From a virus, in the IMG/VR virus record IMGVR_UViG_3300045988_063822: 38,666 nt of DNA; one strand, given 5' to 3'. Position numbers and translations under genes: made by a program. Positions 1 to 38,666 of this stretch are shown here, piece by piece. Numbering within the stretch: the first letter of the stretch is position 1; every line of letters begins with the position of its first letter. The notes under the pieces are model-generated. The model was not told where the DNA came from. It was given only the letters and a program-made list of their open reading frames with translations, and searched no databases.

Positions 1-85
1 GGGTAAATTATGACGCCACAGAGGAAACCAAAATTGAGCTAATGTCTGGTATTTCTACCGTTGGATTGTATTATGGCAAAAAAAC
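1..85. repeat. Terminal overlap copy 1, identical to 38582-38666. This is a circular or complete-contig signature; the genome unit is 38581 bp.
   Basis: Read directly: both ends read gggtaaattatgacgccacagaggaaacc...ttatggcaaaaaaac. The repeat lies inside an ORF that stays in frame across the junction. Confidence 0.9.
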
Positions 86-701
86 AGAATCTTCGCAAAT
101 AGTAACTGCGGATGATATGTTGCGCATAACTGTTAATGCTTGGACTTGTGGCGTATATACATCCCTAAGAAAGATATTGATTGAATTTGCAACGAGTGGT
201 AGCACTAACGATTTTGTTAAAATAGAGTCAGCCACTATTGGTGACCAAGAAACATTTACTGTTGTAGGTACCTATAATGTTTCTGGGAATAGTGGATGGA
301 ACTCGATACCTTATTCGAATAATTTGGGGGCGTATTCACTAAACCAGACTTCTAATGTTGGAGTATTACGGTTTACTTTTTCAACCAGTACTGCTAGTAG
401 TTATCGAGGTAGACCGTATGTTCAAAATCTAATACTAAATGGGATTACTAATTATGTTAATCCAAGCAAGCTATCAGCTACGGGACATCTGTATTCATAC
501 GATTATCAACAAAATGCAATGTTCCCAGCTAATGTAACTGCTGAAAAATTTATTGGTGATGGGTCAAAATTAACCAATATTCCTTATCCACCAAAAGAGC
601 TTCCGAATGTCACCACCGCTGACAATGGAAAGTTCTTGCGTGTTGTGTCCGGCGCATGGGCCGCTGCGGAGATTGCAAACGCAAACGGAGGTAGCTTCTG
701 A
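1..701 (+). CDS. Tail fibre / receptor-binding protein, 3' part. The ORF starts at 38188 and continues across the circular junction; full length is about 364 aa.
   Basis: The frame of ORF 42..701 matches ATG 38188 once 38581 is subtracted. It is the last gene of the tail module. The C-terminal domain is AT-rich. Stop codon at 699-701. Confidence 0.7.
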   Translation, partial: VNYDATEETKIELMSGISTVGLYYGKKTESSQIVTADDMLRITVNAWTCGVYTSLRKILIEFATSGSTNDFVKIESATIGDQETFTVVGTYNVSGNSGWNSIPYSNNLGAYSLNQTSNVGVLRFTFSTSTASSYRGRPYVQNLILNGITNYVNPSKLSATGHLYSYDYQQNAMFPANVTAEKFIGDGSKLTNIPYPPKELPNVTTADNGKFLRVVSGAWAAAEIANANGGSF

Positions 702-2080
702 TGGCTGAATATCTAACAAACACAACCGACCTGACAAAGGTTGCCGCAGCTATCCGGGAGAAAGGCGGCACATCTGACCCACTGGTCTACCCGGACGGAT
801 TTGTGACGGCTATTGGGAACATTCAGACTGGAGGCACTACACCCGGCGCACCCGGAGACATTACATTCTACGACTATGATGGCACGATTGTCACGTCTTG
901 GACGTTGGAAGAACTGGCAACAAAGACAGCGCTGCCAGATTATCCATCGCATGAGGGGCTTATCTGTCAGGGCTGGAACTGGTCGCTTGCCGACCTCAAG
1001 ACCACAAATCGCAAGATGAATGTCGGCGCAATGTATATCACGGACGACGGCAAAACCAGAATCTACATCCGTCTGGAAGAAGGGCGCACATCCCCAATGC
1101 TTGGCGTTTGTCCGAATGGCACAGTCACGGTTGATTGGGGCGATGGAACCACGCCGGATACATTGACGGGTACAAGCACATCCACGGTAAAATGGACACC
1201 AAATCATGCTTATGCCGCAGCGGGCGAGTATGTGATCAAGTTGACAGTTGATGGGACGATGGGATTTTACGGTGGCTTTGTTTTCTCTGTGGGTGGCGCA
1301 ATTCTTCTGTATTCATCTAATGTTTCAGACAATCGTAATTATGTTTATAGAAACAGTGTTCAGAAAATTGAGATTGGAAGTGGTGTAACAAGTATTGGAG
1401 ACTATGCTTTCAGCCCTTGTTATTCTCTTGCATCAATCACAATTCCTGATAGTGTAACAAGTATTGGAAACCATACTTTCAATTACTGTTATTCTCTTGC
1501 ATCAATCACAATTCCTGATAGTGTAACAAGTATTGGAACCTATGCTTTCCGTTACAATTATTCTCTTGCATCAATCACAATTCCTAATGGTGTAACAAGT
1601 ATTGGAGAAGGTACATGCAATTACTGTTATTCTCTTGCATCAATCACAATTCCTGATAGTGTAACAAGTATTGGATTCGCCGCATTCGAGAGTTGTTATT
1701 CTCTTGCATCAATCACAATACCGAATAGCGTGACAAGTATTAGTGCGCAGACATTTTACAACTGTTATTCTCTTGCATCAATCACAATTCCTGATGGTGT
1801 AACAAGTATTGGAAACCATGCTTTCAATAGTTGTTATTCTCTTGCATCAATCACAATTCCTAATGGTGTAACAAGTATTGGAGACTATGTATTCAATTAC
1901 TGTTATAGTGTAGCTTTTTATGATTTCACAGATTACACATCTGTCCCGACACTAGCAAACACCAATGCGTTTACCAATATCTCAGTTGACTGTCAAATCC
2001 GCGTTCCAGCGTCGCTTGTCGATGAATGGAAAGCAGCTACAAACTGGTCGACATACGCGAGCCATATCGTGGGGGTGTAA
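701..2080 (+). CDS. Tail-associated leucine-rich-repeat protein: fibre-like N-terminus, a Listeria-Bacteroides-repeat-like segment, a PKD-like segment and 8 BspA-type LRR_5 repeats.
   Basis: ATGA overlap with the previous stop. Motifs seen: HEGLICQGWNW, DWGDGTTPD...HAYAAAGEYVIKLTV (PKD-like), and 8 copies of SIGxxxFxxCYSLASITIPxxVT. Confidence 0.8.
   Translation: MAEYLTNTTDLTKVAAAIREKGGTSDPLVYPDGFVTAIGNIQTGGTTPGAPGDITFYDYDGTIVTSWTLEELATKTALPDYPSHEGLICQGWNWSLADLKTTNRKMNVGAMYITDDGKTRIYIRLEEGRTSPMLGVCPNGTVTVDWGDGTTPDTLTGTSTSTVKWTPNHAYAAAGEYVIKLTVDGTMGFYGGFVFSVGGAILLYSSNVSDNRNYVYRNSVQKIEIGSGVTSIGDYAFSPCYSLASITIPDSVTSIGNHTFNYCYSLASITIPDSVTSIGTYAFRYNYSLASITIPNGVTSIGEGTCNYCYSLASITIPDSVTSIGFAAFESCYSLASITIPNSVTSISAQTFYNCYSLASITIPDGVTSIGNHAFNSCYSLASITIPNGVTSIGDYVFNYCYSVAFYDFTDYTSVPTLANTNAFTNISVDCQIRVPASLVDEWKAATNWSTYASHIVGV
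1382..1933. repeat. Tandem array of 8 x 69 bp (23-codon LRR units). The scaffold parts are near-identical and each unit has a variable core of about 20 nt.
   Basis: The strings tgttattctcttgcatcaatcacaattcct and gtgtaacaagtattgga recur with a 69-bp period. The segment between them differs in every unit. Confidence 0.9.
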
Positions 2081-2082
2081 TT

Positions 2083-2331
2083 ATGATTCAAAAAGAATTT
2101 TATGTACAGCGTAAGGACGGTGTAAAGCTATATCGTACCTATTCCGATGCGGGAATGATGATTCGGCAGAATGAGACTGGTGTGGAATATGCAGAGGCCA
2201 TTGATGTGGAAAACGCGGCATACACCTATACAGAGACGGAAACGCCAATCGAAACGCCGGAGATGACTACAGAAGAACGTTTGCAAGACGCTGAGACGGC
2301 ACTAGGAATCATGTTTGGGGAGGCGGAATGA
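2083..2331 (+). CDS. Hypothetical protein (82 aa).
   Basis: ATG 3 nt after the stop of the LRR gene. The next gene is coupled by an ATGA overlap. Confidence 0.55.
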   Translation: MIQKEFYVQRKDGVKLYRTYSDAGMMIRQNETGVEYAEAIDVENAAYTYTETETPIETPEMTTEERLQDAETALGIMFGEAE

Positions 2332-2783
2332 TGACATATACAGAAAGAGCTAGAGCACTACGGCCCTATATCGTCAAGGCTTCAGCCAGTCTGACGGATG
2401 CAGACGCGCTAAAGGCAATGGAGCTTTACCGACGCTGGGAACCCAATCTGGTCATCAAAGCGGGCGACCGACTTGTTTTCCCGGTCAATGGCACGGACAG
2501 GCTGTTCCGCGTCAACGAAGGACAGGCGCACACGACGCAGGAAGGTTGGGAGCCGGACAAGACACCGGCGATGTTTACCGTCATCGACGAGACCCACGCG
2601 GGCACACAGGACGACCCCATTCCAGCCGCAAAAGGCATGGAGTACACCTACGGACTTTACTACACAGACCCGGAGGACGGCAAGCTCTACCGCTGCGAAC
2701 GGACGGGCGAGCAGCCGGGCGGCAAGGTGACGCTTCAGTTCCTGCCTCATGAGCTGGTGGGGCTGTATTTTACCGAAGTATAA
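2328..2783 (+). CDS. Hypothetical protein with two CBM5/12-like (chitin-binding type 3-like) motifs.
   Basis: The pattern W..N..IKAGDRLVF..NG..FRVNEGQAHTTQEGWEPDKTPAMF resembles the W..G..Y..GD.V.Y.G..Y.C.Q.HTS..GWEP...PALW signature. A second, degenerate copy follows (GKLYRCERTG). Confidence 0.5.
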   Translation: MMTYTERARALRPYIVKASASLTDADALKAMELYRRWEPNLVIKAGDRLVFPVNGTDRLFRVNEGQAHTTQEGWEPDKTPAMFTVIDETHAGTQDDPIPAAKGMEYTYGLYYTDPEDGKLYRCERTGEQPGGKVTLQFLPHELVGLYFTEV

Positions 2784-2795
2784 AGGAGAAAAGAG

Positions 2796-3092
2796 ATGGA
2801 CGATGGAATTCAGGCAAAGATCGTGGAGATCGACCAGCGATCCAAGAGCAACACGCACCGCATCAACGACCTAGAGGAGGACAACCGGGCGCTGCATCAG
2901 CTGGCGACCTCGGTAGAGGTGCTAGCGACGAAGCAGGAGACGATTGAAGCCAATGTCAGCGAGATCAAGGACGACGTGAAGAGCCTCAAGGCCATTCCGG
3001 GCGGGAAATGGGAGGCACTGGTCAAGGCGGTCGTGACGGCCATTGTAGGGGCGCTGGTCGGATTTGCGCTGGCTCATGCGGGGATCGTATGA
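2796..3092 (+). CDS. xhlA: XhlA-like haemolysin / lysis-associated membrane protein.
   Basis: RBS aaaggag. Coiled-coil N-terminus plus a single C-terminal TM segment (AVVTAIVGALVGFALAHAGIV). It sits directly upstream of the holin and amidase, as in PBSX-type lysis cassettes. Confidence 0.6.
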   Translation: MDDGIQAKIVEIDQRSKSNTHRINDLEEDNRALHQLATSVEVLATKQETIEANVSEIKDDVKSLKAIPGGKWEALVKAVVTAIVGALVGFALAHAGIV

Positions 3093-3349
3093 TGGAGACT
3101 TCGAAGAAGCTGCTGATTGGCAGCGCGGCGGCAAGCGTCGTTTGCATTATCCTGAATGTGCTCGGCGTGCTGAGTGTGGAGGTCACGTTGGCAGTCATCG
3201 GATTTGCGACGGCGATTGGGATGTTTTACCTGTGGAAGGCCAAGAACGAGAACCGCAGCAAATACGCAATCAAGTACATCGAGAGCCTGCCGGAGACGTA
3301 TACGGCAGAGGAAAAGGCACGGTTTTTGGAGATCGTGCTGAAGGACTGA
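3089..3349 (+). CDS. Small membrane protein with two predicted TM segments; possible holin-like or lysis accessory protein.
   Basis: ATG overlaps the upstream stop. Hydrophobic stretches LLIGSAAASVVCIILNVLGVL and VTLAVIGFATAIGMFYLW. Confidence 0.5.
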   Translation: MMETSKKLLIGSAAASVVCIILNVLGVLSVEVTLAVIGFATAIGMFYLWKAKNENRSKYAIKYIESLPETYTAEEKARFLEIVLKD

Positions 3350-3361
3350 AAGGAGCAAACT

Positions 3362-3679
3362 ATGGACTACACAGAAATCATTTCGGCGGTGATTGCGCTG
3401 ATCTCGGCGCTGGTGTCGGCATTTTTGATCCCGTGGATCAAGGAGCGCGTCGGCGCGGACAAGCTCAAAAAGTGGCAGGCGTATGTGGAGATCGCGGTAA
3501 GGGCGGCGGAGCAGCTTTACAATGCCAACGAGGGCGCTGAGAAAAAGGCGTATGTGCTGCACTACCTCGCCGAGAGAGGCATCAAGTTTGATTCTGATAC
3601 CGTGGATAAAATGATCGAATCTGCGGTGCTGACGCTCCACCATGAGCTTTACGGAGGCGCAAATGGCACTGAAAATTAA
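3362..3679 (+). CDS. Phage holin, LL-H family-like.
   Basis: RBS aaaggag. N-terminal TM segment (IISAVIALISALVSAFLIPWI) followed by KLKKWQAYVEIAVRAAEQLY...KKAYVLHYLAERGI...IESAV, the typical LL-H holin layout. Confidence 0.65.
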   Translation: MDYTEIISAVIALISALVSAFLIPWIKERVGADKLKKWQAYVEIAVRAAEQLYNANEGAEKKAYVLHYLAERGIKFDSDTVDKMIESAVLTLHHELYGGANGTEN

Positions 3680-4343
3680 CGATACCATCCGGGCAACGAG
3701 AGTGGGCGGGCGGCGTCCGCTCTCGGCCATCCGTGCAATCGTGTTTCACTACACGGCGAACACCGGCCTGCACGCGACGGCGCTCGGGAACGCGCGGTAT
3801 TTCGCGAACGGCAGCGAGGGACGCGCTGCTTCGGCACATTTCGTGGTTGACGAAAGCGATACCGTTTATCAGTGTGTGCCGCTGGAGGTGGTTGCGTGGG
3901 CGGTTGGCGACGGCAGGAGCGGCAAATACGGCAAGGTGTACGGCAACTACAACACCGTCAGTATCGAGATGGTGAGCCACACAGATGCTTCCGGCAAGTA
4001 TTACATCCCGGAGGCGACGATGAAAAACGCGGCGCGTCTGTATCAAATGCTGTTGAAGCAGCTGCCGGGCGTGCAGGCCGCAATCCGACATTATGACATT
4101 TCGATGAAACTGTGTCCGCTGCCGCTGATTGACGAAAAGAAATGGGAGGACTTTAAGAAGCTCTTGGAGGAGGTGGACGAAGTGGTCACGAAAGCAAAGA
4201 TGATCATCAACGGCAAGGAGATCGAGGTCGAACGGATTTTGAAGGACGGCACGAATTACATCAAAATTCGGGACATCGCAAAGGCGCTCGAACTGGATGT
4301 GTCGAATAAGGGGAACATTCCCATTTTGAATCATAAGCAGTAG
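3663..4343 (+). CDS. Endolysin: N-acetylmuramoyl-L-alanine amidase (Amidase_2/PGRP type) with a C-terminal copper-amine-oxidase-N-like wall-binding domain.
   Basis: GGAGG lies 6 nt upstream of ATG 3663; there is an alternative ATG at 3642. Motifs IVFHYTAN, AHFVVDE, AWAVGD, SIEMV. C-terminal INGKEIEVERILKDGTNYIKIRDIAKALEL. Confidence 0.85.
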   Translation: MALKINDTIRATRVGGRRPLSAIRAIVFHYTANTGLHATALGNARYFANGSEGRAASAHFVVDESDTVYQCVPLEVVAWAVGDGRSGKYGKVYGNYNTVSIEMVSHTDASGKYYIPEATMKNAARLYQMLLKQLPGVQAAIRHYDISMKLCPLPLIDEKKWEDFKKLLEEVDEVVTKAKMIINGKEIEVERILKDGTNYIKIRDIAKALELDVSNKGNIPILNHKQ

Positions 4344-4368
4344 CGCTCCGTGTGCCGCGCCACCCGGA

Positions 4369-4638
4369 TTGGAGGTGGTGACGATCAGCGCGAGGGTGCG
4401 GATTCCGGAAGACTTGACCGGCCTGCTGCAAGGCGAGTGGGAGCAGATAATATCTCAGGCAGGCTACAGTGAGCAGGACGCGGAGATCGTCCGGCGCTAT
4501 GTCATGGACAAGACACCGCAAATTGACGTCGCGGTGGAGCTTGACATGGCGCGGAGCACGATCACCCGCAGACTGCCGCAGATCTACGCACGAGCGCGGC
4601 ACACGGCAGCAAAGCTGCAAATGATAAAAACTAAATGA
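4369..4638 (+). CDS. Small sigma-70 region-4-like HTH DNA-binding protein. The start codon is uncertain (TTG 4369 or GTG 4375/4378).
   Basis: YSEQDAEIVRRYVMDKTPQIDVAVELDMARSTITRRLPQIYARAR resembles region 4 of ECF-type sigma factors. Confidence 0.45.
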   Translation: MEVVTISARVRIPEDLTGLLQGEWEQIISQAGYSEQDAEIVRRYVMDKTPQIDVAVELDMARSTITRRLPQIYARARHTAAKLQMIKTK

Positions 4639-4668
4639 TGCACACTAGATATTGAGCAAAACGATACG

Positions 4669-4704
4669 CCCCGGCAGGAGAAATCCTGTCGGGGGTGATT
4701 TTTA
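4669..4704. terminator. Bidirectional hairpin terminator between the convergent late operon and the toxN-like gene.
   Basis: Stem ccccggcagg (4669-4678) pairs with cctgtcgggg (4685-4694) with one G-U pair, followed by a T-run at 4699-4704. Confidence 0.6.
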
Positions 4705-5205
4705 TTGCTTTTGGCTTTTGCCTCGGGAAGGGTCATACGCTGCGCATGCTTGCTCCAATGCTTTGAAATCGCAGGATATTTTACAAAGAAAGGCGTTACC
4801 CTTATTCACAACGGAAAAGTATGTATGGGCAGCGCGATCCATAATATCTGCCTTATGTTTGTTGCATTGTGCAATCTGATTCAAAAGAAGTGCGCGGTAC
4901 TTGGGATCTGATTCTTCCGCGATATTATAGCGGACAATGGCCGCATCGTGGACAGGAATCATATTGTTAAATCCAAGAAGTCCAAGTTTACCACCACTAA
5001 GTTTCAGATAATGCTTCCCGGGTTTCATTTTTTCGTGATTCGGTTTCGGAGACTCCATCGGAACGAAATAACGGAATTCGCCCACCAGCAGAACTACACC
5101 AACGTACGGTCGACGCTGCCCTTTGTTGAATGGGACACGGTAATCGCGAGAGTGCATGAACCGGATATAGTGGTCTGAGATTCTGCAAATGAAAAGATTC
5201 TCCAT
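4702..5205 (-). CDS. toxN: ToxN/AbiQ-family endoribonuclease toxin (type III toxin-antitoxin / abortive infection).
   Basis: The 167-aa product reads FICRISDHYIRFM..RDYRVP....RRPYVGVVLLVGEFRYFVPMESPKPNH...LGLLGFNNMIPV. This aligns by eye with ToxN (FYTISSKYIEYLKEFDDKVP...AFIGIVLEIQGHKYLAPLTSPKKWH...LGLINLKFMIPI). It is preceded by a repeat array and a terminator. Confidence 0.8.
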   Translation of the reverse strand: MENLFICRISDHYIRFMHSRDYRVPFNKGQRRPYVGVVLLVGEFRYFVPMESPKPNHEKMKPGKHYLKLSGGKLGLLGFNNMIPVHDAAIVRYNIAEESDPKYRALLLNQIAQCNKHKADIMDRAAHTYFSVVNKGNAFLCKISCDFKALEQACAAYDPSRGKSQKQ

Positions 5206-5220
5206 ATTTCGACCTTTCCG

Positions 5221-5258
5221 GGAGAAAAAGGCGAGGCGGAGGACAATCTCCGCCTCGC
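5221..5258 (-). terminator. Rho-independent-type hairpin between the repeat array and the toxin gene.
   Basis: gcgaggcggag (5231-5241) and ctccgcctcgc (5248-5258) form an 11-bp stem. On the minus strand the stem is followed by CTTTTTC (5230-5224). Confidence 0.7.
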
Positions 5259-5274
5259 TTTTAGGTGCCCGTGT

Positions 5275-5396
5275 TTTTCAGTTTCCTACTTAACGGCAAG
5301 GAATTTCCGCTTTTTTCATTTCCTACTTAACGGCAAGGAGTTTCCGCTTTTTTGATTCCCTATTTTACGGCAAGGGGTTTCCGCTTTCACGAGCGG
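5275..5396 (-). ncRNA. ToxI-like antitoxin RNA precursor: 3 tandem 37-nt repeats plus partial flanking units.
   Basis: Minus strand reads GCGGAAACCCCTTGCCGTAAAATAGGGAATCAAAAAA / GCGGAAACTCCTTGCCGTTAAGTAGGAAATGAAAAAA / GCGGAAATTCCTTGCCGTTAAGTAGGAAACTGAAAAA. In plus coordinates the units span 5348-5384, 5311-5347 and about 5274-5310. Confidence 0.75.
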
Positions 5397-5454
5397 TGAT
5401 GAACAGGACGATGAATGATGTTCAATCACTATATCTTGCGGATTTCTCCGCATC

Positions 5455-5486
5455 CATAGTATTACATCTTTTCGGTCAAATGTCAA
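5455..5486 (-). promoter_or_regulatory. Candidate sigma-70-type promoter for the repeat-toxin transcript.
   Basis: Minus strand reads TTGACA (5486-5481), a 17-nt spacer containing a TG, then AATACT. It lies about 50 nt upstream of the first repeat. Confidence 0.4.
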
Positions 5487-5574
5487 TAAACCAGAACAAA
5501 TATTTTCAAAAATCGAACACCTGTTCGCGCTCGCGGACACCTAAATACACCGCATAGATTTACGCGAAAAATGG

Positions 5575-5614
5575 ATGCGTCAGAAATGCTACATAAATGC
5601 GTCACTCATGCTAC
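5575..5614. promoter_or_regulatory. Two tandem 22-bp imperfect direct repeats in the divergent intergenic region; candidate regulator binding sites.
   Basis: ATGCGTCAgaaATGCTAC at 5575-5592 and ATGCGTCActcATGCTAC at 5597-5614. Confidence 0.4.
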
Positions 5615-5699
5615 CCTCGCGCGTCCCTTAGAAATTTGAAATCCCTCATACTGAACGTAGGAACTGGCCGGTTCACTACATTTTTTGGAGGGAAACTCT

Positions 5700-6263
5700 A
5701 TGGAATACGCAAGCAACGGCAAGGCCAATGCGGCCCTGACCACTGGCATCATCGGCACGGCGGGCGTCGGCCTCGGCCTGCTGGGCAATCTGCTCGGCGG
5801 AGGCTGGGGTGTAAATCCGGCTGCGGTGGCTGCGGGGTGCAGCGAGAACACGCCGGTCACACGCTATGAGCTTGATCGTGAGCAGCAGCTCGCGCAGAAG
5901 GACAGCGAGATCGCGCTGCTCAAGGCCAACACCTACAACGATCAGAAGTCGCTGGAGATGTACGCTTACATCGACGGCCAGCTCAAGGACATCCGTAAGT
6001 CGATCTGCGATCAGGCGGTACACAACCAGCGCACCGAGGACAGCTTCGTCCTTGCCCGTCAGGACATTGCATCGGTCAAGTCCGAGCTGCACCGCGAGAT
6101 CGAGATGGAGGCCGAACGGCGCTGCTGCGGCGACAACTCGATTGTCACCTACGCCAATGCGACCTTTTATCCCAAGCAGGTCGCCGACGTCACGACCGGA
6201 ACCGCAACGACGGCACAGACGCTTTACAATCCGCTCCCGAAGTGCGGCTGCTGCAACAAGTAA
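5700..6263 (+). CDS. Hypothetical accessory protein: Gly-rich hydrophobic N-terminus, coiled coil, Cys-rich C-terminus (CGCCNK).
   Basis: RBS ggaggg lies 7 nt upstream of ATG 5700. No family recognised. Confidence 0.6.
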   Translation: MEYASNGKANAALTTGIIGTAGVGLGLLGNLLGGGWGVNPAAVAAGCSENTPVTRYELDREQQLAQKDSEIALLKANTYNDQKSLEMYAYIDGQLKDIRKSICDQAVHNQRTEDSFVLARQDIASVKSELHREIEMEAERRCCGDNSIVTYANATFYPKQVADVTTGTATTAQTLYNPLPKCGCCNK

Positions 6264-6269
6264 ACGCAA

Positions 6270-6289
6270 GGGGCGGCAATAGCCGCCCC
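6270..6289 (+). other. GC-rich stem-loop after the 5700-6263 gene; the T-tract is weak.
   Basis: ggggcggc / gccgcccc stem with a 4-nt loop (aata). Confidence 0.35.
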
Positions 6290-6311
6290 GCCTTAAAATG
6301 GAGGTAACCTT

Positions 6312-6650
6312 ATGGTGACAATAGATCAGGCCATGCGCGGCGTGGCGCAGTATGCCGACAATGAGATCATACCACATCTTCCGACCGGCAAGGGCATTGG
6401 CGCCGGGATTGCGCTGGCGCTCATCATAGACGGCGGCAAGAGCCGCATCCTCGCGCTCAAGGATCACCCGGCAGTGCAGATGATGGGCATTATGGATGAG
6501 GATGGCAACATTGATCTCGACCGGCTTTACAACGCCGCGAGGGTGCGCGTGGACGGAAAGAAGATCCCACTGACCATTCCGGCCATTGGGGAGCTGCGGT
6601 TCGATGTGAACGATGTCGACCGGCTTTACAAATACATTCAGGAGGCGTGA
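6312..6650 (+). CDS. Hypothetical protein (112 aa).
   Basis: RBS ggagg upstream of ATG 6312. No family recognised. Confidence 0.55.
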   Translation: MVTIDQAMRGVAQYADNEIIPHLPTGKGIGAGIALALIIDGGKSRILALKDHPAVQMMGIMDEDGNIDLDRLYNAARVRVDGKKIPLTIPAIGELRFDVNDVDRLYKYIQEA

Positions 6651-6651
6651 T

Positions 6652-7131
6652 ATGGGAAAAGAGCATTATATCGAAGAACTGAAACGGCAGATGCATGAGA
6701 TCATGGAGCGCCAGGTGACGCTTGGCCGCGCGGAAGAAATCACGGTGTATGCGGATGCCATTTGTGCGCTGCACAAACTGGACGATGACCATTTTCGTGA
6801 GTCCACGAAAATGATGGAATTCACCCGCGAGGATGCCGAAAAGTGGGTATCGCACATGGAGAACGAGGACGGCACGACCGGCGCACACTGGACAATGGAG
6901 CAGACGGACGCTGTGGCCAATATCACAGGTGTTCATGCGAAGTCCTGCGTCTGGTGGGCGGCAATGAACATGATGTACTCGGACTATTACGGTGTGGCTG
7001 CCAAGTACGGCCTTGACCGGCCGGAGTTCTACGCCGACCTCGCCAAAGCGTTCCTCATGGATAAGGACGCCGGCGGAGCGGAGGAAAAAATGGATGGGTA
7101 TTATCATGGGGTTGTGCTGAGAGAAAAATGA
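6652..7131 (+). CDS. Hypothetical protein (159 aa).
   Basis: RBS ggagg lies 6 nt upstream of ATG 6652, 1 nt after the upstream stop. No family recognised. Confidence 0.55.
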   Translation: MGKEHYIEELKRQMHEIMERQVTLGRAEEITVYADAICALHKLDDDHFRESTKMMEFTREDAEKWVSHMENEDGTTGAHWTMEQTDAVANITGVHAKSCVWWAAMNMMYSDYYGVAAKYGLDRPEFYADLAKAFLMDKDAGGAEEKMDGYYHGVVLREK

Positions 7132-7216
7132 CGTTTCGCATTATAATATTTTGGTTTATGCGCAACATATTGCGCAACAAAGCTCAAAAATATACTGATT
7201 TTCAATTATAAATTAC

Positions 7217-7280
7217 ACCCCTGCTAAGGGAGTAGTCGTCTAAAAAGCGAGCGAGAGTTCGAATCTCTCCTTCCGCGCCA
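7217..7280 (+). other. attP core: the 3' portion of a tRNA-Ser(GCT) (anticodon loop, long variable arm, T-arm, acceptor 3' strand and CCA). It is not a complete tRNA.
   Basis: cccCTGCTAAggg anticodon stem-loop, gagaGTTCGAATCtctc T-arm, then cttccgcgCCA. The matching 5' acceptor strand gcggaag is absent upstream. The integrase gene lies about 100 bp away. Confidence 0.75.
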
Positions 7281-7282
7281 AA

Positions 7283-7326
7283 GTACCCGGAAACAGCGTA
7301 AAAACGTTGTTTCCGGGTACTTTTTT
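7283..7326 (+). terminator. Rho-independent terminator immediately after the tRNA 3' fragment.
   Basis: 13-bp stem gtacccggaaaca (7283-7295) / tgtttccgggtac (7308-7320), followed by TTTTTT (7321-7326). Confidence 0.75.
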
Positions 7327-7377
7327 GCTTTTATAGTTTGAAATGCGGCTCTGTACAAAATGGAGCAAAAGTGGCGC

Positions 7378-8553
7378 CTAATCGTGCTCTGAGGCATCAA
7401 CACTTGCCCCGTGTGTAACATTATGTGCAACATCATTTTTCCCTGTATTTGGTGCTCCGGGCATTTGATTCACGGCAGCGGCCATGCTGGACATATCCGG
7501 GTGGATATAGCGCTGCGTCGTGGTATACTTGCTGTGCCGCATGATCTCCTGAATCACGGACGGTGCGATATTTTGCAGTGCCAGCGCCGTGGCCGTCGTG
7601 TGGCGGCAGGAATACGGGACAAGCCGCCGCACCCCCGCTTGCTCAAGGGCCTCATAATAGCGCGTGTAAAATGTCTGCTCCATCATAGGACAAAAATTCC
7701 CGACGCGAGATTTATTCTCCTCGCAGAGCTGCCGGATGACCGGCGCGAGAAAGTCCGGAAATACCATGGGTGTCTCTTTGCGCTTTTTTGTTTTGATGCC
7801 GCTTTTGACGATCTCGTTGCGTTCAAAGTCGATGCAGGCTTTTTTGAGCCCGCGCAGCTCCCCGGGCATCATGCCTGTGTAGATCATGGTGAGGATATAG
7901 CCGACAAAGTGATTTGTGAGATACGCCTTCCATAGTTTTTTGATCTCGTCGTCTGTAAACGGCTCCGGCGGGGTCTCGATCAGCTCCGGGAGCGTGATGT
8001 ATTTTGAGAGGTTTACCGTCACAGCTTTCTCAGCCAGAGCCAGATTAAAGCAATGCGAGAGCAGCGTCTTCATGTCCTTCCGCGTATAGTATGTGCTGGC
8101 CTCGCGGTCAACGACTTCCTGGATCTGATGGATGACCAGGTTGTCCATCTCAATATCTGCCAAGGAGGACAGGCGCTCATAGGCTTTTCGCATGGCGGCC
8201 TGTTTGTCGCGGGACAGTTTTTTGTATTTGCCTGCCTTGTAAGTCACCCAGTATTCCCGCAGCGTGGGTGCGGCCGGCGTTGGCTTCGGTGGGTCTGACG
8301 CATAAGCGAGGGCGGCCCGTTTGGTCTTGAAGCCGCCCTTCGTCTTTACGGTCCGCCGCAGTTTCCCGTCCTCATCCAGATAGGAGCCTGTGCTCCACTT
8401 GGCTGTCCATGTGGCGCCGCGCTTGTAGGCGGTGCCCTGTCCATTGCCGCGAGACCGTATCCCGCCGCGCATGGCCGCGGTCTCCTGCTTCGCGCCACAC
8501 TGGGCGCAGAATGGGCCGTCCGGAACGTCTTGTTTGCATTTGCGGCAGATCAT
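7378..8553 (-). CDS. int: Tyrosine-type site-specific integrase with an N-terminal zinc-ribbon.
   Basis: C-terminal catalytic signature ...YSCRHTTATALAL...IMRHSKYTTTQRYIHP. N-terminal CRKCKQDVPDGPFCAQCG. Adjacent to the tRNA-derived attP. Confidence 0.9.
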   Translation of the reverse strand: MICRKCKQDVPDGPFCAQCGAKQETAAMRGGIRSRGNGQGTAYKRGATWTAKWSTGSYLDEDGKLRRTVKTKGGFKTKRAALAYASDPPKPTPAAPTLREYWVTYKAGKYKKLSRDKQAAMRKAYERLSSLADIEMDNLVIHQIQEVVDREASTYYTRKDMKTLLSHCFNLALAEKAVTVNLSKYITLPELIETPPEPFTDDEIKKLWKAYLTNHFVGYILTMIYTGMMPGELRGLKKACIDFERNEIVKSGIKTKKRKETPMVFPDFLAPVIRQLCEENKSRVGNFCPMMEQTFYTRYYEALEQAGVRRLVPYSCRHTTATALALQNIAPSVIQEIMRHSKYTTTQRYIHPDMSSMAAAVNQMPGAPNTGKNDVAHNVTHGASVDASEHD

Positions 8554-8557
8554 AGCG

Positions 8558-9016
8558 TCACCCCCAATAGCGGAGACGGCTTGCAGCCATCAGATGGTCG
8601 CGCACCCAGCCGATCTTTGGACTGAGCAGATCGACGAGCAGGAGTATCCCGGCCAGAAATACAATGCCGAGCAGCGCGGCGATGATCTTTCGCTTTAACT
8701 TCATGGATTGCTGGCAGAACGCGACTGTTTGACGTAGGTGCTCAATTTCCTTCTGTGCGTCGTGAAGCTCCTGCGGGATATCAGATTCCGGTGGAACATC
8801 ATCCGGATGGATGTCAAAAAAGCGGTCGAGCGAGATATGCAGGAGGCGACAGACAGGGCCTACGGTGTCGATTCCTGGATTTAATATTTCACCGCGCATG
8901 AATTGACCAATGTTCTTCAGAGACTTTCCGGAGGCGTTAGCCAAATCTTGATAGGTCATGTTCGGATAGCGGCTTTCCTTCTTGTTTCGACAAATTTCAG
9001 ACAAATCTTGTTTCAA
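8558..9016 (-). CDS. Membrane-anchored XRE-family HTH protein. The start is uncertain: TTG 9016 or 9034, ATG 8959, or TTG 9115 for the longest ORF.
   Basis: HTH segment YQDLANASGKSLKNIGQFMRGEILNPGIDTVGPVCRLLHISLDRFF plus a C-terminal TM segment IIAALLGIVFLAGILLLVDLL. AGGAAG lies 6 nt before TTG 9016. Confidence 0.6.
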   Translation of the reverse strand: MKQDLSEICRNKKESRYPNMTYQDLANASGKSLKNIGQFMRGEILNPGIDTVGPVCRLLHISLDRFFDIHPDDVPPESDIPQELHDAQKEIEHLRQTVAFCQQSMKLKRKIIAALLGIVFLAGILLLVDLLSPKIGWVRDHLMAASRLRYWG

Positions 9017-9187
9017 AAAACGACTTCCTTTCAAAAAAAGCACTTTTATGGGAACAAAAAAGGAAATTACGGTTCTCGACAAATCACCTTCCCGGGGTGT
9101 AATCTGTACTTGCAAGCAGCTCCCACACGCTTGCAGCGGCCAAAAAGCCCCGCCGTCGATGGGATGATCGACGACGGGGTGATCCCA

Positions 9188-10066
9188 TCACAACTGTATG
9201 CTCCATTCGCCAACAGCCTTAACTACCAAAAGTGTTGGTGTCCCAGAAATCAAGACAGTTCCGTTGTAAACCTCGGTTGTATTAACCAGCAAATCGCCAC
9301 CAACGCCATACGTCCACACCGCGAAGTGATGCTCTCCAGCATTGCCGGAGATATGTGCTGTTGTCCCGTAACTTTTGATCAAGAGAACAGCGTCTCCATA
9401 ACCGGAATAGCTGGTGTCTGCACTGATGCTGCCTGTATCGTAAATAGATCGCAGTTCGATTTTCCATGCTCCGCTGGCTTTTACCTCTATCGACGCTACA
9501 TCGTAGCTCGGGTCTATTGTAAACCCGCTATACGCTTCTGTGGTGTTGACCAGCAACTCTCCATATTCCCCCGCTGAATTGTATGTAGTCACTGAAAAGT
9601 GTTTCGCATCACTATTCCCTGTAATGTAAAATGCAAACGGATAATCAGGGGTAACGATGGATAGCACATCGTCTCCATAACCTTCAAGGATTCGCGGCTT
9701 TGGTATATCTACTGGAATCTGCATATCATTTTGCACGTTCTGTGACTGCTGCTGATATTCGCCCTGTATGGTCGGCGTAGTCATCGCTGTATCTGGCTCA
9801 TTCGTTTTTGCGTTTAATCGTATTGTCCCAATTATACTGCCACCGATTGGAACTGCGGCAAGCACTGCCACAACCAAAAACAACGGTATTTGATACAGTT
9901 TTCGAGCCGACACGGCTTTGCAGTATTTTGCAGTCCGCACAACGCCAATCAGCGGAAGGACGATACCGAGCAGATACACATGCCACACAAGCATGAAAAG
10001 GCCCAAAATGATTAGTATTACATACAGATACACGTTTTTCCCATTGCCATTATCTTTTGCGCTCAT
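9188..10066 (-). CDS. Membrane protein with two tandem extracellular repeat domains of about 85 aa each; possible superinfection-exclusion or lysogenic-conversion protein.
   Basis: RBS ggaggag upstream of ATG 10066. N-terminal TM segments are present. Internal duplication: GYGDDVL...FYITGNSDAKHFSVTTYNSAGEYGELLVNTTEAYSG...VKASGAWKIEL versus GYGDAVL...AHISGNAGEHHFAVWTYGVGGDLLVNTTEVYNG...VKAVGEWSIQL. The gene is AT-richer than its surroundings. Confidence 0.6.
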   Translation of the reverse strand: MSAKDNGNGKNVYLYVILIILGLFMLVWHVYLLGIVLPLIGVVRTAKYCKAVSARKLYQIPLFLVVAVLAAVPIGGSIIGTIRLNAKTNEPDTAMTTPTIQGEYQQQSQNVQNDMQIPVDIPKPRILEGYGDDVLSIVTPDYPFAFYITGNSDAKHFSVTTYNSAGEYGELLVNTTEAYSGFTIDPSYDVASIEVKASGAWKIELRSIYDTGSISADTSYSGYGDAVLLIKSYGTTAHISGNAGEHHFAVWTYGVGGDLLVNTTEVYNGTVLISGTPTLLVVKAVGEWSIQL

Positions 10067-10224
10067 CCGTTTCTCCTCCAGTTGAAAACTATTGTGTGCA
10101 AAGTTCAAAACCTTGCGATATAATTTTTATACGACCATCAAATTATGAGGGATTGAGAAAGAAAGGAAGTGCTTAGGAATGACCGACCTGCTCCAGGAAT
10201 TGATGTCGCTCACACCGGAAGGAC

Positions 10225-10557
10225 TTAGTCGTTTTGCCGGGTATATCGCTGCCTTAAAAACGCGAGATAAGAGCGAGCCTCAGCCTGAGCATCCGGCGGA
10301 AGCTCCATAAATTCTTTTGCTACTTTGTAGACCTCATCGGGTACTCCGGTGAGGTTTTCTTTTTTGTCGTCGCTGTCATCAATCAAGTAATCGACGGATA
10401 CGCCAAAAAAGTCGGCAATCATTTTCCAGATTTTCATTCCTGGATCGTACTTCCCTGTCTCGTATCCGGAGATTGCTGCCTGTGATAAATTCAGCGCCTC
10501 CGCCAGTTCTTTTTGATTCAGCCCCTTGCTCAAACGGACTTGCTTCAGACGATTCAT
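10225..10557 (-). CDS. CI-like XRE-family repressor.
   Basis: LKQVRLSKGLNQKELAEALNLSQAAISGYETGKYDPGMKIWKMIADFFGVSVDYL. It is divergent from a cro-like gene across an operator-bearing intergenic region. An alternative GTG start exists at 10566. Confidence 0.8.
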   Translation of the reverse strand: MNRLKQVRLSKGLNQKELAEALNLSQAAISGYETGKYDPGMKIWKMIADFFGVSVDYLIDDSDDKKENLTGVPDEVYKVAKEFMELPPDAQAEARSYLAFLRQRYTRQND

Positions 10558-10575
10558 GGCCCTCACCTCGTTTAT

Positions 10576-10584
10576 ATTATATCA
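10576..10584 (-). promoter_or_regulatory. Candidate extended -10 element (TGATATAAT) for the leftward repressor transcript.
   Basis: The reverse complement of attatatca reads TGaTATAAT, about 20 nt upstream of the repressor start. Confidence 0.35.
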
Positions 10585-10642
10585 GCCTTTTTTATTTTTC
10601 CCACAAAAAATAAAGAAAATTTATAAAATTTGATTTTCGCTA

Positions 10643-10671
10643 TTGACATATCAAGTTACTTGATATATAAT
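10643..10671 (+). promoter_or_regulatory. Rightward early promoter with consensus -35 and -10 elements. A 19-bp palindromic operator fills the spacer.
   Basis: TTGACA (10643-10648), 17-nt spacer, TATAAT (10666-10671). The palindrome ATATCAAGT-T-ACTTGATAT spans 10648-10666. Extra half-sites ATATCAAG at 10677-10684 and CAATCAAG at 10697-10704. Confidence 0.7.
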
Positions 10672-10711
10672 CCAGAATATCAAGAAACCTTATATCCAAT
10701 CAAGACAGAAG

Positions 10712-10924
10712 GTGATTAACATTAACGGTATCAAATCCAAGCGTGTCGAAGCGGGCCTGTCGCAAAAGCAGCTCGCAGAGATCATGGGCGTCACACAGGC
10801 GGCCATTGCGAATTGGGAGACCGGCGGCGTGTATCCGCGCGCCTCACAGCTCCCGGCGCTGGCCGAGGCGCTGAACTGCACCATCGACGATCTTTACAAC
10901 GGCGGAAAGAAGGCGGGCGGATGA
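10712..10924 (+). CDS. Cro-like XRE-family HTH protein. The start (GTG 10712) is uncertain.
   Basis: GLSQKQLAEIMGVTQAAIANWETGGVYPRASQLPALAEALNCTIDDL. It is the first gene downstream of the rightward promoter. Confidence 0.75.
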   Translation: MININGIKSKRVEAGLSQKQLAEIMGVTQAAIANWETGGVYPRASQLPALAEALNCTIDDLYNGGKKAGG

Positions 10925-11103
10925 CGGACCCAAGATTGCGGCGCAAGGTCATGAGCCTAGAGCGGCGGCTCTCTGAGGCCGAGGAAAAAATCCGCGCATT
11001 GGGCTCGGTTGCCGAAACTGCAATAGAACTCTCCGCAGAACCCGCGGAAGATTTTATTGATCAGTATCTGGCTGGCTACTATGATCGGAGGTCACGCGTA
11101 TGA
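10921..11103 (+). CDS. Hypothetical small coiled-coil protein (60 aa).
   Basis: ATGA overlap with the cro-like stop. Confidence 0.45.
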   Translation: MTDPRLRRKVMSLERRLSEAEEKIRALGSVAETAIELSAEPAEDFIDQYLAGYYDRRSRV

Positions 11104-11219
11104 ACGCTCGAGAGAACGAGGAACGCCGATACCGTATCGGTATGTGGATCAAGCTGACCCTGACAGCGCTTGCGCTGATGGGGTGGATCATTGAGCTGAA
11201 AAAGCTCGGCGCATTTTGA
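11100..11219 (+). CDS. Hypothetical small membrane peptide (39 aa).
   Basis: ATGA-type overlap with the upstream stop. Hydrophobic core WIKLTLTALALMGWII. Below the ORF-track size cutoff. Confidence 0.35.
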   Translation: MNARENEERRYRIGMWIKLTLTALALMGWIIELKKLGAF

Positions 11220-11235
11220 GAAAGGAGCGAACGAT

Positions 11236-11436
11236 ATGTCATTGGAAGACCTGAAGCAAATGAATTGCATGACGATCACCCCGGCCATTGCGGCGACCTG
11301 CCTCGGATGCGATCCGCAGTGGATCAGACTGGCGGCGCGCCAGCGGCCGGAGCTGCTCGGCTTCCCGGTCTGCTGTGTCGGGAGCCGCGTGAAGATTCCG
11401 CGCCTGCCGTTCATCCGGTTTTTGGAGGGCGCATGA
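11236..11436 (+). CDS. Excisionase-like / MerR-superfamily HTH_17-like DNA-binding protein.
   Basis: RBS aaaggag. ITPAIAATCLGCDPQWIRLAAR...GFPVCCVGSRVKIPRLPFIRFL matches the typical Xis-type winged-helix pattern. Confidence 0.5.
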   Translation: MSLEDLKQMNCMTITPAIAATCLGCDPQWIRLAARQRPELLGFPVCCVGSRVKIPRLPFIRFLEGA

Positions 11437-11478
11437 TCTCCCCCACTGATATTATCCCACCAAAGGAGTGAGAAATCC

Positions 11479-11925
11479 ATGCAGGAAGCATACATCAATA
11501 TCTGCGCGGGGTGTCGGAAAAAGGCACATAAGACGCAGGAGCAGTGGGCAGAAGTGCTGCGCGTGTCGGTCGAGACGGTCAAGGCCTGGGAAGGCAATCA
11601 CCGTATCCCGGACAACTATCATGTCTGCCTGATGGTCAATGCCTGCGGCGATACCTGGTTCGCGTACAAGCACCTTTTGCAGACCTCGGACAGCCTGAAT
11701 GTGCTGCCGGATATGAAGCGTCAGCCGCTTCCGCTGGCCGTGATCCAGCTGGTCAACCGCATCATCGGCTTTGCCGACCGGAACCGCGACAAGGAGCTGC
11801 TGCGCATCGCCGAGGACGGCGTGATCGACACCGCCGAGCGGCCGGCCTACGACCAGATCGTGAACGAGCTGAACGACATCATCGCGGCGGCCTACACGCT
11901 GCGCTATGCGGAGGATTCGGAATGA
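11479..11925 (+). CDS. HTH-containing early regulatory protein (XRE-like N-terminus).
   Basis: RBS aaaggag. KTQEQWAEVLRVSVETVKAWEGNHRIP. Confidence 0.5.
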   Translation: MQEAYINICAGCRKKAHKTQEQWAEVLRVSVETVKAWEGNHRIPDNYHVCLMVNACGDTWFAYKHLLQTSDSLNVLPDMKRQPLPLAVIQLVNRIIGFADRNRDKELLRIAEDGVIDTAERPAYDQIVNELNDIIAAAYTLRYAEDSE

Positions 11926-12025
11926 AAAGGGCAGAAAAAAAGAGCCGCCCGGCTGCTGCGAACAACCGAGCGACTGCGTATCCCGTGAACGAGACACTTG
12001 AAAGCATCTTCAGTATATCATCAGA

Positions 12026-12829
12026 ATGTTTGTTTTGCAAGGGGGTGAATCGATTTTGAGCGAAGATTTTCGCGCCTTCTGGTCGGTCATCCCGGCCACG
12101 GTGCTGGATGATATGTCCATCCCGGCCAATGCGAAGATCCTCTATGGGGTGCTGTCGTCGCTGATGCGGCGCGAGGGTTATTGCTGGCCGAGCAATGCGC
12201 AGCTTGCCGAGGCGATGCACTGCTCCGAGGACGTGGTCAAACGATGGGTGTCGGCGCTGGCCGAGGCCGGACATATCCGTGTCCGCATCGAGCCGAACCG
12301 AAAGGTCGGCGGCAAGATCCGCTATATCTCGCCAGTGCTGGCAGAGCCGTCCATTTCTCCCTCGCGGGATGGGTACGGGGACGAATGTCCCGGTACGTAC
12401 GGGGATAAACTTCCCCGGGTAGGGGGACAAAATTCCCCGTCTATATATAAGGATGGATATAAAAAAGAGAATAAAAAGAAAAAGGAAAAAGAAAAGCCGC
12501 AATCGGCTGACGCCGTTGCGTCCGCGCTCCTGTATAAATGCGAGCTGAACGGTCAGCCGCTGGTGGATGCCATGCAGCGGTTTTTGCAAATGCGCGTTGA
12601 GATCAAAAAGCCCGTCAAGTCCATGCAGGCTGCTTCCATGCTTTGGAACAAGCTCGTCAAGCTGTCTACCGGTGACCCGGACTACATGGTCGCCCTGCTG
12701 GATAAGGCGACTGAGCGGCAATGGCTGAGTCTGTTCCCGCTGAAGAATGACGAGCTGCCGCAGAACCGGCAGGCTGTCCCGGCTGATAATGCCGGGCGCG
12801 TGGATCTCAGCGGCGTGGAGTTCGTGTGA
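12026..12829 (+). CDS. Replication initiator / replisome organiser: winged-helix N-terminus, Lys-rich linker, C-terminal domain. An alternative TTG start exists at 12056.
   Basis: IPANAKILYGVLSSLMRREGYCWPSNAQLAEAMHCSEDVVKRWVSALAEAGHI. It sits immediately upstream of DnaB with overlapping stop and start codons. Confidence 0.6.
   Translation: MFVLQGGESILSEDFRAFWSVIPATVLDDMSIPANAKILYGVLSSLMRREGYCWPSNAQLAEAMHCSEDVVKRWVSALAEAGHIRVRIEPNRKVGGKIRYISPVLAEPSISPSRDGYGDECPGTYGDKLPRVGGQNSPSIYKDGYKKENKKKKEKEKPQSADAVASALLYKCELNGQPLVDAMQRFLQMRVEIKKPVKSMQAASMLWNKLVKLSTGDPDYMVALLDKATERQWLSLFPLKNDELPQNRQAVPADNAGRVDLSGVEFV
12373..12500. promoter_or_regulatory. Candidate origin of replication inside the initiator gene: GGGGA-type iterons followed by an AT-rich tract.
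   Basis: gtacgggga occurs at 12373-12381 and 12397-12405. ttccccg occurs at 12411-17 and 12433-39. gggggac at 12422-28. These are followed by ctatatataaggatggatataaaaaagagaataaaaagaaaaaggaaaaagaaaag. Confidence 0.45.
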
Positions 12830-14196
12830 TGGCCAGCAAACAAGATGCGCTGATCAGCGCACAGACCTCCGTCCTCGGCTCGATGATCATCGATTCGCGC
12901 TGCGTCCCCGTCGTGATGGAGACGATCAAGGAGGACTATTTCACGGTCGGCCAGTATCGGACGATTTTCAACGCGATCCGTGCGCTGGCTGGTGAGGGAC
13001 GTCCGATCGATGCCGTGACGGTGCTCGACCGGGCTGGAAAAGCCTACGCCGACCTGATCGGCCAGATCATCACGGTCACGCCGACCGCCGCCAATGTCCG
13101 CGAGTATTGCCGTATCCTGCGGAGCGAGGCCCGCTTGCAGCTGCTCAAGGACGCAGCCGGCGCAATGCTCGACGCGGAGGACGAAGACGAGATCCGCAGG
13201 GCACTGGATCAGGTCAACCGCATCATGGTCGACAAGCCTGGCATCCGAGCCATGAATATGGCGCAGGCCCTGGAAGATTTCTACCGGCGGCACGATCCAT
13301 CCGTCAAGCCGGACTTTCTCCCGTGGAAGTTTGCCAAGCTCAACAAATACCTCCGGACGGAGCCCGGAGACCTCATCTACATCGGCGGCTATCCCTCGGA
13401 CGGCAAGACCACGCTTGCACTGCACACGGCCCGAGAGCAGGCAAAAACCAAAAAGGTCGGGTTCTTCAGCTATGAAACAAACTGTGGGAAGCTGGCAGAC
13501 GCGATGGTCTGCGCTGCCGCGCAGATCGGCCTGCCAACCATCCAACTCAACAAACTCGGCGAAAACGAGTGGGACGAACTGGCCTACATTTCCACAGATT
13601 TCACGGGGCGCAACCTCGACATCATTGAGGCCGCGGGCATGACGGTCACGGACATCCGTCTCTATACCATGGCGCACCACTACGACGTGATCTACATCGA
13701 CTATGTCCAGCTCATCCCGGCCAGCGGGAAAAGCCGCTGGGAACAGGAGGATTTCCAGCGGGTCAGCGCGAACAGCCGCGCGCTCAAGCTCTTCGGCCTC
13801 CAGTGCGGTGTGACGATCGTGGCCCTCAGCCAGATGACGAGGCCGCAGCGCAACAAGGACGGCATGATCCCGCCGCCGACAATGTCCAGCCTCCGCAGCA
13901 CTGGCCAGATTGAGCAGGACGCGGACGCCGTTCTCCTGATGTTCCGCGAGGATCAAAAGGCAAAGGATGCCGACCGCATCATCACCTTCGGCAAGATCAA
14001 GACCGGCGCAGCCGGCGGTTCATTCAAGCTCCATTTCGACGGCGAAATGCAGACGTTCAGCGATAAGCCGAACGAGCGCAAGCAGCGCCGCGAGGAAGTG
14101 CAGCAACAGACGAAAATGCAGGAATTCCGGGAACTTCCAAAAAGCGAACCGCTCCCGGATGATTTCCCGTTTGAACGAAAGGAAGAAAACACATGA
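12829..14196 (+). CDS. dnaB: Replicative DNA helicase, DnaB family.
   Basis: N-terminal DnaB domain (SVLGSMIIDSRCV...), Walker A GGYPSDGKTTLAL, Walker B VIYIDYVQLI, then LSQMTR and SLRSTGQIEQDADAV. Confidence 0.9.
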   Translation: MASKQDALISAQTSVLGSMIIDSRCVPVVMETIKEDYFTVGQYRTIFNAIRALAGEGRPIDAVTVLDRAGKAYADLIGQIITVTPTAANVREYCRILRSEARLQLLKDAAGAMLDAEDEDEIRRALDQVNRIMVDKPGIRAMNMAQALEDFYRRHDPSVKPDFLPWKFAKLNKYLRTEPGDLIYIGGYPSDGKTTLALHTAREQAKTKKVGFFSYETNCGKLADAMVCAAAQIGLPTIQLNKLGENEWDELAYISTDFTGRNLDIIEAAGMTVTDIRLYTMAHHYDVIYIDYVQLIPASGKSRWEQEDFQRVSANSRALKLFGLQCGVTIVALSQMTRPQRNKDGMIPPPTMSSLRSTGQIEQDADAVLLMFREDQKAKDADRIITFGKIKTGAAGGSFKLHFDGEMQTFSDKPNERKQRREEVQQQTKMQEFRELPKSEPLPDDFPFERKEENT

Positions 14197-15008
14197 AAGC
14201 AATCGCAATCCTGAATCTGAAAGGCGGCGTCGGAAAGACCGTCACTGCCGTCAACATGGCCCACATCCTGGCCGCCGATCACAAACAGCGTGTGCTCCTG
14301 GTTGACTGCGACAGCCAGTGCAACGCGACGGAGTTCTTCGGTGTGCGGCCCGGCATGGGAACGGTCACACTGGCCGACATTCTGCGCGGCGACTTCGAGC
14401 CGTACGTCTCGGAGCTGGTCACTGGCACGGATTATCCCGGCGTCGACGTGATCCCCGGCTCCGATGAGCTGATGGACATGGATATGTCCCAAATCACGAG
14501 TCAGCGTGTCAACGGCCGCGTCCTTGCGGATCTGTGCTACACAATCGGTGAGGATGACGAGTACGACTACGTCCTGTTCGACTGCCCGCCGGCCTTTAAT
14601 GCAGCGAGCGCCGCAGCGCTCCTGGCTGCGGATGAGGTCATCATCCCGATCAAGCTCGACGCCTTTTCCATCCGAGGGTTGGCCAATGTCAGCCGCCAGA
14701 TTGACAACATGCAGCGCATCAATCCCAAGATCCGCGTTGCCGGGGCGCTCATCACGATGTGGCGCAACGTGCCCGTCGTGCTGGAGGCCGAGGGCAGTCT
14801 CCGCGACTGCGGCCTGCTGCCGGTATTTCAGACGGTCATTCGCCGCACTGACAAGGTCGACGAGATGACCTTCGAGCGCAAACCCATCGCCATCTATTCC
14901 CCGCGCAGCGCCGCCGGCTATGATTACCGCAGTTTTGTGCAGGAGTATTTGGAGCCGCCCGTCACAATGGACGATATGCTGAGAGGAGGCGTTGACCGTG
15001 CCGTTTGA
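14193..15008 (+). CDS. parA: ParA/Soj-family ATPase.
   Basis: Deviant Walker A: MKAIAILNLKGGVGKTVTAVNMA. Also LLVDCDSQCNAT and VLFDCPPA. Confidence 0.85.
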   Translation: MKAIAILNLKGGVGKTVTAVNMAHILAADHKQRVLLVDCDSQCNATEFFGVRPGMGTVTLADILRGDFEPYVSELVTGTDYPGVDVIPGSDELMDMDMSQITSQRVNGRVLADLCYTIGEDDEYDYVLFDCPPAFNAASAAALLAADEVIIPIKLDAFSIRGLANVSRQIDNMQRINPKIRVAGALITMWRNVPVVLEAEGSLRDCGLLPVFQTVIRRTDKVDEMTFERKPIAIYSPRSAAGYDYRSFVQEYLEPPVTMDDMLRGGVDRAV

Positions 15009-16080
15009 TGTGAGCCGTATTTTGCAGGACGCCGCACCTGCACCGAAAGATATGACGCTGCCGGAAACAGGGCCGCGGACGGCGGAGACCATCGGCAGCG
15101 AGATCCGCTATCTGTCCCATCAGGCCAAGTGCATGACGGTCTGGTTCGGCGTGGAGATCGGCAAGCGCCTTGCCGAGGCAAAGGCTATGGTTGGGCACGG
15201 CGGCTGGCTGGATTTCCTGAAAAACGAAACGGAGTTTTCAAAATCTTCTGCTGCGAGATTTATGCAGATTGCCAAGGAATATGGAAACAATTCAAATTTC
15301 CCAACGTTGGGAAATTTGAGTGTATCGAACGCTTTGCAGCTGCTCGCGGTGCCTGCCGAAGAGCGCGAGGAGTTCGCCGAGGCGGTCGATGCGGAGAATC
15401 TTTCCGCCCGCGAGCTGGAACAGGCCATTCGAGAGCGCGACGAGGCGCGGAAGCAGCTGGAGGCCGAGCGCGTAGCCAGCGAGGGCGCGGCGCTGAAGCT
15501 GGCCGACATCACCTCCGCCCTCGATGCGGAGAAGGAAAAGACGGCAGCACTTCGGGAGCGCACCGACGCGCAGGCCGCGAAGATCACGGAACTGGAAAAC
15601 CGGCCGGTCGAGGTCGCCGTGCAGGCGGCAGACCCGGCGGAGATCGAAAAGGCTGTTGCGGATGCGCTGGCCGATGCGGAGAAAAAGCACAAGGCCGACG
15701 TCGCTGCGCTGGAAAAGCGCCGCAGGGAGGCCGAGAAGAAGCAGGCGGAGCTTCAGGCCGAGGCTGCAAAGGCTATGGCTGATCTGAAAAACAGCACGGG
15801 CCGTGCAGATGACCTGACGCGCCGCGTCGAAACGCTTCAGGCCGAGCTAGAAGCCGCAAAGGCAAACGCCGAGAAGCTTCAGAAGGCAGGGACGATCCAG
15901 TCGGACGCGGACATTGCCGTCTTTCAGAGCTTCTTTCAGGCGGTGCAGGAAAACTTCAACCGCGCTTGCGGCCTGATGCAGAAGGTCAAGACTCGCGACG
16001 CGGAGAAGGCCGCGAAGCTGGCCCGGTTCAGCCGGGACGCACTGGCCAAGATGGCGGCGCTGGTCGAAAAGGAGGCATGA
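14992..16080 (+). CDS. DUF3102-like protein with a long Ala/Glu/Lys coiled coil; candidate ParB-analogous partner of ParA. The start is TTG 14992 or GTG 14998.
   Basis: The N-terminal part TAETIGSEIRYLSHQAKCMTVWFGVEIGKRLAEAKAMVGHGGWLDFLKNETEFSKSSAARFMQIAKEYG matches my recollection of DUF3102. It overlaps the end of parA. Confidence 0.55.
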   Translation: MTVPFDVSRILQDAAPAPKDMTLPETGPRTAETIGSEIRYLSHQAKCMTVWFGVEIGKRLAEAKAMVGHGGWLDFLKNETEFSKSSAARFMQIAKEYGNNSNFPTLGNLSVSNALQLLAVPAEEREEFAEAVDAENLSARELEQAIRERDEARKQLEAERVASEGAALKLADITSALDAEKEKTAALRERTDAQAAKITELENRPVEVAVQAADPAEIEKAVADALADAEKKHKADVAALEKRRREAEKKQAELQAEAAKAMADLKNSTGRADDLTRRVETLQAELEAAKANAEKLQKAGTIQSDADIAVFQSFFQAVQENFNRACGLMQKVKTRDAEKAAKLARFSRDALAKMAALVEKEA

Positions 16081-16244
16081 TGGCAAAAAAGAAGCGGCGG
16101 ACACTCCCGCCGCCATCTCCTGGGACGGAATGTTATAACCTGCTGTGCCCGTATCGCCACAACAGCACGCAGTCGGTTTACAGTTGTACGATGGTTCGCC
16201 TCTGTGCGGCCCGAAAACTGGAAAGGAGTCCACGCCATGAATGA
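16077..16244 (+). CDS. Hypothetical small Cys-rich protein (55 aa).
   Basis: The ATG overlaps the upstream stop (catgatgg). Confidence 0.4.
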   Translation: MMAKKKRRTLPPPSPGTECYNLLCPYRHNSTQSVYSCTMVRLCAARKLERSPRHE

Positions 16245-16473
16245 GCCTTTGACTCTGCAAGAGCTTGTGGAGATGAACGGTCAGCAGGTTTGGGCTGGAG
16301 AGCCGTTTAACGATTGGGTCAAGCTCATAATCGGCCCCTATGGCATTCCAAGCAGTATGCCTCCTGTAAAATTGTACCGTGCCCAACCAGATACGTTCGT
16401 GGAAGCAGGAAAGGCTGACAATGAAGCGCATAACGAGCTGGAACGGCGACTGTGTGCGGATCAACGGGTATAG
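16237..16473 (+). CDS. Hypothetical protein (78 aa).
   Basis: RBS ggaaaggag upstream of ATG 16237. Confidence 0.5.
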   Translation: MNEPLTLQELVEMNGQQVWAGEPFNDWVKLIIGPYGIPSSMPPVKLYRAQPDTFVEAGKADNEAHNELERRLCADQRV

Positions 16474-16514
16474 CTTTTCCCACAACGAAAATTACATGAG
16501 GGTGGTGATCTCGG

Positions 16515-17051
16515 ATGAGTAAAGCAGTTTTAATCAGCATCCGTCCGAAATGGTGCGAGAAGATCGTGTTAGGCGAAAAGACCATCGAGGTTCGCAAGAC
16601 GCGCCCAAAACTGGAAACGCCGTTCAAGGCGTACATCTACTGCACCAGCGGTAGACCTGACCTGAACATTCCTATTTCGCCGGAACGTCTGATGCAGGAC
16701 TACTTAGATACAGGTTCCATGCAGTCACTGAACTGCCCGCTTGGGAATGGCAAGGTCATTGGAGAGTTTACCTGTGACCGAATCGACACGATCCTTCCTG
16801 CAAACGAACCATACGGTATTTACGACATCGACGACGATTATGTCTTTCAGACGTGCCTTGAATATGGTGCGCTTTGGAACTATGGAAACGGCCAAACGCT
16901 ATACGGCTGGCACATTTCCAGCCTGAAGATCTACGATGAGCCGAAGGAGCTGGGAGAGTTTACAGGGCTGCGCAAGACGAAGTTCGGCATGGAGCATGTG
17001 GCGATCACGCGGCCATTTCAAAGCTGGGGATATGTGGAGGAATTGCCGTGA
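16515..17051 (+). CDS. ASCH-domain (PUA-like) protein.
   Basis: The N-terminus AVLISIRPKWCEKIVLGEKTIEVRKTRPK...KAYIYCT matches the typical ASCH pattern. Confidence 0.6.
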   Translation: MSKAVLISIRPKWCEKIVLGEKTIEVRKTRPKLETPFKAYIYCTSGRPDLNIPISPERLMQDYLDTGSMQSLNCPLGNGKVIGEFTCDRIDTILPANEPYGIYDIDDDYVFQTCLEYGALWNYGNGQTLYGWHISSLKIYDEPKELGEFTGLRKTKFGMEHVAITRPFQSWGYVEELP

Positions 17052-17248
17052 AGCCACCGTGTGAGAGGAACTGTCCGTCTCGGACAGTGGGATGTCACAC
17101 AAAGTGTGCGCCGTATCTGGAATATGAGGAAGCGAAACAGGCGGAATATCGGGCGAGAGAAGTCGAACGGAGCCGCGACGCCTACACTGCGGATGCGAAG
17201 AAGCGGTGTAAGAGCGTGGAGCGGCTGAGAAAGGCGGGGCTATTGTAA
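17048..17248 (+). CDS. Hypothetical small Cys-rich protein (GTG start).
   Basis: GGAGGAA lies upstream of GTG 17048. Sequence CERNCPSRTVGCHTKC. Confidence 0.45.
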   Translation: MKPPCERNCPSRTVGCHTKCAPYLEYEEAKQAEYRAREVERSRDAYTADAKKRCKSVERLRKAGLL

Positions 17249-18141
17249 TGGACTTGGAACAGAGCGCGTTTGAGGCGCTGCGATTTGCGTCGGCGCAGAG
17301 CTTGAAAATATACAAGCAACCGCTGGTAATTAAATACTCGGGCGGGAAGGATTCAGACGTGCTTTTGCATCTGGCTAGGAAATCTGGTATCCCGTATGAG
17401 GTGCTGCACTCACTGACTACGGCGGACGCACCGGAAACCGTATGGCACGTGCGGGATACCTTCCGCCGATTGGAGCTGGCGAACGTAAAGTGCACAATCG
17501 ATACGCACCGGACGCCGGACGGCGGAAACGCGACGATGTGGAATCTGATCCCGAGAAAGCTCATGCCGCCCACAAGGATCAAGAGGTACTGCTGCGAAGT
17601 CTTGAAGGAGAACGGAGGCCGAGGCCGTTTTATCGCGACCGGCGTAAGGTGGGACGAATCGTCGAGGCGGAAAAACAGCCGCGGTGTGATCGAGGTATCC
17701 CACAGAGACAAAAACAAGCGACTGATCCTGATGGATGACAACGACGAGGCCCGGATGCAGTTTGAAACGTGCCAGCTCAAGGGCCAGCGGACGGTGAATC
17801 CCATCATCGGATGGTCAACGGCTGACGTGTGGGATTACGTAACGGCGGAACATATCCCTATGAATCCGCTCTATGGCTGCGGCCACACGCGGGTTGGATG
17901 TATCGGATGCCCGTTAGCTTCGAAACGTACCAGAATAGAGGAATTTATAATCTGGCCGAAATACAAGCAAGCATATATCCGCGCGTTTGATCGGATGCTA
18001 AAGGAACGACACCGCCGCGGGAAGATGGACGGCGGGATGCGATGGGGCGATAATGGGGTGGACATATTTAACTGGTGGATGGAAAACGCTGTGCTTCCGG
18101 GGCAGGAAGTGCTAGAAGAATTTCGGGAGGATTTGATATGA
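17248..18141 (+). CDS. PAPS-reductase-family (PP-loop ATP pyrophosphatase, DndC/IbrA-like) protein.
   Basis: PP-loop motif YSGGKDSDVLLHLA and a C-terminal Cys cluster CGHTRVGCIGCPLA. Confidence 0.75.
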   Translation: MDLEQSAFEALRFASAQSLKIYKQPLVIKYSGGKDSDVLLHLARKSGIPYEVLHSLTTADAPETVWHVRDTFRRLELANVKCTIDTHRTPDGGNATMWNLIPRKLMPPTRIKRYCCEVLKENGGRGRFIATGVRWDESSRRKNSRGVIEVSHRDKNKRLILMDDNDEARMQFETCQLKGQRTVNPIIGWSTADVWDYVTAEHIPMNPLYGCGHTRVGCIGCPLASKRTRIEEFIIWPKYKQAYIRAFDRMLKERHRRGKMDGGMRWGDNGVDIFNWWMENAVLPGQEVLEEFREDLI

Positions 18142-18368
18142 ATTTGAAGTCGGAAGAACTGGTCAAGGCACTGCGGTGCTGCGCCGAGGGCGAATGTGGC
18201 GGATGCCCAATGTACGCAGATAGGCAAAGATGCCAAGAGCAAACGCTCGCTTCTGCCGCCGACCAGATCGAGCGCGACCAGAAGGAGCTGGCCGCGCTGC
18301 GTGAGAAAATTGAGTGGCTGGAACGGAGGGCGTATAGGCCGCATCCTGCGATAACATCGACGCTATGA
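18138..18368 (+). CDS. Hypothetical small Cys-rich protein (76 aa).
   Basis: ATGA-style overlap with the upstream stop. Sequence LRCCAEGECGGCPMY. Confidence 0.5.
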   Translation: MNLKSEELVKALRCCAEGECGGCPMYADRQRCQEQTLASAADQIERDQKELAALREKIEWLERRAYRPHPAITSTL

Positions 18369-18380
18369 GGAGGACACACC

Positions 18381-18728
18381 ATGAATGGACAATCGGCTCG
18401 GGAGCGTGAGCTATTTGACAAGCTGGTGAGAGCGGCCATCGACAAAAAGGATGTACGGAAAATGGTGCAAGGAATGGCAGTCCTTGCGAGAATCAGGGGG
18501 ATAAACGACAGGAGCGCGGAGATTCCGCCGCTGAGCCCATACCAGTATCCGGATCTTGGAATCGCGGAAAGAATCGAAAAGAAGAAAGCGGGCGGTGATT
18601 ATAGCCCGTATTTCATTTGTGATGACTGCACGGAATGGCACAAGATCGTATGCACAGGAAATTGCTTCGGAAATGTGCATGAGTGGATCGAGCAGTATAG
18701 ACACGGAAGTCGTAAGGAGGATGGATAA
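18381..18728 (+). CDS. Hypothetical protein (115 aa).
   Basis: RBS gaggagg upstream of the ATG. Confidence 0.55.
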   Translation: MNGQSARERELFDKLVRAAIDKKDVRKMVQGMAVLARIRGINDRSAEIPPLSPYQYPDLGIAERIEKKKAGGDYSPYFICDDCTEWHKIVCTGNCFGNVHEWIEQYRHGSRKEDG

Positions 18729-19075
18729 TGGAGCGCATGACGAGCTGGAAAAACGACTGTGTGCGGATCAACGGGCATAAGCTGGCAGACGTAACATTAC
18801 CTGACATCGTTCAGATGGCGGATCTTCTTGCGCGCTATGAGGACGCGGACGGTCCGATGATGCGCATCCGGCCGGGCGATACGGTTTGGCTATCTCAGAT
18901 GTTTTACACGCGTCCCAAAAAGCCGCTCCCGGTCACGGTGGACGCCATACGGATTGATCGGGAGGGCGTGATGTTTATCACGGGGCGACGGAGATTTTCG
19001 GAGGAAGCGATTGGAAAGACCGTGTTTCTTTCCAAAGAGGAAGCGGAAAATGCTTTGCAGGGGATGGAGGAATGA
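18728..19075 (+). CDS. Hypothetical protein (115 aa).
   Basis: RBS aggagg. The first 16 codons are duplicated at 16421-16468. Confidence 0.55.
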   Translation: MERMTSWKNDCVRINGHKLADVTLPDIVQMADLLARYEDADGPMMRIRPGDTVWLSQMFYTRPKKPLPVTVDAIRIDREGVMFITGRRRFSEEAIGKTVFLSKEEAENALQGMEE

Positions 19076-19560
19076 CGATGAAACGTCTGACATTTGAGGG
19101 CAACTTCTGCGATATTGCGCGGTGCAAGGAAGTGAAGTGCCCGTACGATACCGATTGCAGCCAGAAACAGGTATGGGAACGGCTGAAAGCCTATGAGGGC
19201 ACGGGCCTGACGCCGGAGGAAATCAAGGCTCCGTTTACGGAGGACGCGATGATAAATCTGGCAGCGCAGGCGCTGGGAGTGGAACCTAGCCGCCTGCGGG
19301 AGCTGGCCGTGGCCGACAAGGACGGGCGGGTGGTCGTGCCGCCGTGCAAGGTGGGCGATGTTGTGTACGGATTCCACGGGGAAAAGACCATATTGCCGAT
19401 GGTGGCAAAATGGATCGAAACGAACACTGACGGATGGTGCATTGCAGTACAATACGCGCCAATGGCCCCAAGGTTTTATAGGTTTTCCGATTTTGGTAAG
19501 ACCGTATTTCTCACCCGCGAGGAAGCCAAGAAGGCTTTGCAGGAAATGGAGGGAAAATGA
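19072..19560 (+). CDS. Hypothetical protein (162 aa).
   Basis: Translationally coupled to both flanking genes. Sequence WERLKAYEGTGLTPEEI. Confidence 0.55.
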   Translation: MTMKRLTFEGNFCDIARCKEVKCPYDTDCSQKQVWERLKAYEGTGLTPEEIKAPFTEDAMINLAAQALGVEPSRLRELAVADKDGRVVVPPCKVGDVVYGFHGEKTILPMVAKWIETNTDGWCIAVQYAPMAPRFYRFSDFGKTVFLTREEAKKALQEMEGK

Positions 19561-19739
19561 TGGTAAAAAGAATCTGCGACCGATGCGGGGCGGAGATAAA
19601 CCCCACGAGTTCGGCAACGTATGTAAACGTAAGGGGCGCCTATCGCGATCCAACGGGAGAAATCGAGCTTTGCTGCTCATGCGGGATGCGCATTCGTGAA
19701 TGGCTAAAACCGACCGAGGAGGGCAAGAAGAATGTTTGA
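19557..19739 (+). CDS. Small zinc-ribbon protein (60 aa).
   Basis: CDRCG ... CCSCG. Confidence 0.45.
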   Translation: MMVKRICDRCGAEINPTSSATYVNVRGAYRDPTGEIELCCSCGMRIREWLKPTEEGKKNV

Positions 19740-19956
19740 AAATCGTGTGTGTTTCAGCGTCAGAGGCGAGTTTGGGGCAGAAATGAAATTCGATTCCGAG
19801 GGAGAGATTCCACGCGAAGAACTGGAACGTAGCATTGATAAGAATGTATTGCTCGAAATGATGTGTCTTGATCAGCTCGGCTATACAGGCGAGGACGTTA
19901 CGTTTATTTCGCCAGAGGAATACGACAAACAGTATGGAGATGATGACGATGGCTGA
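19732..19956 (+). CDS. Hypothetical acidic protein (74 aa).
   Basis: ORF in a coupled gene string. Confidence 0.45.
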   Translation: MFENRVCFSVRGEFGAEMKFDSEGEIPREELERSIDKNVLLEMMCLDQLGYTGEDVTFISPEEYDKQYGDDDDG

Positions 19957-20224
19957 CGAATATATCCGGCGCAGCGATGCGCTAAAGGGCGTCGAACTGT
20001 TTCAATGCGGCTGGGCAGAGATCGAAGCCGTACAGTCGGATTATATTGAGCGATTGCCCGCCGCCGACGTTGCGCCGGTGGTGCGCTGCAAGGACTGCAA
20101 ATATGGAGACTATGACAGCAAGCCGGACGGCGCTATGGTCTGCCTGAGAACGAAGGATGGATTTTGGAGAAAAGAAACGGATTTCTGCTCCTATGGGGAG
20201 AGAAAGGACAACGATGAACACTGA
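19949..20224 (+). CDS. Hypothetical Cys-containing protein. Alternative in-frame ATGs lie at 19934-19943.
   Basis: RCKDCKY...DFCSYGERK. Confidence 0.5.
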   Translation: MADEYIRRSDALKGVELFQCGWAEIEAVQSDYIERLPAADVAPVVRCKDCKYGDYDSKPDGAMVCLRTKDGFWRKETDFCSYGERKDNDEH

Positions 20225-20735
20225 AATTACACTGTTGAAGTGGCCGGGCGATGAAGATTGGATGTTTGCCAAGAGCTGCGCACTTGTGACGATTGGGAAG
20301 CACTCGGGAAAAGCACCGGACATGGAATGGAAGCACAGGATGCTCCGGGCGAAGCACAGTCCAATTCGGACGCTGAACTTCGCGTTTTACCTTCACAACG
20401 TGCCGTACTACGTCAGCACACACCTTGCGCGGCACGTCCATTCCGTCCCGTTCATCAAAAGCCAGCGCAACGACCGTCAGAGCGACTATGACAGGAACGC
20501 AGCGCGGCAGGACGCGCCGGTGGATATGATCTGGTACATGAACGCGGAAGAACTGTTGACGGTCGCCAGCAAGCGCCTGTGCCGCAAGGCAGACCCGGCA
20601 ACACAGGAGATCGTCAAGAGGATGCGGACGCTTGTGGTAGACAAATGCCAAGAGTTCCGCGGATTGATGGCTCCGCCGTGCGCGTTTATGGACGAGTGCC
20701 CGGAAATGGAGCCGTGCAAGGAGGGACAGGCATGA
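20214..20735 (+). CDS. ThyX-like (flavin-dependent thymidylate synthase fold) protein, short and divergent.
   Basis: KHSPIRTLNFAFYLHNVPYYVSTHLARHVHSVPFIKSQRN aligns by eye with the ThyX stretch [39 protein letters not shown]. The RHR motif reads RHV here. Confidence 0.5.
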   Translation: MNTEITLLKWPGDEDWMFAKSCALVTIGKHSGKAPDMEWKHRMLRAKHSPIRTLNFAFYLHNVPYYVSTHLARHVHSVPFIKSQRNDRQSDYDRNAARQDAPVDMIWYMNAEELLTVASKRLCRKADPATQEIVKRMRTLVVDKCQEFRGLMAPPCAFMDECPEMEPCKEGQA

Positions 20736-20905
20736 CGTACATGGAGGCATGGAGGATTATGGCCCCGAAGCTCATGCCGCTAGATACGGACGATGAGCGC
20801 GAAGCGTATCTCAAACTGTTCTGGGCGGTGAAAGAGTGCGAAAGGGAGGAACAGCATGGAAAAGCTGGCAAAGCGGATCAGGAGCAGCAACAAGCAGTAC
20901 TTTGA
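20732..20905 (+). CDS. Hypothetical small protein (57 aa). An overlapping 31-aa alternative ORF lies at 20856-20951.
   Basis: ATGA overlap with the upstream stop. Confidence 0.35.
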   Translation: MTYMEAWRIMAPKLMPLDTDDEREAYLKLFWAVKECEREEQHGKAGKADQEQQQAVL

Positions 20906-20947
20906 GCTGGAAATCAAGCTCTATGCGGTCAGAAAGGCGGTTATGGA

Positions 20948-21304
20948 ATGATCGAGGGAACGAAAGACGACAACGGGAAACTGAAGCTCTCCCGTGTGCC
21001 GCCGGAACTCATTGAGGCGGTGGCCAGAGTACGGGATTTCGGGGACAGAAAATACACAGACCCTGAGAACTGGAGGCACATTGCCCCGGAACGGTGGCAC
21101 GAGGCGCTGCTGCGCCATGTGCTGGCGATTTGGAATGATCCGATGCACATTGATGAGGAATCTGGCCTGCCGTCTCTGTGGCATGTAGCGTGCAATGCGG
21201 CGTTTTTGTGTGCACAGGATAACGAGCTAAACCCGTTTTGGAAAGAAACACCGTTTGAGGACACTGAGAGAGGAACCGGCGGGTTCGGGAGCACGGGAAG
21301 ATAA
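20948..21304 (+). CDS. DUF5664-like protein (dATP/dGTP pyrophosphohydrolase N-terminal-domain-like).
   Basis: KDDNGKLKLSRVPPELIEAVARVRDFGDRKYTDPENWR...EALLRHVLAIWNDPMHIDEESGLPSLWHVACNAAFL. Confidence 0.55.
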   Translation: MIEGTKDDNGKLKLSRVPPELIEAVARVRDFGDRKYTDPENWRHIAPERWHEALLRHVLAIWNDPMHIDEESGLPSLWHVACNAAFLCAQDNELNPFWKETPFEDTERGTGGFGSTGR

Positions 21305-21531
21305 TGGACTACTGGCACAAGGACTGGAAATGTCCGTTCTACAAGTACAACGAGCAGCGGAAGGTGTGCGGCAAGGACTGCGAGCATGCGCGTGATCTCG
21401 GTTTTCAATTCGGCAGTCTGGCGCATGAGTCGTGGTTTTGCATATACAATGGGCCTCACACCACAGGCGCAAATGATTTTTGCAGCCACGGGCCAAAACG
21501 AGAGAAAGGAGAACTTGAAGATGATCCTTGA
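21304..21531 (+). CDS. Hypothetical Cys-containing protein (75 aa).
   Basis: The ATG overlaps the upstream stop. Confidence 0.5.
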   Translation: MDYWHKDWKCPFYKYNEQRKVCGKDCEHARDLGFQFGSLAHESWFCIYNGPHTTGANDFCSHGPKREKGELEDDP

Positions 21532-21688
21532 TATTTTGAATCTGCTGGCGCTGATCGAGTGGATCGCGCTGGGCGTTGTTGTCTGGCTCAAGGCGCGGAG
21601 CCTGTATCGCCGCTCGAAAGCGGTGCTGGATGCGCTGCAATCGGAAGAAACGGAGGTTTATGAAGATGACGCGGAAACGCTGCTGTAA
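21521..21688 (+). CDS. Hypothetical small membrane protein (55 aa).
   Basis: Hydrophobic N-terminus ILDILNLLALIEWIALGVVVWL. Confidence 0.4.
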   Translation: MILDILNLLALIEWIALGVVVWLKARSLYRRSKAVLDALQSEETEVYEDDAETLL

Positions 21689-21887
21689 ATTGCTGATGGC
21701 CTGTGGAGCCACCAGGAACGAAGCAAACCAAGCTATGCGCTTTGCGCACAAAGTGTACAATTGCACAAACTACGAATGTCTCTACCTCGCATTGAAGCCG
21801 CTGCTGTACTTGCAAACCCTTCGCAACCGACCTAGCGTTCCCGACACAGTGCTTAAAGCATTTGGTATCAATCCGGATGAACTATAA
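21660..21887 (+). CDS. Hypothetical protein (75 aa), the last gene before the Rep-like cassette.
   Basis: RBS ggagg lies 4 nt upstream of ATG 21660. Confidence 0.45.
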   Translation: MKMTRKRCCKLLMACGATRNEANQAMRFAHKVYNCTNYECLYLALKPLLYLQTLRNRPSVPDTVLKAFGINPDEL

Positions 21888-21953
21888 ATGATTTGGACTT
21901 TTGCCCGCGCGGGATGCCATTGCCGTGACGGGGAGGATCAGCCGGATGATATA

Positions 21954-21977
21954 GCCAGCCCGGATCTCCGGGCTGGC
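21954..21977. other. Perfect 10-bp-stem hairpin (4-nt loop) upstream of the Rep-like gene. No T-tract follows it.
   Basis: gccagcccgg atct ccgggctggc. A separate 10-bp palindrome CCCGCGCGGG lies at 21904-21913. Confidence 0.6.
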
Positions 21978-22008
21978 ACACAAAGAAAGGGATGATAACA
22001 TCAGTCGA

Positions 22009-22719
22009 GTGATAGAGCTTCAGGCCGGGACGCGGTTCCGAGCCATTGAGCTGGCCGCGGCTCCGCAGCAAAAGCGGACGCGGGCGTCGCGGCAATTTGA
22101 GACGAGCCTTGTACGGGAGGCCGTTAACATCAAGACCGCCTGCATGCGGTTGGAATTTCTGCTTTACGCGAACTTTGCACTGGATGATTGGTTCGTGACG
22201 TTGACCTATGACGAGGATTTTCTTCCACCGAACTATGAGACGGCCCGGAAGAATCAGCCGGCCTACTTCCGCAGGCTGCGGCAGGCGCGCCGGGCGGAAG
22301 ATCTTCCGTTTGATTATGTGTACGTCATGGAGGGTCTGCACGGAGATCATCGCATCCATCACCATTTCGTGACCAAGCGCGCGCCGGGCAACGACATCGC
22401 TCTATTCCGTGAACTGTGGGGCAAGGGCTTTGTCGATGTGCAGACCATTGAGGAGTTCGGCGGCTATCGCGCCGTCGCGCAGTACATGACCAAGGAGCCG
22501 CGCAAAACCGGCAAACTCCGGGTCGGCGCTCGGATGTGGACGCCAAGTATCGGGCTGGTACAGCCGGAGCGGCACGACATCGAGCTTGCACCGGGCGAGC
22601 ACTACTCGCCGCCGCCGGGCGCTTCGGCCTTCGAAGGTGGAAAGTTCCCGGAACGCATCGAGAACTGTTACGGGACCTTTGTGACCTACGATTTCGAAAT
22701 CCCGGCTTTGCAAACTTAA
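22009..22719 (+). CDS. Rolling-circle replication initiator-like HUH endonuclease (Rep). The GTG start is uncertain.
   Basis: Three ordered motifs: FVTLTY (motif I), GDHRIHHHFV (HUH, motif II) and AVAQYMTKEPRK (catalytic Tyr, motif III). Confidence 0.55.
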   Translation: MIELQAGTRFRAIELAAAPQQKRTRASRQFETSLVREAVNIKTACMRLEFLLYANFALDDWFVTLTYDEDFLPPNYETARKNQPAYFRRLRQARRAEDLPFDYVYVMEGLHGDHRIHHHFVTKRAPGNDIALFRELWGKGFVDVQTIEEFGGYRAVAQYMTKEPRKTGKLRVGARMWTPSIGLVQPERHDIELAPGEHYSPPPGASAFEGGKFPERIENCYGTFVTYDFEIPALQT

Positions 22720-22734
22720 TATCTATATTTTGAC

Positions 22735-22983
22735 TTGAAACAATATATAAATACTGGGAAGGAGCGACAAAAGGACTTGCAATCTGAGAAACGGCGTGAT
22801 ATACTGTTAGTGTCAGCAGACGGGAAGTTGATTTGCCCGTTGTGCGGGCGCCCGACGCAGCAGCGTGTGCGGCCGACGACCGTGCTGACAGACTTTCCGC
22901 TGTACTGCAAGCTGTGCAAGCGAGAGTCGATCGTGAATATGAGCCAGAGCCAAAACCATCGAGTTAGTGCCAGCGCCAAATGA
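22735..22983 (+). CDS. Cysteine-rich KTR-domain protein (zinc ribbon). The true start is probably internal (TTG 22777 or GTG 22810).
   Basis: LICPLCGRPTQQRVRPTTVLTDFPLYCKLCKRESIV matches the WILCPVCGNKTR..IR.DT.L.NFPLYCPKCK pattern. Confidence 0.6.
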   Translation: MKQYINTGKERQKDLQSEKRRDILLVSADGKLICPLCGRPTQQRVRPTTVLTDFPLYCKLCKRESIVNMSQSQNHRVSASAK

Positions 22984-23053
22984 TTTGACCGTGAAAACGG
23001 AGAATCGTTTGGCGCTTTTGTTTTGCACCCGAGGTGATAGCCGGATGGCACGA

Positions 23054-23095
23054 GCGCCATGATCTCCGTCGTGAGGTCATGGCGCTTTTTGTTTG
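23054..23095 (+). terminator. Rho-independent terminator after the KTR gene.
   Basis: gcgccatgatctc (23054-23066) pairs with gaggtcatggcgc (23073-23085), followed by tttttgtttg. Confidence 0.7.
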
Positions 23096-23098
23096 TCC

Positions 23099-23392
23099 AT
23101 GGATTACAAAAGCAAACGCTGGCTGCACCTGCGCGACGCGGTGCTCCGGCGTGACAAGTACCGATGCCGAGAGGCCGCAAGGTTCGGCAGGAACGAGCTG
23201 GCGACCGTTGCCCACCACGTCTACCCGGTGGAAGATTTCCCCGGCTGGCAATGGTGCGGCTGGAATCTGATCGCTGTGAGTCAGGCAGCGCACAACAGCT
23301 TCCACGACCGCGTGACCGGCAAGCTGACCGATCGCGGCCTCGCGTGGCAGCGGCGAGTGATCCCCCCTCCCGATGCGCCGCCGCCGTTCTGA
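23099..23392 (+). CDS. HNH endonuclease (packaging-associated, HK97 gp74-like position).
   Basis: KRWLHLRDAVLRRDKYRC...VAHHVYPV...NLIAVSQAAHNSFH. It lies directly upstream of the terminase. Confidence 0.8.
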   Translation: MDYKSKRWLHLRDAVLRRDKYRCREAARFGRNELATVAHHVYPVEDFPGWQWCGWNLIAVSQAAHNSFHDRVTGKLTDRGLAWQRRVIPPPDAPPPF

Positions 23393-23456
23393 CCAAAGCA
23401 CCGGAGTGGGCCCCCTTTTCCGACGGCGGGAAAACGGGCGGAGGGGGTAAGCGAGG

Positions 23457-25784
23457 ATGACCGAGGCGCGCGGGTGCGCGCGAGAATTGAATCATGCGGT
23501 GCGGGCGCAAACGACGCGCCTGCGCGAAACGCCGGAGGCTGTGCCAGGCAGCAGCGACATTGGGAACGCCGCCATTGCCTTCTCAGATCCTCCTAACTGG
23601 GCCCGGAGCCGCCGGGCCTGGCAGAGTCTCCGGCATGCGGGAGGTGAGCACTTGGCCAGAGAGGACATGATCCGGAAGGACATGGAGCTGGTCGGAACCT
23701 ACAACGAGATATTCGAGCCGACGATCAAGCAGCTGGCCAAGACGGAACGCGAACTCTCCCGCGCAGAGAAAGAGTGGAAGAAACAGGGGGGGCAGCGGAT
23801 CTGCACCATGATCAACAAGACCGGCGCGGAGTACACGGCCAAAAGCCCATACTGGACGGCGGTCGAAGATCTGCGCGCGACGGTGCAGTCACTCCGCAAT
23901 CAGCTCGGCCTGACGCCGACTGGCCTGAATAAAGCCAGATCGAAGCTTCAGCCCTCTGCCCTCGGCAACAGCAAGATCGAGCAAATGCTTGCCGCAGCGC
24001 ACGACCACGCTGTTGAGCACGGCCCGCAGTATCAGCGCGAGGTGGACTCCTTCGTGGAATCCGTCCTGTCCGGAGAGTCCGGGTTGTGCGAGGATGCTGT
24101 GCTCGCCTGCAAGCGATACGTTGCAGACCTCGACCGTGGAAAATGGGAGTTCCGCACGGAACCGGCCAACGACATCATCGCCATCATCGAGACAATGCTC
24201 TGCCACCAGCAGGGAGAATTTTTGGACGCAACGCCGCTGCGCGGCACGCCGTTCCTGCTTCTCCCTTATCACAAGTTCATCGTCTACAACCTTCTCGGCT
24301 TTTATGCCCCAGGGACGAACATCCGGCGCTTCAAGGAGGCCGTCGACTTCATCCCCCGAAAAAACATCAAGACGACCTTTGCTGCAGCGCTCGCGTTTGC
24401 GCTGGCGCTGCATGAACGAGCCAGCGGTTCCAAGGTTTATGCCGTAGGCGGTGCGCTTAGGCAAACGAAAGAGGTTTTCAATTTTCTTAAATACAACCTG
24501 GCTCGTTTGCAAATTACGACGGATGACGATCCTGTGCAGGGGCTTCGCGTCATCGACAACAATGCCGAGCGGTCGATCTCCGGCGATATCGGCAGCGGCA
24601 TGGTCTCCATCGATGCGCTGGCCGCGAATCCTGACAAGCAGGACTCCTTTAACTGCAACATCGTCATCGCGGACGAAGCGCACACCTACAAAAGCCCGCA
24701 ACAGTATCAGATCCTGAAGGACGCGACGAAGGCGTACACAAACAAGCTCGTCATCGTGATCTCGTCTAACGGTCCGAACGCCAGAGGCTTCCTGCTCGCC
24801 CATCTCGAATACTGCCGGAAAATTCTGCGCGGGACGGTCACGGGTGACGCGGCCGACAGCATCTTTTGTTTTCTCTGCTCCGCGCCGACACTGGAAAACG
24901 GTGACGTTGACCTGCATGATCCGGCTGTGCTGAAAGCAGCCTCGCCGGGCTGGGGCTACTCCATCCGCCCGCAGGACATGATCAACGATGCAGCCATGGC
25001 CGCTGAAAACCCGGCGCTCCGGCCGGAGTTTCTCAACAAGTCGCTGAACGTCACAACGAACGCGATCAAGGCATGGTTTGACATTCAAGAGTTCCGCAAG
25101 AGCGACGAACGATACAGTTGGAACTATCGGCAACTCGCGAAGCTGCCTATCCGTTGGTATGGCGGCACAGACCTTTCGAAGCTGCACGACCTGACGGCCG
25201 GTTGCCTCTTCGGCCACTACAAAGGCGTAGACATCATCATTCCGCATGCATGGTTCCCGCGGCCGGCCGCCATCGTCAAGGCGCAGCAGGATCAAATCCC
25301 GCTATTCGGCTGGCAGGAGGACGGCTGGCTGGACATGACCAACGACAAGGTCACAAATCACCACGATGTGGTGCAATGGTACAAAAACCTGCGCGCCGAT
25401 GGGTTTAAGATCCGCCGCATCGGACACGACCGAAAATTCTGCCGCGAATACTTCGTCGAGATGCAGAAGGAACGCTTCCCCATCAAGGATCAGCCGCAGC
25501 TGTTCACACGGAAATCCGAAGGTTTCCGCTACCTGGAGGCCAGCGCCAAGAAAGGAACGCTCTACTACATGCACGCCGAGCCCTATGAGTATTGCGTGCA
25601 GAATGTCGCCGGAATTGAGAAGGCTGACGACATGGTCATGTATCAAAAAATCGAGCCAAACCTCCGCATCGACCTTTTTGATGCCTCGGTGTTCGCGGTT
25701 TGCGCTTATCTCGAAGATCTGACCGCCAGCAATAAGGCGGCAGGCTGGTATGACAAGAAAGACAAGGACGGTGATGCAGATTGA
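23457..25784 (+). CDS. Terminase. A P27-family small-subunit-like region (about aa 1-176) is fused in frame to a Terminase_1-type large subunit (aa 177-775). The internal ATG at 23985 could also initiate TerL alone.
   Basis: TerS-like stretch: ...KSPYWTAVEDLRATVQSLRNQLGLTPTGLNKARSK. TerL-like stretch: ACKRYVADLDRGKWEFR...GTPFLLLPYHKFIVYNLLGFY...NIVIADEAHTYK. No stop codon separates them. Confidence 0.8.
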   Translation: MTEARGCARELNHAVRAQTTRLRETPEAVPGSSDIGNAAIAFSDPPNWARSRRAWQSLRHAGGEHLAREDMIRKDMELVGTYNEIFEPTIKQLAKTERELSRAEKEWKKQGGQRICTMINKTGAEYTAKSPYWTAVEDLRATVQSLRNQLGLTPTGLNKARSKLQPSALGNSKIEQMLAAAHDHAVEHGPQYQREVDSFVESVLSGESGLCEDAVLACKRYVADLDRGKWEFRTEPANDIIAIIETMLCHQQGEFLDATPLRGTPFLLLPYHKFIVYNLLGFYAPGTNIRRFKEAVDFIPRKNIKTTFAAALAFALALHERASGSKVYAVGGALRQTKEVFNFLKYNLARLQITTDDDPVQGLRVIDNNAERSISGDIGSGMVSIDALAANPDKQDSFNCNIVIADEAHTYKSPQQYQILKDATKAYTNKLVIVISSNGPNARGFLLAHLEYCRKILRGTVTGDAADSIFCFLCSAPTLENGDVDLHDPAVLKAASPGWGYSIRPQDMINDAAMAAENPALRPEFLNKSLNVTTNAIKAWFDIQEFRKSDERYSWNYRQLAKLPIRWYGGTDLSKLHDLTAGCLFGHYKGVDIIIPHAWFPRPAAIVKAQQDQIPLFGWQEDGWLDMTNDKVTNHHDVVQWYKNLRADGFKIRRIGHDRKFCREYFVEMQKERFPIKDQPQLFTRKSEGFRYLEASAKKGTLYYMHAEPYEYCVQNVAGIEKADDMVMYQKIEPNLRIDLFDASVFAVCAYLEDLTASNKAAGWYDKKDKDGDAD

Positions 25785-26962
25785 GAGTGAAGCCGCAGCG
25801 CAGAGGGACGGACCCGGCGCTGCAAAAATGGATGATCGGCGCGATCGACGCTGATACGCTGGCTGTGCCCGGCTATACGCGCCTGATCGACAGCCCGGAT
25901 GTGCTCGCCGCCATCGGCGGCCTCGCTGATATCATCTCGAACGCTACGATCCAGCTCATGCGGAACACCGACGACGGCGATGTCCGCGTCCGCAATCAGC
26001 TGGCGCGCTTCATGGACATTTCCCCGTGGCGGCACGGGACGCGCAAGGATCTGATCTCCTGGATCGTCTGGACGATGCTGACGACCTCGACCGGAAGTGC
26101 CTTCCTCCTGCCGCACACGGAGCGTGGCCTCCTGAGCGAGCTGGAGCCGATGCCAGGCGCGTATGCGCTGAGCGACGATAACGGCCTGACCTACTATGTC
26201 ATGTGGCAGGGACGGCGATATGCGGCCGACAGCGTACTCCATTTCAAACGCTGGCCCGACCCGGCACAGCCCTGGCAGGGAATCGGCCTGCGGATCAGTC
26301 TCCGGGATGTGACCGCGAATCTCCGGCAGGCAGCCGCCACGAAAAAGGGCTTTATGTCCGACAAGTGGAAGCCGAGCGTGATCGTCAAGGTGGATGCGCT
26401 GGCCGATGAATTTGCCGATGAGGCGGGACGCAAGCGGCTGGTCGATCAGTATATGTCCGGCAGCTCCGCAGGCGAGCCGTGGGTGATCCCGGCAGAGCTG
26501 ATGGAGGTGCAGCAGGTCAAGCCCCTGAGCTTGACGGATCTCGCCATCAAGGACAGCGTGGAACTGGACAAACGCGAGGTTGCTTCCTTGGTCGGTGTGA
26601 CGCCGTACATGGTCGGCGTCGGCAGTTATTCCGACGCGGAGCACAACCACATGATCCGCACCACAGCAGTCACGATCTCCAACATCATCTGCCAGGAGCT
26701 GACGCGAAAACTGCTGATCTCCGAGGAGATGTATTTCCAGATGTCCACACGCCGGCTTTACAGCTACACGCTGCAGGAGCTGGCCAGCGTGGCCGACGAT
26801 CAGTACATCCGCGGCCTGATGGACGGCAACGAGGCCCGCGATTGGCTCGGCCTCAGCCCGCGCAAGGGCCTGAACGAGCTGGTCATCCTCGAAAACTACA
26901 TCCCTCGCGGTATGATCGGCAATCAGAAAAAACTAGAAGGAGGCGACGGCAATGCCGAATGA
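25781..26962 (+). CDS. Portal protein, HK97 family. The start is TTG 25781, GTG 25787 or ATG 25832.
   Basis: Its position and size fit a portal. It lies between the terminase and the prohead protease and overlaps the terminase stop. Confidence 0.75.
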   Translation: MRVKPQRRGTDPALQKWMIGAIDADTLAVPGYTRLIDSPDVLAAIGGLADIISNATIQLMRNTDDGDVRVRNQLARFMDISPWRHGTRKDLISWIVWTMLTTSTGSAFLLPHTERGLLSELEPMPGAYALSDDNGLTYYVMWQGRRYAADSVLHFKRWPDPAQPWQGIGLRISLRDVTANLRQAAATKKGFMSDKWKPSVIVKVDALADEFADEAGRKRLVDQYMSGSSAGEPWVIPAELMEVQQVKPLSLTDLAIKDSVELDKREVASLVGVTPYMVGVGSYSDAEHNHMIRTTAVTISNIICQELTRKLLISEEMYFQMSTRRLYSYTLQELASVADDQYIRGLMDGNEARDWLGLSPRKGLNELVILENYIPRGMIGNQKKLEGGDGNAE

Positions 26963-27536
26963 ACGCCAGCAGCGGCAGGCGCGCTGCGTAGCCCAGCAGT
27001 TCCAGACGCGCTCGGCCAACGATGATTTGTTCATCGAAGGCTATTTCTCCGTCTTTAACAGCGAATACCCGCTTTGGGAAGGCGCGAGCGAGATCGTAAA
27101 GCCGGGCGCTTTTACCAATTCCGTCTCCGGAGATGTCCGGGCGCTCATCAACCACGATTCCAGTCTTGTGCTCGGCCGGACGAAGGCCGGCACGCTGGCG
27201 CTGCGGCAGGATGAGCGGGGCCTCTGGGGCAGCATCAGAATCAATCGGGACGACGTTGACGCCATGAACCTCTACGCCCGCGTCCAGCGGGGTGACGTTG
27301 ACCAGTGCTCGTTTGGATTTGACATCAAACGCGAAACATTTGTGGATCTCGGCGGCGGGAAATGCCGCTGGGAAATCGAAGAGGTCGATCCTCTCTACGA
27401 AGTGTCTGTCTGTACGTTCCCGGCCTACACGGAAACGTCCGTCAGCGCCCGCAAGCAGGATCTGGCTGAAATCGAAAAGCGCCGCGCCGAGGCCTGGTGC
27501 AGCGACATGAAAAAGAAACTGGGAGGTACACAGTAA
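26952..27536 (+). CDS. Prohead maturation protease, HK97 family.
   Basis: FIEGYFSVFNSEY...EIVKPGAFTNS...RALINHDSSLVLGRTKAGTLALRQDERGLW...CSFGF. Confidence 0.8.
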   Translation: MPNERQQRQARCVAQQFQTRSANDDLFIEGYFSVFNSEYPLWEGASEIVKPGAFTNSVSGDVRALINHDSSLVLGRTKAGTLALRQDERGLWGSIRINRDDVDAMNLYARVQRGDVDQCSFGFDIKRETFVDLGGGKCRWEIEEVDPLYEVSVCTFPAYTETSVSARKQDLAEIEKRRAEAWCSDMKKKLGGTQ

Positions 27537-29225
27537 ATGGCATTAAAAGTTTTGCTGCTGCGGAGCCGTCTTGCACCGCTGCAGACTGAGCTCCAGACGC
27601 TCGAAACCACGCGCGACGGCTTCGCGGCCCGCGAAGCGGAGCTGGAGCATGACATCGCTGAGGCGCAGACCGATGAGGAGCGCAGCGTCGTTGAGGCCGC
27701 TGTGAATGCTTTTGAGCAGGAGCGCAGCGCGAACGCCGCGGACATCACCCGTGTGCAGGAACGGATCAACGAGATCAACGAAGAAATCCGCAGTCTGGAA
27801 GAAGCGCAGACGCCGCCAGCATCTGATCCCCCGGCGGCAGAGCCGACCGGAACCACCAACACCGAAAGGAGTAATCATTCCATGCCTATCAACAACCCGG
27901 AGCGCCGCTGGTTCGGCCTCACCTATCAGGAGCGCGACGCGCTGCTGGCGCAGCCCGCCGTCAAAGAATTCCTGCAGCGCGTCCGCGAGGCGCGCAGTCA
28001 GCAGCGCAGCGTAAACGGCGGCGAACTCGGCATCCCTGATGGTTTCCTGCCGATCCTGCGCGATCTGACCTATCAGGAATCCAAGTTCCTGCGCTACTGC
28101 TTCACCACGAGTTTCCGCGGCACCACGCGCCAGAACGTTGCCGGTGTTGCACCGGAGGCCATCTGGACCGAAATGACCGACGCGCTCAACGAGCTCGACA
28201 TTGACTTCTGGCAGCTGACGATGGACGGCTACATGGTCGGCGGCTATATGGCTGTCCCGAACTCCCTGCTGATGGATGACAGTGACCTGCAGCTTGCATC
28301 GACCATCCTTCAGGCACTCGCATCCTCGCTCGCAAAAGCGATCGATAAGTCCATCTGGTTCGGCACCGGCGAAAAGATGCCCGTTGGCATCCTGACCCGT
28401 CTGTCCGCAACCGCGAAGCCCGCATGGTGGGGCGCGCAGCAGGGCGATTTTACCGACCTGCATACCAGCCACATTCTGAAACTCGACCTCTCCGCCAAGA
28501 CTGGCGTCGAGTTCTTCCAGCCGCTGGTCGCGGCGCTGGCTGTGGCCAAGCCGGACTACTCCAACGGTACGGTCGTCTGGACCATGAATCGCAAGACACA
28601 TCTCGACCTGATGTCCCGCGCGTTGGCCTACAACTCCGCTGCGGCTATGGTTGCAGGCGTCAACAACACCATGCCGGTCGTCGGCGGTGTGATCGTCGAG
28701 TGGGAAGTCATGCCGGACAATGAGATTGCAGGCGGTTTCCTGAGTCTCTATCGCTCGGTCGAGCGCGAGGGCACGCTGATCGAATCCAATACAAATGTGC
28801 GGTGGCTTCAGAATCAGACCTGCTATAAGGGCCTGCAGCGCCGCGACGGCAAGCCGGCCATCGGTGAGGCGTTTGTGGTCGTCAACTACGGCAATGTGGC
28901 CCCGACCACGACCACGACTTTCGGCAAGGACCTCGCTAACACTGCAATTGGCACTTTGATCGTGACGACGGCAGCCGGCAGCGGCGCGTCCGGCGACAGC
29001 ACCGTGACGGTGGCCGGCAACAGCTCCGGCGCGCTGAAATACCAGGTCAGCGGTCAGGCCGTGCCTGTGGCGAACGGCGAGCCCATCGGCAAGGGCTGGA
29101 CAGATCTGCCCGCAAATAAAACCATCAAGAGCGCCACGACCGGCGCGACCATCACCGTCGTCGAGGTCAACGCGGACGGCAAGGCCGTGGCCGTTGGCTC
29201 CGGCAGCGTGACCGCCAAGGCATAA
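27537..29225 (+). CDS. Major capsid protein, HK97 fold, with an N-terminal coiled-coil delta/scaffold domain and a C-terminal Ig-like extension of about 100 aa.
   Basis: It follows the protease with a 0-nt gap. The first 110 aa or so are coiled coil. C-terminal TVTVAGNSSGALKYQVSG...TITVVEVNADGKAVAVGSGSVTAKA. Confidence 0.8.
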   Translation: MALKVLLLRSRLAPLQTELQTLETTRDGFAAREAELEHDIAEAQTDEERSVVEAAVNAFEQERSANAADITRVQERINEINEEIRSLEEAQTPPASDPPAAEPTGTTNTERSNHSMPINNPERRWFGLTYQERDALLAQPAVKEFLQRVREARSQQRSVNGGELGIPDGFLPILRDLTYQESKFLRYCFTTSFRGTTRQNVAGVAPEAIWTEMTDALNELDIDFWQLTMDGYMVGGYMAVPNSLLMDDSDLQLASTILQALASSLAKAIDKSIWFGTGEKMPVGILTRLSATAKPAWWGAQQGDFTDLHTSHILKLDLSAKTGVEFFQPLVAALAVAKPDYSNGTVVWTMNRKTHLDLMSRALAYNSAAAMVAGVNNTMPVVGGVIVEWEVMPDNEIAGGFLSLYRSVEREGTLIESNTNVRWLQNQTCYKGLQRRDGKPAIGEAFVVVNYGNVAPTTTTTFGKDLANTAIGTLIVTTAAGSGASGDSTVTVAGNSSGALKYQVSGQAVPVANGEPIGKGWTDLPANKTIKSATTGATITVVEVNADGKAVAVGSGSVTAKA

Positions 29226-29241
29226 GAGAGGGGGCTGTGGA

Positions 29242-29532
29242 ATGTCAGCAGACCTGCGTCTGACTTACATGAAGGTTGATCTTGGCATTTTGTCGTGCGC
29301 TGATCAACAGGAGCTTTATATGCGCGGTCTGCTGACCACAGCCGAATCCTTTGTCCGCCGGCGCGGCATCACGCTGGCGGACGACAGCGACGAGGATGAC
29401 ATGCTGGTCGGCTCCGTGGCCGCGTGGATGTATCGTGCCCGCGGAAACACCGAGCGGGCGGCACTCCCCCGGAATCTTGACATCATGATCAAGGACCGGC
29501 TGTGCCACGAGAAAATGAGGGACGGCGGATGA
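29242..29532 (+). CDS. Head-tail connector (gp6-like / DNA-packaging QLRG-type) protein.
   Basis: Its position is right after the capsid gene. The pattern is YMKVDLGI......LL.TAESFVRRRGITL. Confidence 0.55.
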   Translation: MSADLRLTYMKVDLGILSCADQQELYMRGLLTTAESFVRRRGITLADDSDEDDMLVGSVAAWMYRARGNTERAALPRNLDIMIKDRLCHEKMRDGG

Positions 29533-29870
29533 TCTACGACAAGATTTTGACGATCTATACGCTGCTCCCTGGTCGGTCTCCTGCCGTGCGCAAGCTCAAG
29601 GCCGTCAGCCAGCACTTTTACTGCGAGCGCACTGTGTACGCCTCCCGGTTTTATGCCGGGAAGCAGGCCGGGCAGAAGCTCGTGCGCATGGTGTCCATGC
29701 CGCGCAGCGTATTCGACGCGCCGATCGAGGCTGACCAATACTGCACACTGGAGGACGGCCACGTCTATCGCATTGACCAGGCGCAGCGCGAACAGGACGC
29801 CGACGGCCTCGACATCAACACGTTAAGCCTTGCGGAACCGGAGGGGAAATATGAGCTATTCCAAAATTGA
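29529..29870 (+). CDS. Head closure / head-tail adaptor protein.
   Basis: ATGA overlap, and its place in the conserved HK97/SPP1-like gene order. Confidence 0.5.
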   Translation: MIYDKILTIYTLLPGRSPAVRKLKAVSQHFYCERTVYASRFYAGKQAGQKLVRMVSMPRSVFDAPIEADQYCTLEDGHVYRIDQAQREQDADGLDINTLSLAEPEGKYELFQN

Positions 29871-30186
29871 AAACGTGCTCAAGACCGTCCTGCCGGATGC
29901 GGTCTACAAGGTACAGGCCCCAGAGACAACGGACGATGGTGTGCAGCTGCTCCGCTATCTGGTCTGGACGCCGACCGGCGAGCGCTACGCCTACGCCAAC
30001 GGCCGCCCCTTCGCCACGATCTATCAGGCCGTTGTGACCGTGGCCACGCAAACCGAAGATGATACGCTCCCCGCCGAAGTCTCAAAGGCTTTGGCGGATG
30101 CGCATATCGCGATGCAGATGCCGGAGCACTCCTACGACGTCGAGACAGCCACCTACTACACGGACATTCCCTGTGAGGTGATCTGA
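29851..30186 (+). CDS. Head-tail joining / tail completion protein (hypothetical).
   Basis: RBS ggagggg upstream of ATG 29851, plus synteny. Confidence 0.45.
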   Translation: MSYSKIENVLKTVLPDAVYKVQAPETTDDGVQLLRYLVWTPTGERYAYANGRPFATIYQAVVTVATQTEDDTLPAEVSKALADAHIAMQMPEHSYDVETATYYTDIPCEVI

Positions 30187-30626
30187 TGGCGCAGATGGAG
30201 ACCGACGGCATTGAAGAGGCCATCCGGCAGCTGAATAAGGCCGATCTGTTTACCGACGAGAACGTGAAACGGATGCTGACAGCCGGCTCCGAGGTCATGC
30301 TGACCTCTGTAAAATCTGCCTTTGTGGAGTCCGGACATAACAGCCCCGGCCGACAGCGGCGCACCGGTGAGACGCTGCGGCATATCACAAAAGCCCGCGT
30401 CGTCCGGAAGGACAAAAACGGCGTCCCGTATATGTTCGTCACGATCCACGGGAAGGACAAACGTGGGCAGCGGTACGGCACAAAGGGTTTTGTGCTGAAC
30501 TACGGCCGACGAACCGGCGGCAAGATCCCGGCAGACTATTACTGGTCGACCGCGGTACACAACACCTGGCAGCAGGCCAACGACAAAATGTCCGACGTCG
30601 CTGCCGACATTCTGAAAGGAGAATGA
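30186..30626 (+). CDS. HK97 gp10-family tail component.
   Basis: IEEAIRQLNKADLF..........LTAGSEVMLTSVKSAF pattern, plus synteny. Confidence 0.55.
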   Translation: MAQMETDGIEEAIRQLNKADLFTDENVKRMLTAGSEVMLTSVKSAFVESGHNSPGRQRRTGETLRHITKARVVRKDKNGVPYMFVTIHGKDKRGQRYGTKGFVLNYGRRTGGKIPADYYWSTAVHNTWQQANDKMSDVAADILKGE

Positions 30627-30627
30627 C

Positions 30628-31239
30628 ATGCCTGAATTTGATCTTCGCGGCATGAAGGTCGCGAAATACAATTATGACAAAGCGCAGAAGAAAATCAGTT
30701 ATGACACGCCGATGTCCATGGGCGACGCAATGACGGCGAACCTCGAACTCAAGTTCGCGGAGGGACGTCTCTATGCCGAGTCCGCGCTGGCCGAGTACAT
30801 GAAGAAGGTCACGGGCCTGACAGTCAGCCAGGGCGTGAAGTACATCCCGGACGAGACGCAGAAGCTGCTCTTCAAAGCGTATGAGCTGAGCCGTTCGGTC
30901 GGTTCCGGCTCGCCCAAGACCGTGAAGAGCATGGCCTACGGCAAGACCTCGACCGGTCAGTACGTCGGCAGCGGATTCTATGCGCCGGATATGATCGACG
31001 GCGTAGAGAAGTTCACGGCGATCTTCGTCCACAAGACGCTGTTCGGCCCGCCCAGCAAGACGCTCCAGACCATGGGCGAGCAGATCAACTTCCAGACGCC
31101 GACGACCTCCGGCGAAGCCCTAGTCGATGACGCAGGCCACTTGATGGAGTGGGACTCGTTTGACACCGAGGCCGAGGCCATTGCATGGCTCGACGCCTGC
31201 TTCACGACGGAACCGACCGTCGTCACGGAGGGAGGATAA
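30628..31239 (+). CDS. Major tail protein (phi13-family-like).
   Basis: RBS aaaggag. LRGMKVAKYNYD...ISYDTPMSMGDAMTANLELKFAEGRLYAES. It lies upstream of the chaperone and tape-measure genes. Confidence 0.7.
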   Translation: MPEFDLRGMKVAKYNYDKAQKKISYDTPMSMGDAMTANLELKFAEGRLYAESALAEYMKKVTGLTVSQGVKYIPDETQKLLFKAYELSRSVGSGSPKTVKSMAYGKTSTGQYVGSGFYAPDMIDGVEKFTAIFVHKTLFGPPSKTLQTMGEQINFQTPTTSGEALVDDAGHLMEWDSFDTEAEAIAWLDACFTTEPTVVTEGG

Positions 31240-31242
31240 ACC

Positions 31243-31620
31243 ATGGATCTCCGTTTGAAAACGCTGCCGTTTGAGTATGGCGGCCACACGCTCCAGCTCT
31301 GCTGCAATTTCAACGTGCTAGCAGATCTTCAGGCGGCCGACGAACTGGATGAGATGCTTGATGAGAAGCGTTCCTTCCGGAATTTCACGCGGCTGCTCGC
31401 GGCGCTGGTCAACGAGGCCGCGAACGCTGCCGGGCTGGATCTCTCCGTCACGGATCGCGAGATCGGCCGTGCGGTGAGCTGGAAGGAGTTCCGCCGCATC
31501 CAGGGCGATGTGTTCGGCCTGCTGTTCGCAGCGGTCATGTCTCCGGAGGAAGGCGAAGCAGAAACGACCGAAGAAGAAACAAAAAACGTGGAGACCAAGG
31601 AAGCGGCAGCGACGGCCTGA
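31243..31620 (+). CDS. Tail assembly chaperone (gpG-like).
   Basis: Acidic C-terminus, position between the major tail and tape-measure genes, and a slippery site near its 3' end. Confidence 0.7.
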   Translation: MDLRLKTLPFEYGGHTLQLCCNFNVLADLQAADELDEMLDEKRSFRNFTRLLAALVNEAANAAGLDLSVTDREIGRAVSWKEFRRIQGDVFGLLFAAVMSPEEGEAETTEEETKNVETKEAAATA

Positions 31621-31838
31621 ACTTCGCTTGGTATCTGAATATCTGGATCAATGTCCTGCATAACGACGAGGCCGTTTTCTGGCGGACAATGACGCCGGCG
31701 CGGTGCGTAGCGCTTTACCGTGAGTTTTTCAAGCTCATGGGCGCACCGGGCCGGCGTGTCGTTTCTGAGTCTCCTGCGGAGACGGAGAAGCCCGCCCGCT
31801 TGTCGTTGTCGGCATATCTGATGGGAGGTGGCGGTTGA
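31243..31838 (+). CDS. Tail assembly chaperone G-T fusion product, made by a -1 frameshift at 31581-31587.
   Basis: The -1 frame reads KKRGDQGSGSDGLNFAWYLNIWINVLHNDEAVFWRTMTPARCVALYREFF... with no stop until 31836. Confidence 0.55.
31581..31587 (+). promoter_or_regulatory. Slippery heptamer A_AAA_AAC for a programmed -1 frameshift.
   Basis: The heptamer is in X_XXY_YYZ register with the gpG frame (aca aaa aac). The -1 frame is open from here to TGA 31836-31838. Confidence 0.6.
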
Positions 31839-33775
31839 TGGCTGCCCCGAGTATCAACTCAAAAATCAAACTGGACGGCGAGCGGGAATACAAGGCTGCA
31901 CTGGCCGAGATCAAGAGCGGCCTGAACGTTCTGAAATCCGAGCTGAATCTCGCGTCCGAGCAGTTTCGGGATAACGCGGACAGCGTCGAAGCGCTGACCA
32001 AGAAAAATGACATCCTCGACCGCACGATCCTGACGCAGAAGGAAAAAATCGAGCAGATCGAAAAGGCGCTCCAGTCCTCGGCCTCCGCCTACGGCGAAGC
32101 CGACGAGCGCACCAATCGCTGGAAAACGCAGCTCAACAACGCACAGGCCGAATTGGTCAAGATGGAGCGTGCATTGAAGGACAACGAGGACGCACTCCAA
32201 AAGGCGCAGAAAGAGGCCGACGGCACGACAACCGCCTTTGGCAAGCTGAAAAAGGCGCTGTCTGACACCAAGGAGCAGGGCGGCGGCATCAAGGGTCTGT
32301 TTTCTAATCTCAAGGAGGAGTTCTCCGGCAACAACGAGGTCATGCGCGGCCTTGGAGACGCGCTGACGGATGTGGCCGGGAAGTTCGGCGTCCAGCTCCC
32401 GGAGGGCGCACAGAAGGCCGTGCAGTCTCTCAACGGCATCAATGCAGGCGCAGCTTTGGCTGTGACCGGCCTTGGCCTTGTGGTCGCTGCGGTGATCAAG
32501 ACCGAAAAGGCTCTGATCTCCATGACGAAGGAGTCCGCAGCCTACGTCGACAACATCCTCACGATGTCGCAGACAACCGGGCAATCCGCAGAACAGCTGC
32601 AGGAGTTTTCCTACGCAACGGAGCTTCTGGACGTGTCCATGGACACGCTGCAAGGCTCGCTGACCAAGCTGACCAACAATATGCAAAATGCCATCAACGG
32701 AACCGGGGATGCGAAGTCTGCCTTTGAGCAGCTGGGCATTTCTCTGACAAATGCCGACGGCAGTATGCGCAGCGCAAACGATGTCTTTTATGACACGATC
32801 GATGCGCTCGGTGAGGTGCAGAACGCGACGGAACGTGACGCGCTCTCCATGGACATCTTTGGGCGGTCTGCGCAGGATCTCAACCCGCTGATCATCCAGG
32901 GCAGCGACACCCTGAAAGATTATGCAAAGGAAGCGCATGACGTTGGCTATGTTCTCGACAACGAAGCGTTAGAAGCACTCGGCGCTGTCGACGACGGATT
33001 CCAGCGGCTGCAAAAAACACAGGAATCTGTCAAGAACCAGATGGCTGCGGAGTTCGCCCCGTATCTGACCAAGGCGCTGGAGGACATCCGAGAGCTGATC
33101 CAGAAGGTCGGTAAAGCGCTGGTCGAGTCCGGCGCGGTCGATGCTTTTGGCAGTATCCTCGAATCGTCCGTTGCGCTTCTGGAGCCGCTCGGCTCGCTGA
33201 TCTCTGCGGTGCTCCCGGCCCTGACCGCGGCCCTGAAGCCGATCGCGCAGACAGTCGCTCTGATCGCAGATACGGCCAACGTTATCGTCGGTCTGTTTAC
33301 GTTCAACGGCGATAAGATCAGAACCGCACTCGGCCTGAACGCCAGCTCCGGACAGCTCAGCAATATGCAGCGTGCCAGCGGCGCCTATAACGGCTACCGC
33401 TATTCGCAGTCTGCGGGCTGGATCACCGAGGGCACCTACACGGACGCGGAGCTGCGTTCGATGTACAACAGTGAGGTTTCCGCTGGGACGGCGCAAGGGA
33501 CCTTTGAGGCGTGGAAAAATGCCGGGTTGTGGCGCAGGAACGCCAGCGGCACAGACTGGTTTCCCGGCGGACGGACGCTGCTTAGCGAGCACGGCGCAGA
33601 GACCGCGATCCTGCCGCAGGGCACGCGCATCCTGACCGCGCAGGAAACGCGCCAGACCGGCGGCGATACTTACAACATCACGATCGACGCCCACACGGTG
33701 CGGGAGTTTGAGGACATCCTCCGCATTGTGCAGGAGCGCCGCAGAGTTGTTCGAATGGGAGGTGCAACGGGATGA
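31838..33775 (+). CDS. Tail tape measure protein (TP901-family core).
   Basis: RBS gggaggtgg. Coiled-coil N-terminus. Core region FSYATELLDVSMDTLQGSLTKLTNNMQNAINGTGDAKSAFEQLGISL...RDALSMDIFGRSAQDLNPLI. Confidence 0.85.
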   Translation: MAAPSINSKIKLDGEREYKAALAEIKSGLNVLKSELNLASEQFRDNADSVEALTKKNDILDRTILTQKEKIEQIEKALQSSASAYGEADERTNRWKTQLNNAQAELVKMERALKDNEDALQKAQKEADGTTTAFGKLKKALSDTKEQGGGIKGLFSNLKEEFSGNNEVMRGLGDALTDVAGKFGVQLPEGAQKAVQSLNGINAGAALAVTGLGLVVAAVIKTEKALISMTKESAAYVDNILTMSQTTGQSAEQLQEFSYATELLDVSMDTLQGSLTKLTNNMQNAINGTGDAKSAFEQLGISLTNADGSMRSANDVFYDTIDALGEVQNATERDALSMDIFGRSAQDLNPLIIQGSDTLKDYAKEAHDVGYVLDNEALEALGAVDDGFQRLQKTQESVKNQMAAEFAPYLTKALEDIRELIQKVGKALVESGAVDAFGSILESSVALLEPLGSLISAVLPALTAALKPIAQTVALIADTANVIVGLFTFNGDKIRTALGLNASSGQLSNMQRASGAYNGYRYSQSAGWITEGTYTDAELRSMYNSEVSAGTAQGTFEAWKNAGLWRRNASGTDWFPGGRTLLSEHGAETAILPQGTRILTAQETRQTGGDTYNITIDAHTVREFEDILRIVQERRRVVRMGGATG

Positions 33776-35751
33776 GTACAACGCTAACGCTCCAAGCGGT
33801 GCAGTCTGCGGCAACACTGTATTCTCAACCAACGACTACCTTTAACACAGAGACAGAATATTCATCTGATGCGCTTAATAACAGAGCATTTTACAAAATG
33901 TATGTCTCATTTCAGCCAATTCCTGCCGCATATCAATTTCAGAAGGTTGAAACAATCATATCGTATCTGTACTATCGCTCGCTGTATTCTCCCGCTCACA
34001 CCGAGACCGTCGGAAGCGTTGATCCGATAAGCAAACCATTCGATGCTAGCACATTAAATTACCAGAATGCACCCGGGCGTATAGGCGGCAGTAGTTATTC
34101 CTTGTATTTGTATAAAACCGGATATGATTCAAAATCATGGGTTGATGCATTTAATAGTTTTTCTAAAATTTTGAGATGTGGTTTGATGACCGATGTCTCA
34201 TCATGGTATGCAGTGCAATCATCGAGAAGCGCGAACCCTCCTTACTTGGAGGTCAGTATTGGCGATGAAATTATTGGACTAACAATATCTAATGCTGCAC
34301 CATCGAACGGGTCAATTGTTGCTGCAAACAGCAATGTATTTTCATGGAAAGAAGCCGCAAGCGGAACCTGCTATGCGGAGATTTCTCGCACGTCTGCAAA
34401 ATTCCGCTGGCGCAAATCTGCGTCCGACACAGTCAAGGAGATTGCCGTGCCCGGCACGGCTACCTCCATCACCATCCCAGCGAATACTTTTTCCGGTGAC
34501 AGCATCCAGTGGCAGCTCAGCGTGACCGCGAACAGCGGCGTCACCACGACCTCCGATTGGATGACGCTCTCGCTGACCGACGTGGAATCCACAGCCGTTG
34601 TGGTTGCTCCTGACCGGGCAGTCCTCGACGGATCGTCCGACAACGTATTCAAATGGGAACATGTCATTTCGACCGGCACGGCCCAAACGAAGGCCGAATT
34701 GCAGCAGAGCACGGACGGCAGCACATGGACGGCGCTGGCAACCGTCACCGGTGCTGCCAACACATGGACGGCTCCTGCCGGGACGTTTACCTCCGGCACA
34801 AAATACTGGCGCGTGCGGACGTACAATTCCAAGGGTGCTGCGGGCGCATGGAGCGCTGCCACACAGTTTATTGTGCTGGCCGCCCCTGCAACACCGCCCG
34901 TGTCCATCGTGTCCACAGAGCCGCGCCCGGAGATCCGCTGGCAGTCGGATGAACAGCAAGCCTACCAAGTCGAGATTGACGGCGTCTATGCCTCCGGTAC
35001 GCGCTTCGGAACCGGGAAGACGTGGAAAGCCCCATTTTATCTGGCCGATGGCAGCTACACGGTGCGCGTCCGTGTGCAAAACGAATACGGCTTCTGGTCG
35101 CCGTGGGGCACGGCGGCGCTCCCGGTCACAAACGTACCGGGCGGCGCGATCACGCTGACCGCCGAGGGCGGCATTGAGGCGGCGCTCAGCTGGACGCCGG
35201 GCAGCTTTGACTACTATCTGGTCTACCGGGACGGCGTGGCCATCGTGAAGGTCACGGAACCGAGCTACACCGACGCAGCCAGCATTGGTGGTGTGCGCTA
35301 TCAGGTGCGCGGCTGCTACGACAACAGCGACAATTACAGTCTGTCCGAGGCCGTGGAGGTCACGGTCAGCACAGACAAAGTCCGACTCTACGACATGGAG
35401 CGCGGCGAGTGGCTGCACTTCCTTTACGATTCCTCGGCGCACCGCAGCACGGGGCTGAGCCTGTCCCAGGACATCCAATATGTCCAGCTCTCCGGGCACA
35501 CCTACCCGGTCGCCGAGCGGAGCGAATTTAAGTCCCGCGCGCTGCGGATCACCTGCGTCTGCGCGGACTACGCGGAGCGGCAGTCTCTGCGGGCGCTGCT
35601 CGGACACCTGACCTGCTGCAAGACGCCGGAGGGCAATATGACCATCGGCTACCCGGCCAGCATCACGGAAAACTCTGACGATTTCTTCAGCACTTACAGC
35701 TTTACCATCGAACAGATTGACCGAAAGGAGGAGATCGACCTTGATTCGTGA
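33772..35751 (+). CDS. Distal tail (Dit-like) protein carrying an AT-rich N-terminal domain and several FN3-like repeats.
   Basis: ATGA overlap with the tape-measure stop. Repeated FN3-type patterns occur (F.W........Y.......G...W). The C-terminal ~120 aa have the look of a siphovirus tail component. Confidence 0.6.
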   Translation: MSTTLTLQAVQSAATLYSQPTTTFNTETEYSSDALNNRAFYKMYVSFQPIPAAYQFQKVETIISYLYYRSLYSPAHTETVGSVDPISKPFDASTLNYQNAPGRIGGSSYSLYLYKTGYDSKSWVDAFNSFSKILRCGLMTDVSSWYAVQSSRSANPPYLEVSIGDEIIGLTISNAAPSNGSIVAANSNVFSWKEAASGTCYAEISRTSAKFRWRKSASDTVKEIAVPGTATSITIPANTFSGDSIQWQLSVTANSGVTTTSDWMTLSLTDVESTAVVVAPDRAVLDGSSDNVFKWEHVISTGTAQTKAELQQSTDGSTWTALATVTGAANTWTAPAGTFTSGTKYWRVRTYNSKGAAGAWSAATQFIVLAAPATPPVSIVSTEPRPEIRWQSDEQQAYQVEIDGVYASGTRFGTGKTWKAPFYLADGSYTVRVRVQNEYGFWSPWGTAALPVTNVPGGAITLTAEGGIEAALSWTPGSFDYYLVYRDGVAIVKVTEPSYTDAASIGGVRYQVRGCYDNSDNYSLSEAVEVTVSTDKVRLYDMERGEWLHFLYDSSAHRSTGLSLSQDIQYVQLSGHTYPVAERSEFKSRALRITCVCADYAERQSLRALLGHLTCCKTPEGNMTIGYPASITENSDDFFSTYSFTIEQIDRKEEIDLDS

Positions 35752-36784
35752 TGTCTCCTACCACGTCAATGTCCTGCGCAACGGAGCCGAGTTTGCACGG
35801 CTCCATTGGCGCAGCGGCGACAACCCCAACATCATGGTCAACAAGGATGCCGAGATCAAAGGCAGCTTCTCCGGGCGGTTCTACGTGCCCGACACGGTCG
35901 ATCTGCTGTCAGACGAGCTGCAGCCCGTCATGCGCCTGAACGACGTGGAGACGCCGCTGGGCGTCTTCCAGACGGCGACTCCGAGCCGCGCAACCGACCG
36001 CTACAACACGATCATCCAGATCGAGGCATACGACCGCTGCTGGCGGCTGCAAAACCAGCGTACGGAGAACATCCTGCACATCGCCGCCGGCACGTCCTAC
36101 ATTACGAAGATCCGCCAGATGCTCACGGAGGCCGGGATCGGGCTGGTCATTGTGGCTCCGTCCACAGCCACGCTCCAGACCGACCGCGAGGATTGGGAGA
36201 TCGGTACGACCTATCTGTCCATCATCAATCAGCTGCTGGCCGAGATCAATTACAGCGATGTGTGGTTCGACGGCAGCGGCATCGCGCATTTGGAGCCGTA
36301 TGAACAGCCCAGCGCCGACCGCATCGATCATGCCTATTCCGATACCGACGTCGTCCACGCGCAGCCGATCGGGCCGGATCACAACGACGAGACGGACATT
36401 TTCAATGCGCCGAACGTCTTTGTCCGAATCTGCAGCAACCCAGATCTCGACGCCGACATGGTGGCCACGGCGGTCAACGAGTCTCCGACGTCCAGCACGT
36501 CCACGTTCAAGCGCAAAATGCGCATCGTCGATGTGCAGCGTGTGGACAACATTGCGAGCCAAGATGAGCTTCAGGCCGCCGCCGACCGCGCCCGGAACGA
36601 GTCCATGCTGGCCGCGCGAACCATCACATTTCAGACACTTAATGAGCCGGGCCACGGCGTCGGGGACATCATCTCCATCGACGACCCGGAGCTGGCCGGG
36701 ATCTACGAGGAGACCGGCTGGTCGCTGACCATGGCCGCCGGCCAGATGATGCAGCACACAGCGAAAAGGACGGTGATTGCATGA
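35741..36784 (+). CDS. Tail-associated / baseplate hub-like protein (Tal position). TTG start.
   Basis: GGAGGAG lies 8 nt upstream of TTG 35741. Synteny after the Dit-like gene. Confidence 0.5.
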   Translation: MIRDVSYHVNVLRNGAEFARLHWRSGDNPNIMVNKDAEIKGSFSGRFYVPDTVDLLSDELQPVMRLNDVETPLGVFQTATPSRATDRYNTIIQIEAYDRCWRLQNQRTENILHIAAGTSYITKIRQMLTEAGIGLVIVAPSTATLQTDREDWEIGTTYLSIINQLLAEINYSDVWFDGSGIAHLEPYEQPSADRIDHAYSDTDVVHAQPIGPDHNDETDIFNAPNVFVRICSNPDLDADMVATAVNESPTSSTSTFKRKMRIVDVQRVDNIASQDELQAAADRARNESMLAARTITFQTLNEPGHGVGDIISIDDPELAGIYEETGWSLTMAAGQMMQHTAKRTVIA

Positions 36785-37020
36785 TGGATCTGTTTACGGC
36801 CACGCTGGAGAGCACGAAGGAATCGCCGCTGCTCTCGCTGGCGACCATCGGCGCGAAGTACACGGACGGCGTCTCGCTGATCTTCCCCGGCCAAACCAAG
36901 GCGACGGCCAAGCACTACCGCTGCAATCCGGACGTCACCTTCGCTGCGGGCAATCGCGTCCTGATCGCCCGCGTCAGCGGCAGCTATGTGGTGCTGTCCA
37001 AGGTCGGCAAGCCAAAGTAA
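36781..37020 (+). CDS. Small baseplate / spike-like protein (XkdR/DUF2577-like).
   Basis: ATGA overlap. Ends with GNRVLIARVSGSYVVLSKVG. Confidence 0.4.
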   Translation: MMDLFTATLESTKESPLLSLATIGAKYTDGVSLIFPGQTKATAKHYRCNPDVTFAAGNRVLIARVSGSYVVLSKVGKPK

Positions 37021-37030
37021 GGAGGTAGCT

Positions 37031-37351
37031 ATGAGCCTAAAAATCATGCAGGGCGACCAGTACGCCATTGTATTTACTGGGGTGCAGGACGGCGCGCCGC
37101 TCGACCTATCCAAGATTGAGATGATCGAGTTCATCGTCGGAAAGCTGCGCAAAATCTACCCCGGCGAGGTCACGACGGACACAGCCGGAAACTTCCTGTT
37201 CCCTCTGACGCAGGAGGAAACCTTTCAGTTCAAATCCGCTTCTCAGGCCGTTCAGATCCGCGTCAAGTTTACCGGCGCGGAGCCGGTCGTTATCGGCACC
37301 AGCATTGAGGGCATCCGCGTGAGCGATTCCATCAGTAAGGTGGTGCTGTGA
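37031..37351 (+). CDS. Hypothetical tail/baseplate protein (106 aa).
   Basis: RBS aaggagg lies 6 nt upstream of ATG 37031. Confidence 0.5.
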   Translation: MSLKIMQGDQYAIVFTGVQDGAPLDLSKIEMIEFIVGKLRKIYPGEVTTDTAGNFLFPLTQEETFQFKSASQAVQIRVKFTGAEPVVIGTSIEGIRVSDSISKVVL

Positions 37352-37596
37352 TGATTCACTTTGACATCGGCGGAAAACCGAGCATTGTATTTGCAATCGA
37401 TAACGTCAAAATTGTCCACACGGGCGGTGGAGAGCCTTATGAGGGCGAATACACGGTCATCCCAAAGGCCAACGCGCCGACTGTCCTTGAGACCGCTGGA
37501 AAGACGCTCAACAAGGACGTGACCGTCACCAAGATCCCGTATTACGAAACATCCAATCCCACTGGGGACACAGTTTATATTGCATCGGAGGTATAA
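37348..37596 (+). CDS. Hypothetical tail protein (82 aa).
   Basis: ATGA overlap with the upstream gene. Confidence 0.45.
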   Translation: MMIHFDIGGKPSIVFAIDNVKIVHTGGGEPYEGEYTVIPKANAPTVLETAGKTLNKDVTVTKIPYYETSNPTGDTVYIASEV

Positions 37597-37598
37597 AA

Positions 37599-38186
37599 AT
37601 GGGTAAAAGCAAGATCATCTACGGCGGCACTGTCCTGATCGACCTGACTGCCGACACCATCGCGGACGGAAAAGTCCTTCTCGGCTACAAATTCCACGGC
37701 CCGGACGGCGAGATCCACACAGGCTCCTGCACGTTCGATCTCGACACCTCGGGTGCAACGGTCAAGGCATCGGAAGTCCTCATAGGCAAGACGGCAGGCG
37801 CGCGCGGCACAATGATCACCGGCGAAATGCCAAACAACGGCGCAGTCGCCGCGAAGATCAGCACGGTCAATGGCGAGTATATCGTCCCGCTTGGCTATCA
37901 CGACGGCTCCGGCAAGTGCGTCATCGACCCCGACGAGGCTGCGAAGATCATTGCAGCCAACATCAAAAAGGGCGTTACCATCCTCGGCGTCGAGGGCACA
38001 TACGGCGGCGAGGCCATCACCGTCCAGACCAAGACGGTCGATCCGCTGACCACGTCGCAGACCGTCATCCCGGATGAGGGTTATGATTATCTGTCTCAGG
38101 TGGTCGTCAACGCCATCTATTATAACGAGGCGGACAATTCCGCTGGCGGAAAGACCGTCACCATCGGCAAGGCCGCGGAGGTTTGA
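37599..38186 (+). CDS. Tail fibre-like protein 1 (195 aa).
   Basis: The N-terminus MGKSKIIYGGTVLIDLTADTIADGKVLLGYKFHGPDGEIHTG is paralogous to the N-terminus of the next gene. Confidence 0.6.
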   Translation: MGKSKIIYGGTVLIDLTADTIADGKVLLGYKFHGPDGEIHTGSCTFDLDTSGATVKASEVLIGKTAGARGTMITGEMPNNGAVAAKISTVNGEYIVPLGYHDGSGKCVIDPDEAAKIIAANIKKGVTILGVEGTYGGEAITVQTKTVDPLTTSQTVIPDEGYDYLSQVVVNAIYYNEADNSAGGKTVTIGKAAEV

Positions 38187-38187
38187 T

Positions 38188-38666
38188 ATGGGCGTCAGTA
38201 AAGTCGATTTCGCGGGGAATACGCTGGTCGACCTGACGGGAGACAGCGTTACACCGGAAACCCTGTTGGAAGGTGCAACGGCGCACAATGCCGCCGGGGA
38301 TCAGATTGCTGGAGCCGTGGCCGTGGCTCCAGCCTCCGCCACCACCCCGAAGGCCCCGGGGACGGCGTCGGCTGGTTCGGAAAGTGCGTATGCCCGAGGG
38401 GATCATGTGCATCCTGAGCAAACTGTTCACGACAATGATGTCTTGTGGGGTGGCAAAAATCTTCATGGCGAAGTATCTCCAACGGATGCGGCAATGGTAT
38501 CAGTCATCGGAGGTAATAAATTTGCGTTATGCAAACCACAAGGAATTACCATTGAATATACAAATGATGGTGGAGCAACATGGGTAAATTATGACGCCAC
38601 AGAGGAAACCAAAATTGAGCTAATGTCTGGTATTTCTACCGTTGGATTGTATTATGGCAAAAAAAC
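38188..38666 (+). CDS. Tail fibre / receptor-binding protein, 5' part. It runs off the window end and continues at 1-701.
   Basis: ATG 38188 lies 2 nt after the upstream stop. Reads MGVSKVDFAGNTLVDLTGDSVTPETLLEGATAHNAAGDQIAG...GSESAYARGDHVHP, a motif common in phage tail fibres. Confidence 0.7.
   Translation, partial: MGVSKVDFAGNTLVDLTGDSVTPETLLEGATAHNAAGDQIAGAVAVAPASATTPKAPGTASAGSESAYARGDHVHPEQTVHDNDVLWGGKNLHGEVSPTDAAMVSVIGGNKFALCKPQGITIEYTNDGGATWVNYDATEETKIELMSGISTVGLYYGKK
38582..38666. repeat. Terminal overlap copy 2, identical to 1-85.
   Basis: Same 85-nt string as the window start. Confidence 0.9.

Follow-up and report, generated by a model that had tools for sequence, protein, structure and literature searches.

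The window analysed here, a stretch of 38,666 nt taken from an IMG/VR virus record, encodes a 459-aa leucine-rich repeat (LRR) protein in which eight 23-codon units share nearly the same scaffold DNA and vary chiefly at four codons each. We think it reasonably likely that the gene encodes a distal tail adhesin, and is thus a candidate receptor-binding protein (RBP) gene, in a temperate, siphovirus-like phage that infects gut Clostridia, and that its LRR solenoid is diversified by recombination. We infer a virion location, ligand binding and an adaptive value for this protein, and recombination, by turnover of units and by swaps of whole arrays, probably changes what the phage sticks to.

Genomic context of the LRR gene

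The termini of the window overlap by 85 nt, and the genome is that of a circular 38.6-kb temperate phage in which the LRR gene lies between the tail genes and the lysis cassette (Table 1). Genes for the terminase, portal, capsid and a tape-measure-like protein (31835-33772) are followed by a PHROG ‘tail protein’ (35717-36781), the LRR gene, a holin (Pfam PF09682, E=1.6e-14) and an amidase (PF01510, E=1.7e-21), which places the LRR gene in the tail morphogenesis module, 3′ of the genes for the tape measure and for distal tail proteins. Dozens of related phages carry it at the same position. The initial annotation had read the product as a tail LRR protein; this gene order and the match to Pfam LRR_5, which scores 218.1 bits (cut-off 27.7; E=3.5e-65), agree with a BspA-type LRR protein among phage tail genes. 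The ATG of the LRR gene has one base in common with the TGA (TGATG, 699-703) that ends the tail gene upstream, the distal part of which is replaced in L002 (L-numbers such as L002, L012 and L082 denote the related genes or alleles that were compared with the window gene).

Pfam scans of the coding-looking ORFs of at least 300 aa and of ten smaller ones identified an integrase, DnaB, terminase, portal, capsid, ToxN and PAPS reductase, and an Rfam scan of the whole window found no family at gathering score. Against PHROGs, the LRR protein matched ‘unknown function’ families only and the upstream gene had no match, and in a tblastn search of GenBank phages all matches to the LRR protein were uncultured, unannotated records. 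The host is resolved only as far as gut Clostridia; a host scan of the genome gave distant or MAG matches (Oscillospiraceae, Eubacteriales), with Pseudoflavonifractor isolates at 43-45%.

Anatomy of the repeat array and its flanking domains

The eight near-identical 69-bp units described in the initial annotation were recovered as eight in-frame units (Table 1), and Tandem Repeats Finder reported a period of 69 with 7.6 copies at 1383-1906. Only the 5′ half of unit 8 follows the repeat, its 3′ half being taken up by the C-terminal cap (YSVAFYDFT). In units 1-7, codons 15-23 (YSLASITIP) have the same DNA, synonymous sites included, the one exception being ATA CCG in unit 5. Averaged over pairs of units, nucleotide identity is 94% in the scaffold as opposed to 57% in codons 7-14. 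Exact tracts common to different units reach 58 nt, with 11 tracts of at least 30 nt, and a 44-nt scaffold pattern that occurs six times in the window, always inside the array, was found in none of 100 shuffles.

All eight core strings had been read correctly, but the block of six to seven codons that was said to differ in every unit turned out to be mixed: codons 8, 9, 12 and 13 are variable, whereas A/T10, F11 and C14 within the block are conserved. Minor variation is seen at codons 1, 2, 7 and 10. The distinct synonymous codons of the unit 5/6 junction are retained in all alleles of the window’s array type, so that homogenisation has bypassed this segment. Eight alleles make up this array type; an exact scaffold 30-mer matched one IMG/VR contig and four metagenome contigs, and with so few matches the allele set is small.

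Table 1. Coordinates of the LRR gene, its repeat units and neighbouring features in the window.
Feature	Position	Strand	Basis or remark
LRR protein gene	701..2080	+	ORF list; Pfam LRR_5; at least 8000 homologues
N-terminal part, aa 1-170, conserved, ~53% GC	701..1210	+	presumed attachment module
LRR N-terminal cap, non-repetitive, aa 171-226	1211..1378	+	composition profile, allele comparison
Eight tandem 69-bp (23-codon) LRR units	1379..1930	+	consensus [DN][SG]VTSIGxxAFxxCYSLASITIP
Unit 1 core DYAFSP (codons 8-13)	1400..1417	+	codons 12-13 differ from L002, L082, L083
Unit 2 core NHTFNY	1469..1486	+	in L082, copy of unit 4; in L083, copy of unit 7
Unit 3 core TYAFRY; codon 14 N, not C	1538..1555	+	positional orthologue in L002, L082, L083, L117, L119
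Unit 4 core EGTCNY; C replaces conserved F11	1607..1624	+	
Unit 5 core FAAFES; GC-richer than other cores	1676..1693	+	
Unit 5/6 junction, own synonymous codons (ATA CCG / AAT AGC GTG)	1718..1732	+	
Unit 6 core AQTFYN	1745..1762	+	
Unit 7 core NHAFNS	1814..1831	+	
Unit 8 core DYVFNY; 3′ half of unit starts C-terminal cap	1883..1900	+	
C-terminal cap domain, conserved, aa 411-459	1931..2077	+	GC climbs again
Upstream tail gene (364 aa), 5′ part: GC-rich N-terminus	38188..38666	+	crosses circular junction to 701; translation
Upstream tail gene, 3′ part: AT-rich distal domain, ~37% GC	1..701	+	ORF list, composition, translation
Lysis cassette, 3′ of LRR gene	3362..4343	+	holin 3362-3679; N-acetylmuramoyl-L-alanine amidase 3642-4343

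The N-terminal part is predicted to contain helices at its start as well as a region rich in beta structure; the latter carries a PKD-like motif (TVDWGDGT...EYVIKLTV) that extends to about nt 1264, and a weak PKD_4 match falls under the cut-off (E=0.003). Median amino acid identity of the N-terminal part is 94% over 96 homologues with differing LRR blocks and, together with the swapped arrays, this gives the protein a conserved N-terminal part, presumably for attachment, and an exchangeable distal part. Against close alleles, pS is 0.27-0.45 in the N-terminal part and 0.3-0.55 in the C-terminal cap, the latter having a median identity of 80% among homologues. Near 1250, in the N-terminal cap region, GC drops from ~52% to ~35%. 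No stretch resembling a signal peptide was found in the first 50 aa by a crude test rather than a dedicated predictor (top 12-aa Kyte-Doolittle score of 1.12), and Pfam detected no anchor domain in the protein.

Predicted fold and location of the variable residues

The 23-residue LRR_5 consensus LxxIxIPxxVxxIGxxAFxxC is matched by L17, I20, I22, P23, V3, I6, G7, A10, F11 and C14, and sequence matches in the PDB include 4gt6 (2.4e-63), 4fs7, 4h09, 6mlx and 4cp6. AF2 modelled the LRR part as a confident solenoid (pLDDT ~90), with low pLDDT in the N-terminal half, and assigned a single beta-strand to positions 19-21 of each unit and a single bridge to positions 5-6. Foldseek searches with the model returned 4fdw, 4gt6 and 4fs7 at E ~1e-9, 4fs7 having an rmsd of 2.7 Å over 225 columns. 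In the model, the core of each turn is predicted to consist of V3, I6, A10, F11, C14, L17, I20 and I22, and the concave sheet of positions 19-21, which are conserved. Positions 8, 9, 12 and 13 are variable and predicted to be exposed, and positions 1, 2, 7, 15 and 18 less so. The variable residues lie to either side of A10-F11, half a turn from the concave strand, and approximately 32 residues rich in Tyr, Ser, Asn and Asp would form four ladders opposite the concave sheet, a face that we assigned from DSSP, the LRR canon and repeat geometry, and residue composition. The binding site could instead be the conserved Ser/Thr concave face.

The same arrangement is seen well beyond the window. A homologue search returned at least 8000 proteins or clusters in gut metagenomes, one of them named ‘MAG TPA: leucine-rich repeat protein [Caudoviricetes sp.]’, and structural neighbours in BFVD include A0A8S5SDY8 (Siphoviridae sp., E=3e-10). 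Over 775 family units, entropy is 3.5, 2.8, 3.3 and 3.2 bits at positions 8, 9, 12 and 13, respectively, and 0.4-0.6 bits at positions 19 and 21; across the family, 72% of the residues at the variable positions are Y, S, N, D or G. The VLR-like design put forward in the initial annotation fails on this geometry, with concave S19 and T21 nearly invariant. Nor is the design unusual among its relatives: in scaffold homogeneity the window protein ranks 11th of 106, and family-wide it is these four positions that vary. What the window protein shows is the norm across a large gut-phage family that is uncharacterised. The contrasting statement that ordinary BspA-type LRRs vary along the whole repeat does hold in the 4GT6 and 4FS7 alignments. 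A literature search found no account of LRR_5 proteins as phage tail proteins, nor of such repeat behaviour, and a paper on FNIP-LRR proteins provided general LRR nomenclature only (PMC9525666).

Exchange of arrays and turnover of units

Allele comparisons show that the AT-rich array is exchanged between diverged phage backbones, with an overall pS of 0.3-0.5 in the flanks and 0-0.03 within the array. Against L002, pS of the window gene is 0.30 in the N-terminal and 0.54 in the C-terminal part, whereas the 184 LRR codons have 0 synonymous and 11 non-synonymous differences; the first difference in the C-terminal cap is at codon 414. Against L117 and L119, flank pS is 0.33-0.45 and that of the orthologous units is 0.03. 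The N-terminal cap moves together with the array in some exchanges, showing no synonymous differences to L002 and L083 as opposed to 50 in codons 1-170. GC3 ranges from 0.05 to 0.74 in the arrays and is ~0.5 in the N-terminal part. Diverged flanks around a near-identical array make a good marker of recent gut-phage gene flow.

Recent duplication or concerted evolution had been suggested by the identical scaffolds, and the relatives bear this out, each related gene having its own synonymous-codon signature in the scaffold. For the same amino acid, the fraction of identical codons is 0.88 within and 0.52 between genes (20 non-redundant genes); since units are more alike within than between genes at synonymous sites, concerted evolution is indicated. 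In-frame gain, loss and shuffling of units through the identical tracts had also been anticipated, and all are represented among the relatives. These carry 2-15 units per gene, counts that come from short-read assemblies and may err where adjacent units are identical; identical adjacent units occur in L006, L008 and L030. L012 and L013 are otherwise identical but differ by one clean 138-nt two-unit indel, unit 2 of L082 is a 69/69-nt copy of unit 4 of the same gene, unit 2 of L083 is a copy of its own unit 7, and L118 has a mosaic array. The core order TYAFRY, EGT..,.AAFE.,.QTF.. is common to the window gene, L002, L082, L083, L117 and L119.

We propose that the conserved N-terminal part would anchor the LRR protein to the tail, while eight 23-residue turns, stacked in a BspA/TpLRR-type solenoid, would display the binding surface. 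Homologous recombination between stretches of identical scaffold DNA would be the source of diversity, with no dedicated mutator. Unequal exchange would lead to the gain or loss of whole units, gene conversion from unit to unit would homogenise the scaffolds and copy or reshuffle the cores, and recombination among co-infecting phages or prophages would swap whole or partial arrays across diverged backbones. Point substitutions would survive mainly at the exposed x positions.

Selection and alternative explanations

The data are no more than suggestive of diversifying selection on the variable positions, which the initial annotation had put forward. In most close comparisons dN/dS of the LRR part exceeds 1 (infinite, ~3, 2.7 and 2.4, as opposed to 0.05-0.1 for the N-terminal part), but in the test restricted to variable codons 3 of 31 changes are synonymous (p=0.25). 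Among alleles, 4 of the 23 codons account for 28 of the 58 non-synonymous state changes (p=6e-8), and per site the variable codons have 4-5 times more non-synonymous than synonymous change (Fisher p=7e-4 to 8e-7), a ratio that conversion confounds; such tests are confounded because unit-to-unit conversion inflates non-synonymous counts. An alternative is that the same protein recombines without adaptive diversification, the amplifications being young, the four x positions drifting as unconstrained surface residues and the scaffold being kept by purifying selection and recency. We regard this as unlikely. It would fit the non-significant variable-codon test, the ability of conversion to imitate a non-synonymous excess, and the perfectly identical adjacent units seen in three relatives, which represent recent duplication. 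It fits less well with a core order that is kept across alleles while scaffolds are still identical, with the per-site excess and the contrast in dN/dS between LRR and N-terminal parts, or with the composition of the variable positions, which is like that of a binding site.

A role apart from receptor binding is rather improbable in our estimation, whether as a virion decoration for mucus or dietary glycans or as a decoy or lysogenic-conversion protein that would work inside the host cell or at its surface, in the manner of cellular BspA-like adhesins. Phages often carry accessory genes where the tail genes meet the lysis genes, the nearest solved relatives are bacterial cell-surface proteins (4gt6 from Faecalibacterium, Bacteroides proteins and PcpA), the LRR block stands out as imported by its AT-rich composition and the PHROGs families are of ‘unknown function’. 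However, the protein is without a signal peptide or anchor, its start codon overlaps the stop of the upstream tail gene, its position is the same in dozens of related phages, and tail fibres are usually laid out in this way, with an N-terminal module that is highly conserved and a distal domain that can be swapped. Variation confined to few codons, with a consensus that is often AAC, AAT or TAC, superficially resembles a DGR template, yet a dedicated generator (a DGR, a shufflon-type invertase or VLR-like copy-choice from silent cassettes) is extremely unlikely. No reverse transcriptase was present in the scanned ORFs of at least 300 aa and no invertase in the smaller ORFs scanned, a search at up to 3 mismatches found no second scaffold copy elsewhere in the 38.6-kb genome that could serve as a silent donor cassette, and substitutions are not adenine-specific, codon 8 being GAC, AAC, ACC, GAA, TTC or GCG. 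The donors of the observed conversions are instead units of the same array. An assembly artefact, either a short-read chimera or a miscounted array, might be suspected from identical tracts reaching 58 nt in contigs from metagenome assemblies, and is very unlikely: each unit’s core is unique, so that unique sequences are spaced closer than the read length, four independent assemblies agree on the eight units and their order and differ only by points or at unit level, the reading frame is unbroken and the LRR part is modelled with confidence.

Significance and comparison with known systems

A recombination-diversified tail adhesin would be of interest given that the family is very large in gut metagenomes and sits at the usual site of host-range determinants in phages of Clostridia that are hard to culture. 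If the protein is an RBP, four variable positions per repeat together with unit number would amount to a compact, readable code for host specificity, and anyone wishing to engineer phage tropism or LRR binders would have a tractable natural scaffold in the protein, which would also be a clear case of recombination, rather than retro-mutagenesis, as the engine of diversity. A bolder and doubtful reading is that gut phages hold a natural, DGR-free combinatorial library of binders on an LRR scaffold, in which frequent recombination between DNA-identical scaffold tracts, both inside an array and among phages resident together, continually reassorts the ~32 non-concave, Tyr/Ser/Asn-rich positions and alters the number of units; if true, one phage population would represent many adhesin variants and could shift quickly in host or ligand specificity.

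BspA-like/TpLRR proteins (4GT6 from F. prausnitzii, 4FS7 from Bacteroides ovatus, the Treponema pallidum TpLRR 6MLX and pneumococcal PcpA, 4CP6) have the same consensus and fold as the window protein. Cellular members have export signals and repeats that diverge along the whole unit, whereas the window protein has no signal peptide, belongs to a phage tail module, and combines DNA-identical scaffolds with a conserved non-LRR N-terminal module; the export signal or anchor typical of bacterial BspA-like cell-surface adhesins was not found in it. Structural neighbours also exist among ORFs of uncultured Caudoviricetes, including crAss-like phages, where ‘leucine-rich repeat protein’ or ‘BspA family’ are database names only. 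DGR targets such as Mtd of the Bordetella phage BPP-1 and those of gut phages are receptor-binding tail proteins with few exposed variable codons on a stable scaffold, which the putative tail adhesin of the window resembles, but the window gene is without the RT, template repeat and adenine bias and has an LRR fold instead of a C-type lectin one.

In the T-even adhesin gp38, conserved glycine-rich motifs bound hypervariable segments and serve as recombination sites. The LRR protein is similar in that short conserved DNA and protein motifs frame its hypervariable segments, but gp38 has an unrelated fold, with variable loops at one tip rather than in solenoid ladders, and does not undergo tandem copy-number change. 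Lamprey VLRs resemble the window protein in their LRR solenoid, invariant framework, localised variable positions and homology-guided copying of cassettes. Variation in VLRs lies on the concave beta-sheet and is generated by somatic copy-choice from silent flanking cassettes; in the window protein, by contrast, the concave positions are the most conserved and the genome has no silent cassettes. The alpha C/Rib surface proteins of Gram-positive bacteria have DNA-identical repeats that evolve in concert and change in-frame copy number, but these repeats are identical throughout, whereas each unit of the window array keeps an individual core. DARPins and repebodies are man-made libraries built on a consensus scaffold, in each repeat of which a few surface positions are randomised, with Tyr, Ser, Asn and Asp over-represented at these sites; the window array has the same pattern, produced naturally by concerted evolution.

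Genome context of the LRR gene

The first and last 85 nt of the window are identical, so it is circularly closed with a genome of about 38.58 kb, and the genes at its two ends are one gene. The genome is that of a temperate phage and encodes an integrase as well as DnaB, terminase, portal, capsid and a tape-measure-like protein. The ATG of the LRR gene overlaps the stop codon of the 364-aa tail gene directly 5′ of it, for which there was no Pfam match above cut-off and no PHROG match; on the 3′ side lie two small genes and then an XhlA-like protein, a holin and an amidase. Pfam scans of the coding-looking ORFs of 300 aa or more and of ten smaller ORFs found no reverse transcriptase or invertase, and no second copy of the repeat was found elsewhere in the genome at up to 3 mismatches.

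Coordinates of features in the window
Feature	Position	Strand	Detail
Terminal identity	1-85 = 38582-38666		85 nt
LRR gene	701-2080	+	459 aa
PKD-like motif	1121-1264		aa 141-188
Repeat array, in frame	1379-1930		eight 23-codon units
Repeat array, Tandem Repeats Finder	1383-1906		69-nt period, 7.6 copies
Ser19 to Thr21, example	1433-1441		concave strand
Core beside unit 5/6 junction	1676-1693		GC-richer
Unit 5/6 junction	1718-1732		ATA CCG / AAT AGC GTG
Core beside unit 5/6 junction	1745-1762		GC-richer
ToxN toxin gene	4702-5205	-	Pfam PF13958, E=9.6e-45
37-nt tandem repeats	5274-5387		3.1 copies; region with ToxN 4702-5387
Integrase	7381-8553	-	
PAPS-reductase-domain protein	17248-18138		E=1.1e-23
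Large terminase	23457-25781		775 aa as listed
Major capsid protein	27537-29222		
Tail protein	35717-36781		PHROG
Upstream tail gene	38188..701		364 aa, wraps circular junction; AT-rich from near 38420

Repeat array and variability across the family

The initial annotation had described an array of near-identical units with a confined variable core, and this was confirmed by both Tandem Repeats Finder and parsing in the frame of the ORF. Units 1-7 have the scaffold [D/N][S/G]VTSIG..AF..CYSLASITIP in common, while unit 8 is half repeat and half C-terminal cap. Codons 15-23 are identical at the DNA level in units 1-7, synonymous sites included, with the exception of ATA CCG in unit 5. On average, two units agree at 94% of scaffold nucleotides vs 57% of those in codons 7-14; the longest exact tracts common to two units are 58 nt; and there are six copies of a 44-nt scaffold pattern, all within the array, against 0 in 100 shuffles. 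The eight core strings first reported were correct, but what had been called a block comes down to four hypervariable codons (8, 9, 12 and 13) that flank the conserved A/T10-F11 and precede C14; codons 1, 2 and 7 vary slightly.

In every allele with the window's array type, the unit 5/6 junction keeps its own synonymous codons, and so do the two adjoining cores. Junction and cores together look like a segment that came from elsewhere and is spared homogenisation.

A protein search scored 8000 candidates, of which 7997 reached E≤1e-10, so the family has at least that many members. The 120 best matches fall into length classes 23 residues apart (about 412, 436, 459, 482, 505, 528, 551 and 574 aa); parsing gave 6-15 units per protein in that set, and as few as 2 and 3 in the viral contigs L026 and L001. 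Across 775 units, positions 8, 9, 12 and 13 have entropies of 3.5, 2.8, 3.3 and 3.2 bits and positions 15 and 18 have about 2 bits each, whereas positions 19 and 21, which face outwards on the concave strand, have only 0.4-0.6 bits. Ser, Asn, Tyr, Asp and Gly make up 72% of residues at the four hypervariable positions, a composition that argues for solvent exposure and, by analogy, resembles that of binding sites. The window protein ranks 11 of 106 for scaffold homogeneity (0.92 vs a median of 0.85), so this design is the family norm and not peculiar to the window's gene. Homologues that are 47%-96% identical overall show a median of 94% identity over their N-terminal 190 residues. In six relatives (L023, L025, L028, L029, L034 and L035, at about 3895-4100 in each) the first ~45 residues (MAEYLTNTTDLTKV...) are swapped for MSVQTEIDRI...AKGGT...TGG with the rest kept, suggesting the putative attachment end is modular too.

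Homogenisation and exchange of arrays

When units from related loci were compared at the DNA level, the synonymous-codon signature of the scaffold differed gene by gene: TCT CTT GCA TCA ATC ACA ATT CCT in the window, TCT CTA GCA TCA ATT ACA ATA CCT in L031, and AGC TTG GCA TCA ATC ACC ATT CCG in L039. The same amino acid is encoded by an identical codon in a fraction of 0.88 within genes vs 0.52 between genes, so the scaffold units evolve in concert. The in-frame gain, loss and shuffling of units that had been predicted is borne out among these relatives. L012 and L013 differ by one clean 138-nt (two-unit) indel in otherwise identical genes, perfectly identical adjacent units occur in several arrays, and L118 is a mosaic in which six units of the window's array type come after two whose codon signature is foreign. 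Unit 2 of L082 matches its own unit 4 at 69/69 nt where the window carries a different unit, unit 2 of L083 likewise matches its own unit 7, and three units of L083 carry the same change, A18S; we read these cases as unit-to-unit conversion. The order TYAFRY, EGT..,.AAFE.,.QTF.. is kept across alleles of the window's array type, which together with the unit 5/6 junction codons argues that the array is not a brand-new amplification.

Sequence comparison shows that arrays have also recombined between diverged phage backbones. Between the window and its close relative L002, pS is 0.30 (pN 0.02) over the N-terminal 170 codons and 0.54 in the C-terminal cap, while the 184 LRR codons hold 0 synonymous and 11 non-synonymous differences and the non-repetitive N-cap (codons 171-226) holds 0 synonymous differences. 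In the comparisons with L117 and L119, pS is 0.33-0.45 for flanks and cap, and orthologous units have a pS of 0.03 and a pN of 0.07-0.08. Homogenising units within one array would not make two lineages less divergent, so the low array pS means that the array itself has a recent common ancestry and has moved between diverged backbones by recombination. In agreement with exchange, GC along the window's gene drops near 1250 from about 53% to about 35%, the level kept through the array, and GC3 is about 0.5 in N-terminal parts vs 0.05-0.74 in the arrays of different relatives. The upstream tail gene behaves likewise, as its GC-rich N-terminus (about 63%) gives way to an AT-rich distal domain (about 37%) in whose place L002 has unrelated sequence; this gene is a mosaic and may be a second exchangeable candidate host-recognition module.

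Possible selection on the hypervariable codons

Eight alleles supplied seven sets of orthologous units, in which the minimum number of state changes was 58 non-synonymous and 9 synonymous. The four hypervariable codons took 28 of the 58 (expected 10, p=6e-8), and per site their non-synonymous change was 4-5x the synonymous, a contrast with Fisher p=7e-4 against variable plus semi-variable codons and p=8e-7 against all codons. The cleanest comparison, synonymous vs non-synonymous change within the hypervariable codons (3/31), was not significant (p=0.25). Since conversions can also carry several non-synonymous differences at once, the diversifying selection initially proposed is plausible only.

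Fold and placement of the variable residues

By sequence, repeat consensus and fold, the LRR protein is a member of the BspA-type family LRR_5 (Pfam, 218 bits), with sequence matches to the solved proteins 4gt6 (2.4e-63), 4fs7, 4h09, 6mlx and 4cp6. An AlphaFold2 model built from 30 same-length homologues gave high confidence for the LRR part, with a pLDDT of about 90, but modelled the N-terminal half poorly. Foldseek recovered the same solved structures (4fs7 at rmsd 2.7 Å over 225 columns) and, among predicted viral structures, numerous ORFs from uncultured tailed phages that are unnamed beyond 'leucine-rich repeat protein'. DSSP assigned each unit a two-residue bridge at positions 5-6 and one three-residue strand at positions 19-21; the strand forms the canonical concave face. 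Positions 8-13 would lie about half a 23-residue turn from this strand, either side of the core-facing A10-F11, so the variable ladders should lie on the convex or lateral side and not on the concave sheet, a placement based on DSSP, repeat geometry and residue composition.

Ser19 and Thr21, outward-facing on the concave strand, are almost invariant family-wide, the opposite of most ligand-binding LRRs. This Ser/Thr face may serve in contacts between subunits or domains, or be a conserved putative binding site. Directly before the LRR cap is a PKD-like motif, TVDWGDGT...NHAYAAAGEYVIKLTV, whose match to PKD_4 (Pfam, E=0.003) is below cut-off and where AlphaFold2 confidence is low.

Other features of the genome

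The ToxN gene is preceded on its own strand by 37-nt tandem repeats without an Rfam match, arranged as in a type III toxin-antitoxin (ToxIN-like) abortive-infection module, here on a temperate phage. The C-terminal part of the major capsid protein matches the S-layer SbsC C-terminal domain just below cut-off (E=2.7e-5) and may be a capsid decoration domain. Residues 74-157 of the large-terminase ORF also match the small-subunit family Terminase_4, reflecting either fused subunits or a listed start too far upstream. A PAPS-reductase-domain protein is encoded in the replication and early region, as in phage DNA-modification modules.

Comparison with known systems

Many uncultured phages already have ORFs annotated as BspA-type LRR proteins; our literature search found no paper on their function or evolutionary mode, and no cultured relative of the LRR protein was found among GenBank phages. 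Unlike bacterial BspA adhesins, the protein does not carry the hallmark of surface export, and no signal-peptide-like stretch was found in it. A DGR target was considered and rejected, as neither of the two testable DGR features was present: the ORFs scanned gave no reverse transcriptase to go with a template repeat, and substitutions are not confined to adenines. The initial annotation's likeness to the lamprey VLR holds for the invariant scaffold with localised variation, but not for silent cassettes or for the concave sheet, where VLRs carry their variable residues and where our model would not place them. T-even gp38 is a modular phage receptor-binding protein in which conserved motifs guide recombination. 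By analogy, the LRR protein would work most like three systems: such gp38-like modular receptor-binding proteins, surface proteins whose tandem repeats evolve in concert and, as regards layout, repeat binders of consensus design.

Follow-up and report, generated by a model that had tools for sequence, protein, structure and literature searches.

Type III toxin-antitoxin systems of the toxIN family carry their repeats just upstream of the toxin gene and on the same strand, with units of 31-62 nt present in 1.9-5.6 copies (PMC3401426, Table 2) and family means of 38.1 nt per repeat, 2.8 copies and 168 aa for the toxin (PMC3401426). The founding member, ToxIN-Pa, comes from plasmid pECA1039 of Pectobacterium atrosepticum (PDB 2XDB/2XDD/2XD0), while ToxIN-Bt (PDB 4ATO; Rfam RF02519) and AbiQ/antiQ (PDB 4GLK) were described on plasmid pAW63 of Bacillus thuringiensis and on pSRQ900-type plasmids of Lactococcus lactis, respectively. 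The cleavage specificities reported within the family are AA/AU, A/AAAA and A/AAA (PMC5086642); A/AAAA is the preference of ToxIN-Bt and A/AAA, located within an A-run, that of AbiQ (PMC5086642). Phage-borne toxIN has been reported since 2012, with Clostridium phage D-1873, a large plasmid-prophage with a botulinum neurotoxin cluster (PMC3401426). A survey from 2025 still cites a single phage-borne toxIN case, so that the prevalence of toxIN in phages is under-appreciated.

The window, i.e. the whole stretch of viral DNA analysed here (38,666 nt), is the 38.7-kb genome of a phage with an integrase gene. [quoted passage not shown] Every sequence-level element by which such an operon is recognised (promoter, repeats, terminator and ORF, the four used in PMC8860590) was found, and in repeat length, copy number and toxin size the locus is average for the toxIN family. 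The parts, all on the minus strand, follow one another in the order given by a preliminary description of this DNA (promoter, repeats, GC-rich hairpin and ORF) and at the coordinates that it gave. The features of the locus and of its surroundings are as follows:

5458..5486, minus strand: promoter-like site of the sigma-70 type (consensus match)
5396..5452, minus strand: structured 5' leader with two predicted hairpins (folding)
5350..5386, minus strand: ToxI-like antitoxin unit 1, 37 nt, AAGCGGAAACCCCTTGCCGTAAAATAGGGAATCAAAA
5313..5349, minus strand: ToxI-like antitoxin unit 2, 37 nt, AAGCGGAAACTCCTTGCCGTTAAGTAGGAAATGAAAA
5275..5312, minus strand: ToxI-like antitoxin unit 3, 38 nt, AAGCGGAAATTCCTTGCCGTTAAGTAGGAAACTGAAAA
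5224..5260, minus strand: predicted intrinsic terminator in the interval between the array and toxN, 11-bp GC-rich stem plus CTTTTTC
4702..5205, minus strand: toxN, 167 aa, ATG start (Pfam PF13958, PADLOC AbiQ, Foldseek)
4669..4694, no strand assigned: bidirectional terminator-like hairpin between the convergent toxN (minus) and orf89
4369-4638, plus strand: orf89, convergent with toxN
3362-3679: holin gene, convergent with the locus
3642-4343: amidase gene, convergent with the locus
7378-8553, minus strand: tyrosine integrase gene

The 167-aa ORF had been proposed to encode a ToxN/AbiQ endoribonuclease, and the profile and structure comparisons bear this out. It matches Pfam PF13958 (ToxN_toxin) with 153 bits (cut-off 25; E 9.6e-45) over profile positions 3-159 of 159, and the PADLOC AbiQ profile at 8.7e-41, whereas NCBIfam gave no match for the toxin, although NCBI already names such proteins. 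Its sequence matches in the PDB are 4ato, 4glk, 7d8o and 2xd0, with ToxN-Bt as the best (phmmer, 4e-17), in structure as well as in sequence, and AbiQ at 8e-12. The AlphaFold2 model (mean pLDDT 90.9; pTM 0.86) gave Foldseek TM values of 0.82 for 4ato_A, 0.82 for 4glk, 0.77 for 2xd0_A and 0.74 for 7d8o_A. Profile matches and the predicted fold identify the protein as a ToxN/AbiQ-family endoribonuclease toxin, 40% identical to the D-1873 toxin, about 34% to ToxN-Pa (multiple alignment) and only about 31% to AbiQ. Two other type III families were rejected: cptIN, as the TM to CptN (4rmo_A) was 0.53 (E 0.018) against 0.82 for ToxN and the sole Pfam match was ToxN_toxin, and tenpIN, as only ToxN_toxin and AbiQ were matched; their repeats range from 40 to 48 nt and from 39 to 57 nt, respectively (PMC3401426), vs. 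37 nt in the window.

Concerning the active site, the residues of ToxN-Ec that are catalytic or hold the RNA are K33, T52, S53, K55, Y110 and Q117 (PMC8860590). The equivalents of K33, S53, K55, Y110 and Q117, namely R32, S52, K54, Y103 and Q110, show little or no variation across 32 clade members and are also conserved with respect to four reference toxins. The equivalent of Thr52, which helps to position the scissile phosphate in ToxN-Ec (PMC8860590), is an invariant Glu (E51) in the clade, adjoining the catalytic Ser, which constitutes a minor new point. This position is occupied by Thr in ToxN-Pa, ToxN-Ec and ToxN-Bt (a Thr-Ser active site vs. Glu-Ser in the window clade) and by Leu in AbiQ, so that it is not universally conserved. 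Together with the weak Shine-Dalgarno of toxN (GGAAAGG, 5219-5213), the Thr-to-Glu change could be taken to mean that the toxin is catalytically dead and the cassette a decayed or silent remnant. This is very unlikely: the invariance of E51 across the aligned clade members points to selection and not to decay, the ORF is full-length, the identical protein is present on 21 contigs, and the compensatory substitutions in both RNA helices described below indicate an ongoing purifying selection on the RNA fold. As for the ribosome-binding site announced ahead of the ORF, it is present, but not strong.

Upstream of toxN, Tandem Repeats Finder returned a single array (5274-5387; period 37; 3.1 copies; 90% matches; score 177), whose length and copy number lie within the toxIN ranges and whose end is 70 nt away from the toxN ATG. 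The in-register units are R1 (5386-5350), R2 (5349-5313) and R3 (5312-5275), closed by A6 from 5353, A6 from 5316 and A5 from 5278, in agreement with the three tandem 37-nt repeats, each ending in an A5-6 run, that had been described. The 28-nt unit core was found at three places only in the window, and none of 100 dinucleotide shuffles contained a match. Position-specific orthology of the three units is weak overall (0.759 vs. 0.735), only unit 3 standing out. The partial units that were thought to flank the array could not be retained: on the 5' side there is only GTGAA, and the supposed 3' unit is the terminator stem, which begins AAGCGAGG like a truncated unit and is separated from R3 by a 14-nt spacer (5274-5261).

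The preliminary description regarded the repeat as a new RNA that does not resemble ToxI or AntiQ. This view has to be abandoned, since the window repeat shows significant similarity to antiQ (27/39 aligned positions; z 5.2; 0/500 shuffles as good), ToxI-Bt (23/37 positions; z 4.2) and ToxI-Pa (22/38 positions; z 3.0), and shares their pseudoknot topology. By alignment and predicted topology, the repeat RNA belongs with the antitoxin RNAs already known and is not novel. Its closest known relative is antiQ, with which it shares the AAGCGG start, the AAGU loop, the AAUCAAAAAA junction and the number of about three copies; the unit junction AAUCAAAAAAGCGG is the same in both, as is the operon order. 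ToxI-Pa, from a locus of the same architecture, resembles the window units in its UUAAGU loop and in the GG...CC core of its helix a, but its units, of 36 nt, are numerous and identical (11 copies in the pPA21A relative), the cleavage site is AA/AU and the host of the plasmid is a proteobacterium. In ToxIN-Bt, located on a conjugative plasmid, the three units are non-identical and of 34 nt, vs. 37 nt in the window. An Rfam scan of positions 4400-5800 left ToxI (RF02519; gathering score 50 bits) unmatched even at E 10, and gave only sub-threshold noise, e.g. sraL with 21 bits vs. a cut-off of 39, for which the terminator hairpin is responsible. Used as a control, however, the Rfam ToxI model finds the pAW63 units only and misses those of ToxI-Pa, antiQ and D-1873; the window units are therefore unmatched because the model is narrow, and not for want of homology.

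An open frame, ORF 5316-5540 (74 aa, GTG start), overlaps the repeats, which could in principle be coding and give rise to a protein. It had been dismissed as spurious, and rightly so, the coding reading being almost certainly wrong: the ORF has no Pfam match, with a period of 37 nt the frame changes from each unit to the next, gene callers place nothing over the repeat region on five other contigs with an identical toxin, and substitutions in the repeats occur as compensatory pairs of the RNA type. A small ORF on the opposite strand (5396-5557) is likewise not conserved in relatives.

The fold of the units was analysed by covariation. In unit 2, helix a is formed by GCGG (5347-5344) and CCGT (5333-5330), and helix b by TCCT (5339-5336) and AGGA (5324-5321). 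Within the array itself, helix b displays a compensatory change, from CCCT/AGGG in unit 1 to TCCT/AGGA in units 2 and 3. When all units were aligned with MAFFT, the length gap was placed within helix a and columns 19 and 20 came apart; for this reason, the 36-nt class was analysed gap-free and positions 4 and 19 were tabulated directly. Among 157 near-non-redundant units, 136 have C-G at these two positions and the other 21 all have A-U. In the gap-free alignment (75 units), pairing at 11-28, 12-27, 13-26 and 14-25 of helix b is practically universal; up to four pair types occur, and all four pairs change on both sides. In the same alignment, 83% of the cells are paired, vs. 25-48% when the partners are slid by 1-3 columns, and the covariation score is 0.44 vs. 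0.17 in shuffles, none of 500 shuffles reaching 0.44; part of this signal could be inflated by descent among related units. The covariation over about 150 related units thus supports the pseudoknot that had been expected for the repeat, and the RNA is predicted to form an H-type pseudoknot with single-stranded tails, as in the known antitoxins. Nested folding of a single unit was no better than that of shuffles (z 0.06), and is uninformative because the algorithm cannot model pseudoknots.

Helix a was also compared with that of the described systems. In antiQ, this helix is shifted by two base pairs (GGUG/CACC, positions 5-8 with 15-18, vs. GCGG/CCGU, positions 3-6 with 17-20), A7 and G16 being unpaired in most units of the window clade. 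Unit 1 of ToxIN-Bt carries an A/U-rich variant (AGAG/CUUU), which is also seen in several arrays of the window clade. In the toxIN of D-1873 (Blower et al. 2012), likewise from a phage of Clostridia, 3.2 units measuring 38-39 nt precede a terminator hairpin; helices a and b are laid out as in the window and the junctions are A-runs, but helix a differs in sequence (CAGUG/CACUG).

In the window, the array is followed by a terminator-like hairpin with a stem of 11 pairs, 9 of them GC (5258-5231), and then a CTTTTTC tail; the hairpin of the preliminary description was thereby recovered, at 5260-5224. A hairpin with a T-rich tail occupies the equivalent position in 78/86 relatives. By analogy with ToxIN-Pa, the terminator may be leaky and allow partial read-through.

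At the other end of the operon, the promoter-like site consists of TTGACA (5486-5481), a 17-nt spacer with a TG extension and AATACT (5463-5458), with 10/12 matches to the consensus. Such a consensus is by itself weak evidence, with 3 sites found vs. 1.7 expected, but the candidate promoter proposed earlier also lies at a conserved position: 60/86 non-redundant relatives have a promoter-like site with at least 9/12 matches at equal distance from the array, their -10 element being about 60-70 nt upstream of unit 1. Between this site and the array lies a leader with two hairpins, TGCGGA-GAAA-TCCGCA (5452-5437) and GTGATTGAACA...TGTTCATCAC (5429-5396), the second being separated from unit 1 by nine unpaired nucleotides (5395-5387). 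At minimum energy, the leaders of 75/78 non-redundant relatives fold into two hairpins, no more and no fewer, with a median z of -3.75 vs. dinucleotide shuffles; the window's leader forms both hairpins, yet taken alone it is not significant (z -0.75 to -2.0). This two-hairpin leader of about 60 nt is specific to the clade, another minor new point: antiQ begins about 11 nt past the -10 element, ToxIN-Bt has no long leader, and the leader of D-1873, also of about 60 nt, folds as one long hairpin.

Two further candidates were considered in the leader and rejected. An anti-Shine-Dalgarno-like CACCUCCUUU is present in the leaders of some relatives and exact CCTCC is enriched (15/78 relatives vs. 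a 3% background); pairing with the toxN ribosome-binding site was nevertheless discarded, CCTCC not being associated with GGAGG at toxN and being absent from the window. As for the antisense small ORF (5396-5557, plus strand), a start with a Shine-Dalgarno exists in only 26/78 relatives, and its counterparts range from 3 to 85 aa, with peptides unrelated among relatives.

Homologous toxins number more than 850, and 79 viral contigs carry a relative of the cassette, many of them in the same slot between lysis genes and integrase. The identical toxin was found on 21 contigs, in the same slot, and among related loci, 86 non-redundant ones have retained 2-3 units together with the terminator, which argues for selection on the whole cassette. 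A single-protein locus search of viral contigs found nothing, an alignment-based search being needed. The hosts of the clade include Oscillospiraceae, Faecousia, Acutalibacteraceae and others. In the window, the locus has a GC content of 0.45-0.48 vs. about 0.58 for the phage backbone and faces the holin and amidase genes, so that both the AT-richness and the convergence with the late operon that had been pointed out are confirmed. The slot itself, described as lying between the lysis genes and attP, stands on its lysis-gene side; attP was not located, and three plus-strand genes (5685-7131) separate the locus from the integrase. The window phage encodes an integrase, whereas D-1873 is a plasmid-prophage and AbiQ, with its Leu at the E51 position, is plasmid-borne.

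Since the window repeats are true ToxI/antiQ homologues, they might mainly serve to neutralise a host-encoded ToxN during infection, i.e. act as a counter-defence decoy; phage RNA mimicry of ToxI is documented for the pseudo-ToxI of Pectobacterium phage PhiTE (PMC3475682). Such a role is extremely unlikely for the present cassette, in which the repeats are followed, in the standard operon order, by a toxin gene of full length whose catalytic residues are conserved. A decoy would need no toxin, and the toxin is intact in the more than 850 homologues and in the 86 non-redundant operons.

The cassette is a clear yet ordinary member of a known anti-phage/addiction family, and it is highly probable that this toxIN-family operon is an accessory cargo of a temperate phage of gut Clostridia and works as follows. 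A single promoter would drive a transcript made of the two-hairpin leader and the three 37-nt ToxI/antiQ-like units. The hairpin terminator would stop most transcripts, a fraction reading through into toxN, so that the RNA would be in excess over the toxin. ToxN, a sequence-specific endoribonuclease, would cut the precursor between units, within the A5-6 runs, and the released 37-nt monomer would fold into a compact H-type pseudoknot (helix a GCGG/CCGU, helix b YCCU/AGGR) with single-stranded tails. These tails would fill the RNA-binding grooves of ToxN and yield a closed, inactive protein-RNA assembly, harmless in the lysogen. Should transcription of the locus stop, possibly upon superinfection by a phage that shuts off host transcription or upon prophage loss, the short-lived RNA would no longer be replenished, and free ToxN would cleave A-rich RNAs and arrest growth. 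Transcription, read-through, cleavage position, stoichiometry of the complex, toxicity and trigger are here modelled on ToxIN-Pa, to which the mechanism is likened, ToxIN-Bt, ToxIN-Ec and AbiQ.

What the lysogen would gain, protection against other phages or addiction, can plausibly be deduced from the family. The main role of the cassette could be addiction (post-segregational killing), by which the prophage or an episomal form of it is stabilised, and not an abortive-infection defence. ToxIN-Bt promotes plasmid retention (PMC4615649), and both roles are commonly attributed to type III systems (PMC12283969). Among the other products of the phage are a ParA-like ATPase (14193-15008), a DnaB helicase and a RepC-like HTH protein; these would fit a plasmid-like state, where carrying a killer module would be advantageous. 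Moreover, A5 runs are not avoided in the sense-strand transcripts of the phage (63 observed vs. 43 ± 9 expected), which would leave it vulnerable to its own toxin once freed, a point that also counts against the mechanism outlined above. A chief role in addiction is nonetheless somewhat unlikely: the tyrosine integrase makes integration the expected lysogenic state, the slot beside the lysis genes is the usual site of defence cargo expressed by lysogens, and ToxIN-Pa and AbiQ, the relatives studied best, act by abortive infection. Neither role excludes the other.

As a whole, the temperate phages of gut Clostridia comprise a large clade in which a complete toxIN occupies a fixed slot beside the lysis genes. 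The practical value of this observation lies mostly in annotation, the mechanism and the family being well known: phrog_9764, labelled 'unknown function', can be named ToxN, and about 150 natural antitoxin RNA variants are provided, which map the pseudoknot by covariation. The clade-specific leader and the invariant Glu could together form a regulatory layer undescribed for toxIN, in which the leader might for instance set the stability or processing of the ToxI-like RNA, or serve as an operator. This is a speculative and quite improbable proposal; if true, it could couple toxin release to the state of the prophage, and would explain how an abortive-infection toxin is carried without aborting the phage's own induction. 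The locus could be an entry point for asking by what means a prophage, when induced, withstands the abortive-infection toxin that it encodes.

The operon layout, the matches of the toxin gene to Pfam and PADLOC models and a structural superposition reaching a TM of 0.82 support the phage-borne toxIN-type operon proposed in the preliminary description. All the parts it listed are present on the minus strand, from 5486 to 4702 in the window, the partial repeat units being marginal and the ribosome-binding site present but weak. These parts, and the hairpin separating them from the convergent genes, are as follows:

5486-5458, minus strand: promoter-like site (TTGACA, 17 nt, AATACT, with a TG extension), by consensus match
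5386-5350, minus strand: antitoxin unit R1, read in register, ending in an A5-6 run
5349-5313, minus strand: antitoxin unit R2, read in register, ending in an A5-6 run
5312-5275, minus strand: antitoxin unit R3, read in register, ending in an A5-6 run
5260-5224, minus strand: putative terminator, an 11-pair stem with nine GC pairs followed by CTTTTTC, from the sequence
before toxN, minus strand: weak Shine-Dalgarno GGAAAGG, from the sequence
5205-4702, minus strand: toxN, ORF call of 167 aa
4669-4694: bidirectional hairpin between the locus and the convergent genes

Tandem Repeats Finder (TRF) gave a single tandem array at 5274-5387 (period 37, 3.1 copies, 90% matches, score 177), and no further copy of the 28-nt unit core was found in the 38.7-kb window (0/100 shuffles gave a match). 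The GC content of the locus is 0.45-0.48 vs. ~0.58 in the phage backbone, and the genes for the holin (3362-3679), for the amidase endolysin (3642-4343) and for an 89-aa ORF (4369-4638) converge on it. As for its supposed slot between the lysis genes and attP, three plus-strand genes (5685-7131) stand between it and the integrase, and attP was not located. Among the 67 toxIN loci of Blower et al. 2012, including one phage-borne case, repeats range from 31 to 62 nt (mean 38.1) in 1.9 to 5.6 copies (mean 2.8) and toxins average 168 aa (PMC3401426); with 37 nt, 3.1 copies and 167 aa, the window locus sits at these means. According to a 2025 survey (PMC12283969), phages were not known to carry any type III system beyond that single case until its own tenpIN finds.

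The profile comparison suggested in the preliminary description bore out the family assignment: the toxN ORF covers the full length of the Pfam ToxN_toxin profile with 153 bits (cut-off 25; E 9.6e-45) and matches the PADLOC AbiQ model at 8.7e-41. Its sequence alone retrieved the solved structures of ToxN-Bt (4ATO, 4e-17), AbiQ (4GLK, 8e-12), ToxN-Ec (7D8O) and ToxN-Pa (2XD0). An AlphaFold2 model, built on 32 members of the toxin's clade (mean pLDDT 90.9), superposes on 4ATO and 4GLK with a TM of 0.82, on 2XD0 with 0.77 and on 7D8O with 0.74, vs. only 0.53 for CptN (4RMO). The catalytic or RNA-holding residues K33, S53, K55, Y110 and Q117 of ToxN-Ec (PMC8860590) correspond to R32, S52, K54, Y103 and Q110, which vary little or not at all in the clade and are conserved with respect to four reference toxins. 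Directly before the catalytic Ser52, Glu51 (codon at 5053-5055, minus strand) is invariant in the clade, whereas this position is Thr in ToxN-Pa, ToxN-Ec and ToxN-Bt and Leu in AbiQ; catalytic chemistry or RNA specificity may have changed with it. Homologous proteins at 60-70% identity number more than 850, some named 'type III toxin-antitoxin system ToxN/AbiQ family toxin' at NCBI. In PHROGs, the toxin belongs to phrog_9764 (3e-34), a ToxN/AbiQ family despite its 'unknown function' label.

Concerning the repeat, claimed at first to be a new RNA, related loci were gathered from 79 IMG/VR viral contigs and 80 species-representative genomes, and the regions upstream of the toxin gene were extracted. 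TRF found a 36- or 37-nt tandem array in 111 of the 152 usable regions; after de-duplication, 86 distinct operons have two or three units (three in 68), with a median array-to-ATG distance of 52 nt. Reference loci were also fetched (pAW63 ToxIN-Bt, a Pectobacterium ToxIN plasmid, a lactococcal AbiQ plasmid, Clostridium phage D-1873 and C. difficile phage pCD1602_4), and their units are visibly related to those of the window. The antiQ unit (AAGCGGTGAATCTCCACCATCAAGTGAGAATCAAAA) and window unit 2 (AAGCGGAAACTCCTTGCCGTTAAGTAGGAAATGAAAA) are identical at 27 of 39 aligned positions (z 5.2; 0/500 shuffles as good), while the window unit compares with ToxI-Bt at z 4.2 and with ToxI-Pa at z 3.0, the latter sharing a TTAAGT loop. 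Given these likenesses, the claim of a new RNA is refuted, and the repeat is a divergent ToxI/antiQ homologue. No Rfam match was found at the locus, which is uninformative since the narrow Rfam ToxI model (RF02519) detected only the pAW63 units in a control and missed ToxI-Pa, antiQ and D-1873. This is a database gap: the model knows B. thuringiensis-type units only, and clostridial units escape it along with ToxI-Pa and antiQ.

In the window and in related loci, the terminator stem regularly opens with AAG[C/A/G]G. Its start falls precisely one repeat period past the last unit, as though the terminator derived from an additional, truncated unit, and the last full unit thereby keeps an A-run junction on its 3' side. 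The window's own stem is shifted from the one-period position after R3 by a 14-nt spacer (5274-5261).

Unit sequences support an H-type pseudoknot, in which helix a would pair positions 3-6 (GCGG) with 17-20 (CCGU) and helix b positions 11-14/15 (YCCN) with 24/25-28 (NGGR), the 5' AA and the 3' A-rich tail being predicted single-stranded. Among 157 near-non-redundant units, positions 4/19 are C-G in 136 and A-U in 21, without exception, and 5-18 and 6-17 are invariant G-C. When 75 units of 36 nt were aligned without gaps (MAFFT), the helix b pairs 11-28, 12-27, 13-26 and 14-25 were formed in essentially all of them with two to four pair types each; overall, 83% of the cells are paired vs. 25-48% with the 3' partners slid by 1-3 columns, and the covariation score is 0.44 vs. 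0.17 in shuffles (0/500 reach 0.44), such cell counts overstating independent events because many units are related by descent. RNAalifold independently recovered helix b, and compensatory versions occur within the window array itself (CCCT/AGGG in unit 1, TCCT/AGGA in units 2 and 3). Helix a of antiQ is GGUG with CACC; that of the window type is slid by two base pairs with the same GG:CC core. Nested thermodynamic folding of one unit was no better than chance, as expected of a pseudoknot.

Units inside one array are not homogenised (~80% identity in three-unit arrays, 59 non-redundant loci). Across loci, conservation is highest in unit 3 (0.81 identity; helix b CCCT/AGGG in 37/59). The A-U variant of helix a (AAGAGG...CCTT) occurs mostly in unit 1 (12/59, vs. 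3/59 in unit 2 and 3/59 in unit 3), and an analogous variant (AGAG...CTTT) is seen in the first unit of pAW63.

In the clade, a leader of ~60 nt separates unit 1 from the -10 element, whereas in the classical plasmid systems (pAW63, AbiQ plasmid) the repeats begin 8-15 nt past the -10 element. Of 78 non-redundant relatives, 75 have a leader that folds as exactly two hairpins (median z -3.75; z < -2 in 69/78), with pairing preserved by differing stem sequences. Hairpins of the same shape occur in the window (5452-5437 and 5429-5396, minus strand), where they are not significant alone. Since hairpin 1 coincides with the predicted start of transcription, it may stabilise the 5' end of the RNA or, as DNA, form an operator palindrome. 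The two-hairpin leader and the invariant Glu51 are slightly new points of the clade.

Directly upstream of unit 1, some relatives (L084, L087, L147, L052, L076, L111, L126, L116 and others) carry CACCTCCTTT, identical to the 16S rRNA 3' end, i.e. the anti-Shine-Dalgarno sequence; the window has CACCGCTCG at this place. Exact CCTCC occurs in 15/78 leaders vs. 3% background. Among relatives, the CACCTCCTTT motif showed no link to how strong the toxN ribosome-binding site is, nor is it the Shine-Dalgarno of a conserved antisense ORF.

Judged from its sequence, the window is a complete temperate phage, with genes for a fused terminase, portal, capsid, tail proteins, holin, endolysin, integrase, DnaB helicase, a RepC-like HTH protein and a ParA-like ATPase. 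The identical toxin occurs on 21 public contigs, of which ten measure 20-50 kb, and the five examined share a constant order: integrase, DUF7841, orf112, orf187, repeats and toxN, orf87, amidase, holin. In these five contigs gene callers leave the 495-nt repeat region empty, part of the evidence that contradicts a protein-coding reading of the repeats. Among the 79 related viral contigs, a homologue of the 89-aa ORF is convergent with toxN in 47 and an orf192 homologue is divergent from the array in 39; the 89-aa ORF itself (plus strand, downstream of the endolysin) has no Pfam or PHROG match. Upstream of the lysis genes, the tail-end region encodes a 459-aa protein with BspA-type leucine-rich repeats (LRR_5, 3.5e-65; 701-2080, plus strand), which may act in host recognition or be an accessory surface protein. 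In the 775-aa ORF at 23457-25784 (plus strand), a small-subunit terminase domain (Terminase_4) is joined to the ATPase and nuclease domains of the large subunit; either the terminase is fused or the ORF was called too long. Three further features concern persistence:

14193-15008, plus strand: ParA/MinD-like ATPase (AAA_31, 8e-41)
12026-14196, plus strand: gene region listed with the RepC-like HTH protein and DnaB helicase
7378-8553, minus strand: tyrosine integrase

With this gene set, the phage may persist either integrated or as a plasmid-like episome. ToxIN-Bt has a role in plasmid retention, which, together with the ParA-like gene, keeps alive prophage or episome addiction as a possible co-role beside putative abortive infection.

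The sequence analysis shows the operon's anatomy, its homology and the fold of its RNA. By homology with ToxIN-Pa, ToxIN-Bt, ToxIN-Ec and AbiQ, on which every dynamic step is modelled, the promoter of the toxIN operon would drive transcription of the leader and three units, and the terminator would halt most transcripts, so that RNA would be in excess of toxin. ToxN would then cleave inside the A-runs (family specificities are AA/AU, A/AAAA and A/AAA; PMC5086642), and the tails of the pseudoknotted monomers would bridge toxin molecules into a closed, inactive assembly. Once transcription of the locus is off, the labile RNA would decay and free the toxin; for E. coli ToxIN, the trigger described is host shut-off by a superinfecting phage (cited in PMC12283969). 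A decoy role of the repeats and a decayed, remnant cassette are both contradicted by the evidence. The phage shows no avoidance of its own toxin's likely target motif: on the plus strand of the window (10801-38666 and 1-4343), its sense strand, A5 runs are not depleted (63 observed vs. 43 +- 9 expected under a first-order model) and TTTTT is at expectation. The locus and its relatives are of value chiefly for annotation and as a natural data set on covariation.
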